Positions 1 to 32,000 of a stretch of 32,000 nucleotides of DNA are shown piece after piece (positions within the stretch are counted from its first letter, which is position 1; every line of letters begins with the position of its first letter). Below the pieces are notes generated by a model, which saw only the letters and a list, made by a program, of their open reading frames with translations, did no database searches and was not told the origin of the DNA. The position numbers were made by a program, and so were the translations under genes. The stretch comes from Candidatus Saccharimonadota bacterium (GTDB taxonomy: Bacteria; Patescibacteriota; Saccharimonadia; Saccharimonadales; Saccharimonadaceae): NCBI GenBank assembly GCA_023898645.1, contig CP060232.1, forward strand, positions 330,001-362,000. The letters are read 5' to 3'.

Positions 1-284
1 CCTTTTAGGAAGGAGCATTCTAAATCGACAGAGTCGAGTCGGCCGAATTGCTTAGCGGCTTTCCGGATATGGGGTGGAACAAAAATTTTGTATGGCAATT
101 CTGCATTGCGGAAATTAAAGGTATGGAGGATGACATCGGCTTGCCTGTCTGAGTCGAGTGTTTGTTTGAACAGTTCTAATTTATCGGCAAGATCAACTTC
201 ATAGGCCGCTAGTAAGTTCTCTGGAGTAGTAGTTTCTGCTTCAGTTGGGCTTGTATTGAAATCGGGAATCTCCGAGCCGCTCAT
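1..284 (-). CDS. Hypothetical protein, N-terminal part only (ORF runs off the left window edge)
   Basis: I translated the minus strand by hand from the ATG at 284..282. It gives 94 codons with no stop (MSGSEIPDFNTSPTEAETTTPENLLAAYEVDLADKLELFKQTLDSDRQADVILHTFNFRNAELPYKIFVPPHIRKAAKQFGRLDSVDLECSFLK...). It is absent from the ORF track because it has no in-window stop. No family recognised. Confidence 0.4.
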   Translation of the reverse strand, partial: MSGSEIPDFNTSPTEAETTTPENLLAAYEVDLADKLELFKQTLDSDRQADVILHTFNFRNAELPYKIFVPPHIRKAAKQFGRLDSVDLECSFLK

Positions 285-380
285 ATTAGCCGCATGTTAC
301 CATGTTTTTTACATTAAAGAAACCATAGGTGTTATTAGACTAGCCACCATAAGCGCGACTAGTATATAATAGGTGCAATC

Positions 381-1649
381 ATGGTTCTCAATAAATTACG
401 TACCGTGCGACAACATATGTCTTCTGACCAAGACTATATAGTTGGTCTTGATATTGGTACCGAGTTCGTCAAGGCACTGATTGCTAAGGTCAAGGGTGAA
501 GAACTTGAGATTGTTGGCGTTGGGCGTGCTCGTCAGAATGTTAGCGACATGCATAGTGGCGCAATCGCTGATATCGCCGGCGTTGTTCGCAATTGCGAAG
601 ACGCACTTGCACAGGCAGAAGACCAAGCTGGCATGCAGGCTAAAAAGGCGGTTATAGGTATAGCAGGCGAGTTGGTTAAAGGTTTAACTAATACAATTAA
701 GTATCGCAGGCCACAGCCCGACAAGCCACTCGACGTCAATGAAATGCAGTTCATCATAGAAAAGGTACAAGAGCGGTCGCAGGTAAAGGCGCAGCGGCAG
801 ATTGCCCTCGAAACAGGCAATGAAGACGTCGAAGTTAAGTTGGTCAACAGTGCGCTCGTTAGTATCCATATAGATGGCTACAAGGTGTCTAATCCAATCG
901 GATTTCAAGGCAAGGACGTTTCGGTGCAGATTTACACGGCCTTTGCGCCAATGGTGCACATTGGAGCGCTCGAACGAGTAGCGGAAGATTTGGCGTTGGA
1001 GCTGGTCGCGGTGGCAGCCGAGCCGTTTGCAGTCAGTCGTAGTGTGCTCGGTACAGATGCCAACAGTACGTTTACGGCAATTCTGGCCGACGTCGGCGGT
1101 GGTACTACAGACATAGCTGTAGTAAACGATGGCGGAGTTGAAGGCACCGAAATGTTTGGTATAGGGGGCCGCAGCTTTACGCGGACAATCATGACCGACA
1201 TGGATCTTAGTTATAATGACGCCGAAAAATTAAAAATACACCTAGGCAACGAACAAGTGAAAGAAAGTGTCAAAAAGCAGGCAATGGCCGCTGTCGACAA
1301 AACGTTGGACGTTTGGCTTTCCGGCGTTGAACTAGCGCTCAGCGAATTTGACTCCGTTGATCATTTGCCGAGTCGCATTTTACTCTGCGGCGGTGGCGCT
1401 AGCCTGGAACCACTCATGGAAGCCCTGAGTAAGCGCGATTGGTACAAAGATTTACCATTTACCAAGCGACCGACAGTTCATCGCATTAAGCCGTCGGAAG
1501 TCGTAGGCATTACCGACACGACGGGTACTGTAACTGATCATACATTCATAACCGCAATGGGGCTTTTGCGGGTTGGCTATGATACAATTATGGGCAGCAG
1601 CGACGGCGATAGCCTCAAGGAAAAAGTTAATCGCATACTGAGAATTTAA
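381..1649 (+). CDS. ftsA: FtsA-like actin/HSP70-fold cell-division ATPase
   Basis: 422 aa. It has the N-terminal phosphate-1 motif VGLDIGTEFVKA and the ADVGGGTTDIAVV phosphate-2 motif, and is collinear with FtsA/PilM-type actin homologues. The C-terminal LKEKVNRILRI could be an amphipathic membrane-targeting helix. I cannot fully exclude PilM. Confidence 0.75.
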   Translation: MVLNKLRTVRQHMSSDQDYIVGLDIGTEFVKALIAKVKGEELEIVGVGRARQNVSDMHSGAIADIAGVVRNCEDALAQAEDQAGMQAKKAVIGIAGELVKGLTNTIKYRRPQPDKPLDVNEMQFIIEKVQERSQVKAQRQIALETGNEDVEVKLVNSALVSIHIDGYKVSNPIGFQGKDVSVQIYTAFAPMVHIGALERVAEDLALELVAVAAEPFAVSRSVLGTDANSTFTAILADVGGGTTDIAVVNDGGVEGTEMFGIGGRSFTRTIMTDMDLSYNDAEKLKIHLGNEQVKESVKKQAMAAVDKTLDVWLSGVELALSEFDSVDHLPSRILLCGGGASLEPLMEALSKRDWYKDLPFTKRPTVHRIKPSEVVGITDTTGTVTDHTFITAMGLLRVGYDTIMGSSDGDSLKEKVNRILRI

Positions 1650-1652
1650 ATT

Positions 1653-3320
1653 ATGCAAAAGAAGGCAGTCATATACATCGATGTCGAAGACGACATCACG
1701 GCAATTATCGGCAAAGTTAAAGATGCCAAGGAAAAAATTGTTGCTCTCGTACCGCCGAAACGGACGGGCATGCTTCAGAGTGCCGTCAACTTACGGCTGC
1801 TTGCGCGGACTGCCGACAATGCAGGTAAGCGCCTAGTACTCATAACAAGTAGCAGCGCTCTCGCTAGTTTGGCTGCAAGTGCTAAAATACCTGTCGCTAA
1901 AACCTTACAGTCTCCACCCAGGCTTGCAGATGCGCAAGACTCAAGCAGCAGCAAAAGCGATAGCGATGACGACGTAATTGACGGCGGCGATTTGCCAGTT
2001 GGTGATCATGCCGGTATCAAAGACGAAGAAGAGGAGGAAATCATCGTCCCCGAAGATCTTGAAAGTCTCGACATGAACAGTGACGTTAAGCCCAAAAAGG
2101 CTGACGTTGACGACAAGAAGAAATCACGCGTGAAGGTGCCTGATTTTGGCATGTTTCGCAAAAAAATGGCCTTTGGTGCCGTCGGTGGCGTACTGCTTAT
2201 TGCGTTTTTGGTTTGGGCGAACGTAGTCGCTCCGCATGCAACGGTCATTGTCAGTGCTAAAACGTCGGCCGTCGACATCAAAACTACTCTTTCAATCGGC
2301 GATTCATTGTCTAACGATGCAACCAAGAATACGCTTTCGTCAATCACTCAGACAGACAAGCAAACGCAGAGCGTTAGTTTCGATGCGACAGGCAAGAAAG
2401 ACGTTGGTACGAAAGCGAGTGGAACGGTTGTATTCGAAAACTGCCAGTCTGCAAATGATGTCACTGTCAACTCAGGTACATACCTTAGTGTTAACGGGCT
2501 AAACTACATAGCGCAATCGACAGTTGTTGTGCCTGGCGGTAAAGACACTAACTCAGATTTTAAATGTGATACGCCTGGTGAGTCAGCGCCAGTTAATGTT
2601 GTCGCAGAAGATGTTGGCGACACGTATAATACGACCGCAGGAACAACTTTTGCTGTGGCTGGTTATGACAGCACTATGTCGGCTACTTCGACAGACGGTA
2701 TTGCAGGGGGCGAGAAACACCAGGCAACAGTTGTCAGTGCCAGCGATGTTCAGTCGGCACTCGAGCAGCTTAAACAGCAAAATACTGATGATGAGAAAAA
2801 GAAATTACAGGCTAAATTTAGTAACGACATCGTGTTGATTGACGATAGCCTCTCTACTGTAGATGGCACTCCTAAATTAACTCCGGGTATTGGTGAAGAA
2901 GTGAAGTCTGGCCAAGCTAAATTAACTGCCGACATTACTTATTCCTTGATGGGCGTTTCTAAGAGCTCTCTCGAAAGCTACTTGAGCACCGCCATTGGAC
3001 AGCAGCTTAACGGCGACAAGTCAAAGCGCATTTATGATACCGGCGTCTCGACAGTTAAGTTCTCTAATTTCCAGGCTGCATCTGGTAAAAAGCCTGCTAC
3101 TATCGACATGACTGGCACGGGTCAGGTCGGGTTAAAGATTGACGATGGCGAGATTAAAAGTCAGGTCGGAGGCAAACTTTCTGGCGAAGCTATCGATAGT
3201 CTCAAAAAAATCGACGGCGTTAACGATGTTAGTGTCAATCTGTCACCGTTCTGGGTGCAATCCATACCGAACGATCCTAATAAAATAACGATTCAATTTA
3301 GACTTATAAAGAATGGTTAG
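1653..3320 (+). CDS. Bitopic membrane protein of unknown function, with a cytoplasmic N-domain, acidic linker, one TM helix and a large ectodomain
   Basis: 555-aa ORF starting 3 nt after the ftsA-like stop. It has an acidic/Ser-rich linker (SSSSKSDSDDD...EEEEE) and a single hydrophobic helix (FGAVGGVLLIAFLVWANVVAP). The roughly 360-aa Thr/Ser/Gly-rich ectodomain contains ASGTVVFEN...VPGG...VNVVAEDVGDTYN, which is loosely reminiscent of baseplate-J-like domains. That resemblance is not verifiable here. Confidence 0.7.
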   Translation: MQKKAVIYIDVEDDITAIIGKVKDAKEKIVALVPPKRTGMLQSAVNLRLLARTADNAGKRLVLITSSSALASLAASAKIPVAKTLQSPPRLADAQDSSSSKSDSDDDVIDGGDLPVGDHAGIKDEEEEEIIVPEDLESLDMNSDVKPKKADVDDKKKSRVKVPDFGMFRKKMAFGAVGGVLLIAFLVWANVVAPHATVIVSAKTSAVDIKTTLSIGDSLSNDATKNTLSSITQTDKQTQSVSFDATGKKDVGTKASGTVVFENCQSANDVTVNSGTYLSVNGLNYIAQSTVVVPGGKDTNSDFKCDTPGESAPVNVVAEDVGDTYNTTAGTTFAVAGYDSTMSATSTDGIAGGEKHQATVVSASDVQSALEQLKQQNTDDEKKKLQAKFSNDIVLIDDSLSTVDGTPKLTPGIGEEVKSGQAKLTADITYSLMGVSKSSLESYLSTAIGQQLNGDKSKRIYDTGVSTVKFSNFQAASGKKPATIDMTGTGQVGLKIDDGEIKSQVGGKLSGEAIDSLKKIDGVNDVSVNLSPFWVQSIPNDPNKITIQFRLIKNG

Positions 3321-3714
3321 CCTCATCTCCCTGGACGTCGGTACCAAACGAATAGGGGTGGCAGTGGCAGACACTATCGTGCCTATTGCGTCACCGCTTA
3401 CTACGGTCGTTGTTGATGGTACTGAACTTGAAGTTATAAAAAATATTATTAAAGAGAGAGCAGTTGAAAAAGTTGTTGTTGGCTATCCACGCAATCAATC
3501 GGGTGATCCTACTGAGCAGACTACAGTCAGCGAGGCGTTTGGCAATAAACTGCAAGACGTCGTTGAGGTTGTGTACCAGGATGAATCCGTCACCAGTGTC
3601 GCTGCCGAAAATTTACTAAAGACAAGCGGTAAACCATACGGCAAAGGCGATATAGACGCGCTGGCGGCTTCAATCATCTTGCAAGACTACTTGGAGGCTA
3701 ACCATGCAGCCTAA
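3313..3714 (+). CDS. ruvX: Putative pre-16S rRNA nuclease / Holliday-junction-resolvase-like YqgF (RuvX)
   Basis: 133 aa. It has the characteristic N-terminus ISLDVGTKRIGVAVAD and the later VVGYPRNQSGDPTEQT motif of the YqgF family. Its ATG overlaps the upstream stop (ATGGTTAG). Confidence 0.85.
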   Translation: MVSLISLDVGTKRIGVAVADTIVPIASPLTTVVVDGTELEVIKNIIKERAVEKVVVGYPRNQSGDPTEQTTVSEAFGNKLQDVVEVVYQDESVTSVAAENLLKTSGKPYGKGDIDALAASIILQDYLEANHAA

Positions 3715-4909
3715 TGGCAGACGTTCAATTGATGGGTTTCAGCGACAGCGCCCAGCTCAAAACCCTGAGAGTAAAACTACGCAAAAGCGTCAACCGGAAT
3801 ATAGGCCTGACCATGAATTACCTGCGCCTAAGCCGACGCCAACCCTGCCTAAGTACGATACTCTTTCGCTTCCGAAACCGTCCAAATCGCATCGTATACG
3901 AAGATGGATACTTGCCGGTGTTGCAGTGCTCATTGCAGCTCTCGTCGTCATTTTCATCATGGCATTTGCGTGGTATAGGCAAGAGCTTACTCCTGTTTCG
4001 ACAGACACGACAAAGCGTGTTAGAGTGACGATTCCCGTCGGTGCGAGTCCGACCGCTATAGGTCAGGAGCTTAAAAAGGACGGCATTATTAGAAATGAGA
4101 TTGCGTTTTCCATTTACATTAAACTTTCGGGAACTGAAAACAAGCTAAAAGCAGGTGTATATAGCCTCCAGCCTAGCCTTTCTACGCCGGCGACAGTCGA
4201 TCACTTGGTTTCTGGCAAGACCGATACATTTAACGTGACGTTTCTACCCGGTGACACATTAGCGAATAATCGAAAACTCCTACTGGGACTGGGGTATAGT
4301 ACACAGCAAGTCGATTCGGCGCTGAGCAAGACGTACGATAGCCCGCTCTTTGCTACAAAGCCGGCGAACGCTGATCTAGAGGGGTATTTCTACGGTGAGA
4401 CGATTCAATTTGACTACTCGGCATCAGTAGACGTTATCCTTGAGAGATTCTTTAGTGAGTTCGAAAATTATGTTTCAACCAATAAGCTTGTTCCTGCTTT
4501 CAAAAAACAAGGTCTGACGCTTTACCAGGGGATTACACTCGCATCAATCGTACAGCGAGAAGTGGCGATAAAAGACATGCCGGCCGTCGCTAGAGTGTTC
4601 CTAAATCGTTTGAAAGCCGGTATGACGCTTGGTTCGGACGTGACGTATCAATACGCCGCCAAAAAACTTGGCGTTGCGCCTAGCCCTAGCCTCGACTCCC
4701 CGTACAATACTCGCAAATACGCAGGCTTGCCACCCGGTCCGATTGCTACACCTGGCAATAGCGCCTTGCTTGCCGTGGCTCACCCAGCTAACAACGATTA
4801 CTTGTTTTTCTTAAGCGGAGACGACGGCGTAACGTACTTTTCTAAAACAGAAGAAGGCCACCAGCAAAACGTGACGCAACACTGTCAAAAAAAGTGCTTA
4901 ATACCTTAA
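3704..4909 (+). CDS. mltG: Endolytic murein transglycosylase MltG (YceG-like)
   Basis: 401 aa with an N-terminal disordered region and a TM helix (WILAGVAVLIAALVVIFIMAFAW). The YceG domain shows LASIVQREV, GSDVTYQY, YNTRKYAGLPPGPIATPG and FFLSGDDGVTYFSKT. Confidence 0.85.
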   Translation: MQPNGRRSIDGFQRQRPAQNPESKTTQKRQPEYRPDHELPAPKPTPTLPKYDTLSLPKPSKSHRIRRWILAGVAVLIAALVVIFIMAFAWYRQELTPVSTDTTKRVRVTIPVGASPTAIGQELKKDGIIRNEIAFSIYIKLSGTENKLKAGVYSLQPSLSTPATVDHLVSGKTDTFNVTFLPGDTLANNRKLLLGLGYSTQQVDSALSKTYDSPLFATKPANADLEGYFYGETIQFDYSASVDVILERFFSEFENYVSTNKLVPAFKKQGLTLYQGITLASIVQREVAIKDMPAVARVFLNRLKAGMTLGSDVTYQYAAKKLGVAPSPSLDSPYNTRKYAGLPPGPIATPGNSALLAVAHPANNDYLFFLSGDDGVTYFSKTEEGHQQNVTQHCQKKCLIP

Positions 4910-4960
4910 TTTTTCACAATTTGTGACATATTTGACATGAAATCTATACAAAATCATTTA

Positions 4961-4989
4961 TTGACATAATTTGCAACAAAGCGTAAACT
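4961..4989 (+). promoter_or_regulatory. Candidate sigma70-type promoter (TTGACA-17 nt-TAAACT)
   Basis: TTGACA at 4961-4966, a 17-nt spacer, and TAAACT at 4984-4989. Two further TGACAT copies lie just upstream (4923-4928 and 4934-4939). Confidence 0.45.
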
Positions 4990-5302
4990 GGTTTCAGCAC
5001 ATTTATTCCTTCAATACCTAACGTACCAATGATACGAATGACAGCGTATCGGGTATATGCGAGAGTAATTGTAAGGTGTAAATGAGCCTACCGACAAATG
5101 TCGTACGGGTGCGTCAACAAACTTTCAAATAATATTAATTAATATGAAATTGGTCGACACGCGCCCCTTTCCCACCGTCCAATTGCGAGATGGCGAGAAG
5201 AAAGACAGAGTAAGGTAGAGCCCTTGTAGTAATACAGGCGGCAGGAGAACGATAATTCGTAATCAATCAGTTACGGATGGCGAGATATCGTCAGTCGCCC
5301 GC
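4990..5302 (+). promoter_or_regulatory. Long 5' leader of the LysM-CHAP hydrolase gene; possible cis-regulatory RNA
   Basis: About 310 nt lie between the best promoter and the ATG at 5303, with no credible ORF. It contains the hairpin GATACG..CGTATC (5031-5050), the 14-nt AT palindrome ATATTAATTAATAT (5132-5145), and a duplicated GATGGCGAGA (5189-5198 and 5276-5285). Confidence 0.35.
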
Positions 5303-6403
5303 ATGAAGAGTAAGATTCTTCCTAGTGGAAAGCGTCGAAAGACAAGCAGACCTAAATTAAGTGTATTTGCAGCCTATGGCGGCGTTTTTGTGCTTATCAT
5401 TACCGTAGTCACTATTGGCTACCAGTCTCCACAGCCGTCTGCAGCTGGTGCTACCGTTGCGAACGCGGCGGTCCAGGTACAGTCACCGGTCGCTACTCCT
5501 GAATCAGGCACGCCATCGGTCGACCAGTTAGTTGCCACTAATGTCGCTGCTGGCCTTGCCGAACAGACAAATATGCCTGTTTCTGCCTATGTCGCCAACA
5601 TGTCACAGTCTCTTGCTGCCAAGGATGAGCTCGCCCAGACGAGCGACAGCGCCATTGTAAAGCCACAGATAGTCCAGCCAACGGTTGGTAGCCGTGGTAT
5701 AACCACTTACGTCGTCAAACAGGGCGACAGTCTATTGTCGATTGCTTCTAATTTCGGTTTAACGACTCAAACGATTCGCTGGGCTAACAACATGACAAGC
5801 GATTCCGTGGCTGTAGGCAAGAAACTCGTTATTCCACCTGTGAACGGAGTCATTTATAGCGTGCGATCTGGCGATACGATTGCAGGCGTTGCTGCGACTT
5901 ATAGCGCGAACAAAAATCGAGTTGTTTCATATAATAACCTGGAGCTTGGTGGTTTGAAGCCTGGTATTAAAATCGTAATTCCAGACGGAACTCTCCCTGT
6001 TGAACTACGTCCTGGCTATGTGGCGCCTGTGAGCGCGCCAGTGCTAGCACCCTCGACCTTCTATTCGGGTGGTAACGGCTACGCGTTTGGTAACTGTACT
6101 TGGTATGCGTATGCGCGACGTACACAACTTGGACTTCCTGTCGGCAGTAACTGGGGTAATGCCAATACTTGGGATGATTACGCTAGAGCGGCAGGCTTCT
6201 TGGTCAACTCTCGGCCGACTAAGGGTGCGATTCTTGTCGATAACAGTGGCTGGTATGGTCACGTTGCCGTTGTCGAAAGTGTTGCGGCGAACGGTAACAT
6301 TGTCGTCAGTGAGATGAACAACTACGCTTACGGCGGGTTCAATATCGTGGATCGCAGGACTATCACAGCCGGTCAGGCAGCAGCTTACATCTATATTCAC
6401 TAG
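5303..6403 (+). CDS. Secreted or anchored peptidoglycan hydrolase with two LysM domains and a C-terminal CHAP domain
   Basis: 366 aa with an N-terminal basic region and TM/signal segment (LSVFAAYGGVFVLIITVVTIG). There are two LysM repeats (YVVKQGDSLLSIASNFGLTTQTIRWANN...; YSVRSGDTIAGVAATYSANKNRVVSYNN...). The CHAP signature is FGNCTWYAYARR...GHVAVVESV...SEMN. Confidence 0.85.
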   Translation: MKSKILPSGKRRKTSRPKLSVFAAYGGVFVLIITVVTIGYQSPQPSAAGATVANAAVQVQSPVATPESGTPSVDQLVATNVAAGLAEQTNMPVSAYVANMSQSLAAKDELAQTSDSAIVKPQIVQPTVGSRGITTYVVKQGDSLLSIASNFGLTTQTIRWANNMTSDSVAVGKKLVIPPVNGVIYSVRSGDTIAGVAATYSANKNRVVSYNNLELGGLKPGIKIVIPDGTLPVELRPGYVAPVSAPVLAPSTFYSGGNGYAFGNCTWYAYARRTQLGLPVGSNWGNANTWDDYARAAGFLVNSRPTKGAILVDNSGWYGHVAVVESVAANGNIVVSEMNNYAYGGFNIVDRRTITAGQAAAYIYIH

Positions 6404-6446
6404 TAGTCGTTTGATCTTGTTCGGCGCAAAGACTATAAAATAATAA

Positions 6447-7781
<1,335 letters not shown>

Positions 7782-7789
7782 AATAAAAC

Positions 7790-8114
7790 TGATATGTGGG
7801 GTATTTAAACCGGTACCATATTCAGTGGCTGTTGGTTCGTTGCATGAAATGTGACGGATGAAAATCGTTGACTAACAGCCTATAAACTTCCCGGAGGTTG
7901 TCGACCGCTGAGCTAATCGCGAGAATCGACGATCATGAGGGAGAACCCCCGCAGGGTTACGAGAAAACAGTTGCTACGAGGGTAGACGAGTAGGTAAGGA
8001 AACTTACCGATAAGGAATACTCGTCTGCTCACACTGCTTTCCGTACCCTGCGGGGCAAACTACTTCTCAAGCTCAATGCTTGAAATGGGCGACCAAATGG
8101 TCGCCCTTATTTTA
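7790..8114 (+). ncRNA. Candidate structured ncRNA of about 320 nt, class unassigned
   Basis: No plausible ORF. A long-range helix pairs 7946-7961 with 8042-8055 (about 15 bp with one bulge). It encloses helix 7985-7992/8018-8025 and a GGTAAG-GAAA-CTTACC GNRA hairpin (7993-8008). A separate helix pairs 7827-7833 with 7874-7880. The unit ends in an intrinsic terminator. Confidence 0.45.
8087..8114 (+). terminator. Rho-independent terminator
   Basis: GGGCGACC-AAAT-GGTCGCCC stem-loop (8087-8106) followed by TTATTTTA. Confidence 0.7.
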
Positions 8115-8126
8115 TAGCAAAATATA

Positions 8127-8155
8127 TTGACAAAGTAATACTATAGTGATATAGT
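8127..8155 (+). promoter_or_regulatory. Near-consensus sigma70 promoter (TTGACA-17 nt-TATAGT)
   Basis: TTGACA at 8127-8132, a 17-nt spacer, and TATAGT at 8150-8155. It lies immediately after the previous terminator. Confidence 0.6.
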
Positions 8156-8161
8156 AATAAT

Positions 8162-8811
8162 GAAAATCAGTTGAGATATGTAATAGATCCTGATTGGAAC
8201 ATTGAAAAACTGAACATGTTTTACTCGTATCGAGGATCGCTTTTTGTGCATAGTTCGTGCACAGTAAGCGACCCTCGAAAGTGAGTGGGTTGCATGAAGA
8301 TGGAAAACCCTCGAAAGGAGCAGGATGCTTCGATTGATCGTTTACGATAGTAGTTGCTCTACGTAGCAACCTGACTGGTTGATCGGAACTTCCTCGTAGT
8401 GAAGTTTCGTCGTAATAATAGGGTTTTGGCGGTTGGAAAGCATTTCCGCGCCATTGGTGTAGACCCCCTGGCTGACTTCTGAGCCTCTAGAACCGGTACT
8501 AAGATTTCCGGGGATACGTTCGAAGCAGTATTGCAAAATGCAACCATTCACGGAGTACAACTTCATACAGTACAACTTAATATAGTTGGGGGCTGCGGTA
8601 CGGTATTGCCTTGCCGCCCCCCATAAACTTCTGCCTCGGCCAGCCTAGGGCTCGCCTTGAGGACGCAGCAAGAGGATGTGCTATGCCAGTTGAAGGAGCG
8701 CCCATTTCGTATGGTGTAGAAGTCGGATTACCGACGGAATCTCCTTTCTCGCGTAGTGCATATGTATGTTCAGCTTTTTTACCCCGCCCTCGTGGCGGGG
8801 TTTTCGCTTTC
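8162..8811 (+). ncRNA. Candidate large structured ncRNA of about 650 nt, class unassigned
   Basis: Bounded by its own promoter and a strong terminator. Only short, non-ATG, low-quality ORFs occur on either strand. Many helices are visible: 8231-8242/8266-8277 enclosing 8246-8250/8258-8262; 8353-8358/8365-8370; a GC-rich helix 8588-8598/8614-8622; and 8722-8735. Direct repeats are ACCCTCGAAAG (8271 and 8307) and AGTACAACTT (8554 and 8569). Confidence 0.5.
8782..8811 (+). terminator. Rho-independent terminator
   Basis: CCCCGCC-CTCGT-GGCGGGG stem-loop (8782-8800) followed by TTTTCGCTTTC. Confidence 0.75.
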
Positions 8812-8838
8812 TCGAACTAATCCGTTATTATAGGAGGA

Positions 8839-10275
8839 ATGGCGACGACTTTTTTCTTTTATGACCTAGAGACGAGCGGGCTGTCTGGCCGCGATGACCG
8901 CATTATGCAGTTCGCCGGCCAGCGGACAGACATGAATCTCAAACCGATCGGTGAGCCTGTTAACGTGCTCGTAGCGCTGAATGACGACACGCTCCCAAGT
9001 CCTGATGCCTTGATGGTTACTGGTATTACGCCGCAACAGACGGTTGCTGACGGCTACACGGAAGCGCAGTTCGCAGACATTATCCTCAAAGAGATATTTA
9101 CCGAGGGAACGATTGCTGTTGGCTACAATAATATTCGTTTTGATGATGAATTTGTTCGTCATTTATTGTGGCGAAATTTTCGTGATCCGTACGAATGGAG
9201 CTGGCGAGAAGGTCGTTCTCGTTGGGATTTACTCGACGTCGTGCGTATGACGCGAGCTTTACGTCCAGACGGAATAAAATGGCCGGTTGTTGATGGCAAG
9301 CCAACGAATCGCTTAGAGCTTGTCACAAAGGAGAATGGCATCGACCACTTTAAGGCGCATGATGCCTTAAGCGATGTCGAGGCATTGATTGCCGTTACGC
9401 AGCTAATCAAGGAAAAACAGCCGCAACTATATGATTATTTACTCAAAATGCGCGACAAGAAAGAGGTAAAAAAGCTCGTCAATTTAGACGACAAGCAACC
9501 GTTTGTATATACGAGTGGCCGCTTCGACGTCGAGTTCCACAAAACGACAGTAGCATTTCCGCTTACTGCCGGAAAGAATGGAAATGTGGTCACGTATGAT
9601 CTTCGTTACGATCCAGAGCCGTTTATAAATCTTGACAGCAAGGAGTTGGCAAAGAAATTGTATGCATCGTGGGAAGAACGCAAGACAGAAGGTTTCGTGC
9701 CGTTACCCGTCAAGGAGATGCAATATAATCGAGCACCGTCGGTGGCGCCTCTTGGGGTACTAGAACAGGGCGATGGTTGGGCTCGAGTTGGGTTAGACAA
9801 AGAGACTATAGAAAGACATCGTAATGCGCTATTAGCAGCACCGCATTTTGCTGAAAACATACGTACTTTGTTTGAAAATAAACCTGAATATAAAAAATCA
9901 TCAGAACCTGAGGCGCAGTTATACGATGGCTTTTTAAGTGATGCAGATCGTCTTCGTACTCAGGCGGTTGCCGTGGCGGACGAAAAAACACTCGCCGATA
10001 TGCATCCTGAATTTCAAGATGAACGCTTGGTTCCACTCTTGTTGCATTACAAGGCACGAAGCTTTCCTCGTAGTTTGAGTGTGGATGAATCTGTAGCTTG
10101 GGAGCAATGGAGGGTGCAGCGCATACAATCGCAGCTGCCTTCATTTGTTAAATCTATAGAGCGACTAAGCAAGCAGGGACTAACAAATCAACAGCAGTTC
10201 GTGTTGCAGGAAATACAGCTATGGCTAGCAAATGTCGCTCCGAGTGATTCAGGAGACGAAACAGAATCTAACTAG
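8839..10275 (+). CDS. sbcB: Exodeoxyribonuclease I (DEDDh 3'-5' ssDNA exonuclease)
   Basis: 478 aa. The N-terminus FFFYDLETSGLSGRDDRIMQFAGQRTD matches ExoI Exo-I motif. It also has GYNNIRFDDEF and HDALSDV (Exo-II and Exo-III). Length and C-terminal domains are typical of SbcB. Confidence 0.9.
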   Translation: MATTFFFYDLETSGLSGRDDRIMQFAGQRTDMNLKPIGEPVNVLVALNDDTLPSPDALMVTGITPQQTVADGYTEAQFADIILKEIFTEGTIAVGYNNIRFDDEFVRHLLWRNFRDPYEWSWREGRSRWDLLDVVRMTRALRPDGIKWPVVDGKPTNRLELVTKENGIDHFKAHDALSDVEALIAVTQLIKEKQPQLYDYLLKMRDKKEVKKLVNLDDKQPFVYTSGRFDVEFHKTTVAFPLTAGKNGNVVTYDLRYDPEPFINLDSKELAKKLYASWEERKTEGFVPLPVKEMQYNRAPSVAPLGVLEQGDGWARVGLDKETIERHRNALLAAPHFAENIRTLFENKPEYKKSSEPEAQLYDGFLSDADRLRTQAVAVADEKTLADMHPEFQDERLVPLLLHYKARSFPRSLSVDESVAWEQWRVQRIQSQLPSFVKSIERLSKQGLTNQQQFVLQEIQLWLANVAPSDSGDETESN

Positions 10276-10562
10276 GTTCGATTGGTGGTTCGTTTCACCA
10301 GCCAGTCACGTTTGGTAATAAGACCGATGATGTAGTCGCGCCTTTGGCGGATAATCGTAATTCTGCGTGCGAGCAACTCGAATAGTACGGCGGATGTTGC
10401 TACCGACATGATGGCAATCATCATGCTAGGTGACAGCGCCGTGCGTGTCAGGGGGATTTCTCCTGCTAGCAAAAAATTCAGTAGCATGTCTTGCACGCGC
10501 AACGTATCTAGTACGAGCCAGACAAAGACTAGAAGAGCGGTTGTGTTGATTATCCTGTGCAT
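10272..10562 (-). CDS. Small membrane protein of about 2 TM helices, unknown function
   Basis: 96 aa with two hydrophobic helices (TALLVFVWLVLDTL and SMMIAIMSVATSAVLFELLA). It has a good Shine-Dalgarno, AGGTGAGG, 5 nt upstream of the ATG at 10562. Confidence 0.55.
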   Translation of the reverse strand: MHRIINTTALLVFVWLVLDTLRVQDMLLNFLLAGEIPLTRTALSPSMMIAIMSVATSAVLFELLARRITIIRQRRDYIIGLITKRDWLVKRTTNRT

Positions 10563-10698
10563 TGCTACCTCACCTCATACAAGTAATTTATTATTAATTT
10601 AGCATATATGTCAAATATATGCAATTATAAGCATGATGAGGTTGCGTAAATACTAAAATTATGAAATAATAACTTCACGTCTATACAACGAGTGGAAG

Positions 10699-10920
10699 GT
10701 GACCGCAGTGGTCTCGAAACAAGAACAGCATCAGTCTGTTTCTCCGAAAGGACGTATGCCAACCTGGACAGGGCTGTTGATAGTCGGCTTAATAATCGCT
10801 GCTGTAGTCATAGGAAGTTACTGTGTCAGCAAATACGGTAGTCCAGCGACGACACCCGACACATCGTGCGATTCATTCGGTATGTGCAGCGGATATCTTT
10901 GGTCTCAATCCGTAGGATAG
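10699..10920 (+). CDS. Small single-pass membrane protein with a Cys-containing C-terminal tail
   Basis: 73 aa from a GTG start; an alternative ATG at codon 20 gives MPTWTG.... It has one TM helix (WTGLLIVGLIIAAVVIGSY) and the tail SPATTPDTSCDSFGMCSGYLWSQSVG. A terminator follows. Confidence 0.4.
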   Translation: MTAVVSKQEQHQSVSPKGRMPTWTGLLIVGLIIAAVVIGSYCVSKYGSPATTPDTSCDSFGMCSGYLWSQSVG

Positions 10921-10945
10921 ATCGTTCCGTACTGGGCTAGGCGCA

Positions 10946-10981
10946 AGCGCCATCTAACCTTTGTGGTAGATGGCGCTTTTT
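10946..10981 (+). terminator. Rho-independent terminator lying between convergent genes
   Basis: AGCGCCATCTA...TAGATGGCGCT forms a perfect 11-bp stem (10946-10977) followed by TTTT. It sits between the stop of 10699..10920 (+) and the stop of 11023..13185 (-). Confidence 0.7.
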
Positions 10982-11022
10982 CATATGTGCACTTGATATG
11001 CTTTTTAAACGAGAGTATTTGT

Positions 11023-13185
11023 TTATAGAATTGGCCTGCTGTCAGGGGAGTCGCCTGTGTCGTTCTGAGTTGGCGCCTGAGTTGGTGTTGGAGTCGGAAC
11101 GGGGGTTGGGTTAGCAATAGGTTCAGTAGGTTCAGTAGGTTCAGTAGGTTCGACGGTAGGTGGGGTTGTAGGCTGAGTGCAAGGTACTTTCTTTTCAACG
11201 GTGGTGGTAGTGCTACAGTTTGAGAGGACGCCACAGACGTTAATAACGCTCGTAACTGTACTATTGCTACAGTTTGACAGAGTGCCGCAGAGGCTTATGA
11301 AACCACTGTTGGTGCTACCGCTACAGTTTGATCCTACGCCACAGACTACGAATGCGCCATTGTTGGTGCTACCGCTACAGTTTGATCCTACGCCACATTT
11401 TACAATGCCTGCGTCATTAGTGCTGTTGTTGCAGTTTGATCCTACGCCACAACTAACGACTGCGGCTTTGTTCGTGCTACCGCTACAGTTTGATCCGACT
11501 CCGCAGCTGACGACGCCTCCCTTGTTGGTGCTGTTGCTACAGTTTGAGCCTACGCCGCAAGTCACGACACCACCTTTATTAGTGCTACCGCTACAATTGG
11601 CTGCTACTCCACAGTCGACGAAAAGGCCGGCATTTGTGCTGTTGCTACAGTTGGCGCCAAGTGTACAGGTGTTCACAACACCGGTATTTGTACTGTTGCT
11701 GCAATTACCAGCTACACAGCCGTTTAGGATGGCGGTATTTGTACTGCCGCTGCTATTACCGCCTACATTGCTGTTTACTGCACCTACATTCTTGCTGCCG
11801 CTACTGTTGTTGCCAATGTTGCTGTTTACCGCTCCTACGTTTGTACTGCCGCTGCTATTACCGCCAATGTTGCTGTTTACCGCTCCTACGTTTGTACTGC
11901 CGCTAGTATTGGATCCGGCGTTACCGTTTACTACGCCAACATTCGTACTACCGCTACAGTTGGAGCCCAGACAGACGTTTGCTAGAGCGACATTTGTCTG
12001 ATCGCTACAGTTTGCACCGTTTGCGCAAATGTTTAGCCATCCAACGTTAGTTTGGTTGCTACAATCTTGTCCGGCTAGGCAGGTGTTGACGCCCACCACG
12101 CCCAGAGCTCCCTGGGCTACCTGAGTAACTCCAGCTGCTGCAGTGGTTAAGCCGCTTTGTACGGCGGCAGAATTACCTGTTACCGCACCGACTACAGCTG
12201 TGCCTAATCCGGAGATACTATTAGCAATACCTTTACCAATCTTTAAAAGGTTAGAGAAGAAGCCGACGAGTTTTACGTCAGATGATCCTGACGCAAGCGC
12301 AACATTGATGTCTGGTGCTCCTGAGGCGACAGCTACGCTCACATTGGCAGAAGCTGAAGTGGCTGAAACTGTGTCGCCACTTGCTGTTGAAGCGACTGTC
12401 GAAGATTTGCTGAGTGCGTTCTTAAGTATGGCTATCTGAGATTTCGACATTGCCGATATAGCAGCTAGGTTTTGCTTAAGATGATCTAAGTCGTACTGGA
12501 TGCTTTTTAACGAAACGAAGCCAGCGGAACCGAGGTTGATGTGTGTGGCGCCGTTTGATTTGGCGGCTTTCATTGTTTGCTGAAGTGTGTCAATCGTGCT
12601 CGCGAGTTTTTTGCTGAATTTAACCTGATGTTGTTGATCAGCAAGTAGCTGAGCTAATTCATTGGCAGGTTTGTATTGTTTAAATTCGAGGTCAATATAA
12701 TATACGACGGCGTTTATTTGCGCAGGGTCTGAACCGGCGTCATCGAGTGCGTTCTTGAGGGCGGTAAGTGACTGTTTTGTTTGGCTCAGAGCTGAATCTA
12801 TCTTGTTTTTGACAGTTGTAGCGTCTGACGAGACATTCTTAATGATCTTTTGATCAGCCTCAATAAAAGCAAGCCTTCGGTTGATTTCGGCGGTTGCCTT
12901 GGCTTTCAAAGAGGTGGGGCTAGCTGATTTATCAGATGCTAACACCACTTGTTGCTCATCGACAGCTTGAAAGGAGCTTCGATGTAATTGGAAGTTTACG
13001 ATATTGGCATCGTTTGCGTCCTTTAAGCTTTGTTTAATGGCTACCGGAGAGACCATTTTGAGTTTTGCAACGCCAGGTTTGGGTACCAGGTATGTCCATG
13101 AAACATAGGCTACACCCACCACTAACAGTAATCCGACAATGATACTGACAAGTACTAATGGGCTTTTGAGTTTGGCTGGAAGCAT
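11023..13185 (-). CDS. Membrane-anchored Cys-ladder solenoid-repeat protein (paralog 1), unknown family
   Basis: 720 aa. It has an N-terminal signal anchor (LVLVSIIVGLLLVVGVAYV) and a helical region at aa 90-260 that is paralogous to the neighbouring gene (AKSNGATHINLGSAGFVSLKSIQ). A Gly/Ala/Val-rich segment follows, then 17 tandem 17/18-aa coils (aa 369-669) and a Pro/Thr-rich tail. Confidence 0.85.
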   Translation of the reverse strand: MLPAKLKSPLVLVSIIVGLLLVVGVAYVSWTYLVPKPGVAKLKMVSPVAIKQSLKDANDANIVNFQLHRSSFQAVDEQQVVLASDKSASPTSLKAKATAEINRRLAFIEADQKIIKNVSSDATTVKNKIDSALSQTKQSLTALKNALDDAGSDPAQINAVVYYIDLEFKQYKPANELAQLLADQQHQVKFSKKLASTIDTLQQTMKAAKSNGATHINLGSAGFVSLKSIQYDLDHLKQNLAAISAMSKSQIAILKNALSKSSTVASTASGDTVSATSASANVSVAVASGAPDINVALASGSSDVKLVGFFSNLLKIGKGIANSISGLGTAVVGAVTGNSAAVQSGLTTAAAGVTQVAQGALGVVGVNTCLAGQDCSNQTNVGWLNICANGANCSDQTNVALANVCLGSNCSGSTNVGVVNGNAGSNTSGSTNVGAVNSNIGGNSSGSTNVGAVNSNIGNNSSGSKNVGAVNSNVGGNSSGSTNTAILNGCVAGNCSNSTNTGVVNTCTLGANCSNSTNAGLFVDCGVAANCSGSTNKGGVVTCGVGSNCSNSTNKGGVVSCGVGSNCSGSTNKAAVVSCGVGSNCNNSTNDAGIVKCGVGSNCSGSTNNGAFVVCGVGSNCSGSTNSGFISLCGTLSNCSNSTVTSVINVCGVLSNCSTTTTVEKKVPCTQPTTPPTVEPTEPTEPTEPIANPTPVPTPTPTQAPTQNDTGDSPDSRPIL
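11121..11154 (-). repeat. 9-bp in-frame tandem repeat encoding (TEP)n in the Pro/Thr tail
   Basis: GTTCAGTAG occurs 3 times in perfect tandem (11121-11147), followed by a degenerate copy. It translates on the minus strand as PTEPTEPTEP. Confidence 0.9.
11179..12081 (-). repeat. Coding tandem-repeat array: 17 units of 51/54 bp (17/18 aa)
   Basis: The coils follow C-x4/5-C-S-x-S-T-N-x-G-x-x-x-x. The 42-nt perfect copy GCCAATGTTGCTGTTTACCGCTCCTACGTTTGTACTGCCGCT occurs at 11812-11853 and again at 11863-11904, a 51-bp offset. Confidence 0.9.
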
Positions 13186-13231
13186 CTTATATTACCTTTT
13201 ATTAATTTGTATACATTATGTTGTTAAGCTA

Positions 13232-15877
13232 TTAATTCATCTCGTGCCGTACGCTAAAGGAAGAAGAAGCAGTGGTAAAGCTTGCAAGCAACGGCAACGT
13301 ATTACGGCTGTCAGGAACGTAGGCTACTGAAGTGTCCACTAGGCACTGATTGACGACGACAGTTTTGATTGTAGTACTACAATTGGACAACAGGCCGCAG
13401 CTATATATAGGGTTATTAGTCGTAGTGTTACTACAGTTTGATCCCAGTCCGCAGAGGCTTAAGAAGCTATTGGTAGTCTCACCGGTGCAGTTCGAGGCAA
13501 CACCGCAAATCGAGAGTGCGCCATTGTTCGTCTTGCCGGAGCAGTTAGAGGCAAGACCGCAAACCATAACACCCTCGTTATTTGTAGAATTTGAGCAGTC
13601 TGATAGTGTGCCACAGAGACTCGCAACACCACTATTGATAGCATTTGAGCAGTTAGACAACGTACCACACCTTTGAACTAGGCCGTTATTGATAGCATTT
13701 GAGCAGTTAGACAACGTACCACACTTTTGGTAGACGCCGTTGTTCGAAATATTGTAGCAGTCGGACAGTACGCCACACTTTAGTATGAAGCCGTTGTTTG
13801 TGCTGTCGGTGCAGTTTGAACCTATGCCACATTTTTGCACGATACCGTTGTTGACTGCATTCGTACAGTTAGACAGTAGTCCACATACCTGTACTTTGCC
13901 ATTATTAATCGCGTCAGTGCAGTTAGACAGCGTACCGCATCTCTGGTAAACCCCGTTGTTTGTGATGTTAGAGCAGTCAGACAGGGTGCCACACCTCATC
14001 ACAACGCCGCTATTCATGGCATTCGTACAGTTAGACAACGTGCCGCATGTCTGTACAACACCGCTATTAATTGCATTTGAGCAGTTCGATAGCGTGCCAC
14101 ATGCTTGGTAGACGCCGTTGTTCGTAATGTTCGTACAGTTAGACAGCGTTCCGCACCTTAGTATGAAGCCGTTATTTGAACCGTCCGTGCAGTTAGAGCC
14201 GACACCACATTTCTGTATGAGGCCATTGTTGACTGCATTCGTACAATTAGACAACGTACCGCATACCTGCACGACACCGTTGTTAATCGCATTGGCACAG
14301 TTAGACAGCGTACCGCATCTCTGGTAAACCCCGTTGTTTGTGATGTTAGAGCAGTCAGATAATGTTCCGCATCTTAATAACACACCGTTATTCGTATCGT
14401 CAGTACAGCTTGATCCGATGCCGCATGTCTGTACGCCACCATTGTTTGTATTTCCGCTACAAATCGATGCCACGCCGCAGTTTACAAATACACCATTGTT
14501 AGTATTATTAGCGCATTCAGACAAAAGACCGCACGATAATGTACCGCCGTTGTTAATGGCATTAGAACACTTAGATAATGCGCCGCATACTTGTATGAGG
14601 CCTTTGTTGATATCGTCAGAACATTTAGACAATGTGCCGCATGATTGGTAGACACCGTTGTTCGTAATATTAGAGCAGCTAGACAATGATCCGCATTTCA
14701 ATATAAATCCATTATTTGTATTGTCCTTGCAGGTTGACAGTGTTCCGCACTTCAGTATGACACCATAATTTATAGCATCGGTACAATGAGATGCTGATCC
14801 GCATAATTCTACTATGCCTTTGTTGACAGCATTAGAGCAGTTAGACAACGTGCCGCACTTTTGGTAAGCGCCGTTATTTGTGATATTCGAGCAGTTAGAC
14901 AAACTGCCGCATCTTAGAACAAATCCGTCGTTCGTGTTATTTTTACAGTTCGATCCTAGGCCGCACGTCTCTGAGACGCCGCTATTTGAGTTGTCTGTAC
15001 AATTAGCTCCTATGCCACAAGCTGTTATATAGCCATAATTTGTATTACCGTTGCAGTTTGATCCCAGTCCGCAGATGCTGACCCCGTATCTGTTTCCTGT
15101 CACCAGGTTGCTCAATTGACTAAGGCCAAGTCCTGTATTTGTGAGAGTGTTTTGAGCAACGGATAGTTGATTGAAAACAAGTGCCGCCTGGTCGGTTGAT
15201 GGGTTGGTCAGCTCGTCCCTAATCAATATAGATAATGAAGACGATATGCTTTGTTCAACGGTTGTGCTTGTTTCGAGTCCTTGCCTCAGCGCGTTTAATT
15301 GAGTCTGAATGGTCTGAAGTGGGACAAAGCCTGCGACACCTCCGTTGACGTGAGTCGCTCCATTCGCCTTTGCTGCGTCAATGGATTTTTGAACTGAAGC
15401 TGCAGAATCCTTTAGCTTAGTAATAAGCTGATTCTGTAAGTGCAAATCATTAAGTAACGTAGACGACTGATTGACTGCTGCGTATTTATTAAAATTAGAA
15501 TCAACCTTTGAAGCTATGTCCTTGAGTACTTTTGTATTACTGGCATCAGTGTTGTCTACTTTGCTTAGCAGATCGGTCAGATCTTTTTTGACTGAATTTA
15601 GGTCAGACTTTAGTTTCTCTAGAGTGGCATTTGGAACGTCGTGTTCGGAATCAACGAGTTTTAAATCGGCGTTAATGGTGTTTAGCCGACGTCCTATTTC
15701 CGTAGTGATTGAAACTGACAAATTTACGTCAACGGCTGTCGACGGAGCGACGGCCAGAGCGGGTACTACGCTTTGACCTGCTATGACGACTGCAGAAAAC
15801 AAGGCGAATGCCGATTGAATAAACTTGCGATTAATGTGAAGGATTGATTGTTGCATAGTCATTACCTTATTTATCAT
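13232..15877 (-). CDS. Secreted Cys-ladder solenoid-repeat protein (paralog 2), unknown family
   Basis: 881 aa with a Sec-type signal peptide (FIQSAFALFSAVVIAGQSVVPALA|VAPS) and a helical region paralogous to paralog 1 (AKANGATHVNGGVAGFVPLQTIQ). Exactly 32 uninterrupted 18-aa coils span aa 269-845. The true start may be Met8 (ATG at 15856), which has AAGG 8 nt upstream. Confidence 0.85.
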   Translation of the reverse strand: MINKVMTMQQSILHINRKFIQSAFALFSAVVIAGQSVVPALAVAPSTAVDVNLSVSITTEIGRRLNTINADLKLVDSEHDVPNATLEKLKSDLNSVKKDLTDLLSKVDNTDASNTKVLKDIASKVDSNFNKYAAVNQSSTLLNDLHLQNQLITKLKDSAASVQKSIDAAKANGATHVNGGVAGFVPLQTIQTQLNALRQGLETSTTVEQSISSSLSILIRDELTNPSTDQAALVFNQLSVAQNTLTNTGLGLSQLSNLVTGNRYGVSICGLGSNCNGNTNYGYITACGIGANCTDNSNSGVSETCGLGSNCKNNTNDGFVLRCGSLSNCSNITNNGAYQKCGTLSNCSNAVNKGIVELCGSASHCTDAINYGVILKCGTLSTCKDNTNNGFILKCGSLSSCSNITNNGVYQSCGTLSKCSDDINKGLIQVCGALSKCSNAINNGGTLSCGLLSECANNTNNGVFVNCGVASICSGNTNNGGVQTCGIGSSCTDDTNNGVLLRCGTLSDCSNITNNGVYQRCGTLSNCANAINNGVVQVCGTLSNCTNAVNNGLIQKCGVGSNCTDGSNNGFILRCGTLSNCTNITNNGVYQACGTLSNCSNAINSGVVQTCGTLSNCTNAMNSGVVMRCGTLSDCSNITNNGVYQRCGTLSNCTDAINNGKVQVCGLLSNCTNAVNNGIVQKCGIGSNCTDSTNNGFILKCGVLSDCYNISNNGVYQKCGTLSNCSNAINNGLVQRCGTLSNCSNAINSGVASLCGTLSDCSNSTNNEGVMVCGLASNCSGKTNNGALSICGVASNCTGETTNSFLSLCGLGSNCSNTTTNNPIYSCGLLSNCSTTIKTVVVNQCLVDTSVAYVPDSRNTLPLLASFTTASSSFSVRHEMN
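13343..15073 (-). repeat. Coding tandem-repeat array: 32 units of 54 bp (18 aa), no indels
   Basis: Consensus coil is CGTLSNCSNAINNGVVQx. A 37-nt perfect copy occurs at 13634-13670 and 13688-13724, a 54-bp offset. A 62-nt perfect copy occurs at 13920-13981 and 14298-14359, a 378-bp offset equal to 7 coils. Confidence 0.95.
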
Positions 15878-15878
15878 T

Positions 15879-16142
15879 TCATTCAGCTAACTTAACTTGT
15901 TTTTCGTCAATTGCATCCGTGGCTTTGATGTGAGCATCAGATTCTTTTTTTGCCGTGTCGTTTGCATTAACTAGGCTTTTTTGGATGACTTTGGGAGCTA
16001 CCAGTTTGGTACTCGTTGGTTTATTGGCATTCAAATAGGTTAAAGTGACGAACGTGACCCCCGCTATTAAGAGTAGTCCTATGACGATACCGCCTGATAC
16101 ATATGGGTTTTTGAGTTTGGCTAGAAACTGCCTCATATCCAA
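15879..16142 (-). CDS. Small membrane-anchor protein homologous to the N-terminus of paralog 1
   Basis: 87 aa. AKLKNPYVSGGIVIGLLLIAGVTFVTLTYL...VIQKSLVNAND...IDEKQVKLAE aligns with paralog 1 residues 4-85 (AKLKSPLVLVSIIVGLLLVVGVAYVSWTYL...AIKQSLKDAND...VDEQQVVLAS). Its TGA stop is 1 nt from the next ATG. Confidence 0.7.
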   Translation of the reverse strand: MDMRQFLAKLKNPYVSGGIVIGLLLIAGVTFVTLTYLNANKPTSTKLVAPKVIQKSLVNANDTAKKESDAHIKATDAIDEKQVKLAE

Positions 16143-16193
16143 CTTTCTTTACTGTTATTCTACCCTTACACGCTTTTGCTTATACTAGGTAAA

Positions 16194-16221
16194 TTATACA
16201 TGCCCAAATATCCGTGTCAAC
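16194..16221 (-). promoter_or_regulatory. Consensus sigma70 promoter for the solenoid-protein operon
   Basis: On the minus strand, TTGACA (16221..16216), a 16-nt spacer, and TATAAT (16199..16194). This gives a leader of about 45 nt before the ATG at 16142. Confidence 0.6.
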
Positions 16222-16376
16222 GATTCTAGTGCTCTTTAATAATCTTTTGGGTGTAATTTTGTCGGGTGTCGTCACTAAATCAGTTAATATTGTACGTCAA
16301 ACACGAAAGCCATGTACTTGCTAAGTTGTTTTACCTACTGGAATAAAACATAAAAAAACTGTATAATATTCAGGTT

Positions 16377-19193
16377 ATGCCAGAGGTAATACGTGTTACT
16401 GGCGCGCGTGAACACAACTTGAAGAACATCAACGTTGAAATTCCGCGCGACAAACTAGTCGTCATCACAGGGCTGTCCGGTTCGGGCAAGTCCTCGCTTG
16501 CGTTCGACACGATTTATGCCGAAGGCCAGCGACGCTATGTCGAGAGTCTTTCTAGCTATGCACGGCAATTTCTTGGCACCATGGACAAGCCCGACGTCGA
16601 TCAGATTGAGGGTTTAAGTCCTGCTATTAGTATTGATCAAAAATCTACTAGTCGTAACCCTCGTTCGACCGTGGCGACCGTTACTGAAATCTATGATTAC
16701 ATGCGTTTATTATTTGCGCGCATCGGTGTGCCTCATTGTCCAATTGACGGTCAAGCGGTGCAGCGCAGGACTCCGCAAGATATCATCGACACAGTGCTGC
16801 AGTATGACGATGGCAAGCGTTTGATGATTATGTCACCTATCGTAAAAGATAAAAAAGGCGAATTTGCGCACATACCGGAACAATATCGTCGCCTTGGCTT
16901 TGCGCGCGCCCGAGTGGACGGCGTAGTATATGCGCTTGATGAGTTTCCGGAATTACAAAAGAATTATAAACACAACATTGAAATTGTTGTTGACCGCATA
17001 GCAATAAGCGATGACATGAAAGGCCGGGTATCGCAGTCTGTAGAGCAAGCGCTCGATATCGGTGGTGGTATTGTCGAAATATTACGAGTCGATGACGATG
17101 AAGTGGATGTGTATTCGCAACGCTATGCCTGCGTGGATCATCCTAACGAAGAGATTCCTGAGCTTGAGCCGAGACTGTTTAGTTTTAACGCGCCACAAGG
17201 TGCTTGTCCGGTTTGTACTGGACTAGGTAGTCGTCTAGAAGTCGACCCTGATCTTGTCTTTAACCCAAATTTGACCATCAGCGAGGGGGCTATCCGTCCG
17301 TATAACCGAGTAAATAGTGACGCTTGGTATATGAAACGTTTAGCGGCGGTTGCCGACAGGCACGGATTTAGTCTGAAAGTGCCAGTGCGTGAATTGTCGG
17401 ACGAGGCGTTGCAAAAAATATTGTATGGCACGGGTGAAGAAACGTATACCGTTAGCATCGGCGAGGGACGTTCGTATACGTCAACATACGAGGGCGTCAT
17501 CCCGAATCTAGAGCGCCGACATAAAGAAACAGACAGTGATTTTATGCGTCGTGATATTGAGCGGTTTATGCGTGAACGTGAATGTCACGCATGTCGTGGT
17601 GCTAGGTTAAAGCCTGTGGTTTTGGCAGTGACAGTACATGACAAAAACATCATGGATATCTGCCGTCTTGCCGTCGATGATGCGCTAAATTTCTTTAATA
17701 ATAAATTCAAACTGACCGAGCAAGAAAAAATTATTGCAAATCAGATTCTCAAAGAAATTGTTGCCAGACTTAGCTTCATGAGCAATGTCGGTCTGACGTA
17801 TCTTGAGTTGACGCGCGCGGCGAATACACTCAGTGGTGGTGAGGCCCAGCGTATTCGCTTGGCAACGCAGATCGGTAGCGGCTTGCAGGGTGTGCTATAT
17901 GTACTCGACGAACCGTCAATCGGCCTGCATCAGCGTGATAATGACCGCTTGATTGAAACATTGAAGCACCTACGCGATCTTGGCAATACTGTTTTGGTCG
18001 TTGAACACGACGAAGACACGATTCGTCATGCGGATTACCTACTTGATATAGGTCCCGGCGCGGGTGTTGCGGGTGGAAATGTCGTGGCTGCTGGTACGCC
18101 AGACGAAGTTGCTAAAAATCCTGACAGTATTACTGGCCGCTATTTGGCTGGCGTCGATAAAATTGCTGTACCTAAAAAGCGTCGCGTCACGAATAAAGAC
18201 AGACGGCTCATCGTAAAGGGCGCGCGCGAGAACAATCTCAAAAACATCGATGTTGTATTTCCGCTTGGCGTCATGACGGTTGTCAGTGGCGTGAGCGGTA
18301 GCGGCAAGTCGACGCTCGTTAACGATATTTTGGCAAAAGAGCTATCTGCTCGATTGCATCGTAGTCAGGAAGTGCCCGGCCATCACGATAGCATCGAAGG
18401 CATAAGTCAGCTCGACAAAGCGATTGTCATCGATCAGTCGGCCATCGGTCGCACCCCACGATCAAATCCCGCTACCTATACTGGTGTCTTTACTCCTATT
18501 CGTGAATTATTTGCCAGCACTCCCGAAGCTAATATTCGTGGCTACAAAGCTGGTCGATTCAGTTTTAACGTTAAGGGTGGCCGTTGCGAAAATTGCCAGG
18601 GTGATGGCGTTATCAAAATCGAAATGCACTTTTTGCCAGATGTTTATGTTACATGTGACGTATGCCATGGCAAGCGCTATAACCGCGAAGCGCTCGAAAT
18701 CAAATACAACGGTAAGACTATTAGCGACGTACTTGAAATGACGGTCGAGCAGGCGGCGGGATTCTTTACTAACATTCCGGTAATAGCGCGAAAACTAGAT
18801 ACTCTTGTTGAAGTTGGTTTGGGTTATATACGTTTAGGTCAGCCGGCCACGACGTTTAGCGGTGGTGAAGCGCAGCGTATTAAGCTTGCAAGTGAACTTA
18901 GCCGACGAAGCACTGGCCGTACTATGTACATACTCGACGAACCAACGACCGGTCTTCATAGCGCTGACGTGAAGCGCTTACTGACAATTTTGCAAAAACT
19001 TGTTGAGGGCGGCAATACCATGGTTGTCATCGAACATAATCTTGATGTCATTAAGACAGCTGATTACATCATTGATATGGGGCCCGAGGGCGGTAATGGC
19101 GGTGGTCAAGTAATTGCCGCTGGTACGCCAGAAGACATAACGAAAGTAGCAAATTCGTTCACTGGCGAATACTTGAAGTCACTCGTAAAATAA
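16377..19193 (+). CDS. uvrA: Excinuclease ABC subunit A
   Basis: 938 aa with the N-terminus [55 protein letters not shown]. It has two ABC ATPase modules, zinc-finger Cys clusters, and the LSGGEAQRI signature twice. Confidence 0.97.
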
Positions 19194-19200
19194 TTGTCTG

Positions 19201-19833
19201 TTAATTTTTGCGTAGTCGAGCGAGTAGTTTTTCTCTGGTCTGTTTGTTGCTCAGAGCATGAATTGCCGGGCCGGCAAAAGAGATGATGACGACTAAGATA
19301 AAGATAGGCATGACGAGCAGTTCAATACTTATGCCATGATCTTCGAGCCATTTGCCAGCAAAATAACCGACGAGCGGCACACTCGTAGCCCAAATGAAAG
19401 CACCTATAGCGTTATAAAACATTAGATGTCGGTAGTTCATATTGGCAACGCCGGCTATGACTGGTACGAACGAGCGTACTGCCGGTACGAAACGCCCTAA
19501 GATGATGGCTTTGCCCCCGTGCTTGGCATAAAATTTCTCGGCTTTTTCTACGTATTCATGACGGAAAAGTAATTTGCTTTCTTTCTTGACGTAGCGTTTA
19601 CCCAGACCTTTGCCGGTCCAGTATCCTATGGTGACACCGGCGAAGTTTGCAATGAAGATCATAGTGATGGCTAGCGAGATGGAAAATTGACCTTTAGCAG
19701 CGAAGAGTCCGGCGGCAAATAATATAGTGTCGCCTGGTAAAAAGAAGCCGAAAGGAAAGCCGCTTTCGATAAAAACTACCGTGACAATACCGGGAAGTCC
19801 GAGTGAGAGAACGATGTCACTTAATTGATGCAT
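19201..19833 (-). CDS. DedA/SNARE-associated family membrane protein
   Basis: 210 aa, multi-TM. It carries the DedA motif FIESGFPFGFFLPGDTILFAAG and the later GRFVPAVRSFVPVIAGV. Confidence 0.85.
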   Translation of the reverse strand: MHQLSDIVLSLGLPGIVTVVFIESGFPFGFFLPGDTILFAAGLFAAKGQFSISLAITMIFIANFAGVTIGYWTGKGLGKRYVKKESKLLFRHEYVEKAEKFYAKHGGKAIILGRFVPAVRSFVPVIAGVANMNYRHLMFYNAIGAFIWATSVPLVGYFAGKWLEDHGISIELLVMPIFILVVIISFAGPAIHALSNKQTREKLLARLRKN

Positions 19834-19923
19834 TGTGCTTTATTGTAGCATGACGATTGATCGTTACGGCCGTTCGGGCTGAAACCCATGGTATAATAGT
19901 TATGATAGAAGAAACGGAGGAAT

Positions 19924-20661
19924 ATGAGCGAAATTACCCTACAGCTGAGTTCCCGGGAAGTCTCCGGAAAAAAAGTTGTCAAATTACGTAAACAAGGCTT
20001 GGTGCCAAGTGTTGTCTATGGTGGAAAGTCAGAGCCTTTGAGCACGCAGTCGGGCCTCGTCGAAACAACAAAAGTTGCCCATCAGGCAGGCAAACACTCA
20101 CCGGTACATCTAGTAATTGACGGCAAGAAAAAGCTGGCAATTATTAAAGACATCGATATCGACCCAGTGAAGCACCAAGTGCGTCATGTCGCTTTTCATA
20201 CCATCAAGCAGAATGAAGCCATCGTTACGGAAGTACCGATTCATTTGGTGGGCGTGGGCGAAAGTGTTGCCGAAAAAGCAGGGCTTGTCGTACTACAGGC
20301 GCTGGAGCATGTAGAGATCAAGGCAAAACCGGCTGACTTGCCGGAGGCTTTGGAGCTTTCCGTTGCTGAACTGGCGACAGACGAAGACAAACTGACACTC
20401 GGGGATATTAAACTACCTGAGGGAGTTGAATTTGCTGACCATGAGCAGAATCTAGACTTGGTCATTGCGAATGTTTACGAACCAGGAGCATTGCAGGCCC
20501 AAAACGAGGCTGCAGCTGGCGACGCAGAATCAGCTGATGCTGGTGACGTGGGTGCCGATAATGGTGGCGATAGTGATCAAGAAAGCCAAGCTGGAGAGTC
20601 TATGCCTGGCGGTAAAGCTCAGGATGAGCCCAAGCAACAAAACGTTGACGCTAACAAATAA
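19924..20661 (+). CDS. rplY: 50S ribosomal protein bL25, long Ctc form, with an acidic C-terminal tail
   Basis: 245 aa with the RKQGLVPSVVYGG motif near the N-terminus and a two-domain Ctc layout. GGAGG lies 3 nt upstream of the ATG, and TGgTATAAT lies at 19889-19897. Confidence 0.9.
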   Translation: MSEITLQLSSREVSGKKVVKLRKQGLVPSVVYGGKSEPLSTQSGLVETTKVAHQAGKHSPVHLVIDGKKKLAIIKDIDIDPVKHQVRHVAFHTIKQNEAIVTEVPIHLVGVGESVAEKAGLVVLQALEHVEIKAKPADLPEALELSVAELATDEDKLTLGDIKLPEGVEFADHEQNLDLVIANVYEPGALQAQNEAAAGDAESADAGDVGADNGGDSDQESQAGESMPGGKAQDEPKQQNVDANK

Positions 20662-20678
20662 AGTCAGAACAGATGAAA

Positions 20679-20702
20679 ATCCGCCCGAAAGGGCGGATTT
20701 TT
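20679..20702 (+). terminator. Rho-independent terminator of rplY
   Basis: ATCCGCCC-GAAA-GGGCGGAT (20679-20698) followed by TTTT. Confidence 0.8.
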
Positions 20703-20715
20703 GATTGTCGGTATG

Positions 20716-20754
20716 ACCCGGTATGGCCTGTTATTAATACAGGCCATACCGGGT
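20716..20754. repeat. Perfect 16-bp inverted repeat (hairpin)
   Basis: ACCCGGTATGGCCTGT (20716-20731), a 7-nt loop TATTAAT, then ACAGGCCATACCGGGT (20739-20754). The core GGTATGGCC recurs at 20811-20819. Confidence 0.8.
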
Positions 20755-20759
20755 ACGGG

Positions 20760-21212
20760 TCAGGCGGCAACGTGCTGTGGAAATCGTCCACGGTCTCGAC
20801 CGGGTCGGCCATGGTATGGCCGCTGATCGAATTTTTTTCTTCTCTTCGGGCGACGTAAGTCACCGTCAGCTGCATTTGCTGGCCAGACAGTCGGGTGGAC
20901 AATATGTCCATCCGATGTGAGAATTTTGCCACTGCTGTATAGCAGGTGAAAAGCTTTATAGATCATGCGACGTCGACGATGTGCTTTTCTAGATGAATGA
21001 CGTGAAGTACTGCAGACCATTTGACAGTAGTAACTGTCCGTGAACACTAGGTATTCGAAAATCATGGTGAGATCTGGTCCCATTACGTTTGCAACGTCAA
21101 GTTCTTGGAGAACGAGGCGCAGACTTTGTGGCGGACGTGAAAGTCGCCAAAGTATCTTGCGTGTAACTCGTTCAAGCTCTTGTCGGTCATTTGTACATGA
21201 CGTAGAAGACAA
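20760..21212 (-). CDS. Doubtful ORF, possibly a decayed gene; unknown function
   Basis: 150-aa ORF with a TTG start, an arginine-rich low-complexity C-terminus, and no SD. A 33-codon ATG ORF in another frame (21190..21089) and the 93-aa ORF at 20651..20932 overlap it, as would be seen with frameshift decay. A minus-strand promoter, TTGCAA-17 nt-TAAAAT (21323..21295), lies upstream. Confidence 0.25.
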   Translation of the reverse strand: MSSTSCTNDRQELERVTRKILWRLSRPPQSLRLVLQELDVANVMGPDLTMIFEYLVFTDSYYCQMVCSTSRHSSRKAHRRRRMIYKAFHLLYSSGKILTSDGHIVHPTVWPANAADGDLRRPKRRKKFDQRPYHGRPGRDRGRFPQHVAA

Positions 21213-21328
21213 TGTGTCACTTCCTGACTCGTTGGGTTATTAGGTGCTATCGCAGGGATATCCTCGCTGATCCTGAGATCATTGCGATGGCGTTATTTTA
21301 ACCTAATATCTATATAATTGCAAATTAA

Positions 21329-21372
21329 ATGAGTCGGTTCCACACGTGACGTTATGTGTGGAACCGACTCAT
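21329..21372 (-). terminator. Perfect 17-bp hairpin, a likely terminator of 21378..21881
   Basis: ATGAGTCGGTTCCACAC (21329-21345), a 10-nt loop, then GTGTGGAACCGACTCAT (21356-21372). On the minus strand it starts 6 nt after the TAG stop and is followed by TTAATTTGCAATT. Confidence 0.6.
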
Positions 21373-21377
21373 ATCGG

Positions 21378-21881
21378 CTATGCAGCTTGAAGCTGCCGAC
21401 GAGCTTGTCTGCCGAAGATAAACAGTTCGTCTTCTGCAAAGTTTGCAGTGCAAGGTAGAGTTGAGAAGTGGTTTACGAGCCTCCTCTTTCCGTCTACCTG
21501 TGTGATTGAGATTATCTTTCGGGCTTGCGCTACGCACAGTGCTTCAGATATGAAGCTGTACTCCTTGGCTGTAGGTTCAGACCCTCGATGACGCGGCCAC
21601 GACATGACGCCACGGATTGCGAGGAATCTGACCAGTTCTTTGAAGTCTTTGAACTCGCCTTCGTCGTAGAATGCGCACTCATCTGCGATTGCCTGAATGT
21701 GGCAGATGACACGGTCCATTTTGACCTGGCGGTTTGACGTTCGTTTCCTGGCGGAATCCTGCCTGCTTTCTTCGAGCATGAGGTGCTTGATGAGGCGATC
21801 TTGCCGTGCGAGACGACGTTGTTTCTCGCGACGTACGGAGCGAAGATTGCCAAACTCGGAGTCAGTACTGCGCTTTGCCAC
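21378..21881 (-). CDS. Hypothetical protein (orphan), unknown function
   Basis: 167 aa from a GTG start, with AAGGG 7 nt upstream and an extended -10 TGgTATAAA further upstream. The N-terminal 55 aa are basic, followed by a more globular part (ICHIQAIADECAFYDEGEFKDFKELVRFLAIRGV...). No family recognised. Confidence 0.5.
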   Translation of the reverse strand: MAKRSTDSEFGNLRSVRREKQRRLARQDRLIKHLMLEESRQDSARKRTSNRQVKMDRVICHIQAIADECAFYDEGEFKDFKELVRFLAIRGVMSWPRHRGSEPTAKEYSFISEALCVAQARKIISITQVDGKRRLVNHFSTLPCTANFAEDELFIFGRQARRQLQAA

Positions 21882-22137
21882 TGACGTGCCCTTCTCTCGT
21901 AATGTACTACTGCCTGGCTAGTATCAACCAGTTGCGCCATCTGGACGCAGCAAAAGTATGCCTTCTTTATACCACATAACGCATAAAATATCAATGTACA
22001 CTTAAATGTATCCGTTAAATGATTAATTTTGGTCTCGGCAAAATATGGTTGCATTCTGGTTAATGTGCGGTGTTTTAAAGGGGCTGAAAGAAAAAGCCGT
22101 CTGAAAATTTAGGAAATAAGTGTTATAATATTTCCTA

Positions 22138-23031
22138 ATGCAAAAGATATTGCTCTATTACAAATTTACGCCAATTCATGACCCAGAAGCGGTAAAGTTG
22201 TGGCAAAAAACCCTATGTGAAGGGCTTGATTTACGTGGTCGGATTCTAGTAAGTCGTCATGGTCTTAACGGTACGGTTGGCGGCGATATGGATGATTTAA
22301 AAAAGTACATCAAAGCTACTAAGCAGTATCCTGGATTTAAAGATATCGTATTTAAATGGAGCGACGGTAGCCGAGAAGACTTTCCGCGTATGAGCGTAAA
22401 AAGTCGGCGCGAGTTAGTCGGTTTCAAAAATTCAGATGATGAATTTGAAGTTGATGAAAACGGCGTAATCGGCGGTGGCAAACACTTAAAGCCTGAACAA
22501 GTTCATGAATTGATCGAAAAATATGGTGACGACGTAGTGTTCTTCGATGGTCGCAATGAGCATGAAGCAAAAATTGGTAAATTTAAAGATGCTATCGTGC
22601 CGAATACAAATACATCTCGTGATTTTATCTCTGAACTTGAAAGTAGCAAGTATGATGACATCAAAGATAAAAAAATTGTAACGTACTGCACTGGCGGTAT
22701 TCGTTGCGAAGTTATTAGCGCTATGATGAAAAAACGCGGCTTTAAAGACGTATACCAAATTGATGGCGGTATCGTGAAATACGGTGAAGCATTTGGAGAC
22801 GATGGCTTATGGGAGGGCTCGCTGCGAGTATTTGATGACCGTATGGTCTTAGATTTCAGCGATCACGCTAAAACAATTGGCGAATGTACTCATTGTGGCG
22901 GCCCGACGAACAACTTCGAAAATTGTGCTCGCGCCGAGTGTAACGACCTAGTGCTGATTTGCCTAAATTGTAAGCAAGATCCTGACCTGCTGTATCATAC
23001 AGTTGCTTGTAGGGCTGTCGTAAAATCTTGA
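22138..23031 (+). CDS. trhO: Rhodanese-domain protein of the UPF0176/YceA family (tRNA U34 hydroxylase TrhO)
   Basis: 297 aa. It has the N-terminus [16 protein letters not shown]...[16 protein letters not shown], the rhodanese active-site loop YCTGGIRCE, and a C-terminal Cys cluster (CTHCGGP...CARAEC...CLNC). Confidence 0.85.
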
Positions 23032-23065
23032 CGAGCCGAGCGGGCGGTGCTACCATCGCTGAAGC

Positions 23066-23698
23066 ATGAGCGAAAAGATGAAATCGCAAGAGCACGAGAG
23101 CGCGGAACAAGAGCGGCCGGTCGGCCGTTTTTTATTAGAACCTGAAAGTGAAACAGTCGCGAGTTGCTCGTATGAATATGCAGTGCTATTTGCCAATGAC
23201 AACAAGGACCTGCTTAATCATAGGTGGCGTGCGTCGCGCGTGTCTACCGAAGAGATAAACGGACAGCGTGTCGAACTGGAGTTTGTAGCTAATGACAATG
23301 CAACTAATCAATATGTTTGGCATTTATGTGCCAATGACGAACAATACGACTTTTATTGTAATGAAGCTGGTGAGTGCCGTGCGACACATTACGAATTTAC
23401 ATCACAACGAGCAGTGATGAAACGACGGGAAATCACGGAGCCTACAGCACTTGAAGTTCTGCAGGACATTGTAGAATACATGACAAATACAGGTGATTTT
23501 TTTAAGAACATGTTAGCCATTCGTGAAGATCTAGAAAGGACACAGTCTGCCATAAAGGAACTTGATGCGAAAAAGAGCGTTAAGACGATTTCGCATGGCG
23601 AAGAAAAGAATTTGGCGGCTTTGAAAAGTCATTTATTTATCGCAGGTTTTCCGGTTGGCTCTCGCGACATTAGTAAACGAGGGCCGTTGATTCAATAG
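23066..23698 (+). CDS. Hypothetical cytoplasmic protein
   Basis: 210-aa ORF with ordinary composition and no recognisable motifs. Its 3' end overlaps the convergent methyltransferase gene by 7 nt. Confidence 0.6.
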   Translation: MSEKMKSQEHESAEQERPVGRFLLEPESETVASCSYEYAVLFANDNKDLLNHRWRASRVSTEEINGQRVELEFVANDNATNQYVWHLCANDEQYDFYCNEAGECRATHYEFTSQRAVMKRREITEPTALEVLQDIVEYMTNTGDFFKNMLAIREDLERTQSAIKELDAKKSVKTISHGEEKNLAALKSHLFIAGFPVGSRDISKRGPLIQ

Positions 23699-24423
23699 AT
23701 GCTTTGCGCGTCAAAAAGGGCCACCCATTGATCAAGGGTCAATTGGGACGGTTTTGTACCGGAAGTGATTCCGACAGCGCTTTGTGGCATCTTGGCAAAA
23801 ATCTTGGGTGCTTCGTAACAATGGGCCGTAAATTGACGATAGGCCGGCATGCGATCTGGCACTATGAGCGGTTCGTCTCGTAGTAATAATTCTATGAGTA
23901 CCGTGTCGACGGCGGGATGCGGCCAATAGTCGGTTCGCTCTAAACGCATGCGGATTCGGGTAGTGTAGAGCGGAGCTATCTGTGCACCAAGCAGGCCCGT
24001 AAAACGCTCGTCGTCAATCAGCAATTTATGTGCGAATTGTTTTTGTACAATTAAGTAAATTGCAGTTGGTCTGTTGTCTGATTCGGTCAATTTTCGCAAA
24101 ATTGGCGAGCTGAGATGAAATGGGATGTTCGAAAATACTTTGTATGGCGTGTTGGGGAGATCTGACTTCAAAAAGTCTTGTTCTATTACTGTAACATTAG
24201 AAAATTGCCCGACATTTTCGCGTAGCTTCGCCACTATGCGTGAGTCGTTCTCGTAGGCTATTACCTGCGAGGAGCGCGTAGCTAAAATAGACGATATCAC
24301 TCCACTGCCAGCGCCGATATCATAAACCGTGTCGGATGATTTGATGTTAGAGTGACCAATCATCTCCTTCATACGTCTAGGACTTCGTAGGAAATATTGA
24401 GATTTGTGAGCAATTCGCTTCAT
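23692..24423 (-). CDS. Erm-like rRNA adenine N6-(di)methyltransferase
   Basis: 243 aa, collinear with ErmC from my recollection of that sequence. Shared elements are HKSQYFL (SQNF motif), the SAM loop DIGAGSG, YKVFSNIPFHLSS (NIPY/F catalytic motif), and a short C-terminal domain ending LTLDQWVALF. Its length fits Erm (about 245 aa) better than KsgA (about 270-290 aa). Confidence 0.75.
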   Translation of the reverse strand: MKRIAHKSQYFLRSPRRMKEMIGHSNIKSSDTVYDIGAGSGVISSILATRSSQVIAYENDSRIVAKLRENVGQFSNVTVIEQDFLKSDLPNTPYKVFSNIPFHLSSPILRKLTESDNRPTAIYLIVQKQFAHKLLIDDERFTGLLGAQIAPLYTTRIRMRLERTDYWPHPAVDTVLIELLLRDEPLIVPDRMPAYRQFTAHCYEAPKIFAKMPQSAVGITSGTKPSQLTLDQWVALFDAQSIY

Positions 24424-24485
24424 ACATTGATTATAACCAATTAGGGGCTTTTTACAGCAATCGGAATGGTATACTATTTATAGTT

Positions 24486-25214
24486 ATGGAACAAAAAATT
24501 ACTCATGCTAGTGAATTGTTAGCTAGGCGTGCTCTACAGGTTCAAAGGGGCGGTGCTAGGGCTGCCGTATTAGGTGTCAACGACGGACTTGTTAGTACAC
24601 TTTGTCTGGTAATTGGTGTTGCAGCGACTGGTGCCGAGGCTAAGGCTGTGTTAATAGCGGGCTTTGCTGGATTGCTCGCGGGTGCAATCTCTATGGCGGC
24701 AGGTGAATGGATATCGGTTAAAGCTCAGGTTGAACTTTTTGAAGGCGTACTGCAAGACCTAAAAGGCATTATGGAAACCGATGGTGATCTTTTGGCAAAA
24801 AATTTGGCAAAGAATTTTGAAGATCACGGTATTGATGCGAAATCCGCAAAAAGTGCCGCCGCAGACGTATCTCGAGACAAGAAGTTGTTTACATCTATGT
24901 ACTCGTCGCAAGTTATAGGTATTAATGACGACGAGCTTGGTTCGCCATGGGTTGCTGCCGTGTCGTCGTTCTTGCTGTTTACCGCGGGTTCTATCGCGCC
25001 ACTCTTTCCTTGGATGATTGGTCTTCATGGGGTCGCGGGTATTATGTGGGCGGTTGGACTAACGGTGGTTGGCGGCTTATTAGTTGGCGGGTACACCGCA
25101 CGATCAAGTGGTAAAAGTGTCGTTTATGGCGCTATCCGTCAGTTACTTATTGTTGTATTTGCTTCTATCGTGACATATGGCATCGGTCATCTCTTCGGTG
25201 TCGCAATCTCATAG
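24486..25214 (+). CDS. VIT1/CCC1-family iron/manganese transporter
   Basis: 242 aa with RAAVLGVNDGLVSTLCLVIGVA, AGAISMAAGEWISV and C-terminal TM helices, which is the typical VIT1 layout. Confidence 0.85.
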   Translation: MEQKITHASELLARRALQVQRGGARAAVLGVNDGLVSTLCLVIGVAATGAEAKAVLIAGFAGLLAGAISMAAGEWISVKAQVELFEGVLQDLKGIMETDGDLLAKNLAKNFEDHGIDAKSAKSAAADVSRDKKLFTSMYSSQVIGINDDELGSPWVAAVSSFLLFTAGSIAPLFPWMIGLHGVAGIMWAVGLTVVGGLLVGGYTARSSGKSVVYGAIRQLLIVVFASIVTYGIGHLFGVAIS

Positions 25215-25230
25215 CGGTATAATAGATACG

Positions 25231-26778
25231 ATGAACAAAAAACTTGAGGCCAAGTTAAAAACGCTCCCATTAAGTCCGGGTGTATATTTTCATAAAAGCG
25301 CTAATGGCGAGATTATTTATGTTGGCAAGGCGGCGGTCCTGAAAAACCGTGTGCGCCAGTATTTCCAATCGCAACGAGATATGGATGTAAAAACTCGAGC
25401 ATTAGTAGCGGAAATCGATGATACGGACTGGACAGAAACTGAGTCAGAAATCGATGCGCTATTTTTGGAATCAGAGATGGTGAAACGATACATGCCGCGT
25501 TTCAATATACTTTTGCGCGACGACAAGTCTCAAATATACGTGCGTATCGATATGAAAAGTGAATGGCCGACGGTTAGCTTTACTCGTAATCCAGCCGATG
25601 ACGAAGCGGAGTACTTTGGTCCGTACTACAATGGTTTCGCTATAAAAAAAGCATTACGATATTTACGCCGCGTGTTTCCGTATTACACGAAAGTGCCAAA
25701 AACCGGCCAGCGTGAAGACCTAGACACGCACATAGGCCTAAGTCCAGCTCCTAGTACAACGAGCGGCGAATATAAAGCGACGCTTCGCAAGCTTATTCGT
25801 TATTTCGAGGGTGGCCGCAAGACTTTGGCAAAGGAAATAGAGAAGGATATGCGTCTTGCTGCCAAAATGCATGATTTTGAAAATGCAGCTCGACTACGTA
25901 ACCGTTTGAATGATTTGGCGGAACTTCAGCGCAAGATTATGTTTGGTGACAGAGAGTTTTTGGATATAAGTAAGGATCGCGCTCTCGGTGACCTGACTAG
26001 CTTGTTGGCACTTCCAAAGGTTCCGGCGCGTATCGAAGGTTACGACATCAGCCATATGGGGGGCGTTAACGTAGTTGCTAGCATGGTGGTGTTTACGAAT
26101 GGTGTCAGTAATCGCAGTGAGTATCGTAAGTTTAAGATGAGAATCGAGCAAAATAACGACACGGCCAATATGCACGAAACAATCTTGCGGCGATTTAGCC
26201 CAAAGAACGTTAAAGAGTGGGGCACGCCTGACTTGATACTGATTGACGGCGGCAAAGGACAGTTGGACGCTGCTATTAAGGCCTTGGAATCTCGTGAACT
26301 TCACGTGCCGATTATCAGTATTGCAAAGCGCGAGGAAGAAATCATTGTTCACCAGACACGGTCGAACATTGACACGAAGGTGCTTGAGAGTCTCATAAAA
26401 AACCCGACTACGCATGAATATGTAGAAAGATCGGGTGCATACTATGTCGTAAATCTACACCCAGGTCAGCTTAATGCCGGTGCGCATTCGCGTAATTTAC
26501 GAGGGGGTTCACTTACTAATGCTCATTCCGATGTCGTGAAACTATTCCAACGCATTCGTGATGAGTCACATCGCTTTGCTGTTAGCTACCATACGGTACT
26601 TAAACGTCAAAAGCAGACTGCTAGTGATTTAGAAGAGATACCTGGCATAGGTCCAGCCACACGACGTAAACTCATCCGCACGTTTGGTAGTCTACGCGCA
26701 GTCAAGTCTGCAACTCCTGAGCAAATCGCCAGTGCAATAGGTGAGTCGAAAGCCAAAAAAATTCAACCATATCTATGA
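25231..26778 (+). CDS. uvrC: Excinuclease ABC subunit C
   Basis: It has the GIY-YIG N-terminus (PGVYFHKSANGEIIYVGKA...LKNRVRQYF), a UVR domain (FENAARLRNRLNDL), an RNase H-like endonuclease domain, and a C-terminal HhH (IPGIGPATRRKLIRTFGS). I moved the start from the track's 25177 to the ATG at 25231 (MNKKLEAKLKTLP), which is after the upstream stop and 7 nt downstream of TATAAT (25218-25223). Confidence 0.95.
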   Translation: MNKKLEAKLKTLPLSPGVYFHKSANGEIIYVGKAAVLKNRVRQYFQSQRDMDVKTRALVAEIDDTDWTETESEIDALFLESEMVKRYMPRFNILLRDDKSQIYVRIDMKSEWPTVSFTRNPADDEAEYFGPYYNGFAIKKALRYLRRVFPYYTKVPKTGQREDLDTHIGLSPAPSTTSGEYKATLRKLIRYFEGGRKTLAKEIEKDMRLAAKMHDFENAARLRNRLNDLAELQRKIMFGDREFLDISKDRALGDLTSLLALPKVPARIEGYDISHMGGVNVVASMVVFTNGVSNRSEYRKFKMRIEQNNDTANMHETILRRFSPKNVKEWGTPDLILIDGGKGQLDAAIKALESRELHVPIISIAKREEEIIVHQTRSNIDTKVLESLIKNPTTHEYVERSGAYYVVNLHPGQLNAGAHSRNLRGGSLTNAHSDVVKLFQRIRDESHRFAVSYHTVLKRQKQTASDLEEIPGIGPATRRKLIRTFGSLRAVKSATPEQIASAIGESKAKKIQPYL

Positions 26779-26790
26779 TATGCTGGGTCT

Positions 26791-28005
26791 ATGACTGCAT
26801 TGGACAAGTCTTTTTTTACAGGAAATCGCGAACGGGTTTACGATGAACTGAAGGGCGGCATACTAGCCGTACCTGCGTATACTCAGATGCAGCGCGGCAA
26901 CGATGCAGCAGCGCATTTTGAGCAAGAAGGCAATTTTTGGTATCTTACGGGCGTCGAACACCCTGACTGGTGGTTACTTATGGATGCAAAGCGACGTCGT
27001 TCGTGGCTGGTTGCACCAACCGTAGAGCAGCATCATGAGATTTTTGATGGAAGCTTATCACCTGAAGATGCTAAAAAAATCAGTGGTGTTGATGAAATAA
27101 TTGATCGACAGGAAGCCGATAGTTGGTTGCGTCAGGTGGCTCGTTCTCATAGGCTTGTTCATACTGTTGATGCGCCTTCCGGTGCCGATAGGTTTGGCTT
27201 TACTTTAAATCCGGCGGCGCATGAAATGCATGACAAATTAGAGCGAATTTTCACTAGCGTCAGCGATTTTCGTTTGGAGCTTGCTCGTCTGCGTGCCGTT
27301 AAGCAGCTGGTCGAAATAGCTGTTATGCAATCCGCTATCGACCTGACCGTCAAAAGTTTTGCCGACGTTAAGAAAAAAATCGACAGTTATAAATATGAAT
27401 ATGAAGTAGAAGCCGACTTTACATATGATTTTCGTAAATCGGGGGCGCAGGGTCATGCATACGACCCAATTGTTGCTTTTGGTAAAAATGCCTGCACGCT
27501 GCACTACATACATAACAATGACAAGTTGAACAAAGGTAAGCTGCTGCTGATTGATATCGGTGCTCGACAAAATGGCTACGCGGCAGACATTACACGCACT
27601 TATGCCGTCGGCAAGCCAACAAAGCGCCAACAAGCAGTACACGACGCTGTTCGAGAAGCACAGAAGCAAATTATCGAGCTCATCGAACCCGGGCTTCAGG
27701 CGGAAGCCTACTTTAATAAAGTAGACAACATTATGCAGGAAGCTCTGATAAGTCTTGGCTTAATTAGAGATGCTAGCGATCCTGACTATCGCAAATATTT
27801 CCCACATTCAATCGGTCACGGTCTTGGTATAGACGTGCATGATGCTCTTGGGCGGCCCGACGCATTTAAGCCGGGTATGGTCATGACGGTGGAGCCCGGT
27901 ATATACATACCCGAAGAAGGCATTGGCGTTCGGATAGAGGATGACATCTTGATTACCGACAATGGGTATAAAAATCTGAGCGCAAAGCTGTCAACCGACT
28001 TATAA
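26791..28005 (+). CDS. M24B-family Xaa-Pro aminopeptidase/dipeptidase
   Basis: 404 aa. The metal ligands and motifs of the pita-bread fold are present: [37 protein letters not shown] and RIEDD. Confidence 0.85.
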
Positions 28006-28038
28006 ACATGCGCTCGACATGCTACAATAACGACAGTT

Positions 28039-28428
28039 ATGCGTAAACAATTCGCAGTATTTCTAGTCCGCTGGCTACTGAATTCATTCGGACTTTGGCT
28101 GGCTGTCCGATTATTAGGCACCGGCTATAGCGACGTACAAGTTAATGCTACTCTCAGCGCCTTTTTGCTAGCCGGATTGATTTTTTCTCTGGTCAACACC
28201 ATCTTGCGACCAATCATTGTCATACTCTCATTACCGGCAATTCTATTGACGCTCGGTTTGTTTATGTTGGTAGTTAATGGCATTTTGGTTTACGTATCGC
28301 TCAAACTGGCACCGGGGTTGCAAATGTCATTCTTTAACTCAATTCTTACCGGTATGATACTAAGTCTGATAAACTATATAGTGAGTAGCGTACTAGAGAT
28401 GAGTACGCATCGAAGGGAGACAACATGA
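28039..28428 (+). CDS. 4-TM membrane protein of the DUF360 / phage-holin-4-like family
   Basis: 129 aa. The pattern [14 protein letters not shown]...[43 protein letters not shown] is typical of the PF04020-type family. Confidence 0.7.
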
Positions 28429-28652
28429 CAATCGACGGAATTCTACAATATGTAATGATCGGATCTGGGGTGCTGATGATAGCAAGTATCTTACTACAGC
28501 AGCGAGGTGCATCTCTTGGCGCCGGTTTCGGCAGCTCCGGTGAACTCTACACCACAAGGCGTGGGCTCGACAAAAACTTATTTGAAGCAACCATTGTGCT
28601 GGCAGTGATTTTTATATTATCAATACTGGCAGGACTGCTGATCCCAGCTTAA
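28425..28652 (+). CDS. secG: Preprotein translocase subunit SecG
   Basis: 75 aa with two TM helices flanking LLQQRGASLGAGFGSSGELYTTRRG, the conserved SecG loop. The ATGA overlap with the upstream stop suggests coupling. Confidence 0.8.
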   Translation: MTIDGILQYVMIGSGVLMIASILLQQRGASLGAGFGSSGELYTTRRGLDKNLFEATIVLAVIFILSILAGLLIPA

Positions 28653-28673
28653 TTTATTGGTGGAATTTATTGT

Positions 28674-30449
28674 ATGGACAGCAAACGGGCATTGAAGCGG
28701 TTCAAACTTAAGAGGCATTCTAAAAAGCTTAAAAAGCATGCTCAAAATATCGAGGAAGCGACTACTCGTCATGCTCATCGGTTCTTAATTAGTCGCTGGG
28801 ACAAAATTCGCGAAGTTCGCCTACATATCATCATATGGATGGCCGGTGTCGGAGCGTTAATTGCTCTCGTCGGCGTGCAGATGGTGTGGTTTCAACAGAG
28901 CTACATTACAAATGCTGCAATAAGCGGCGGTACGTACGCTGAGGCAGTAAAGGGGCCGATTCAGACGCTTAACCCTCTTTTTGCAACAACATCAGCAGAG
29001 GTGTCGGCGAGTCATCTGATCTTTTCATCACTCTACGCAAATGACACGACAGGTCATTTAAAAGGCGACCTCGCAGCGAAAATGACCAACAAGTCTGATA
29101 AGGTATTCACGGTTAGCATGAAGCCAGGCGTAAAATGGAGCGATGGTAAGCCACTCACTGCCGACGACGTTATTTATACGGTCGAACTTATGAAAAATCC
29201 GTCAACTCGTTCGGTACAGGGTGTCAGTTGGCAGGGTATAGGCGTAGTTGCACTTAATAAATATACTGTGCAATTCACGCTGCCGGCAGCGTATGCCGCC
29301 TTTCCGCAAGCACTGACATTTGCAGTATTGCCTAAGCACGTACTCAGTAAGATTGACGTGGTGCAAATGAGAGAATCGAAATTTAGCACGGCCCCTGTCG
29401 GCAGTGGACCGTTTATTGTGACTTTAGTGCAAACTGTCAGTCAGACAACTGGCGAAAAAATCGTTCAATTGGACACTAATCCCTACTACTATGGCGGCAG
29501 ACCGCGACTTGACCATTTTCAGCTACACGCATACCCTGACAATCAAAGCATTGCTACCGCCCTCAAAACCGGTGCCGTGACCGGAGCTGGCTCTGTGACA
29601 AGCGATATTACTTCCGGTTTGAACGAAAAGGCATACGACACGGTACTTCGTCCGGTGGACGACGGCGTATATGTCATGTTTAATCTTTCACAGCCTTCGT
29701 TGAAAGACTCGGTTGTCCGTCGTGCGTTACAACTTGCAACTGACACTAACGCTATTCGTAATCAGGTTTACGGACACCCAGGCGCGCTATATTTACCGTT
29801 TATACCAAATCAAGTCATGGGAGCCGACAAAATTACTGCGCCTAAAGTAGACGTTGCCGCTGCTTCTAAGCTGCTGGATGATGACGGCTGGAAAATGCAA
29901 AATGGTGTACGTGTAAAGAACGGAACGCAGCTACGTCTCCGCGTGGTTATTCGTGAAAATCCGGACTATGAAGCAGCCTTGCAGCAACTTGCCTCGCAGT
30001 GGCAGAAAGTCGGCGTGCAGGTAGACTCGCAGATATTTAACACGTCTGATCCTAGCCAAAACTTTACTACTGATATCTTGCAGCAGCGTAATTACGACGT
30101 GCTCATCGACGATCTTGTTATAGGAGGGGATCCGGACGTCTTTGCTTACTGGCACTCGCAGGGTTTGCTGAACTTCTCGGGTTATAACAACAAGAATAGT
30201 GACGATGATTTGTCGAGTGCGCGTACAACGTCCGATCAGACGCTGCGCTCGCTTAAATATGTAGCGTTTGCCAAGCAGTGGTTAGCGGATGTCCCAGCTA
30301 TCGGACTATATCAGCCAAATCTTATATATGTTCATAGTAAAAATACCCAAGCCGTTCAGCCGGAGAATACGGTTGTTAGTGCCGACGACCACTATGCAAA
30401 CATATTGTACTGGACGGCGTTGCAGGGCTTGGTATATAAAACGCCATAA
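28674..30449 (+). CDS. ABC-transporter solute-binding protein, family 5 (peptide/nickel type), membrane anchored
   Basis: 591 aa with an N-terminal basic region and a TM anchor ([21 protein letters not shown]). The SBP_bac_5-like body shows [25 protein letters not shown]... Confidence 0.8.
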
Positions 30450-30453
30450 CGAC

Positions 30454-31842
30454 ATGGCGGAGATTCGCGATTTTTCACATTTGACTGACCGTCCTGAAAT
30501 AGAGGACAGGTTGTTTCGTAGTGAAGTAGTAGAGGAAGCTATCGAGGACGTATCGATACGAATTCACGACAAAGAACTTCGACGAATGTTTCGGCAGTGC
30601 CTGCCAAATACGCTAGACACAACTACAAGCTATCGTGAGGATGCTGACGGCAAACCAGATACCTTTATTGTAACGGGTGACATACCGGCCATGTGGTTGC
30701 GAGATTCAACTAATCAGGTGTGGCCTTATTTACGATTTGCCAAGAGTGAACCTAAGCTTCAGAAAATGTTCACCGGACTAATATTTCGACAAGCAAAATG
30801 TGTGTTGATTGACCCATATGCCAATGCGTTTGTCGATCCGCACCTAAAGAATCCACCTGAAACTCCTCACTGGCCACACGGTGACAATTGGCATCCCGGT
30901 GTGTGGGAACGAAAATACGAGCTTGATAGTTTGGCGGCTTTTATGCGACTCGTCGTCGGCTACTGTAGAGAAACTGGTGACGAAACGGTTTTGACCGACG
31001 AAGTTTTAGAGGCGATTAGATCAGCGGAAGAGGTTATAAGATCCGAACAAAAGCCCGTTACGCCAAAGAACCTTTCCGGCCTTCACAGAGCGATCATGCC
31101 AAACGGAGAACCTTTTCGTGTTGGGCGCGGTGAGTTGTTTGGCTATGGTGAACCAGGGTGGGGCGATGGCTTGAGTCGTAATCTTTTCCGTCCGTCGGAC
31201 GACGAAGCTGAACTGCCGTATCTTATACCAGCAAATGCCATGGCGACCGTTGCCCTAAACGGTATTTCCAGGGTACTTAAGTCGGTAACAAATGAAAGCG
31301 AATTGGCGTACGAAAGCGGCTTGCTCGCTCGAAATGTATACGAGGGCATAAAAAAGCATGGCTTTACTAATCATCCCAAATACGGCAGAATCTTTCGGTA
31401 TGAAACCGACGGATTTGAATCGCAACGGTTGATGGACGATCCAAACGTACCGAGTTTGTTGAGCTTATCATATCTTAATTTTTGCGAATCGACAGATCCG
31501 ACGTATCTAGCCACTCGAAGTTTTATTTTGAGCCGCGACAACCCGTATTACGCAAGGGGCAAGTACGAAGGGCTTGCTAGTCCGCACACCGGTTTGGGTC
31601 GTTTTTGGCCGATCGCGACCATTATGCAAATCATGACAAGTAATGACGATGCAGAAATCAGGTCGTGTTTGAAAACATTGAAAGAAACGCACGATGGTAC
31701 ACACTTTATGCACGAAGCAATTAATGTGAATGATCCGAGTGATTATAGCCGTCCATGGTTTGGTTGGGCGAACTCATTGTTTGGTGAGATGATTTTGGAT
31801 TTAGCTGAGCGGAAGCCAGAGGTTTTAGTGGGAGAGATTTAG
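30454..31842 (+). CDS. Glycoside hydrolase family 125 (DUF1237) exo-alpha-1,6-mannosidase-like protein
   Basis: It carries the signature [18 protein letters not shown] together with [14 protein letters not shown] near the C-terminus. I moved the start to the ATG at 30454 (MAEIRDF...) because the track's 30289 start overlaps the upstream gene. I see no signal peptide. Confidence 0.85.
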
Positions 31843-31890
31843 GCAAAATTTTCGTGGAGGTTCGAGGCAATCGAGTCGACCAACGAAAAG

Positions 31891-31917
31891 ACCGACCACT
31901 AGGGTCGGTTTCTTCGT
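31891..31917 (+). terminator. Terminator hairpin after the GH125 gene
   Basis: ACCGACC-ACTAG-GGTCGGT (31891-31909) followed by TTCTTCGTT. Outer pairing CAACGAA/TTCGTTG extends the stem. Confidence 0.55.
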
Positions 31918-32000
31918 TGGTGCGCGCGAGAGGACTTGAACCTCCACGCCCTTGCGAGCACTAGCACCTCAAGCTAGCCTGTCTACCAATTCCAGCACGC
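31918..32000 (-). tRNA. tRNA-Leu(GAG), type II with a long variable arm; the 5' end is cut by the window edge
   Basis: The reverse complement reads ..GCG-TG-CTGG-AATTGGTAGAC-AGGC-T-AGCTTGAGGTGCTAG-TGCTCGCAAGGGCGT-GGAGGTTCAAGTCCTCT-CGCGCGC-A-CCA. It is collinear with E. coli tRNA-Leu. The anticodon GAG lies at 31970..31968 and CCA is encoded. About 4 nt of the acceptor stem lie outside the window. Confidence 0.85.

What the first reader, a model, noticed from the sequence alone, without database searches (positions are those of the whole stretch)
8127..8811. A promoter-to-terminator noncoding unit of about 650 nt: a large structured RNA of unassigned class
A near-consensus promoter (TTGACA-17-TATAGT, 8127-8155) and a strong intrinsic terminator (8782-8811) bracket about 650 nt in an otherwise tightly packed genome. 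No credible ORF is present. The track ORFs here are short, use non-ATG starts, lack an SD, and one runs through the terminator. I can see many helices, including a nested pair (8231-8242/8266-8277 around 8246-8262), hairpins at 8353-8370 and 8722-8735, and a GC-rich bulged helix at 8588-8622. There are also short direct repeats: ACCCTCGAAAG twice, 36 nt apart, and AGTACAACTT twice, 15 nt apart. The size is in the range of the rare large bacterial ncRNAs (OLE, ROOL, GOLLD and HEARO classes are about 500-800 nt). I could not find RNase P P4 (GGAAAGUCC / ACAGAA), a tmRNA acceptor/T-arm with tag frame, or the SRP domain IV motif. It may therefore be a new or lineage-specific large RNA.
Basis: partly seen in the sequence, partly recalled or inferred. 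Interest (0 to 1): 0.7.

Follow-up and report, generated by a model that had tools for sequence, protein, structure and literature searches.

The report
Structured Saccharibacteria RNA cassette with micro-ORF
The 650-nt stretch is a real stand-alone gene for a highly folded RNA, one of a previously undescribed family in Saccharibacteria (TM7) whose start and ends look like those of ribosomal RNA operons and which carries a conserved 13-codon mini-gene.

Summary
A near-consensus promoter (8127-8155) and an intrinsic terminator (8781-8801 plus U-tract) bracket about 650 nt with no long conserved ORF on either strand and no Rfam match.

The window is a Saccharibacteria genome, and the unit lies in a 1069-nt gap between obg and sbcB. 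I found homologues in five other lineages (L106, L122, L117, L120, L001). They keep 83 predicted base pairs, 25 of them with compensatory double changes against about 11 in controls.

A strong Shine-Dalgarno site plus ATG opens a 13-codon ORF (8325-8366, MLRLIVYDSSCST) that is conserved in all six lineages with mostly third-position changes.

The unit belongs to a family found at the same locus in more than 30 of 80 related species. Members share a promoter, a covarying 5' hairpin, a conserved GnACnUURACAAG motif (boxA-like), and a 13-20 bp stem pairing that region with the sequence just before the terminator. The body between is fast-evolving and rich in SD + micro-ORF modules.

This order matches the boxB-boxA-boxC leader and RNase III processing stem of rRNA operons. 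The function is unknown. I rate it a new variant of known kinds.

The parts
8127..8155 (+). Sigma-70-type promoter: -35 TTGACA (8127-8132), 17-nt spacer, TG-extended -10 TATAGT (8150-8155). The transcript probably starts near 8162.
   Evidence: 11/12 matches. The same TTGACA-17-TAnnnT promoter sits at the equivalent place in L106, L122, L117, L120, L001 and about 40 other loci.
8165..8195 (+). 5' leader hairpin. The lower stem is AUCAG/CUGAU, with the family's GUUGAG element on the 5' side. It holds the position of boxB in rrn leaders.
   Evidence: Each of 30 leaders folds into a hairpin here, and the arm sequences differ between loci. AUCAG/CUGAU becomes GUCAG/CUGAC in L106. Helix 1.
8196..8212 (+). 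Conserved leader motif GGAACAUUGAAAAACUG (family consensus GnACnUURACAAG), which is boxA-like.
   Evidence: A weight matrix built from 24 leaders scores 19 bits or more only in obg-sbcB gaps, on the + strand, across about 1.2 Mb of loci (the matrix was derived from these same gap leaders). The window scores 20.1 bits at 8196. Comparison with GYUCUUUAANA and with positions G2, C5, U6 comes from PMC5725501 and PMC3177189.
8205..8217 (+). 5' arm of the terminal (closing) stem. It overlaps the 3' half of the leader motif.
   Evidence: Inverted repeat I1, 13 nt, 92% complementary. It appears in the MFE fold. The equivalent stems in L106, L117 and L122 keep pairing through different sequences (direct reading). 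Across the family, 17 of 25 units place the partner 53-186 nt before sbcB.
8230..8278 (+).
   Evidence: 21 pairs, 95% paired, 9 pairs with changes on both sides.
8313..8366 (+). Shine-Dalgarno GAAAGGAG (8313-8320), then ATG at 8325 and a 13-codon ORF MLRLIVYDSSCST with stop TAG at 8364-8366. The SD and AUG can be sequestered in a small hairpin GGAGCA/UGCUUC.
   Evidence: Orthologous ORFs: L106 MVRLIFYEDYPS, L117 MLRLIVYECRSS, L120 MLRLIIYECRSS, L122 MSRITLYEVSRLAY, L001 MPHLLYECRSLHY (GTG start, in-frame 3-nt deletion). Sources. Over codons 2-8, third positions vary in 6 of 7 codons and first and second positions in 3 of 7 each (direct reading).
8384..8409 (+). Hairpin with the conserved loop CCUCGUAGUG.
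   Evidence: Helix 6: 11 pairs, 5 with double changes.
8420..8539 (+). Most conserved core. It contains a multi-helix junction AGGG..GGCG..[hairpin]..CGCCAYUGGUGUAGACCCCCU (8420-8469) and following helices.
   Evidence: 87-100% identity to L106 here, against 77% overall. Helices 7-10. CGCCAYUGGUGUAGACCCCCU is kept in window, L106, L117 and L120, with variants in L122 and L001.
8588..8622 (+). GC-rich bulged helix.
   Evidence: Helices 11-13. 97% identical to L106. In L117 and L120 the unit ends shortly after this helix.
8640..8765 (+). 3' domain, present in window, L106 and L122 only. It contains SD-like GAAGGAG (8692-8698) paired with the anti-SD-like CUCCUUUC (8741-8748), and hairpin 8722-8735. 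The apparent ORF from ATG 8683 is not conserved.
   Evidence: Alignment A8. The ATG is absent in L122. A 2-nt deletion shifts the frame in L106. CCAU/AUGG becomes CCGU/ACGG in L106, a compensatory change.
8766..8780 (+). 3' arm of the terminal stem (AUGUUCAGCUUUUUU).
8781..8811 (+). Intrinsic terminator: stem ACCCCGCC/GGCGGGGU, then an interrupted U-tract UUUUCGCUUUC.
   Evidence: Equivalent terminators exist in L001, L106 and L122, and L117 and L120 (direct reading).
7753..8115 (+). Neighbouring cassette 'unit A'. It has its own promoter overlapping the obg stop codon, a variant leader, a structured body and a terminator at 8087-8106. It is a tandem relative of the finding, not part of it.
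   Evidence: A homologue is in L117:5213-5545. It is absent from L106, where unit B directly follows obg.
8832..8841 (+). SD (AGGAGG) and ATG of sbcB (exonuclease I). No promoter lies between the terminator and this start.
   Evidence: Pfam domains RNase_T, ExoI_SH3 and ExoI_C.

Best explanation
Window 8127-8811 is an autonomous gene for a stable, highly structured RNA of about 650 nt (about 560 nt after processing). It belongs to a Saccharibacteria-specific family of cassettes that sit between obg and sbcB.

Proposed mechanism, with status of each step:
1. A strong sigma-70 promoter fires. The promoter match is shown; its activity is inferred.
2. The first 50 nt of the transcript form a conserved hairpin followed by a conserved single-stranded motif, GnACnUURACAAG. 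This is shown. The element occupies the place of boxB-boxA in rRNA leaders. I infer that it recruits an elongation or antitermination factor of the NusB/NusE kind, which would let RNA polymerase cross a long, mostly untranslated, hairpin-rich template.
3. The sequence overlapping and following the motif pairs with the sequence just upstream of the terminator, closing the body in a 13-20 bp stem. This is shown, with covariation. By analogy with the boxC/spacer duplex flanking 16S rRNA, the stem is probably an RNase III-type processing or stabilising stem. That is inferred.
4. The enclosed body folds into at least ten conserved helices. This is shown.
5. The body presents a strong ribosome-binding site with a conserved 13-codon ORF. 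The conservation is shown; translation is inferred. The mature RNA therefore probably engages ribosomes, either as a sensor through a regulatory nascent peptide or for its own stabilisation.
6. The terminator has an interrupted U-tract, and sbcB has no promoter of its own. Read-through probably supplies sbcB expression as a side effect. This is inferred.

The cellular role of the RNA is not established.
For: Unit boundaries: promoter and terminator.

No known family: Rfam at the gathering threshold and at E <= 10, plus ARAGORN. Eleven related loci also gave no Rfam family in the gap.

Homologues with the same promoter-to-terminator layout: L001, L106, L117/L119, L120 and L122.

Covariation:
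- Five sequences: 92 pairs, 90.9% paired, 28 pairs with double changes against 14.4 +/- 2.4 in shuffles and 3-12 in slid controls.
- Six lineages: 83 pairs, 88.7% paired, 25 against 11.2 +/- 2.5 and 4-11.

No long ORF: similarity occurs in all six frames and switches frame between homologues. Frameshifting indels are spread along the unit.

Leader:
- All 30 leaders fold into hairpins with differing arms.
- The motif scores 19 bits or more only in this gap, on the + strand, though the weight matrix was built from leaders taken from these gaps.

Terminal stem:
- Window inverted repeat 8205-8217 / 8766-8778.
- Twenty loci have 12-19 bp stems of different sequence, with z from -1.5 to -7.9, and the partner is usually 80-140 nt before sbcB.
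- 14 G-U pairs when read on the + strand against 6 on the - strand.

Micro-ORFs:
- Conserved in six lineages.
- Across the family, 49 SD + start sites on the + strand against 9 on the - strand and 12 +/- 3.3 in shuffles. Median length is 11 codons.

rrn architecture: boxB-boxA-boxC order, with boxC pairing to the spacer as an RNase III site (PMC6614801).
Against: - There are no expression data. The transcript, its ends, processing and translation are all inferred.
- The boxA resemblance is imperfect. G2, C5, U7, U8, A10 and A12 fit. Position 4 is A rather than U. Position 6 is A in about half of the leaders, whereas transversions at position 6 abolish NusB/E binding in E. coli and lambda (PMC3177189).
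- I could not retrieve a Saccharibacteria rRNA operon to see whether it uses the same leader.
- The first bases of the motif (GG/GGU) lie in the hairpin stem, so the motif is not fully single-stranded.
- The bodies of different subfamilies share no detectable sequence. This is unusual for a structured RNA with a conserved molecular function.
- The same leader and stem enclose protein genes in L007 and L022. The cassette may therefore be a general expression module rather than the mark of one RNA class.
- The covariation rests on only five to six lineages, and the structures were predicted from the same alignments.
- The reverse strand folds as well as the forward strand by energy alone.
Confidence: 0.55

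Rival explanations
1. The unit is a long cis-acting leader of sbcB, acting as a multi-uORF attenuator. Ribosome behaviour on the micro-ORF (stalling or termination) would remodel the RNA and set how much transcription passes the terminator into sbcB.
For: - sbcB has an SD but no promoter after the terminator.
- In most loci the 3' arm and terminator abut sbcB.
- The micro-ORF is conserved.
- In related loci the micro-ORFs resemble arrest peptides: R/K-x-R/K motifs and Pro-stop, as in MRLRP, MRLRDPPI, MLKLKPR and MNRSPP. The +X+ motif is described in PMC8298421 and PMC12583479.
- Stops tend to sit next to stable hairpins (p = 0.013).
- The U-tract is interrupted, so the terminator may be leaky.
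Against: - Units occur where sbcB is not the next gene: L001 is followed by pilin genes, and there are first units of tandem pairs in window, L007, L009 and L117.
- About a third of species have obg and sbcB 2-75 nt apart with no unit.
- 500-650 nt, at least ten helices and a stem closing the whole body are far more than known attenuators use.
- I found no antiterminator alternative that overlaps the micro-ORF.
- There is no known reason for exonuclease I to need such control.
Confidence: 0.2
2. The product is the 13-residue peptide. The unit would be a small mRNA whose long structured UTRs and terminal stem only stabilise it.
For: - The ORF shows a coding-type conservation pattern, an in-frame indel and a strong SD.
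- The same leader and stem cassette carries genuine protein genes in L007 (113-aa secreted protein) and L022 (241-aa lipoprotein).
Against: - The most conserved part of the unit is not the ORF but 8420-8539 and 8588-8622.
- About 500 nt of covarying structure would be unexplained.
- Only the first 8 codons are conserved.
- Micro-ORFs in other subfamilies are 4-11 codons long and unrelated in sequence.
- No modifying or export genes are nearby.
Confidence: 0.1
3. The unit is a DNA-level relic with no RNA function. It would be a decaying cargo gene or a small mobile cassette whose inverted repeats are recombination sites, sitting in a hypervariable insertion hotspot.
For: - The gap varies from 2 nt to 5 kb and carries pilins, lipoproteins and surface proteins in other species.
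- Presence and absence of the unit is patchy.
- Inverted repeats flank the body.
Against: - Compensatory changes keep helices throughout the body.
- Promoter, leader, SD + ORF and terminator are all kept in six lineages.
- G-U pairs favour the sense strand.
- There is no second copy in the 32-kb window or elsewhere in the 13-kb loci.
- The repeat arms differ in every species instead of being conserved as recombinase sites would be.
- No similarity to the protein cargo in any frame.
Confidence: 0.06
4. The unit is a very divergent member of a known RNA class (RNase P RNA, tmRNA, 6S, SRP, OLE, ROOL, GOLLD, HEARO).
For: - The size range fits.
- The 5'-3' closing stem plus an internal short ORF is loosely reminiscent of tmRNA, and the closing stem of 6S RNA.
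Against: - No Rfam hit at E <= 10 in the window, nor at the gathering threshold in 11 related loci.
- ARAGORN finds no tmRNA.
- The ORF has its own SD and AUG, unlike a tmRNA tag frame.
- The body is not conserved across the phylum, unlike housekeeping RNAs.
Confidence: 0.02

Closest known systems
rRNA operon leader and processing stem (boxB-boxA-boxC nut-like element plus the RNase III stem flanking 16S rRNA; E. coli rrn, M. tuberculosis rrn)
   Same: - The elements follow the same order after a strong promoter: hairpin, then a conserved linear motif with a C-N-U-U-R-A-C-A core.
- The next segment pairs with sequence 3' of a long, highly structured, mostly untranslated RNA (PMC6614801).
   Different: - The cargo is not rRNA. 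It is 300-600 nt, hypervariable between species, and carries SD + micro-ORFs.
- The motif deviates from boxA at positions 4 and 6.
- There is no evidence yet for Nus factor binding or RNase III cleavage.
- There is one terminator per cassette.
Orphan large structured bacterial RNAs (OLE, ROOL, GOLLD, HEARO)
   Same: - 500-800 nt with many conserved helices.
- A stand-alone transcription unit of unknown function with a narrow lineage distribution.
   Different: - No Rfam match.
- Those classes have cores conserved across their whole range. Here only the leader, the terminal stem and the locus are shared, and the bodies diverge beyond alignment.
- This RNA contains a conserved translated-looking micro-ORF.
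Leader-peptide attenuators and arrest-peptide sensors (trpL/hisL type, TnaC, ErmDL/ErmBL)
   Same: - A strong SD plus a very short conserved ORF upstream of an intrinsic terminator and a downstream gene.
- Related loci have R/K-x-R/K and Pro-stop peptides (PMC8298421).
   Different: - The unit is 3-4 times longer than those leaders, closed by a terminal stem, and often not followed by a plausible regulated gene.
- No terminator/antiterminator alternative was identified.
- The window's own peptide (MLRLIVYD...) has no +X+ motif.
BoxA-dependent protection of other long untranslated transcripts (CRISPR arrays, suhB 5' UTR)
   Same: - A boxA-like element sits close to the promoter of a transcript that is largely untranslated (PMC5725501). 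The CRISPR-array case is cited from my own knowledge.
   Different: - No repeats or spacers are present.
- Here the motif is also one strand of a long-range stem.
hok-type type I toxin mRNAs (5'-3' fold-back inhibition)
   Same: - A stable, compactly folded RNA of about 400 nt whose 5' and 3' ends pair.
- An internal small ORF with a sequestered SD.
   Different: - There is no hydrophobic toxin ORF (the peptide has 13 residues and is not membrane-like).
- No antisense RNA promoter was found on the - strand.

Membership tests
rrn-type nut-like antitermination leader (boxB-boxA-boxC) | A stem-loop immediately upstream of boxA, close to the promoter | tested here: met
   Hairpin 8165-8195 lies 10 nt after the -10 element. 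It is present, with covarying arms, in 30 of 30 leaders.
rrn-type nut-like antitermination leader (boxB-boxA-boxC) | BoxA sequence recognised by NusB/NusE (E. coli UGCUCUUUAACA; gamma-proteobacterial consensus GYUCUUUAANA; G2, C5 and U/C6 critical) | tested here: inconclusive
   The family consensus is GnACnUURACAAG. G2, C5, U7, U8, A10 and A12 fit. Position 4 is A, and position 6 is A in 13 of 24 leaders.
rrn-type nut-like antitermination leader (boxB-boxA-boxC) | The segment after boxA pairs with sequence 3' of the mature RNA (processing stem) | tested here: met
   Window 8205-8217 pairs with 8766-8778. Twenty loci have 12-19 bp stems of differing sequence.
rrn-type nut-like antitermination leader (boxB-boxA-boxC) | The same element is present at the organism's own rRNA operon, and NusB/E bind it | not testable with these tools
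   No rRNA operon is in the window or in any fetched locus.
Known Rfam families (RNase P, tmRNA, 6S, SRP, OLE, ROOL, GOLLD, HEARO and all others) | A covariance-model score at or above the gathering threshold | tested here: not met
   The best hit in 8156-8780 is 23 bits, against miRNA models with a gathering score of 95-97.
tmRNA | A tRNA-like domain formed by the 5' and 3' ends, plus a tag reading frame without SD or AUG | tested here: not met
   ARAGORN finds none. The ORF has its own SD and ATG.
Leader-peptide transcription attenuator | A short ORF with a ribosome-binding site, conserved at the peptide level | tested here: met
   Six orthologous 12-14-codon ORFs with mostly third-position changes.
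Leader-peptide transcription attenuator | Mutually exclusive terminator and antiterminator structures coupled to ribosome position | tested here: inconclusive
   I found no antiterminator by inspecting the folds. The ORF stop lies about 415 nt before the terminator.
Leader-peptide transcription attenuator | A regulated gene immediately downstream in all members | tested here: not met
   L001's unit is followed by pilin genes, and tandem first units are followed by another cassette.
MITE or small mobile element | Multiple dispersed copies with conserved terminal repeats and target-site duplications | tested here: not met
   The leader motif occurs only in the obg-sbcB gap across about 1.2 Mb. 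The repeat arms differ in every species.
Type I toxin mRNA (hok-like) | A hydrophobic toxin ORF of about 20-50 residues plus an antisense RNA | tested here: not met
   Only a 13-residue non-hydrophobic ORF is conserved. No - strand promoter lies in the unit.

The most novel reading that the evidence does not exclude
Saccharibacteria maintain, at a fixed chromosomal site, a rapidly diversifying family of abundant, rRNA-like-processed RNAs. These RNAs would load ribosomes on arrest-type micro-ORFs. They would form a new class of ribosome-engaging sensor or decoy RNA that tunes translation or senses host-derived compounds (for example macrolide-like antibiotics or amino-acid supply from the Actinobacteria host). 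The hypervariable body would reflect an arms race or host specificity.
Probability: 0.12. Interest if true: 0.9.

Novelty: new variant of a known kind. Interest (0 to 1): 0.66.

Why it matters
Saccharibacteria and other CPR bacteria have tiny genomes with very little non-coding DNA and few known regulators. Almost nothing is known about their RNAs beyond the housekeeping set.

Here a strong promoter, an rRNA-style leader and a closing stem are devoted to a 300-650-nt structured RNA in a large share of species. That implies an abundant RNA with a real cost and therefore a function.

If the leader is a true Nus-type element, it extends rRNA-style antitermination and processing to a non-ribosomal cargo in a deep-branching phylum. 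It would also give a ready-made strong expression and stabilisation module for the new Saccharibacteria genetics.

The conserved micro-ORFs, some matching known antibiotic-sensing arrest motifs in related species, give a directly testable link between the RNA and the ribosome.

The locus is also a hotspot for pilins and surface proteins, which are central to the epibiotic lifestyle.

Tried and rejected
1. Rfam at the gathering threshold on the whole window, at E <= 10 on 7700-8900, and on 11 related loci. Only lysM-TM7 and a tRNA were found.
2. ARAGORN for tmRNA found none.
3. Single-sequence nhmmer of the unit against 80 species-level Saccharibacteria loci found only L001. Profile searches with the body found nothing further among those 80.
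4. A metagenome scan with the leader pattern ACATTGANAANNTGAACATGTT returned 20 hits, all unrelated (a coding sequence of other bacteria).
5. MAFFT plus RNAalifold on 28 leaders gave no consensus structure, because the hairpin arms are too variable to align by sequence. I replaced this with per-sequence folding and an anchored weight matrix.
6. Long ORFs on either strand were rejected. The - strand frames (85, 77 and 62 aa) and the 69/45-aa + strand frame are not conserved. Similarity switches frames, and the ATG at 8683 is missing in L122.
7. A search for complementarity of the unit to the rest of the window, looking for antisense targets, gave only chance-level 10-12-mers.
8. I looked for a shared body core across subfamilies using motif greps. 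Only the SD-like GAAAGG recurs.
9. Strand determination from G-U pairs in the terminal stems favoured the + strand only weakly (14 against 6).
10. A literature search for a described Saccharibacteria or CPR RNA of this kind found nothing.
11. I did not build a covariance model of the leader, because a hand-made structural alignment cannot be supplied to the model builder.
Full report
**Setting**

The window comes from a Saccharibacteria (TM7) genome.
- It carries the lysM-TM7 RNA at 5086-5247 (Rfam, 92 bits).
- The 80 closest loci found with its Obg protein are almost all Saccharibacteria or Patescibacteria MAGs, apart from a few generically or otherwise labelled records.
- The finding lies in a 1069-nt gap between obg (6471-7769) and sbcB/exonuclease I (8839-10275).
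- The surrounding genes are housekeeping: FtsA/PilM-like, RuvX, YceG, LysM-CHAP, UvrA, L25, KsgA, UvrC.

**Checking the observation**

The consensus scan finds TTGACA-17-TATAGT at 8127-8155 (11/12 matches, TG-extended). It also finds a terminator stem at 8781-8801 followed by UUUUCGCUUUC.

The named helices are present in the minimum-energy fold. That fold is far more stable than shuffles (z = -5.5), but the reverse strand is just as stable (z = -6.9), so energy alone does not give the strand.

Rfam finds nothing meaningful even at E <= 10. ARAGORN finds no tmRNA.

- A 13-nt inverted repeat (8205-8217 / 8766-8778) closes the whole RNA.
- A second promoter-to-terminator cassette ("unit A", 7753-8115, terminator 8087-8106) fills the rest of the gap.

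**Relatives of this unit**

The obg-sbcB gene order is kept in about 75 of 80 species, but the distance between the genes ranges from 2 nt to 5 kb.

By sequence, only L001 among the 80 carries a homologue of the unit. I then looked up contigs that encode the closest SbcB proteins. This added:
- L106, SbcB 87% identical, with the unit directly after obg;
- L117, L118 and L119;
- L120 and L122/L123.

Each homologue has its own TTGACA-17-TAnnnT promoter and its own terminator. The window is 77% identical to L106 overall. Identity reaches 87-100% in 8420-8539 and 97% in 8588-8622.

L117 and L120 lack the 3' domain (8640-8765) and terminate right after the GC-rich helix. The RNA is therefore modular.

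**RNA structure**

On the five-sequence alignment, the RNAalifold structure has 92 pairs and 90.9% of cells are paired.
- 28 pairs change on both sides.
- Column shuffles give 14.4 +/- 2.4 (0 of 500 reach the observed value).
- Registers slid by one to three columns give 3-12.

With six lineages the figures are 83 pairs and 88.7% paired, with 25 double-change pairs against 11.2 +/- 2.5 and 4-11.

The best-supported elements are:
- the long hairpin 8230-8278, with 9 of 21 pairs changed on both sides;
- the hairpin 8384-8409, with a conserved loop CCUCGUAGUG;
- the junction AGGG/GGCG/.../CGCCAYUGGUGUAGACCCCCU at 8420-8469;
- the GC-rich helix 8588-8622.

Two caveats apply. There are only five to six independent lineages, and the structures were predicted from the same alignments.

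**Coding potential**

No long ORF survives comparison. Translated similarity appears in all six frames and jumps between frames from one homologue to the next. Indels of 1, 2, 4, 5 and 13 nt are scattered along the unit.

The 45/69-aa frame that runs through the terminator is not conserved. Its ATG is absent in L122, and a 2-nt deletion shifts it in L106.

One very short ORF is conserved. GAAAGGAG (8313-8320) is followed by ATG at 8325 and 13 codons, MLRLIVYDSSCST. The orthologues are:

| Lineage | Peptide |
|---|---|
| window | MLRLIVYDSSCST |
| L106 | MVRLIFYEDYPS |
| L117 | MLRLIVYECRSS |
| L120 | MLRLIIYECRSS |
| L122 | MSRITLYEVSRLAY |
| L001 | MPHLLYECRSLHY (GTG start) |

L001 carries an in-frame 3-nt deletion. 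There are synonymous changes (CGA/CGG, TAC/TAT, ATC/ATT). Over codons 2-8, third positions vary in 6 of 7 codons and first and second positions in 3 of 7 each (direct reading).

This is the pattern of a translated micro-ORF.

**The family**

Almost every Saccharibacteria locus with a gap of 450 nt or more starts, right after obg, with the same kind of strong promoter. The shared features that follow are listed below.

1. *A 30-40-nt hairpin.* Its arms differ from species to species but always pair. It often has GUUGAG on its 5' side.
2. *A conserved motif GnACnUURACAAG.* A weight matrix built from 24 leaders scores 19 bits or more only in these gaps, only on the + strand, across about 1.2 Mb of loci plus the window (the matrix was derived from these same gap leaders). 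All weaker hits elsewhere lie in coding sequence.
3. *A terminal stem.* The 3' half of the motif plus the next 10-15 nt pairs with a segment just upstream of the terminator.
   - In 17 of 25 units the best partner lies 53-186 nt before the sbcB start.
   - Stems are 12-19 bp, and the sequences differ between loci (for example L016, L022, L010, L027/L071, L035, L046, L053, L055, L072).
   - z-scores reach -7.9 against shuffled arms.
   - Within the window's own subfamily the stem is kept through compensatory changes (window CUGAACAU/AUGUUCAG; L122 CGAA/UUCG plus AAAGCUGA/UCAGCUUU; L117 UUUGUUGA/UCGACAAA; direct reading).
4. *A body of 300-600 nt.* It cannot be aligned between subfamilies.
5. 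*SD + micro-ORF modules in the body.* A strong SD followed by ATG/GTG occurs 49 times on the + strand of 34 gaps, against 9 on the - strand and 12 +/- 3.3 in shuffles. The median ORF is 11 codons. Stops tend to sit beside stable hairpins (p = 0.013).

Several of these peptides carry R/K-x-R/K or Pro-stop features (MRLRP, MRLRDPPI, MLKLKPR, MKRRP, MNRSPP). These features are known from macrolide-sensing and other arrest peptides (PMC8298421 and PMC12583479). The window's own peptide does not have them.

In a minority of loci the same leader and stem enclose real genes: a 113-aa secreted protein in L007 and a 241-aa lipoprotein in L022. Larger insertions carry type IV pilin-like clusters.

**Mechanism**

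The order promoter, hairpin, conserved linear motif, then a segment pairing with sequence 3' of a long structured RNA matches E. coli rrn operons. There a boxB-like hairpin precedes boxA, the NusB/NusE site. The following boxC pairs with the spacer to form the RNase III processing stem of pre-16S rRNA (PMC6614801).

BoxA elements also act outside rRNA (PMC5725501).

I therefore favour an rRNA-style expression cassette with two features:
- a leader that makes RNA polymerase processive on a long, poorly translated, hairpin-rich template;
- a closing stem that is processed and/or protects both ends, yielding a stable RNA of about 560 nt.

The match to boxA is partial. G2, C5, U7, U8, A10 and A12 fit. 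Position 4 is A, and position 6 is A in half of the leaders, while position-6 transversions are not tolerated in E. coli or lambda (PMC3177189). I could not obtain a Saccharibacteria rRNA leader for comparison.

The mature RNA presents a strong ribosome-binding site and a conserved micro-ORF, so it very probably engages ribosomes. What that achieves is open. It could be sensing through a regulatory nascent peptide, self-stabilisation, or production of a micro-peptide.

sbcB has an SD (AGGAGG, 8832-8837) but no promoter after the terminator, and the U-tract is interrupted. sbcB is therefore probably expressed by read-through. Because cassettes also occur where sbcB is not the next gene (L001, and the tandem first units), I regard this as a consequence rather than the purpose.

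**Rival explanations**

| Explanation | Confidence |
|---|---|
| Dedicated multi-uORF attenuator of sbcB | 0.2 |
| Micro-peptide mRNA | 0.1 |
| DNA-level relic or mobile cassette | 0.06 |
| Divergent known RNA class | 0.02 |

The evidence for and against each is given in the Rival explanations section.

**Novelty**

No Rfam 15 family matches the leader or the body. Full-text searches found no description of such an RNA in Saccharibacteria or CPR.

The components are all known kinds: a nut-like leader, a processing stem, a large structured RNA and leader-peptide-like ORFs. What is new is their combination, the fixed locus and the hypervariable cargo. I therefore rate it a new variant of a known kind, with moderately high interest.

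Everything about expression, processing, translation and factor binding is inferred and needs the experiments listed in the next-steps field.

Noticed in passing
window 7753-8115: A second promoter-to-terminator cassette ('unit A') lies directly upstream. Its promoter TTGACA-17-TAGTAT overlaps the obg stop codon. It has a variant leader (hairpin ACUGAUAUG.../...CCAUAUUCAGU, motif GGUUCGUUGCAUGAAAUG), a very structured body (CCCCGCAGGG 7948 pairs with CCCUGCGGGG 8047) and a terminator at 8087-8106. Its 5' 170 nt are almost identical in L117:5213-5545. It is absent from L106, L122 and L001, and has no SD + ATG micro-ORF.
   Followed up: partly
window 5086-5247: The lysM-TM7 RNA (RF03005, 92 bits) lies upstream of the LysM-CHAP gene 5303-6403. 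The same arrangement is found in all 11 related loci scanned.
   Followed up: yes
obg-sbcB gap in L001-L123 (window 7770-8838): The gap is a hypervariable hotspot, ranging from 2 nt to 5 kb. In other species it carries type IV pilin-like (N_methyl) gene clusters (L001, L013, L019, L020, L110), a lipoprotein (L022), small secreted proteins (L003/L004, L007), an LRR-like surface protein (L026) and a beta-lactamase-like protein (L067).
   Followed up: partly
L038, L064, L069, L014, L027, L071, L033, L063, L044 (gap units): The micro-ORFs behind strong SD sites often encode R/K-x-R/K or Pro-stop peptides: MRLRP (twice), MRLRDPPI, MLKLKPR, MKRRP, MSRSPP/MNRSPP, MRRHL, MRRHC, MKKRHM. They resemble macrolide-sensing and termination-stalling arrest peptides. 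L025 has MRLMLYEC..., which resembles the window-type peptide.
   Followed up: partly
window 8832-8841: sbcB has a strong SD but no promoter between the unit's terminator and its ATG. Its expression probably depends on read-through of one or two terminators. In L117 a TG-extended -10 (TGGTATCAT) lies just before a GTG start, which hints at a leaderless or near-leaderless alternative.
   Followed up: no
window 8455-8463 and 8712-8720; 8692-8698 and 8741-8748: TGGTGTAGA occurs twice within the unit. The 3' domain contains CUCCUUUC, the same sequence as the 3' end of 16S rRNA (the anti-SD; identity stated from my own knowledge). It can pair with GAAGGAG locally or with the micro-ORF's SD (8313-8320) at long range.
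   Followed up: no
window 31918-32002 (-): tRNA-Leu(GAG), cut by the end of the window.
   Followed up: no
window 8839-10275 (protein P0001): NCBI names this genome's exonuclease I 'MAG: Candidatus Nomurabacteria bacterium'. The lysM-TM7 RNA and almost all of the 80 closest loci point to Saccharibacteria, so this is probably a taxonomic mislabel. The source contig is 1.13 Mb.
   Followed up: no
window 11023-13185 (-), 13232-15877 (-), 10272-10562 (-): Two large ORFs (720 and 881 aa) and a small ORF convergent to sbcB (96 aa; an 85-98 aa gene is called at the same position in the related loci where gene calls were available) have no Pfam match.
   Followed up: no

What the first reader, a model, noticed from the sequence alone, without database searches (positions are those of the whole stretch)
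11023..16142. Operon of two paralogous cysteine-ladder solenoid-repeat envelope proteins plus a detached anchor module
Three co-oriented minus-strand genes sit behind a consensus promoter (TTGACA-16-TATAAT, 16221..16194). They are an 87-aa membrane anchor, an 881-aa signal-peptide protein and a 720-aa signal-anchored protein. The two large proteins share a helical N-region (AK[SA]NGATH[IV]N.G.AGFV.L[KQ][ST]IQ) followed by long arrays of 17/18-residue coils, each with two Cys spaced C-x5-C. That gives 65 Cys in paralog 2 and 27 in paralog 1. I recognise no Pfam-type family. By analogy with established folds, an 18-residue coil made of three hexads (CGxxSN / C[ST]NxxN / NGxxxx) matches the left-handed beta-helix period, and a per-coil C-x5-C pair recalls the disulfide-bisected 12-residue coils of Tenebrio antifreeze protein. 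The signal anchor and signal peptide together place a long, rigid, disulfide- or Cys-ladder-stabilised rod on the cell surface. In a reduced-genome and possibly epibiotic organism, that would be a candidate adhesin, spacer or host-interaction fibre. The structural and functional readings are inference. The repeat architecture is directly visible.
Basis: partly seen in the sequence, partly recalled or inferred. Interest (0 to 1): 0.9.

Follow-up and report, generated by a model that had tools for sequence, protein, structure and literature searches.

The report
Cysteine-stapled beta-solenoid surface fibres, Saccharibacteria
A small operon in an uncultured Saccharibacterium (TM7) encodes two very rare, uncharacterised membrane-tethered proteins in which a helical stalk carries a long rod of 18-residue turns, each with a cysteine pair; they are most likely cell-surface fibres for contact with other cells, but no function has been shown.

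Summary
Three co-oriented minus-strand genes follow a perfect TTGACA-16-TATAAT promoter. A is an 87-aa N-in membrane anchor. B is an 881-aa Sec-signal protein with 32 exact 18-residue coils and 65 Cys spaced strictly 6/12. C is a 720-aa self-anchored paralogue with 27 Cys.

No Pfam, NCBIfam, PDB or phage-record match reaches significance, apart from one weak hit to an unannotated PHROG family. Searches of 5.8 billion clusters and 1.84 billion representatives gave about a dozen relatives. All with usable context are in Saccharibacteria, inserted between uvrA and sbcB. Sixty-six related genome loci lack it.

AlphaFold2 predicts a helical stalk plus a three-stranded beta-solenoid (pLDDT 70-84).

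The detached anchor is real. A small anchor gene precedes B-type genes in four relatives, and is fused in C and its orthologue. Stand-alone stalk homologues elsewhere also follow a small anchor gene.

Cysteines occur only as C-x5-C pairs plus one odd C-terminal Cys, which favours one intra-coil disulfide per rung (inferred).

The best reading is a fast-evolving, length-variable surface fibre or adhesin. Function is untested. It is a new variant of a known kind.

The parts
16193..16220 (-). Sigma-70-type promoter TTGACA-16 nt-TATAAT upstream of gene A
   Evidence: 12/12 consensus match, the only perfect site in 10500-16500; sequence verified. Function not tested.
15879..16142 (-). Gene A: small type-II (N-in) membrane anchor, 87 aa (85 aa from ATG 16136), no Cys; TM helix at aa 19-37 (16032..16088) and a ~50-aa extracellular helical tail
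   Evidence: ORF; hydropathy peak 2.39. 45% identical to C aa 4-84. Homologous small genes directly precede B-type genes in L001 (twice), L002 and L071.
15752..15877 (-). B signal peptide (aa 1-42, ...VVPALA|VAP)
   Evidence: n-h-c layout. Q35, A40 and A42 (the AxA site) are invariant across homologues; hydropathy. Cleavage is inferred.
15074..15745 (-). B helical stalk domain (aa 45-268), including the AAKANGATHVNGGVAGF motif and LGLSQLSNLVTGNR, which leads into the solenoid
   Evidence: AF2 predicts long helices 48-260 at pLDDT about 50-67. Conserved motifs. Homologous to stand-alone ~250-aa secreted proteins.
13346..15073 (-). B beta-solenoid: 32 coils x 18 aa (aa 269-844), consensus C-G-x-[LAG]-S-N-C-x-[NG]-x-T-N-N-G-h-h-Q-x, about 15 nm if the rise is 4.8 A per coil
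   Evidence: Exact 6/12 Cys spacing. Logo from 173 coils. AF2 gives three strands per coil at pLDDT 70-84. Coordinates verified.
13235..13345 (-). B C-terminal tail (aa 845-881), starting with the odd 65th Cys and carrying the ...LPL... motif conserved at the C-terminus of B-type proteins
   Evidence: Every family member has n Cys pairs plus one terminal Cys. Alignment. AF2 predicts it as disordered.
12931..13185 (-). C N-terminal fused anchor module (aa 1-85; TM at aa 10-28), paralogous to A
   Evidence: BLASTP E=7e-15; hydropathy 2.96. The same fusion occurs in orthologue P0008.
12406..12918 (-). C helical stalk (aa 90-260) with the AAKSNGATHINLGSAGF motif
   Evidence: AF2 helices at pLDDT up to 81; alignment A3.
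12094..12405 (-). C Ser/Ala/Thr/Gly-rich linker (aa 261-364), specific to C-type proteins
   Evidence: pLDDT 22-31, disordered or low-confidence helix. Also present in P0008.
11182..12093 (-). C beta-solenoid (aa 365-668): about 17 coils and 13 C-x4/5-C pairs, with a central block of four 17-aa Cys-less coils inside 11719..11955 (that stretch also takes in the end of the preceding Cys-containing coil)
   Evidence: AF2 pLDDT is 69-84 throughout, including the Cys-less coils.
11026..11181 (-). C tail (aa 669-720): the odd 27th Cys followed by a Pro/Thr/Glu-rich extended segment
   Evidence: AF2 predicts it as disordered.
10946..10977 (.). 11-bp perfect hairpin (10-nt loop) just downstream of C; the T-run lies on the + strand and an A-run precedes it on the - strand, so it may be a bidirectional terminator
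   Evidence: Read directly from the sequence. The scan missed it because the loop exceeds 8 nt.

Best explanation
A-B-C is a clade-specific operon of an environmental Saccharibacterium (TM7, Saccharimonadaceae-like) encoding membrane-tethered cell-surface fibres. Both large proteins are exported by Sec. Each has a roughly 200-residue helical stalk followed by a rigid three-stranded beta-solenoid rod of 18-residue rungs: about 15 nm in B and about 8 nm in C. Each rung is probably stapled by one intra-rung disulfide between Cys1 and Cys7, with Asn, Ser and Gly at the turns. B is released from its signal peptide and held at the membrane non-covalently by the co-translated small anchor A. C is the same device with the anchor fused on. 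The distal ends are a single unpaired Cys plus a short divergent tail in B and a Pro/Thr-rich tail in C. These ends are the candidate contact or cross-linking sites. The most likely role is adhesion or spacing in cell-cell contact with a host bacterium or with sister cells. Shown here: gene structure, repeat regularity, rarity, synteny, the anchor/stalk gene pairing and fusion, and the predicted solenoid. Inferred: disulfides, A-B docking, surface display and the adhesive function.
For: Architecture: searches give the ORFs and the 32 exact coils. Searches give the AF2 solenoid (pLDDT 70-84, three strands per coil), the helical N-domains and the TM helices. Export: the AxA signal peptide is conserved, and A and C have TM anchors. 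Anchor-stalk coupling: a small anchor gene sits immediately upstream of B-type genes, often with overlapping stop and start, in L001 (two pairs), L002 and L071. The anchor is fused in C and in P0008. Stand-alone stalk homologues in three contexts (L070, L072, L073/L074) also follow a ~101-aa TM gene. Disulfide reading: all Cys lie in the solenoid and none in the stalk. They occur only as C-x(4-6)-C pairs plus one terminal Cys. The coils on either side of the Cys-less blocks in C and P0008 keep both Cys, so intra-coil pairing leaves one free Cys whereas inter-coil pairing would leave three. Surface or host-contact flavour: A/B/C are only 33-46% identical between genomes whose flanking Obg, ExoI and UvrA are 72-90% identical. 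Coil number varies from 8 to 32. The closest fold matches are self-associating autotransporter adhesins, Ag43. The operon is an insert between sbcB and uvrA that is absent from 66 related Saccharibacteria loci. Saccharibacteria need several adhesins for epibiotic growth (PMC10633639).
Against: There are no expression, localisation or binding data. AF2 confidence is only moderate (mean pLDDT 63 and 56; MSA of 8-11 sequences) and the stalks are poorly predicted. The A-like helix in the C model has pLDDT about 33, so the model does not show docking. All Foldseek matches are weak: none reaches E<=1e-3. No thiol oxidase (DsbA/VKOR) lies in the window. Handedness rests on a prediction. The rod shows no recognisable ligand-binding domain.
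Confidence: 0.5

Rival explanations
1. A structural envelope element rather than an adhesin: a palisade, spacer or S-layer-like coat that sets envelope thickness or protects the small cell, with the rods acting as rigid struts.
For: The same architecture evidence applies. Both paralogues are membrane-tethered. No ligand-binding domain was detected. The stand-alone anchor+stalk pair sits at a conserved housekeeping locus (ATP synthase ... Dus) in three independent contexts, which suggests a basic envelope role for the ancestral module.
Against: A core envelope component should be widespread, yet the solenoid-bearing genes are absent from 66 related Saccharibacteria loci and from 185,579 species-representative genomes by pattern scan. 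Fast divergence and length variation fit interaction proteins better.
Confidence: 0.2
2. A thiol-rich metal-binding or redox protein: the C-x5-C pairs are ligands for metal ions or act as a redox buffer, and are not structural disulfides.
For: There are 32 regularly spaced Cys pairs in an exported protein. No Dsb-type oxidase lies in the window. Activated-sludge habitat.
Against: No His, Asp or Met co-ligand is conserved in the coil logo. Four coils in C and several in P0008 lack Cys yet are still predicted to keep the solenoid. This behaviour fits structural staples that can be lost. Known Cys-per-coil solenoids (Tenebrio and midge AFPs) use internal disulfides (PMC13080227).
Confidence: 0.05
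3. A host-membrane-active device: the helical N-domain is a ClyA/AhlB-like alpha-pore-former or membrane-inserting module delivered on a rod.
For: Foldseek gives weak matches of the N-domain to ClyA, SmhB and AhlB/C (probability 0.12-0.2). Stand-alone homologues carry a strongly hydrophobic 19-22-residue segment with hydropathy 2.1-2.8.
Against: The matches are within noise, and BAR and spectrin bundles score alike. In B-type proteins the equivalent segment is only weakly hydrophobic, and in B itself it falls below threshold. The helical domain is at the anchor-proximal end, not the distal end.
Confidence: 0.05
4. An ice-, mineral- or lattice-binding protein analogous to insect disulfide-braced antifreeze solenoids.
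For: The i/i+6 Cys pair per coil matches Tenebrio AFP, and the surface is regular and rich in Asn, Ser and Thr.
Against: There is no TxT or TxTxT array in the logo and no AFP family hit. The coil is 18 residues rather than 12. Relatives come from activated-sludge metagenomes. Membrane tethering is atypical for AFPs.
Confidence: 0.03
5. Not real genes: an assembly artefact or decaying pseudogenes, with A and B being a frameshifted single gene.
For: A and B lie in different frames, 1 nt apart.
Against: The split anchor-plus-large-gene layout recurs in four independent assemblies. B has its own conserved signal peptide. The repeats have diverged: median unit identity is 56% and the longest exact repeat is 62 nt. 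Long intact ORFs are conserved at protein level.
Confidence: 0.02

Closest known systems
Self-associating autotransporter passenger domains (Ag43, PDB 4kh3/7kob/7koh; also pertactin and Fap2)
   Same: A long three-stranded beta-helix rod with about 18-20 residues per rung, displayed on the cell surface as an adhesin. These are the best Foldseek matches to the B model (E 0.02-0.1, probability 0.96-1.0, target TM-score up to 0.46).
   Different: No sequence similarity and no Pfam AIDA, Pertactin or autotransporter beta-barrel hit. There is no translocator domain, and tethering is by an N-terminal helical stalk and a separate or fused TM anchor. There is one Cys pair per rung. The E-values are not significant.
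Tenebrio molitor / Dendroides antifreeze proteins (12-residue disulfide-bisected right-handed beta-solenoid) and midge AFP (10-residue disulfide-braced)
   Same: Two Cys per coil at i and i+6 in a very regular, right-handed solenoid (properties of TmAFP as summarised in PMC13080227).
   Different: The coil is 18 residues with three faces, not 12. There is no TCT/TxT ice-binding ladder. The protein is bacterial, membrane-tethered and 32 coils long. No sequence or PDB-profile match.
Left-handed beta-helix / hexapeptide-repeat proteins (LpxA, GlmU; Pfam Hexapep)
   Different: No Hexapep hit even at E<=1. GlmU appears only at rank 31 with probability 0.03 for the C model and not at all for B, while right-handed helices dominate. 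LbH proteins are cytoplasmic enzymes, and these are exported fibres.
Phage tail-fibre-like protein P0012 (1617 aa, metagenomic) and PHROG family phrog_15341 (unknown function)
   Same: P0012 has 18-residue coils CGTTTNVGxVxNCxxxxT with the same 6/12 Cys spacing. It matches the solenoid profile at E=2.7e-10. phrog_15341 matches both B (E=4.4e-6) and the P0012 coil region.
   Different: The domain context is different (phage tail-fibre repeats, FN3 domains), with no helical stalk or anchor. tblastn of B finds nothing in 50,697 phage records. Homology versus convergence of the coil is unresolved.
Stand-alone anchor + secreted helical protein pairs of Saccharibacteria (P0013, P0014, P0021 and others; L070, L072, L073)
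   Same: A homologous helical domain (profile E 1e-9 to 1e-4), preceded by a ~101-aa TM gene of the same architecture as A.
   Different: No solenoid and no Cys. A strongly hydrophobic segment near residue 180-205 replaces the link to the solenoid. They lie at a different conserved locus next to dus. They are also uncharacterised, with no Pfam family.

Membership tests
Hexapeptide-repeat left-handed beta-helix (Pfam PF00132 Hexapep) | Sequence match to the hexapeptide profile [LIV]-[GAED]-x2-[STAV]-x | tested here: not met
   hmmscan against Pfam at E<=1 returns no Hexapep hit for B or C.
Hexapeptide-repeat left-handed beta-helix (Pfam PF00132 Hexapep) | Left-handed triangular beta-helix fold | tested here: not met
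   The best Foldseek matches to the AF2 models are right-handed beta-helices. The only LbH entry (3twd GlmU) is at rank 31, probability 0.03. This rests on a predicted model.
Insect TmAFP-type antifreeze protein | 12-residue coil TCTxSxxCxxAx with a TxT ice-binding ladder | tested here: not met
   The coil is 18 residues, and the logo shows no TxT array. There is no AFP family or PDB-profile hit.
Insect TmAFP-type antifreeze protein | One internal disulfide per coil between Cys i and i+6 | tested here: inconclusive
   C-x5-C occurs in every canonical coil. Coils have both Cys or neither, and the boundaries of the Cys-less blocks favour intra-coil pairs. S-S distances could not be read from the model, and there is no biochemistry.
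Type V autotransporter adhesins (Ag43/AIDA/pertactin) | C-terminal outer-membrane beta-barrel translocator and an autochaperone | tested here: not met
   No autotransporter, AIDA or pertactin Pfam hits. The C-terminus is a 37-52-aa disordered tail. Anchoring is at the N-terminus.
Type V autotransporter adhesins (Ag43/AIDA/pertactin) | Right-handed three-stranded beta-helix passenger | tested here: inconclusive
   Ag43 structures are the top Foldseek matches, but E is 0.02-0.1 and target TM-score 0.31-0.46. This is a fold-class resemblance only.
Sec-exported protein with a type I signal peptide | n-h-c region with an AxA cleavage motif | tested here: met
   B aa 16-42 ...NRKFIQSAFALFSAVVIAGQSVVPALA|V. 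Q35, A40 and A42 are invariant in 8 homologues. Hydropathy peak 1.99. Cleavage itself was not tested.
Sortase-anchored LPXTG surface proteins | C-terminal LPXTG followed by a hydrophobic segment and a basic tail | tested here: not met
   The C-termini carry ...LPL... but no LPXTG, no C-terminal hydrophobic segment and no basic tail.
Phage tail-fibre proteins | Match to annotated tail-fibre families or phage genome records | tested here: not met
   B matches only phrog_15341 (unknown function, E=4.4e-6), and C matches none. tblastn against 50,697 phage records gives no match. The operon sits in chromosomal housekeeping context.
ClyA-family alpha-pore-forming toxins | Significant fold or sequence match of the helical domain, with a hydrophobic head hairpin | tested here: not met
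   Foldseek probability is 0.12-0.2 at E 0.5-2. There is no sequence hit. B lacks a hydrophobic segment beyond its signal peptide.

The most novel reading that the evidence does not exclude
This would be a previously undescribed two-component surface organelle of Saccharibacteria. An ancestral, lineage-wide 'small anchor + helical stalk' module has in one subclade acquired a new disulfide-per-rung beta-solenoid, a coil type otherwise seen only in a phage tail-fibre-like protein. The result would be length-tunable rigid fibres whose free distal cysteine and tails mediate specific, possibly covalent or redox-sensitive, attachment of the epibiont to its host cell.
Probability: 0.25. Interest if true: 0.75.

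Novelty: new variant of a known kind. Interest (0 to 1): 0.6.

Why it matters
Saccharibacteria and other Patescibacteria live attached to host bacteria. Genetics in cultured strains shows that several adhesins are needed for this (PMC10633639), but few of the molecules are known and most surface proteins of the group are unannotated. This locus gives a concrete, testable candidate.

It is a fast-evolving, patchily distributed, membrane-tethered rod whose length differs between close relatives. It is also an unusually clean natural beta-solenoid: 32 perfect 18-residue rungs, each with a Cys pair. That makes it interesting for protein-fold classification and as a design scaffold.

The analysis also exposes an uncharacterised anchor+stalk gene pair, seen in three further contexts, that may be a basic envelope module of the phylum.

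Tried and rejected
- **Curated family scans.** Pfam, NCBIfam and PHROGs gave only sub-threshold or compositional hits. CetZ_C scored 19.4 bits against a 21.6 cutoff, and Apolipoprotein, SMC and DUF948 hits were all far below cutoff. I rejected them as noise.
- **PDB sequence-profile search.** Nothing below E=0.3.
- **Pattern scans with the family alignment.** No confirmed relative in 185,579 species-representative genomes or in JGI metagenome contigs. Being pattern-based, these scans could miss divergent members.
- **Phage records.** tblastn of B against phage records found no match.
- **Repeat-only hits of the exhaustive profile search.** Apart from P0012, these (P0010, P0011, P0015, P0016, P0020, P0025-27 and others) are unrelated Cys- or Gly-rich eukaryotic-type or junk repeats.
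- **A+B as one frameshifted gene.** Rejected because the split layout and B's own signal peptide are conserved in four assemblies. TGA read-through was also considered: the frame hits TAA four codons later.
- **Collapsed-repeat artefact.** Rejected.
- **Knotted-solenoid paper (PMC13123833).** It concerns Brevundimonas pentapeptide-like proteins and is irrelevant.
- **Literature searches.** Searches for Saccharibacteria cysteine-rich, beta-helix or disulfide surface proteins found no description of this family.
- **Stalk docking.** AF2 did not give a confident model of the stalks or of the A-like helix docking, so the docking idea remains genomic inference only.


Full report
**1.

The minus strand of 11023-16142 carries three co-oriented ORFs:
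- A: 15879..16142, 87 aa from TTG. An ATG at 16136 is the likelier start.
- B: 13232..15877, 881 aa.
- C: 11023..13185, 720 aa.

A perfect TTGACA-16-TATAAT promoter lies at 16220..16193. It is the only 12/12 match in the region.

B has 65 Cys and C has 27. In B the Cys-Cys spacings are 6,12,6,12... with no exception across 32 consecutive coils of exactly 18 residues. C has about 17 coils of 17 or 18 residues, and four central coils lack both Cys.

The array is not an assembly artefact:
- The 54-nt units have a median identity of 56%, and the best pair is 91%.
- The longest exact internal repeat is 62 nt.
- There is an old duplication at a 378-nt (7-coil) spacing.

**2. Source organism and context**

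The flanking genes are housekeeping: ftsA/pilM-like, ruvX, yceG, a LysM-CHAP hydrolase, obg, sbcB/ExoI, uvrA, L25, ksgA, uvrC and others.
- ExoI is 70-81% identical to Candidatus Saccharibacteria / Saccharimonadaceae MAGs.
- The Rfam lysM-TM7 RNA sits at 5086-5247.

**3. Rarity and distribution**

| Search | Result |
|---|---|
| Word-indexed search of 5.8 billion protein clusters, query B | 6 homologues (519-588 aa, 37-45% identity, unnamed, no Pfam) |
| Exhaustive profile search of 1.84 billion cluster representatives | 3 more true members: P0007, P0008 and fragment P0009 |
| Pattern scan of 185,579 species-representative genomes | nothing |
| Pattern scan of JGI metagenome contigs | nothing |

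In most of the 66 related Saccharibacteria loci recovered through ExoI, sbcB, a small membrane-protein gene and uvrA are directly adjacent. None of the 66 encodes a relative of A, B or C.

The window and three independent metagenomic contigs carry the operon as an insert of about 5.6 kb at that spot:
- L071: anchor, a 759-aa B-type gene, then a C-type gene. This is the same layout as the window.
- L002/L003: anchor followed by two B-type genes.
- L001: two anchor + B-type pairs.

Between these genomes Obg, ExoI and UvrA are 72-90% identical, but A, B and C are only 33-46% identical. Canonical coil number ranges from 8 to 32. The cassette is fast-evolving, length-variable and patchily distributed.

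**4. No known family**

- Pfam and NCBIfam give nothing above cutoff. The best hit, CetZ_C at 19.4 bits, is below its own threshold and compositional.
- A PDB sequence-profile search gives nothing below E=0.3.
- tblastn of B against phage records finds nothing.
- PHROGs gives one weak hit, phrog_15341 (unknown function, E=4.4e-6).
- Literature searches found no description of such proteins in Saccharibacteria.

**5. Predicted structure**

AlphaFold2 was run with the small family alignment.

For B:
- a signal peptide;
- long helices over aa 48-260, at pLDDT about 50-67;
- a regular solenoid over aa 266-835 with three short strands per 18-residue coil, at pLDDT 70-84;
- a disordered tail.

For C:
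- a TM helix at aa 9-33;
- an A-like helix at aa 47-77, at low confidence;
- a helical domain at aa 90-259;
- a disordered Ser/Ala-rich linker;
- a solenoid over aa 365-655, at pLDDT 69-84, which includes the Cys-less coils;
- a disordered Pro/Thr tail.

Foldseek finds no significant PDB or BFVD match; none reaches E<=1e-3. The best matches are right-handed beta-helices:
- Ag43 self-associating adhesins (E 0.02-0.1, probability 0.96-1.0, target TM-score up to 0.46);
- pertactin, tailspikes, polygalacturonases and alginate epimerases.

A left-handed hexapeptide protein appears only once, at rank 31 with probability 0.03. The fold class (a three-faced beta-helix rod) is therefore supported. The left-handed analogy is not.

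**6. The cysteines**

Over 173 canonical coils the logo is C1(100%) G2(89) x [L/A/G]4 S5(78) N6(56) C7(100) x [N/G]9 x T11(56) N12(89) N13(61) G14(79) h15 h16 Q17(44) x18.
- In the ten family members checked for this (B, C, P0001-P0008), the mature stalk has no Cys, apart from two Cys in P0008's C-type linker. The solenoid Cys occur only as C-x(4-6)-C pairs.
- In all twelve members there is exactly one further Cys after the last pair, so the solenoid Cys count is always odd.
- Coils have both Cys or neither.
- In C and in P0008, the coils on either side of the Cys-less block each keep a complete pair. Intra-coil C1-C7 pairing therefore leaves one free Cys, whereas inter-coil pairing would strand three.

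Tenebrio AFP gives a precedent for an internal i/i+6 disulfide per coil in a right-handed solenoid (PMC13080227). Together these points favour one disulfide per rung.

**7. The anchor and stalk**

A is a type-II anchor. It has a basic N-terminus, a TM helix at aa 19-37 and a helical tail of about 50 aa. It is 45% identical to C aa 4-84, E=7e-15.
- In four relatives a homologous 91-103-aa gene immediately precedes a B-type gene, often with overlapping stop and start codons.
- In C and its orthologue P0008 the anchor is fused to the large protein. This is a Rosetta-stone argument that A tethers B.
- The profile search also recovered about 20 clusters of stand-alone secreted proteins of about 250 aa, homologous to the stalk only.
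- In all three contexts examined, these too are preceded by a TM gene of about 101 aa with A-like architecture, next to dus and ATP synthase genes.
- These stand-alone proteins carry a strongly hydrophobic segment that B-type proteins have largely lost.

The likely history has three steps. The ancestral unit was an anchor + stalk pair. One subclade then gained the Cys-solenoid. The anchor later fused to the large protein to give C. None of these proteins has a Pfam family.

**8. A related coil elsewhere**

One repeat-only hit looks genuine. P0012 (1617 aa) has phage tail-fibre repeats and FN3 domains. It carries 18-residue coils CGTTTNVGxVxNCxxxxT with the same 6/12 Cys spacing, E=2.7e-10. phrog_15341 matches both its coil region and B. 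Whether this reflects homology or convergence is open. The other repeat-only hits are unrelated low-complexity proteins.

**9. Mechanism and rivals**

My best reading (confidence 0.5):
- These are Sec-exported, membrane-tethered surface fibres.
- Each has a helical stalk, perhaps spanning the wall, and a rigid disulfide-stapled rod. At 4.8 A per rung the rod is about 15 nm in B and about 8 nm in C.
- The distal end carries a free Cys and a divergent tail.
- They serve adhesion or spacing in cell-cell contact.

Rivals:
- a structural palisade or coat (0.2);
- a thiol or metal function (0.05);
- a ClyA-like membrane-active stalk (0.05);
- an AFP-like lattice binder (0.03);
- an artefact or pseudogene (0.02).

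The architecture is well supported. The function is inferred from fold class, topology, evolutionary rate, patchy distribution and the lifestyle of the phylum.

**10. Verdict**

This is a real, very rare, uncharacterised family. The solenoid, the detached anchor and the lack of a family all hold. The left-handed analogy does not. The adhesin role is untested.

I classify it as a new variant of a known kind: a beta-solenoid surface fibre with a Cys pair on every rung and a two-gene anchor/stalk tether. Interest is 0.6.

Noticed in passing
window 5086-5247 (+), upstream of the LysM-CHAP gene 5303-6403: Rfam lysM-TM7 RNA motif (RF03005, 92 bits, E=2.8e-16) sits in the 5' leader of a LysM/CHAP cell-wall hydrolase gene. 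It independently marks the window as Saccharibacteria.
   Followed up: partly
window 7770-8838: About 1.07 kb between obg and sbcB contains no ORF of 110 aa or more and no Rfam family above noise (best E=0.008, MicX, far below gathering). In L071 the two genes are adjacent. It may be a decayed gene or an undescribed RNA.
   Followed up: partly
window 10699-10920 (+) and hairpin 10946-10977: A small ORF (73 aa) has one TM helix and a tail containing Cys (...SYCVSKYG...TSCDSFGMCSGYLW). It is followed by an 11-bp perfect hairpin with a T-run on the + strand, wedged between gene C and the conserved small membrane-protein gene. It is not present at this spot in L071.
   Followed up: no
window 10272-10562 (-); L002 8029-8322; L001 4810-5082; L071 7028-7318: A membrane protein of about 96 aa with no Pfam hit on record in the relatives is syntenic next to sbcB in the closest Saccharibacteria relatives. 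It marks one border of the A-B-C insert.
   Followed up: partly
L070 5699-6774; L072 2694-3753; L073 2063-3237: A conserved two-gene module of unknown function: a ~101-aa TM anchor followed by a ~250-280-aa secreted helical protein with a strongly hydrophobic C-proximal segment. It lies next to dus and ATP synthase genes and is homologous to A plus the B stalk.
   Followed up: partly
P0012 aa about 150-400 (L075 1950-6803): A metagenomic 1617-aa protein with phage tail-fibre repeats and FN3 domains contains 18-residue coils with the same 6/12 Cys spacing. phrog_15341 (unknown function) matches both this protein and B.
   Followed up: partly
window 13346-15073 and 11182-12093 (solenoids of B and C): N-x-S/T sequons are concentrated in the solenoids (27 in B, 23 in C, against 3 elsewhere in each), at coil positions N6-C7-S/T8 and N9-x-T11. 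This may simply reflect composition, or the sequons may be glycosylation sites. No glycosyltransferase was seen nearby.
   Followed up: no
C-termini of B-type proteins (window 13235-13345; P0001-P0006): After the odd terminal Cys, most of the shorter B-type homologues share a short motif, C-x-[VL]-N-S-D-G-x-P. B-type proteins including B also share ...L-P-L... about 6-10 residues from the C-terminus. C-type proteins lack both. Its purpose is unknown, and it is not an LPXTG signal.
   Followed up: no
window 28674-30449 and 30289-31842 (+): The SBP_bac_5 solute-binding protein ORF and the GH125 alpha-mannosidase ORF overlap by about 160 nt as listed. The GH125 Pfam match starts at residue 94, so its true start is probably downstream.
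   Followed up: no

What the first reader, a model, noticed from the sequence alone, without database searches (positions are those of the whole stretch)
13343..15073. 32 uninterrupted 18-residue coils with hexad sub-period and a higher-order super-repeat
From Cys269 to Cys845 of paralog 2, every coil is exactly 18 aa (54 bp), with no indel across 32 units. The invariant positions are C1, G2, S5, C7, N9/N12-13 and G14. Coil types recur in order: a ..C[TK]D.[TS]NNGF[IV]L[KR] coil is always followed by a ..CSNITNNGVYQ. coil, then by N-A-[IV]-N coils. This gives a super-repeat of roughly 4 coils. Coils 14 and 21 are identical (CGTLSDCSNITNNGVYQR), and they are backed by a 62-nt perfect DNA duplicate at 13920-13981 and 14298-14359, exactly 7 coils apart. 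Such recent duplication implies ongoing expansion or contraction by recombination, so coil number may vary between strains. Nearly every coil also carries N-x-S/T tripeptides (N-C-S/T, N-I-T). I note this but do not infer glycosylation from it.
Basis: partly seen in the sequence, partly recalled or inferred. Interest (0 to 1): 0.75.

Follow-up and report, generated by a model that had tools for sequence, protein, structure and literature searches.

The report
Disulfide-stapled beta-solenoid surface rod, Saccharibacteria
The repeat is real: it encodes a 32-turn, probably disulfide-braced protein rod on the surface of a tiny parasitic bacterium (Saccharibacteria), from a very rare unannotated family, but the duplications that built it are ancient, not recent.

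Summary
Observation confirmed. ORF 13232-15877 (-) encodes an 881-aa protein. Residues 269-844 are 32 units of exactly 18 aa. All 65 Cys are spaced 6/12, and the 62-nt perfect duplicate lies 378 nt (7 units) from its copy.

The array is predicted with high confidence (AlphaFold2 pLDDT 93) as a three-stranded beta-solenoid. Its only structural neighbours are right-handed beta-helices, and all are weak. Cys are gained and lost only as same-unit pairs, which argues for one C1-C7 disulfide per coil.

The protein has a signal peptide and a helical N-domain. It sits in a conserved operon: a small membrane anchor, this protein, then a paralog with the anchor fused. The host is a Saccharibacterium.

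No Pfam, NCBIfam or PDB sequence match was found. About a dozen relatives exist among billions of proteins, with 9-17 coils against 32 here.

The "recent duplication, ongoing expansion" reading is not supported. Duplicated blocks are 67-77% identical in DNA, with dS 1.3 or higher and dN/dS about 0.09. The 62-nt identity is best read as a gene-conversion patch. Coil number does vary between species, always by whole coils.

Sequons are not enriched beyond composition. Function (surface fibre, spacer or adhesin) is inferred. The copy number is not independently verified, because short-read contigs break inside the repeat.

The parts
16193..16220 (-). Perfect sigma-70-type promoter match (TTGACA-16-TATAAT, 12/12) upstream of the three-gene operon
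   Evidence: sequence. This is a consensus match only and function is not shown.
15879..16142 (-). Small single-pass membrane ORF (87 aa), the 'anchor' module. Its stop lies 1 nt before the ATG of the coil protein.
   Evidence: Homologous ORFs precede coil proteins in L001, L002 and L086, and precede a stand-alone N-domain protein in L093. The same module is fused to the N-terminus of paralog 1 and of P0008.
13232..15877 (-). Coil protein 'paralog 2', 881 aa
15749..15877 (-). Sec-type signal peptide (about residues 1-43, ...PALA/VA). The likely true start is Met8 (ATG 15856), by comparison with orthologs and AGG spacing.
   Evidence: read from the sequence and the alignment. No signal-peptide predictor was available.
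15074..15748 (-). Helical N-domain (about residues 44-268). It holds the family's most conserved motif, AAKANGATHVNGGVAGFV, and the junction GLSQLSNLVTGNR.
   Evidence: helices, low pLDDT; aligns over its full length with stand-alone secreted proteins of about 250 aa
13346..15073 (-). Array of 32 x 18-aa (54-nt) coils, consensus C-G-t-L-S-N-C-s-N-a-t-N-N-G-v-v-q-k
14534..14965 (-). Coils 3-10: two ABCC four-coil blocks, a lineage-specific expansion upstream of the landmark coils
14426..14533 (-). Coils 11-12: the landmark pair (..NGVFVN / CGVASICSG..), found once in 11 of the 12 family members examined, with a variant form in the twelfth (P0007)
13616..14425 (-). Coils 13-27: ABCC, ABCC, BCC, ABCC. 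This is a lineage-specific expansion downstream of the landmark coils.
13994..14371 (-). Seven-coil block, copy 1 (coils 14-20)
   Evidence: 77% nt identity to copy 2, dS 1.33, dN/dS 0.09
13616..13993 (-). Seven-coil block, copy 2 (coils 21-27)
14298..14359 (.). 62-nt perfect repeat, copy in coils 14/15. Putative gene-conversion tract. Logan contigs of the same strain end at 14330 inside it.
13920..13981 (.). 62-nt perfect repeat, copy in coils 21/22
13633..13724 (.). 38-nt exact repeat between adjacent coils 26 and 27 (13687-13724 and 13633-13670)
13232..13345 (-). Odd 65th Cys (C845) and a 36-aa C-terminal tail, followed by the stop codon. The tail carries a conserved ..LPL.. motif. There is no LPXTG motif and no beta-barrel.
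11023..13185 (-). Paralog 1 (720 aa). In order: fused anchor module, N-domain, Ser/Ala/Gly linker, 3 Cys coils, 4 Cys-less 17-aa coils, 10 Cys coils, odd Cys, Pro/Thr-rich tail.

Best explanation
The array encodes the shaft of an extracytoplasmic fibrous protein of a Candidatus Saccharibacteria (TM7) bacterium.

After a Sec signal peptide and a helical base domain of about 220 aa, 32 coils of exactly 18 residues stack into a narrow three-faced beta-solenoid. The solenoid is predicted to be right-handed. At about 4.8 A per coil (general knowledge) the rod would be roughly 15 nm long, against 4-8 nm in relatives.

Each coil is probably closed by a disulfide between C1 and C7. These two Cys bracket the longest turn (G2-x-L4-S5). 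G2 and G14 sit in turns, N12/N13 form Asn ladders, and L4, I/T11, V15 and V/I16 fill the core. The 65th Cys is conserved in every family member. It is left unpaired or makes an intermolecular bond.

The gene sits in a conserved operon: small single-pass membrane protein, this protein, then a paralog in which that membrane module is fused to the N-terminus. This implies that the helical base docks on the membrane anchor and the rod points away from the cell. I infer a surface fibre, spacer or adhesin, plausibly used in the epibiotic lifestyle.

The exceptional length arose by ancient in-register duplications, now strongly diverged at synonymous sites. These were a 4-coil ABCC unit, which now occurs five times plus one BCC remnant, and a 7-coil block. 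They lie on both sides of a conserved landmark coil pair. Register has been strictly maintained, since only whole-coil changes survive. One recent short gene-conversion patch of 62 nt is superimposed.

Shown: the repeat anatomy, conservation, operon synteny, divergence statistics and fold prediction. Inferred: the disulfide pairing, cell-surface location, orientation and function.
For: Anatomy and periodicity.

Real gene under purifying selection: homologs P0001-P0009 and P0056 share the same architecture. dN/dS is 0.06-0.10 between duplicated blocks.

Fold:
- AlphaFold2 on 12 coils gives pLDDT 93.4 and pTM 0.83, with all five models at 89 or above. DSSP shows strands at positions 16-1, 6-8 and 11-12 of every coil.
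- The full-length model has pLDDT 70-85 across the array.
- Foldseek neighbours are nearly all right-handed beta-helices or beta-solenoids: GH28, TibA (TM 0.54), AlgE4, SRRP and Ag43. No LpxA-like left-handed helix appears.

Disulfide pairing:
- In the 12 family proteins I examined (about 180 units), Cys occur as both C1 and C7 or as neither.
- Paralog 1 has 4 Cys-less units and P0008 has 7. The flanking units keep both Cys.
- The C1-C7 distance varies (5, 6 or 7 residues) while C7 to the next C1 stays at 12.
- Every member has 2n+1 Cys in its coil array (P0002 carries one further Cys at residue 12, in the N-terminal leader).

Operon and anchor.

Taxon: the best GTDB matches of YceG are overwhelmingly named Saccharibacteria or Patescibacteria, and the top matches all are. 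The lysM-TM7 RNA motif lies at 5086-5247.

Old duplications plus a conversion patch.

Whole-coil length variation around a landmark.

Adhesins are required for epibiotic growth of cultivated Saccharibacteria: PMC10633639. This gives context only, since this family was not studied there.
Against: - No coordinates were available, so Cys-Cys distances and side-chain orientation were not measured.
- The handedness rests on a prediction from a shallow, partly self-derived alignment, and on weak Foldseek scores (best E 8.6e-4, TM 0.54 or lower).
- The sequence has a weak hexad sub-period and 18 residues per turn, which also fits a left-handed hexapeptide helix.
- There is no experimental evidence of secretion, of disulfide formation in Saccharibacteria, or of surface display.
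- No sortase, S-layer or cell-wall-binding motif was found.
- The N-domain model has low confidence (pLDDT 35-73) and no known homolog, so the docking idea rests on gene fusion and synteny alone.
- The copy number of 32 is not confirmed by an independent assembly.
Confidence: 0.65

Rival explanations
1. The array is a hypervariable contingency locus. Recent duplication and frequent unequal recombination change coil number between strains or cells.
For: - A 62-nt and a 38-nt perfect in-register repeat exist.
- Coil number differs widely among family members, 9-32.
- Recombination between the two 62-nt copies would remove or add exactly 7 coils in frame.
Against: - Blocks are 67-77% identical in DNA with saturated synonymous divergence (dS 1.3 to above 3) and dN/dS about 0.09.
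- No long identical tracts exist apart from these two.
- The flanks are 99.98-100% identical in about ten sequencing runs, so this is one clonal strain. The array itself is not assembled in those runs, so there is no direct evidence either way.
Confidence: 0.15
2. The coils form a left-handed hexapeptide-type beta-helix (LpxA-like, 3 x 6 residues per turn), and the AlphaFold model has the wrong hand.
For: - There are exactly 18 residues per turn.
- A lag-6/12 sub-period is present.
- Hexads C-G-x-x-S-x, C-S-x-x-[TI]-x and N-G-x-x-x-x partly resemble [LIV]-[GAED]-x2-[STAV]-x.
- The spruce budworm antifreeze protein is a left-handed helix with core disulfides (from my own knowledge).
Against: - No Pfam Hexapep match appears even at E of 1 or lower.
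- The i positions are C, C and N, not aliphatic.
- The model partitions each coil 8/5/5, not 6/6/6, in all coils and with high confidence.
- No left-handed helix appears among 50 listed PDB neighbours.
Confidence: 0.1
3. The length of the array is an assembly artefact. The true gene has 25 or 39 or more coils, because the 7-coil loop between the 62-nt repeats was traversed the wrong number of times.
For: - Every k=31 Logan contig of this strain stops at 14330, 30 nt inside the 62-nt repeat. Others stop at 11336 in paralog 1's repeats.
- The exact 881-aa and 720-aa products are not on record in the collection searched.
Against: - The two 7-coil copies differ at 23% of positions, so both exist. 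The unique flanks fix their order.
- The frame is open and in register across all 32 units.
- A 62-nt repeat is shorter than ordinary reads.
Confidence: 0.12
4. The solenoid is a functional surface of another kind, either an ice, mineral or glycan-binding face like insect antifreeze proteins, or a carbohydrate-active enzyme like the GH28 top hits.
For: - It is a very regular disulfide-braced solenoid with outward Ser/Thr/Asn columns.
- GH28 polygalacturonases are the best Foldseek hits.
Against: - There is no T-x-T or T-C-T ladder. Position 6 is N and position 8 is S/T.
- There are no loops or cleft, since every coil is exactly 18 residues.
- The hits are weak (TM 0.25-0.43 to GH28) and there is no sequence match to any enzyme family.
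- The one relative whose sample type I could read (L002/L003) comes from activated sludge; the sources of the other samples were not looked up.
Confidence: 0.05

Closest known systems
Autotransporter passenger beta-helices with about 19-residue coils (TibA 4q1q, Ag43 7koh, AIDA-I type)
   Same: A long, narrow, right-handed three-faced beta-helix of near-identical short coils, used as a surface adhesin or rod. TibA gives the highest TM-score (0.54/0.45), and Ag43 tops the search with the full-length model.
   Different: There is no sequence similarity, no C-terminal beta-barrel translocator and no outer membrane in this host. Coils are 18 rather than 19 residues. Two Cys per coil are present here and absent there. 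The anchoring is N-terminal.
Disulfide-braced insect antifreeze beta-helix (Tenebrio/Dendroides AFP, 12-residue coil TCTxSxxCxxAx)
   Same: An extremely regular solenoid with two Cys six residues apart in every coil, which form one intra-coil disulfide (from my own knowledge). No coil-length indels are tolerated.
   Different: The coil is 12 rather than 18 residues. The AFP is eukaryotic, has 7 coils against 32, and carries a T-C-T ice-binding ladder that is absent here. There is no Pfam match. Pairing here is inferred, not seen.
Hexapeptide-repeat left-handed beta-helix (Pfam PF00132, LpxA-like)
   Same: 18 residues per turn with a hexad sub-period and small residues at i+1 and i+4.
   Different: The profile is not matched. 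The i positions are Cys, Cys and Asn. The predicted hand and side lengths differ. This protein is extracellular and far longer.
Bacterial ice-nucleation proteins (16-residue coils with a 48-residue higher-order repeat)
   Same: A very long uninterrupted solenoid array with a higher-order super-repeat of several coils (PMC9418140 abstract, seen; the 48-residue order is from my own knowledge).
   Different: The coil length and motif differ, there are no Cys, it is an outer-membrane protein of Gammaproteobacteria, and there is no sequence relation.
Serine-rich-repeat protein binding region of Lactobacillus reuteri (5nxk), a Gram-positive beta-solenoid adhesin
   Same: A right-handed beta-solenoid adhesin domain of a monoderm bacterium. 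It appears among the Foldseek hits.
   Different: The match is weak (TM 0.26-0.36). Its coils are irregular, it has an LPXTG anchor and accessory Sec export, and it has no per-coil Cys.
Unannotated proteins with the same C-x5-C-x11 coil: P0012 (1617 aa, with phage tail-fibre repeats and three Fn3 domains), P0053 (870 aa), phrog_15341
   Same: 18-residue units with Cys spaced 6/12 and N-x-G turns. E is 2.7e-10 to the family profile for P0012, and 4.4e-6 between the window protein and phrog_15341.
   Different: They lack the N-domain and the anchor operon and have different residues around the Cys. It is not resolved whether this is homology or convergence.

Membership tests
Hexapeptide-repeat left-handed beta-helix (PF00132) | Match to the Hexapep profile | tested here: not met
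   hmmscan against Pfam at E of 1 or lower lists no Hexapep family
Hexapeptide-repeat left-handed beta-helix (PF00132) | Aliphatic residue at position i of each hexad ([LIV]-[GAED]-x2-[STAV]-x) | tested here: not met
   Column composition gives C (32/32), C (32/32) and N (22/32) at the three i positions
Hexapeptide-repeat left-handed beta-helix (PF00132) | Left-handed, equilateral 6+6+6 coil | tested here: not met
   The model (pLDDT 93) has strands starting at positions 16, 6 and 11, an 8/5/5 partition. Only right-handed neighbours were found. This test is model-based.
Right-handed parallel beta-helix (pectate-lyase-like superfamily) | Three strands per coil, right-handed stacking | tested here: met
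   DSSP of both models, plus Foldseek neighbours GH28, AlgE4, tailspikes and Ag43. This rests on prediction only.
Right-handed parallel beta-helix (pectate-lyase-like superfamily) | Sequence-profile membership (Beta_helix, Pectate_lyase_3 etc.) and irregular coils of 22 or more residues with functional loops | tested here: not met
   No Pfam or NCBIfam hit. All coils are exactly 18 residues.
Autotransporter adhesins (AIDA-I/Ag43/TibA) | C-terminal beta-barrel translocator domain | tested here: not met
   Only 36 residues (846-881) follow the terminal Cys845, and there is no Pfam hit
Autotransporter adhesins (AIDA-I/Ag43/TibA) | Passenger helix of about 19-residue coils | tested here: inconclusive
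   Structural similarity to TibA is TM 0.54 with rmsd 7.6 A and 16% identity. The coil is 18 residues.
Disulfide-braced insect AFP beta-helix | One intra-coil disulfide per coil | not testable with these tools
   No model coordinates were accessible. Indirect support is the both-or-none Cys pattern per unit and the 2n+1 Cys count.
Disulfide-braced insect AFP beta-helix | 12-residue coil with a T-C-T ice-binding ladder | tested here: not met
   The coil is 18 residues, and the residues flanking C7 are N6 and S/T8
LPXTG (sortase) anchored Gram-positive adhesins | C-terminal LPXTG-type motif followed by a hydrophobic stretch and a basic tail | tested here: not met
   A regex search found no motif in either paralog. 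The tails are hydrophilic.
The new family itself (operational definition) | Signal peptide or fused anchor, then a helical N-domain with AAK[AST]N[GN]A[TD]H..G..GF, then the junction GLSQL.N...G, then C-x5-C-x11 coils, then an odd terminal Cys | tested here: met
   All features are present in both window paralogs, in P0001-P0008 and P0056, and in the 547-aa ORF of L001

The most novel reading that the evidence does not exclude
This is the longest known member of an undescribed, extremely rare family of disulfide-stapled 18-residue beta-solenoid fibres. The family is confined to a narrow clade of environmental Saccharibacteria. It is built as a modular system of membrane anchor, helical base and rod. 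Rod length is set by whole-coil duplication, and the conserved odd C-terminal Cys covalently links the two co-encoded paralogs, or links the tip to a partner. The result would be a length-tunable tether between epibiont and host cell.
Probability: 0.3. Interest if true: 0.7.

Novelty: new variant of a known kind. Interest (0 to 1): 0.5.

Why it matters
Patescibacteria, and Saccharibacteria in particular, live attached to other bacteria. Their envelope proteins are largely unannotated 'dark matter'. Adhesins are known to be needed for epibiotic growth, but few are defined.

This locus gives a concrete and testable candidate for a surface fibre system. It consists of an anchor, a helical base and a rigid rod whose length differs up to about 3.5-fold between species (9-17 coils against 32).

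For structural biology and protein design, a 32-turn solenoid with perfectly constant pitch and an apparent disulfide in every turn is an unusually clean natural scaffold. It is a bacterial counterpart of the insect antifreeze architecture at a different coil size. It also shows how register is preserved over long evolutionary time: dS is saturated yet no coil carries an indel.

Tried and rejected
- Pfam, NCBIfam and a PDB sequence search on both paralogs gave only coiled-coil noise. PADLOC was not run.
- A profile scan of GTDB species genomes for the family motif gave 29 pattern matches and no relative.
- Two JGI metagenome scans, one with protein motifs and one with an exact 35-mer, found nothing.
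- tblastn of 12 coils against 50,697 phage genomes gave no match.
- The exhaustive HMM search found 50 hits. Most 'coil' hits (P0010, P0011, P0016, P0020, P0030, P0035, P0049, P0052 and others) are unrelated low-complexity Cys-periodic repeats, several of which look eukaryotic to me, and were discarded.
- A ClyA-like pore-former reading of the N-domain rested only on 1qoy at E 1.2 and probability 0.14, from a low-confidence part of the model. The profile search of the PDB gave only aspartate-receptor and HA2 coiled-coil noise. I dropped this idea.
- N-glycosylation sequon enrichment was tested by shuffling and is not significant.
- A word-indexed search with the N-domain profile added only P0056 and P0057.
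- Cluster look-ups returned no names.
- I tried to force a register-shifted MSA of coil blocks. MAFFT staggered the rows instead, but the model was still confident.
- Literature searches found no description of this family.
Full report
**1.

ORF 13232-15877 on the minus strand encodes 881 aa. From Cys269 (codon at 15073) to Cys845 (codon at 13343) the protein has 65 Cys. It has none elsewhere. Their spacings alternate 6, 12, 6, 12 without exception, which gives 32 units of exactly 18 residues.

Column counts are as follows:

| Position | Count |
|---|---|
| C1, G2, C7 | 32/32 each |
| S5 | 31/32 |
| N12 | 29/32 |
| G14 | 28/32 |
| N13 | 22/32 |
| L4 | 21/32 |
| N9 | 19/32 |

Self-identity is 0.55 at lag 18, against about 0.045 at unrelated lags. 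A weak but real sub-period gives 0.16 at lags 6 and 12 and 0.105 at lags 3 and 15. TRF reports periods of 54 and 378 nt.

Coils 14 and 21 are identical in protein sequence. The 62-nt perfect duplicate at 13920-13981 and 14298-14359 is verified.

The coil-type order A (..GF[IV]L[KR]), B (NITNNGVYQ), C, C is present in coils 3-6, 7-10, 13-16, 17-20 and 24-27. Coils 21-23 form a BCC remnant. Mean DNA identity between coils peaks at offsets of 4 (0.64) and 7 (0.66).

N-x-S/T tripeptides number 27, against 21 +/- 3.7 in shuffles. They are a by-product of composition.

**2. Organism and locus**

The window is chromosomal DNA of a Candidatus Saccharibacteria (TM7, Patescibacteria) bacterium.
- The best GTDB matches of its YceG protein are overwhelmingly named Saccharibacteria or Patescibacteria, and the top matches all are, at 64% identity or lower.
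- The Rfam motif lysM-TM7 lies at 5086-5247, upstream of the LysM/CHAP gene.
- The neighbours are housekeeping genes: FtsA-like, RuvX, YceG, Obg, ExoI, UvrA, L25 and UvrC.

On the minus strand, a perfect TTGACA-16-TATAAT match (16220-16193) precedes three genes. These are an 87-aa single-pass membrane ORF (16142-15879), the 881-aa coil protein, which starts 1 nt after that ORF's stop, and the 720-aa paralog 1 (13185-11023).

The same order, uvrA / small ORF / coil protein / coil protein / ... ExoI / Obg, recurs in an activated-sludge contig (L002/L003). L001 shows a variant of it.

The small ORF is homologous to the first 90 or so residues of paralog 1 and of P0008. In those proteins it is fused in front of the helical domain. 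It also precedes P0056 in an unrelated context, and precedes a stand-alone N-domain protein, P0057. This fusion-fission pattern is the basis for inferring that the anchor and the helical domain work together.

**3. The family is real, rare and unannotated**

Pfam, NCBIfam and PDB sequence searches give nothing meaningful.

The word-indexed search of 5.8 billion clusters found six relatives, at 37-45% identity. The exhaustive profile search of 1.84 billion representatives found only five hits below 1e-30. Four of these are family members (P0002, P0007, P0008, P0009) and the fifth (P0010) is a spurious repeat. No relative is present in the 185,579 GTDB species genomes or in the JGI contig set scanned.

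All members share one architecture: a signal peptide or fused anchor, a helical N-domain with the invariant AAK.N.A.H..G..GF hairpin, the junction GLSQLSN..TGNR, C-x5-C-x11 coils, and one extra C-terminal Cys.

The N-domain alone aligns end to end with a wider family of secreted helical proteins of about 250 aa, which are also unannotated. So the coil array is a C-terminal addition to an older module.

**4. Structure**

The full-length AlphaFold2 model is weak overall (mean pLDDT 64) but reaches 70-85 across the array.

A 12-coil segment (residues 449-664) gave pLDDT 93.4 and pTM 0.83, with all five models at 89 or above. Every coil shows the same pattern: a strand at positions 16-18 plus the next C1, a four-residue turn at G2-S5, a strand at N6-S8, a turn, a strand at 11-12, and a turn at N13-V15.

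Foldseek against the PDB and BFVD returns almost only right-handed beta-helices. These are GH28 polygalacturonases (best E 8.6e-4), TibA (TM 0.54), AlgE4, SRRP, Ag43 and phage tailspikes. The exceptions are pentapeptide-repeat proteins (right-handed quadrilateral beta-helices) and a few scattered unrelated folds. No LpxA-type left-handed helix appears. All scores are weak, so no solved structure is a close match.

I could not access coordinates. The disulfide pairing is therefore inferred from sequence.
- Among the roughly 180 coil units of the 12 family proteins I examined, Cys occur as both C1 and C7 or as neither.
- Paralog 1 has four consecutive Cys-less 17-aa units and P0008 has seven. 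The flanking units retain both Cys.
- A C7(n)-C1(n+1) pairing scheme would leave two stranded Cys several coils apart.
- The C1-C7 distance varies (5, 6 or 7) while C7 to the next C1 is fixed at 12.

This favours an intra-coil C1-C7 staple across the longest turn, as in the 12-residue insect antifreeze helix (that comparison is from my own knowledge). It also leaves the conserved final Cys odd in every member's coil array.

**5. History of the array**

A landmark pair of coils (..G[VL]FVN / C.....C[AS]G) occurs once in 11 of the 12 members checked; P0007 carries a variant form of it. Relatives have 2-8 Cys coils before it and 6-10 from its second coil onward. The window protein has 11 and 21. 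Relatives total 9-17 coils. So this lineage expanded on both sides of the landmark, using the ABCC unit and a 7-coil block.

The duplications are old.
- The 7-coil copies are 77% identical in DNA, and 73% outside the perfect run. They differ at 40 synonymous and 23 non-synonymous codons, with dS 1.33, dN 0.12 and dN/dS 0.09.
- The ABCC blocks are 67-74% identical, with dS from 1.7 to above 3 or not computable, and dN/dS 0.06-0.10 where it could be computed.

On that background a 62-nt perfect run has a chance probability of about 1e-6. Its synonymous sites are all identical. A short recent gene-conversion tract is therefore the best reading. The only other exact repeat of 21 nt or more is 38 nt, between coils 26 and 27.

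Its weaker prediction, that coil number varies among relatives and always in whole coils, is borne out at species level.

**6. Assembly check**

Contigs from ten independent assemblies (nine SRA runs assembled by Logan, of which eight were seen by name, plus one ENA assembly) are 99.98-100% identical to the window's flanks. None spans the array.
- Two Logan contigs end at 14330, exactly 30 nt inside the 62-nt repeat, as expected for k=31.
- Five end at 11336, in paralog 1's repeats.
- One MEGAHIT contig ends at 12889.
- The exact 881-aa and 720-aa products are not on record.

Because the two 7-coil copies are 23% diverged and the flanks are unique, their order is determined. The multiplicity of the loop between the 62-nt copies is formally unverified.

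**7. Mechanism, with shown and inferred steps marked**

Shown:
- This is a conserved, selected gene that encodes a perfectly periodic array predicted to be a solenoid.
- It lies in an operon with a membrane-anchor module that is fused in the paralog.
- The Cys are paired by unit.
- Length varies by whole coils.

Inferred:
- The protein is exported. The signal peptide ...PALA/VA was read by eye.
- The helical base docks on the anchor.
- The rod of about 15 nm projects from the cell as a fibre, spacer or adhesin.
- The odd Cys may form an intermolecular bond.

Cultivated Saccharibacteria need several adhesins for epibiotic growth (PMC10633639). This family was not part of that work.

**8. Comparison and novelty**

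The array works like an autotransporter-type or SRRP-type beta-helical adhesin shaft and like a disulfide-braced antifreeze helix. It fails the membership tests for each.
- There is no profile match.
- There is no translocator and no LPXTG motif.
- The coil length is wrong for the antifreeze helix.
- The residues and predicted hand are wrong for the hexapeptide helix.

Similar C-x5-C-x11 coils occur in a 1617-aa protein with phage tail-fibre repeats (P0012), in an 870-aa secreted protein (P0053), and weakly in phrog_15341. The coil type may therefore be more widespread than this family.

I class it as a new variant of a known kind, beta-solenoid surface proteins. It is of moderate interest. 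The repeat is striking and the family is unannotated, but the dynamic-array claim that drove the original score is not supported.

Noticed in passing
window 15879-16142 (-) and paralog 1 residues 1-90 (window 12916-13185): An 87-aa single-pass membrane ORF directly upstream of the coil gene is homologous to the N-terminus of paralog 1 and of P0008. This is a gene fusion/fission pair. The same small ORF precedes coil proteins in L001, L002 and L086, and precedes a stand-alone N-domain protein in L093.
   Followed up: yes
window 11719-11922 (-), paralog 1 residues 422-489: Four consecutive Cys-less coils of 17 aa (N.G.N[ST]SGS.N.G.VNS; TRF period 51) interrupt the Cys-coil array of paralog 1. 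The ortholog P0008 has seven such units.
   Followed up: partly
window 11023-11180 (-), including the 9-bp tandem repeat at 11118-11151: Paralog 1 ends in a Pro/Thr/Glu-rich tail, (TEP)n then PTPVPTPTPT. The tail is absent from paralog 2 and from the orthologs. It may be a wall-spanning or linker segment.
   Followed up: no
window 13232-13345 (-) and the C-termini of all relatives: Every family member has 2n+1 Cys in its coil array (one extra Cys after the last coil). A short tail follows, with conserved NSDG.P and ..LPL.. motifs. It is not a sortase signal.
   Followed up: partly
window 5086-5247 (+): Rfam lysM-TM7 RNA motif (RF03005, 92 bits) upstream of the LysM/CHAP peptidoglycan hydrolase gene. 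It independently marks the window as Saccharibacteria.
   Followed up: no
window 14330 and 11336; loci L084, L085, L087-L092: Short-read contigs of the identical strain from about ten sequencing runs all terminate at these two positions inside the coil-gene repeats. Public assemblies therefore systematically truncate both genes.
   Followed up: yes
window 15854-15877 (-): The annotated ATG at 15877 is probably not the true start. Met8 (ATG 15856) has an AGG about 9 nt upstream and matches the ortholog N-termini (MKQLL.HIN.K). The residue numbers used here would then shift by 7.
   Followed up: partly
proteins P0012, P0053; phrog_15341: Unrelated proteins carry 18-residue C-x5-C-x11 coil arrays. 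P0012 is a 1617-aa protein with phage tail-fibre repeats and Fn3 domains. P0053 is an 870-aa secreted protein. phrog_15341 matches the window protein at E 4.4e-6.
   Followed up: partly
proteins P0013-P0034, P0043, P0044, P0050 (alignment A5): The N-domain belongs to a wider, unannotated family of secreted helical proteins of about 250 aa. Many of them (P0013-P0034) end in a hydrophobic helix. Some members look actinobacterial by composition, and Actinobacteria are the host phylum of cultivated Saccharibacteria.
   Followed up: partly
window 7770-8838: A stretch of about 1.07 kb between Obg and ExoI has no ORF of 100 aa or more. It has two short tandem repeats (8123-8159 and 8554-8586). No Rfam hit reaches the gathering threshold there.
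   Followed up: no
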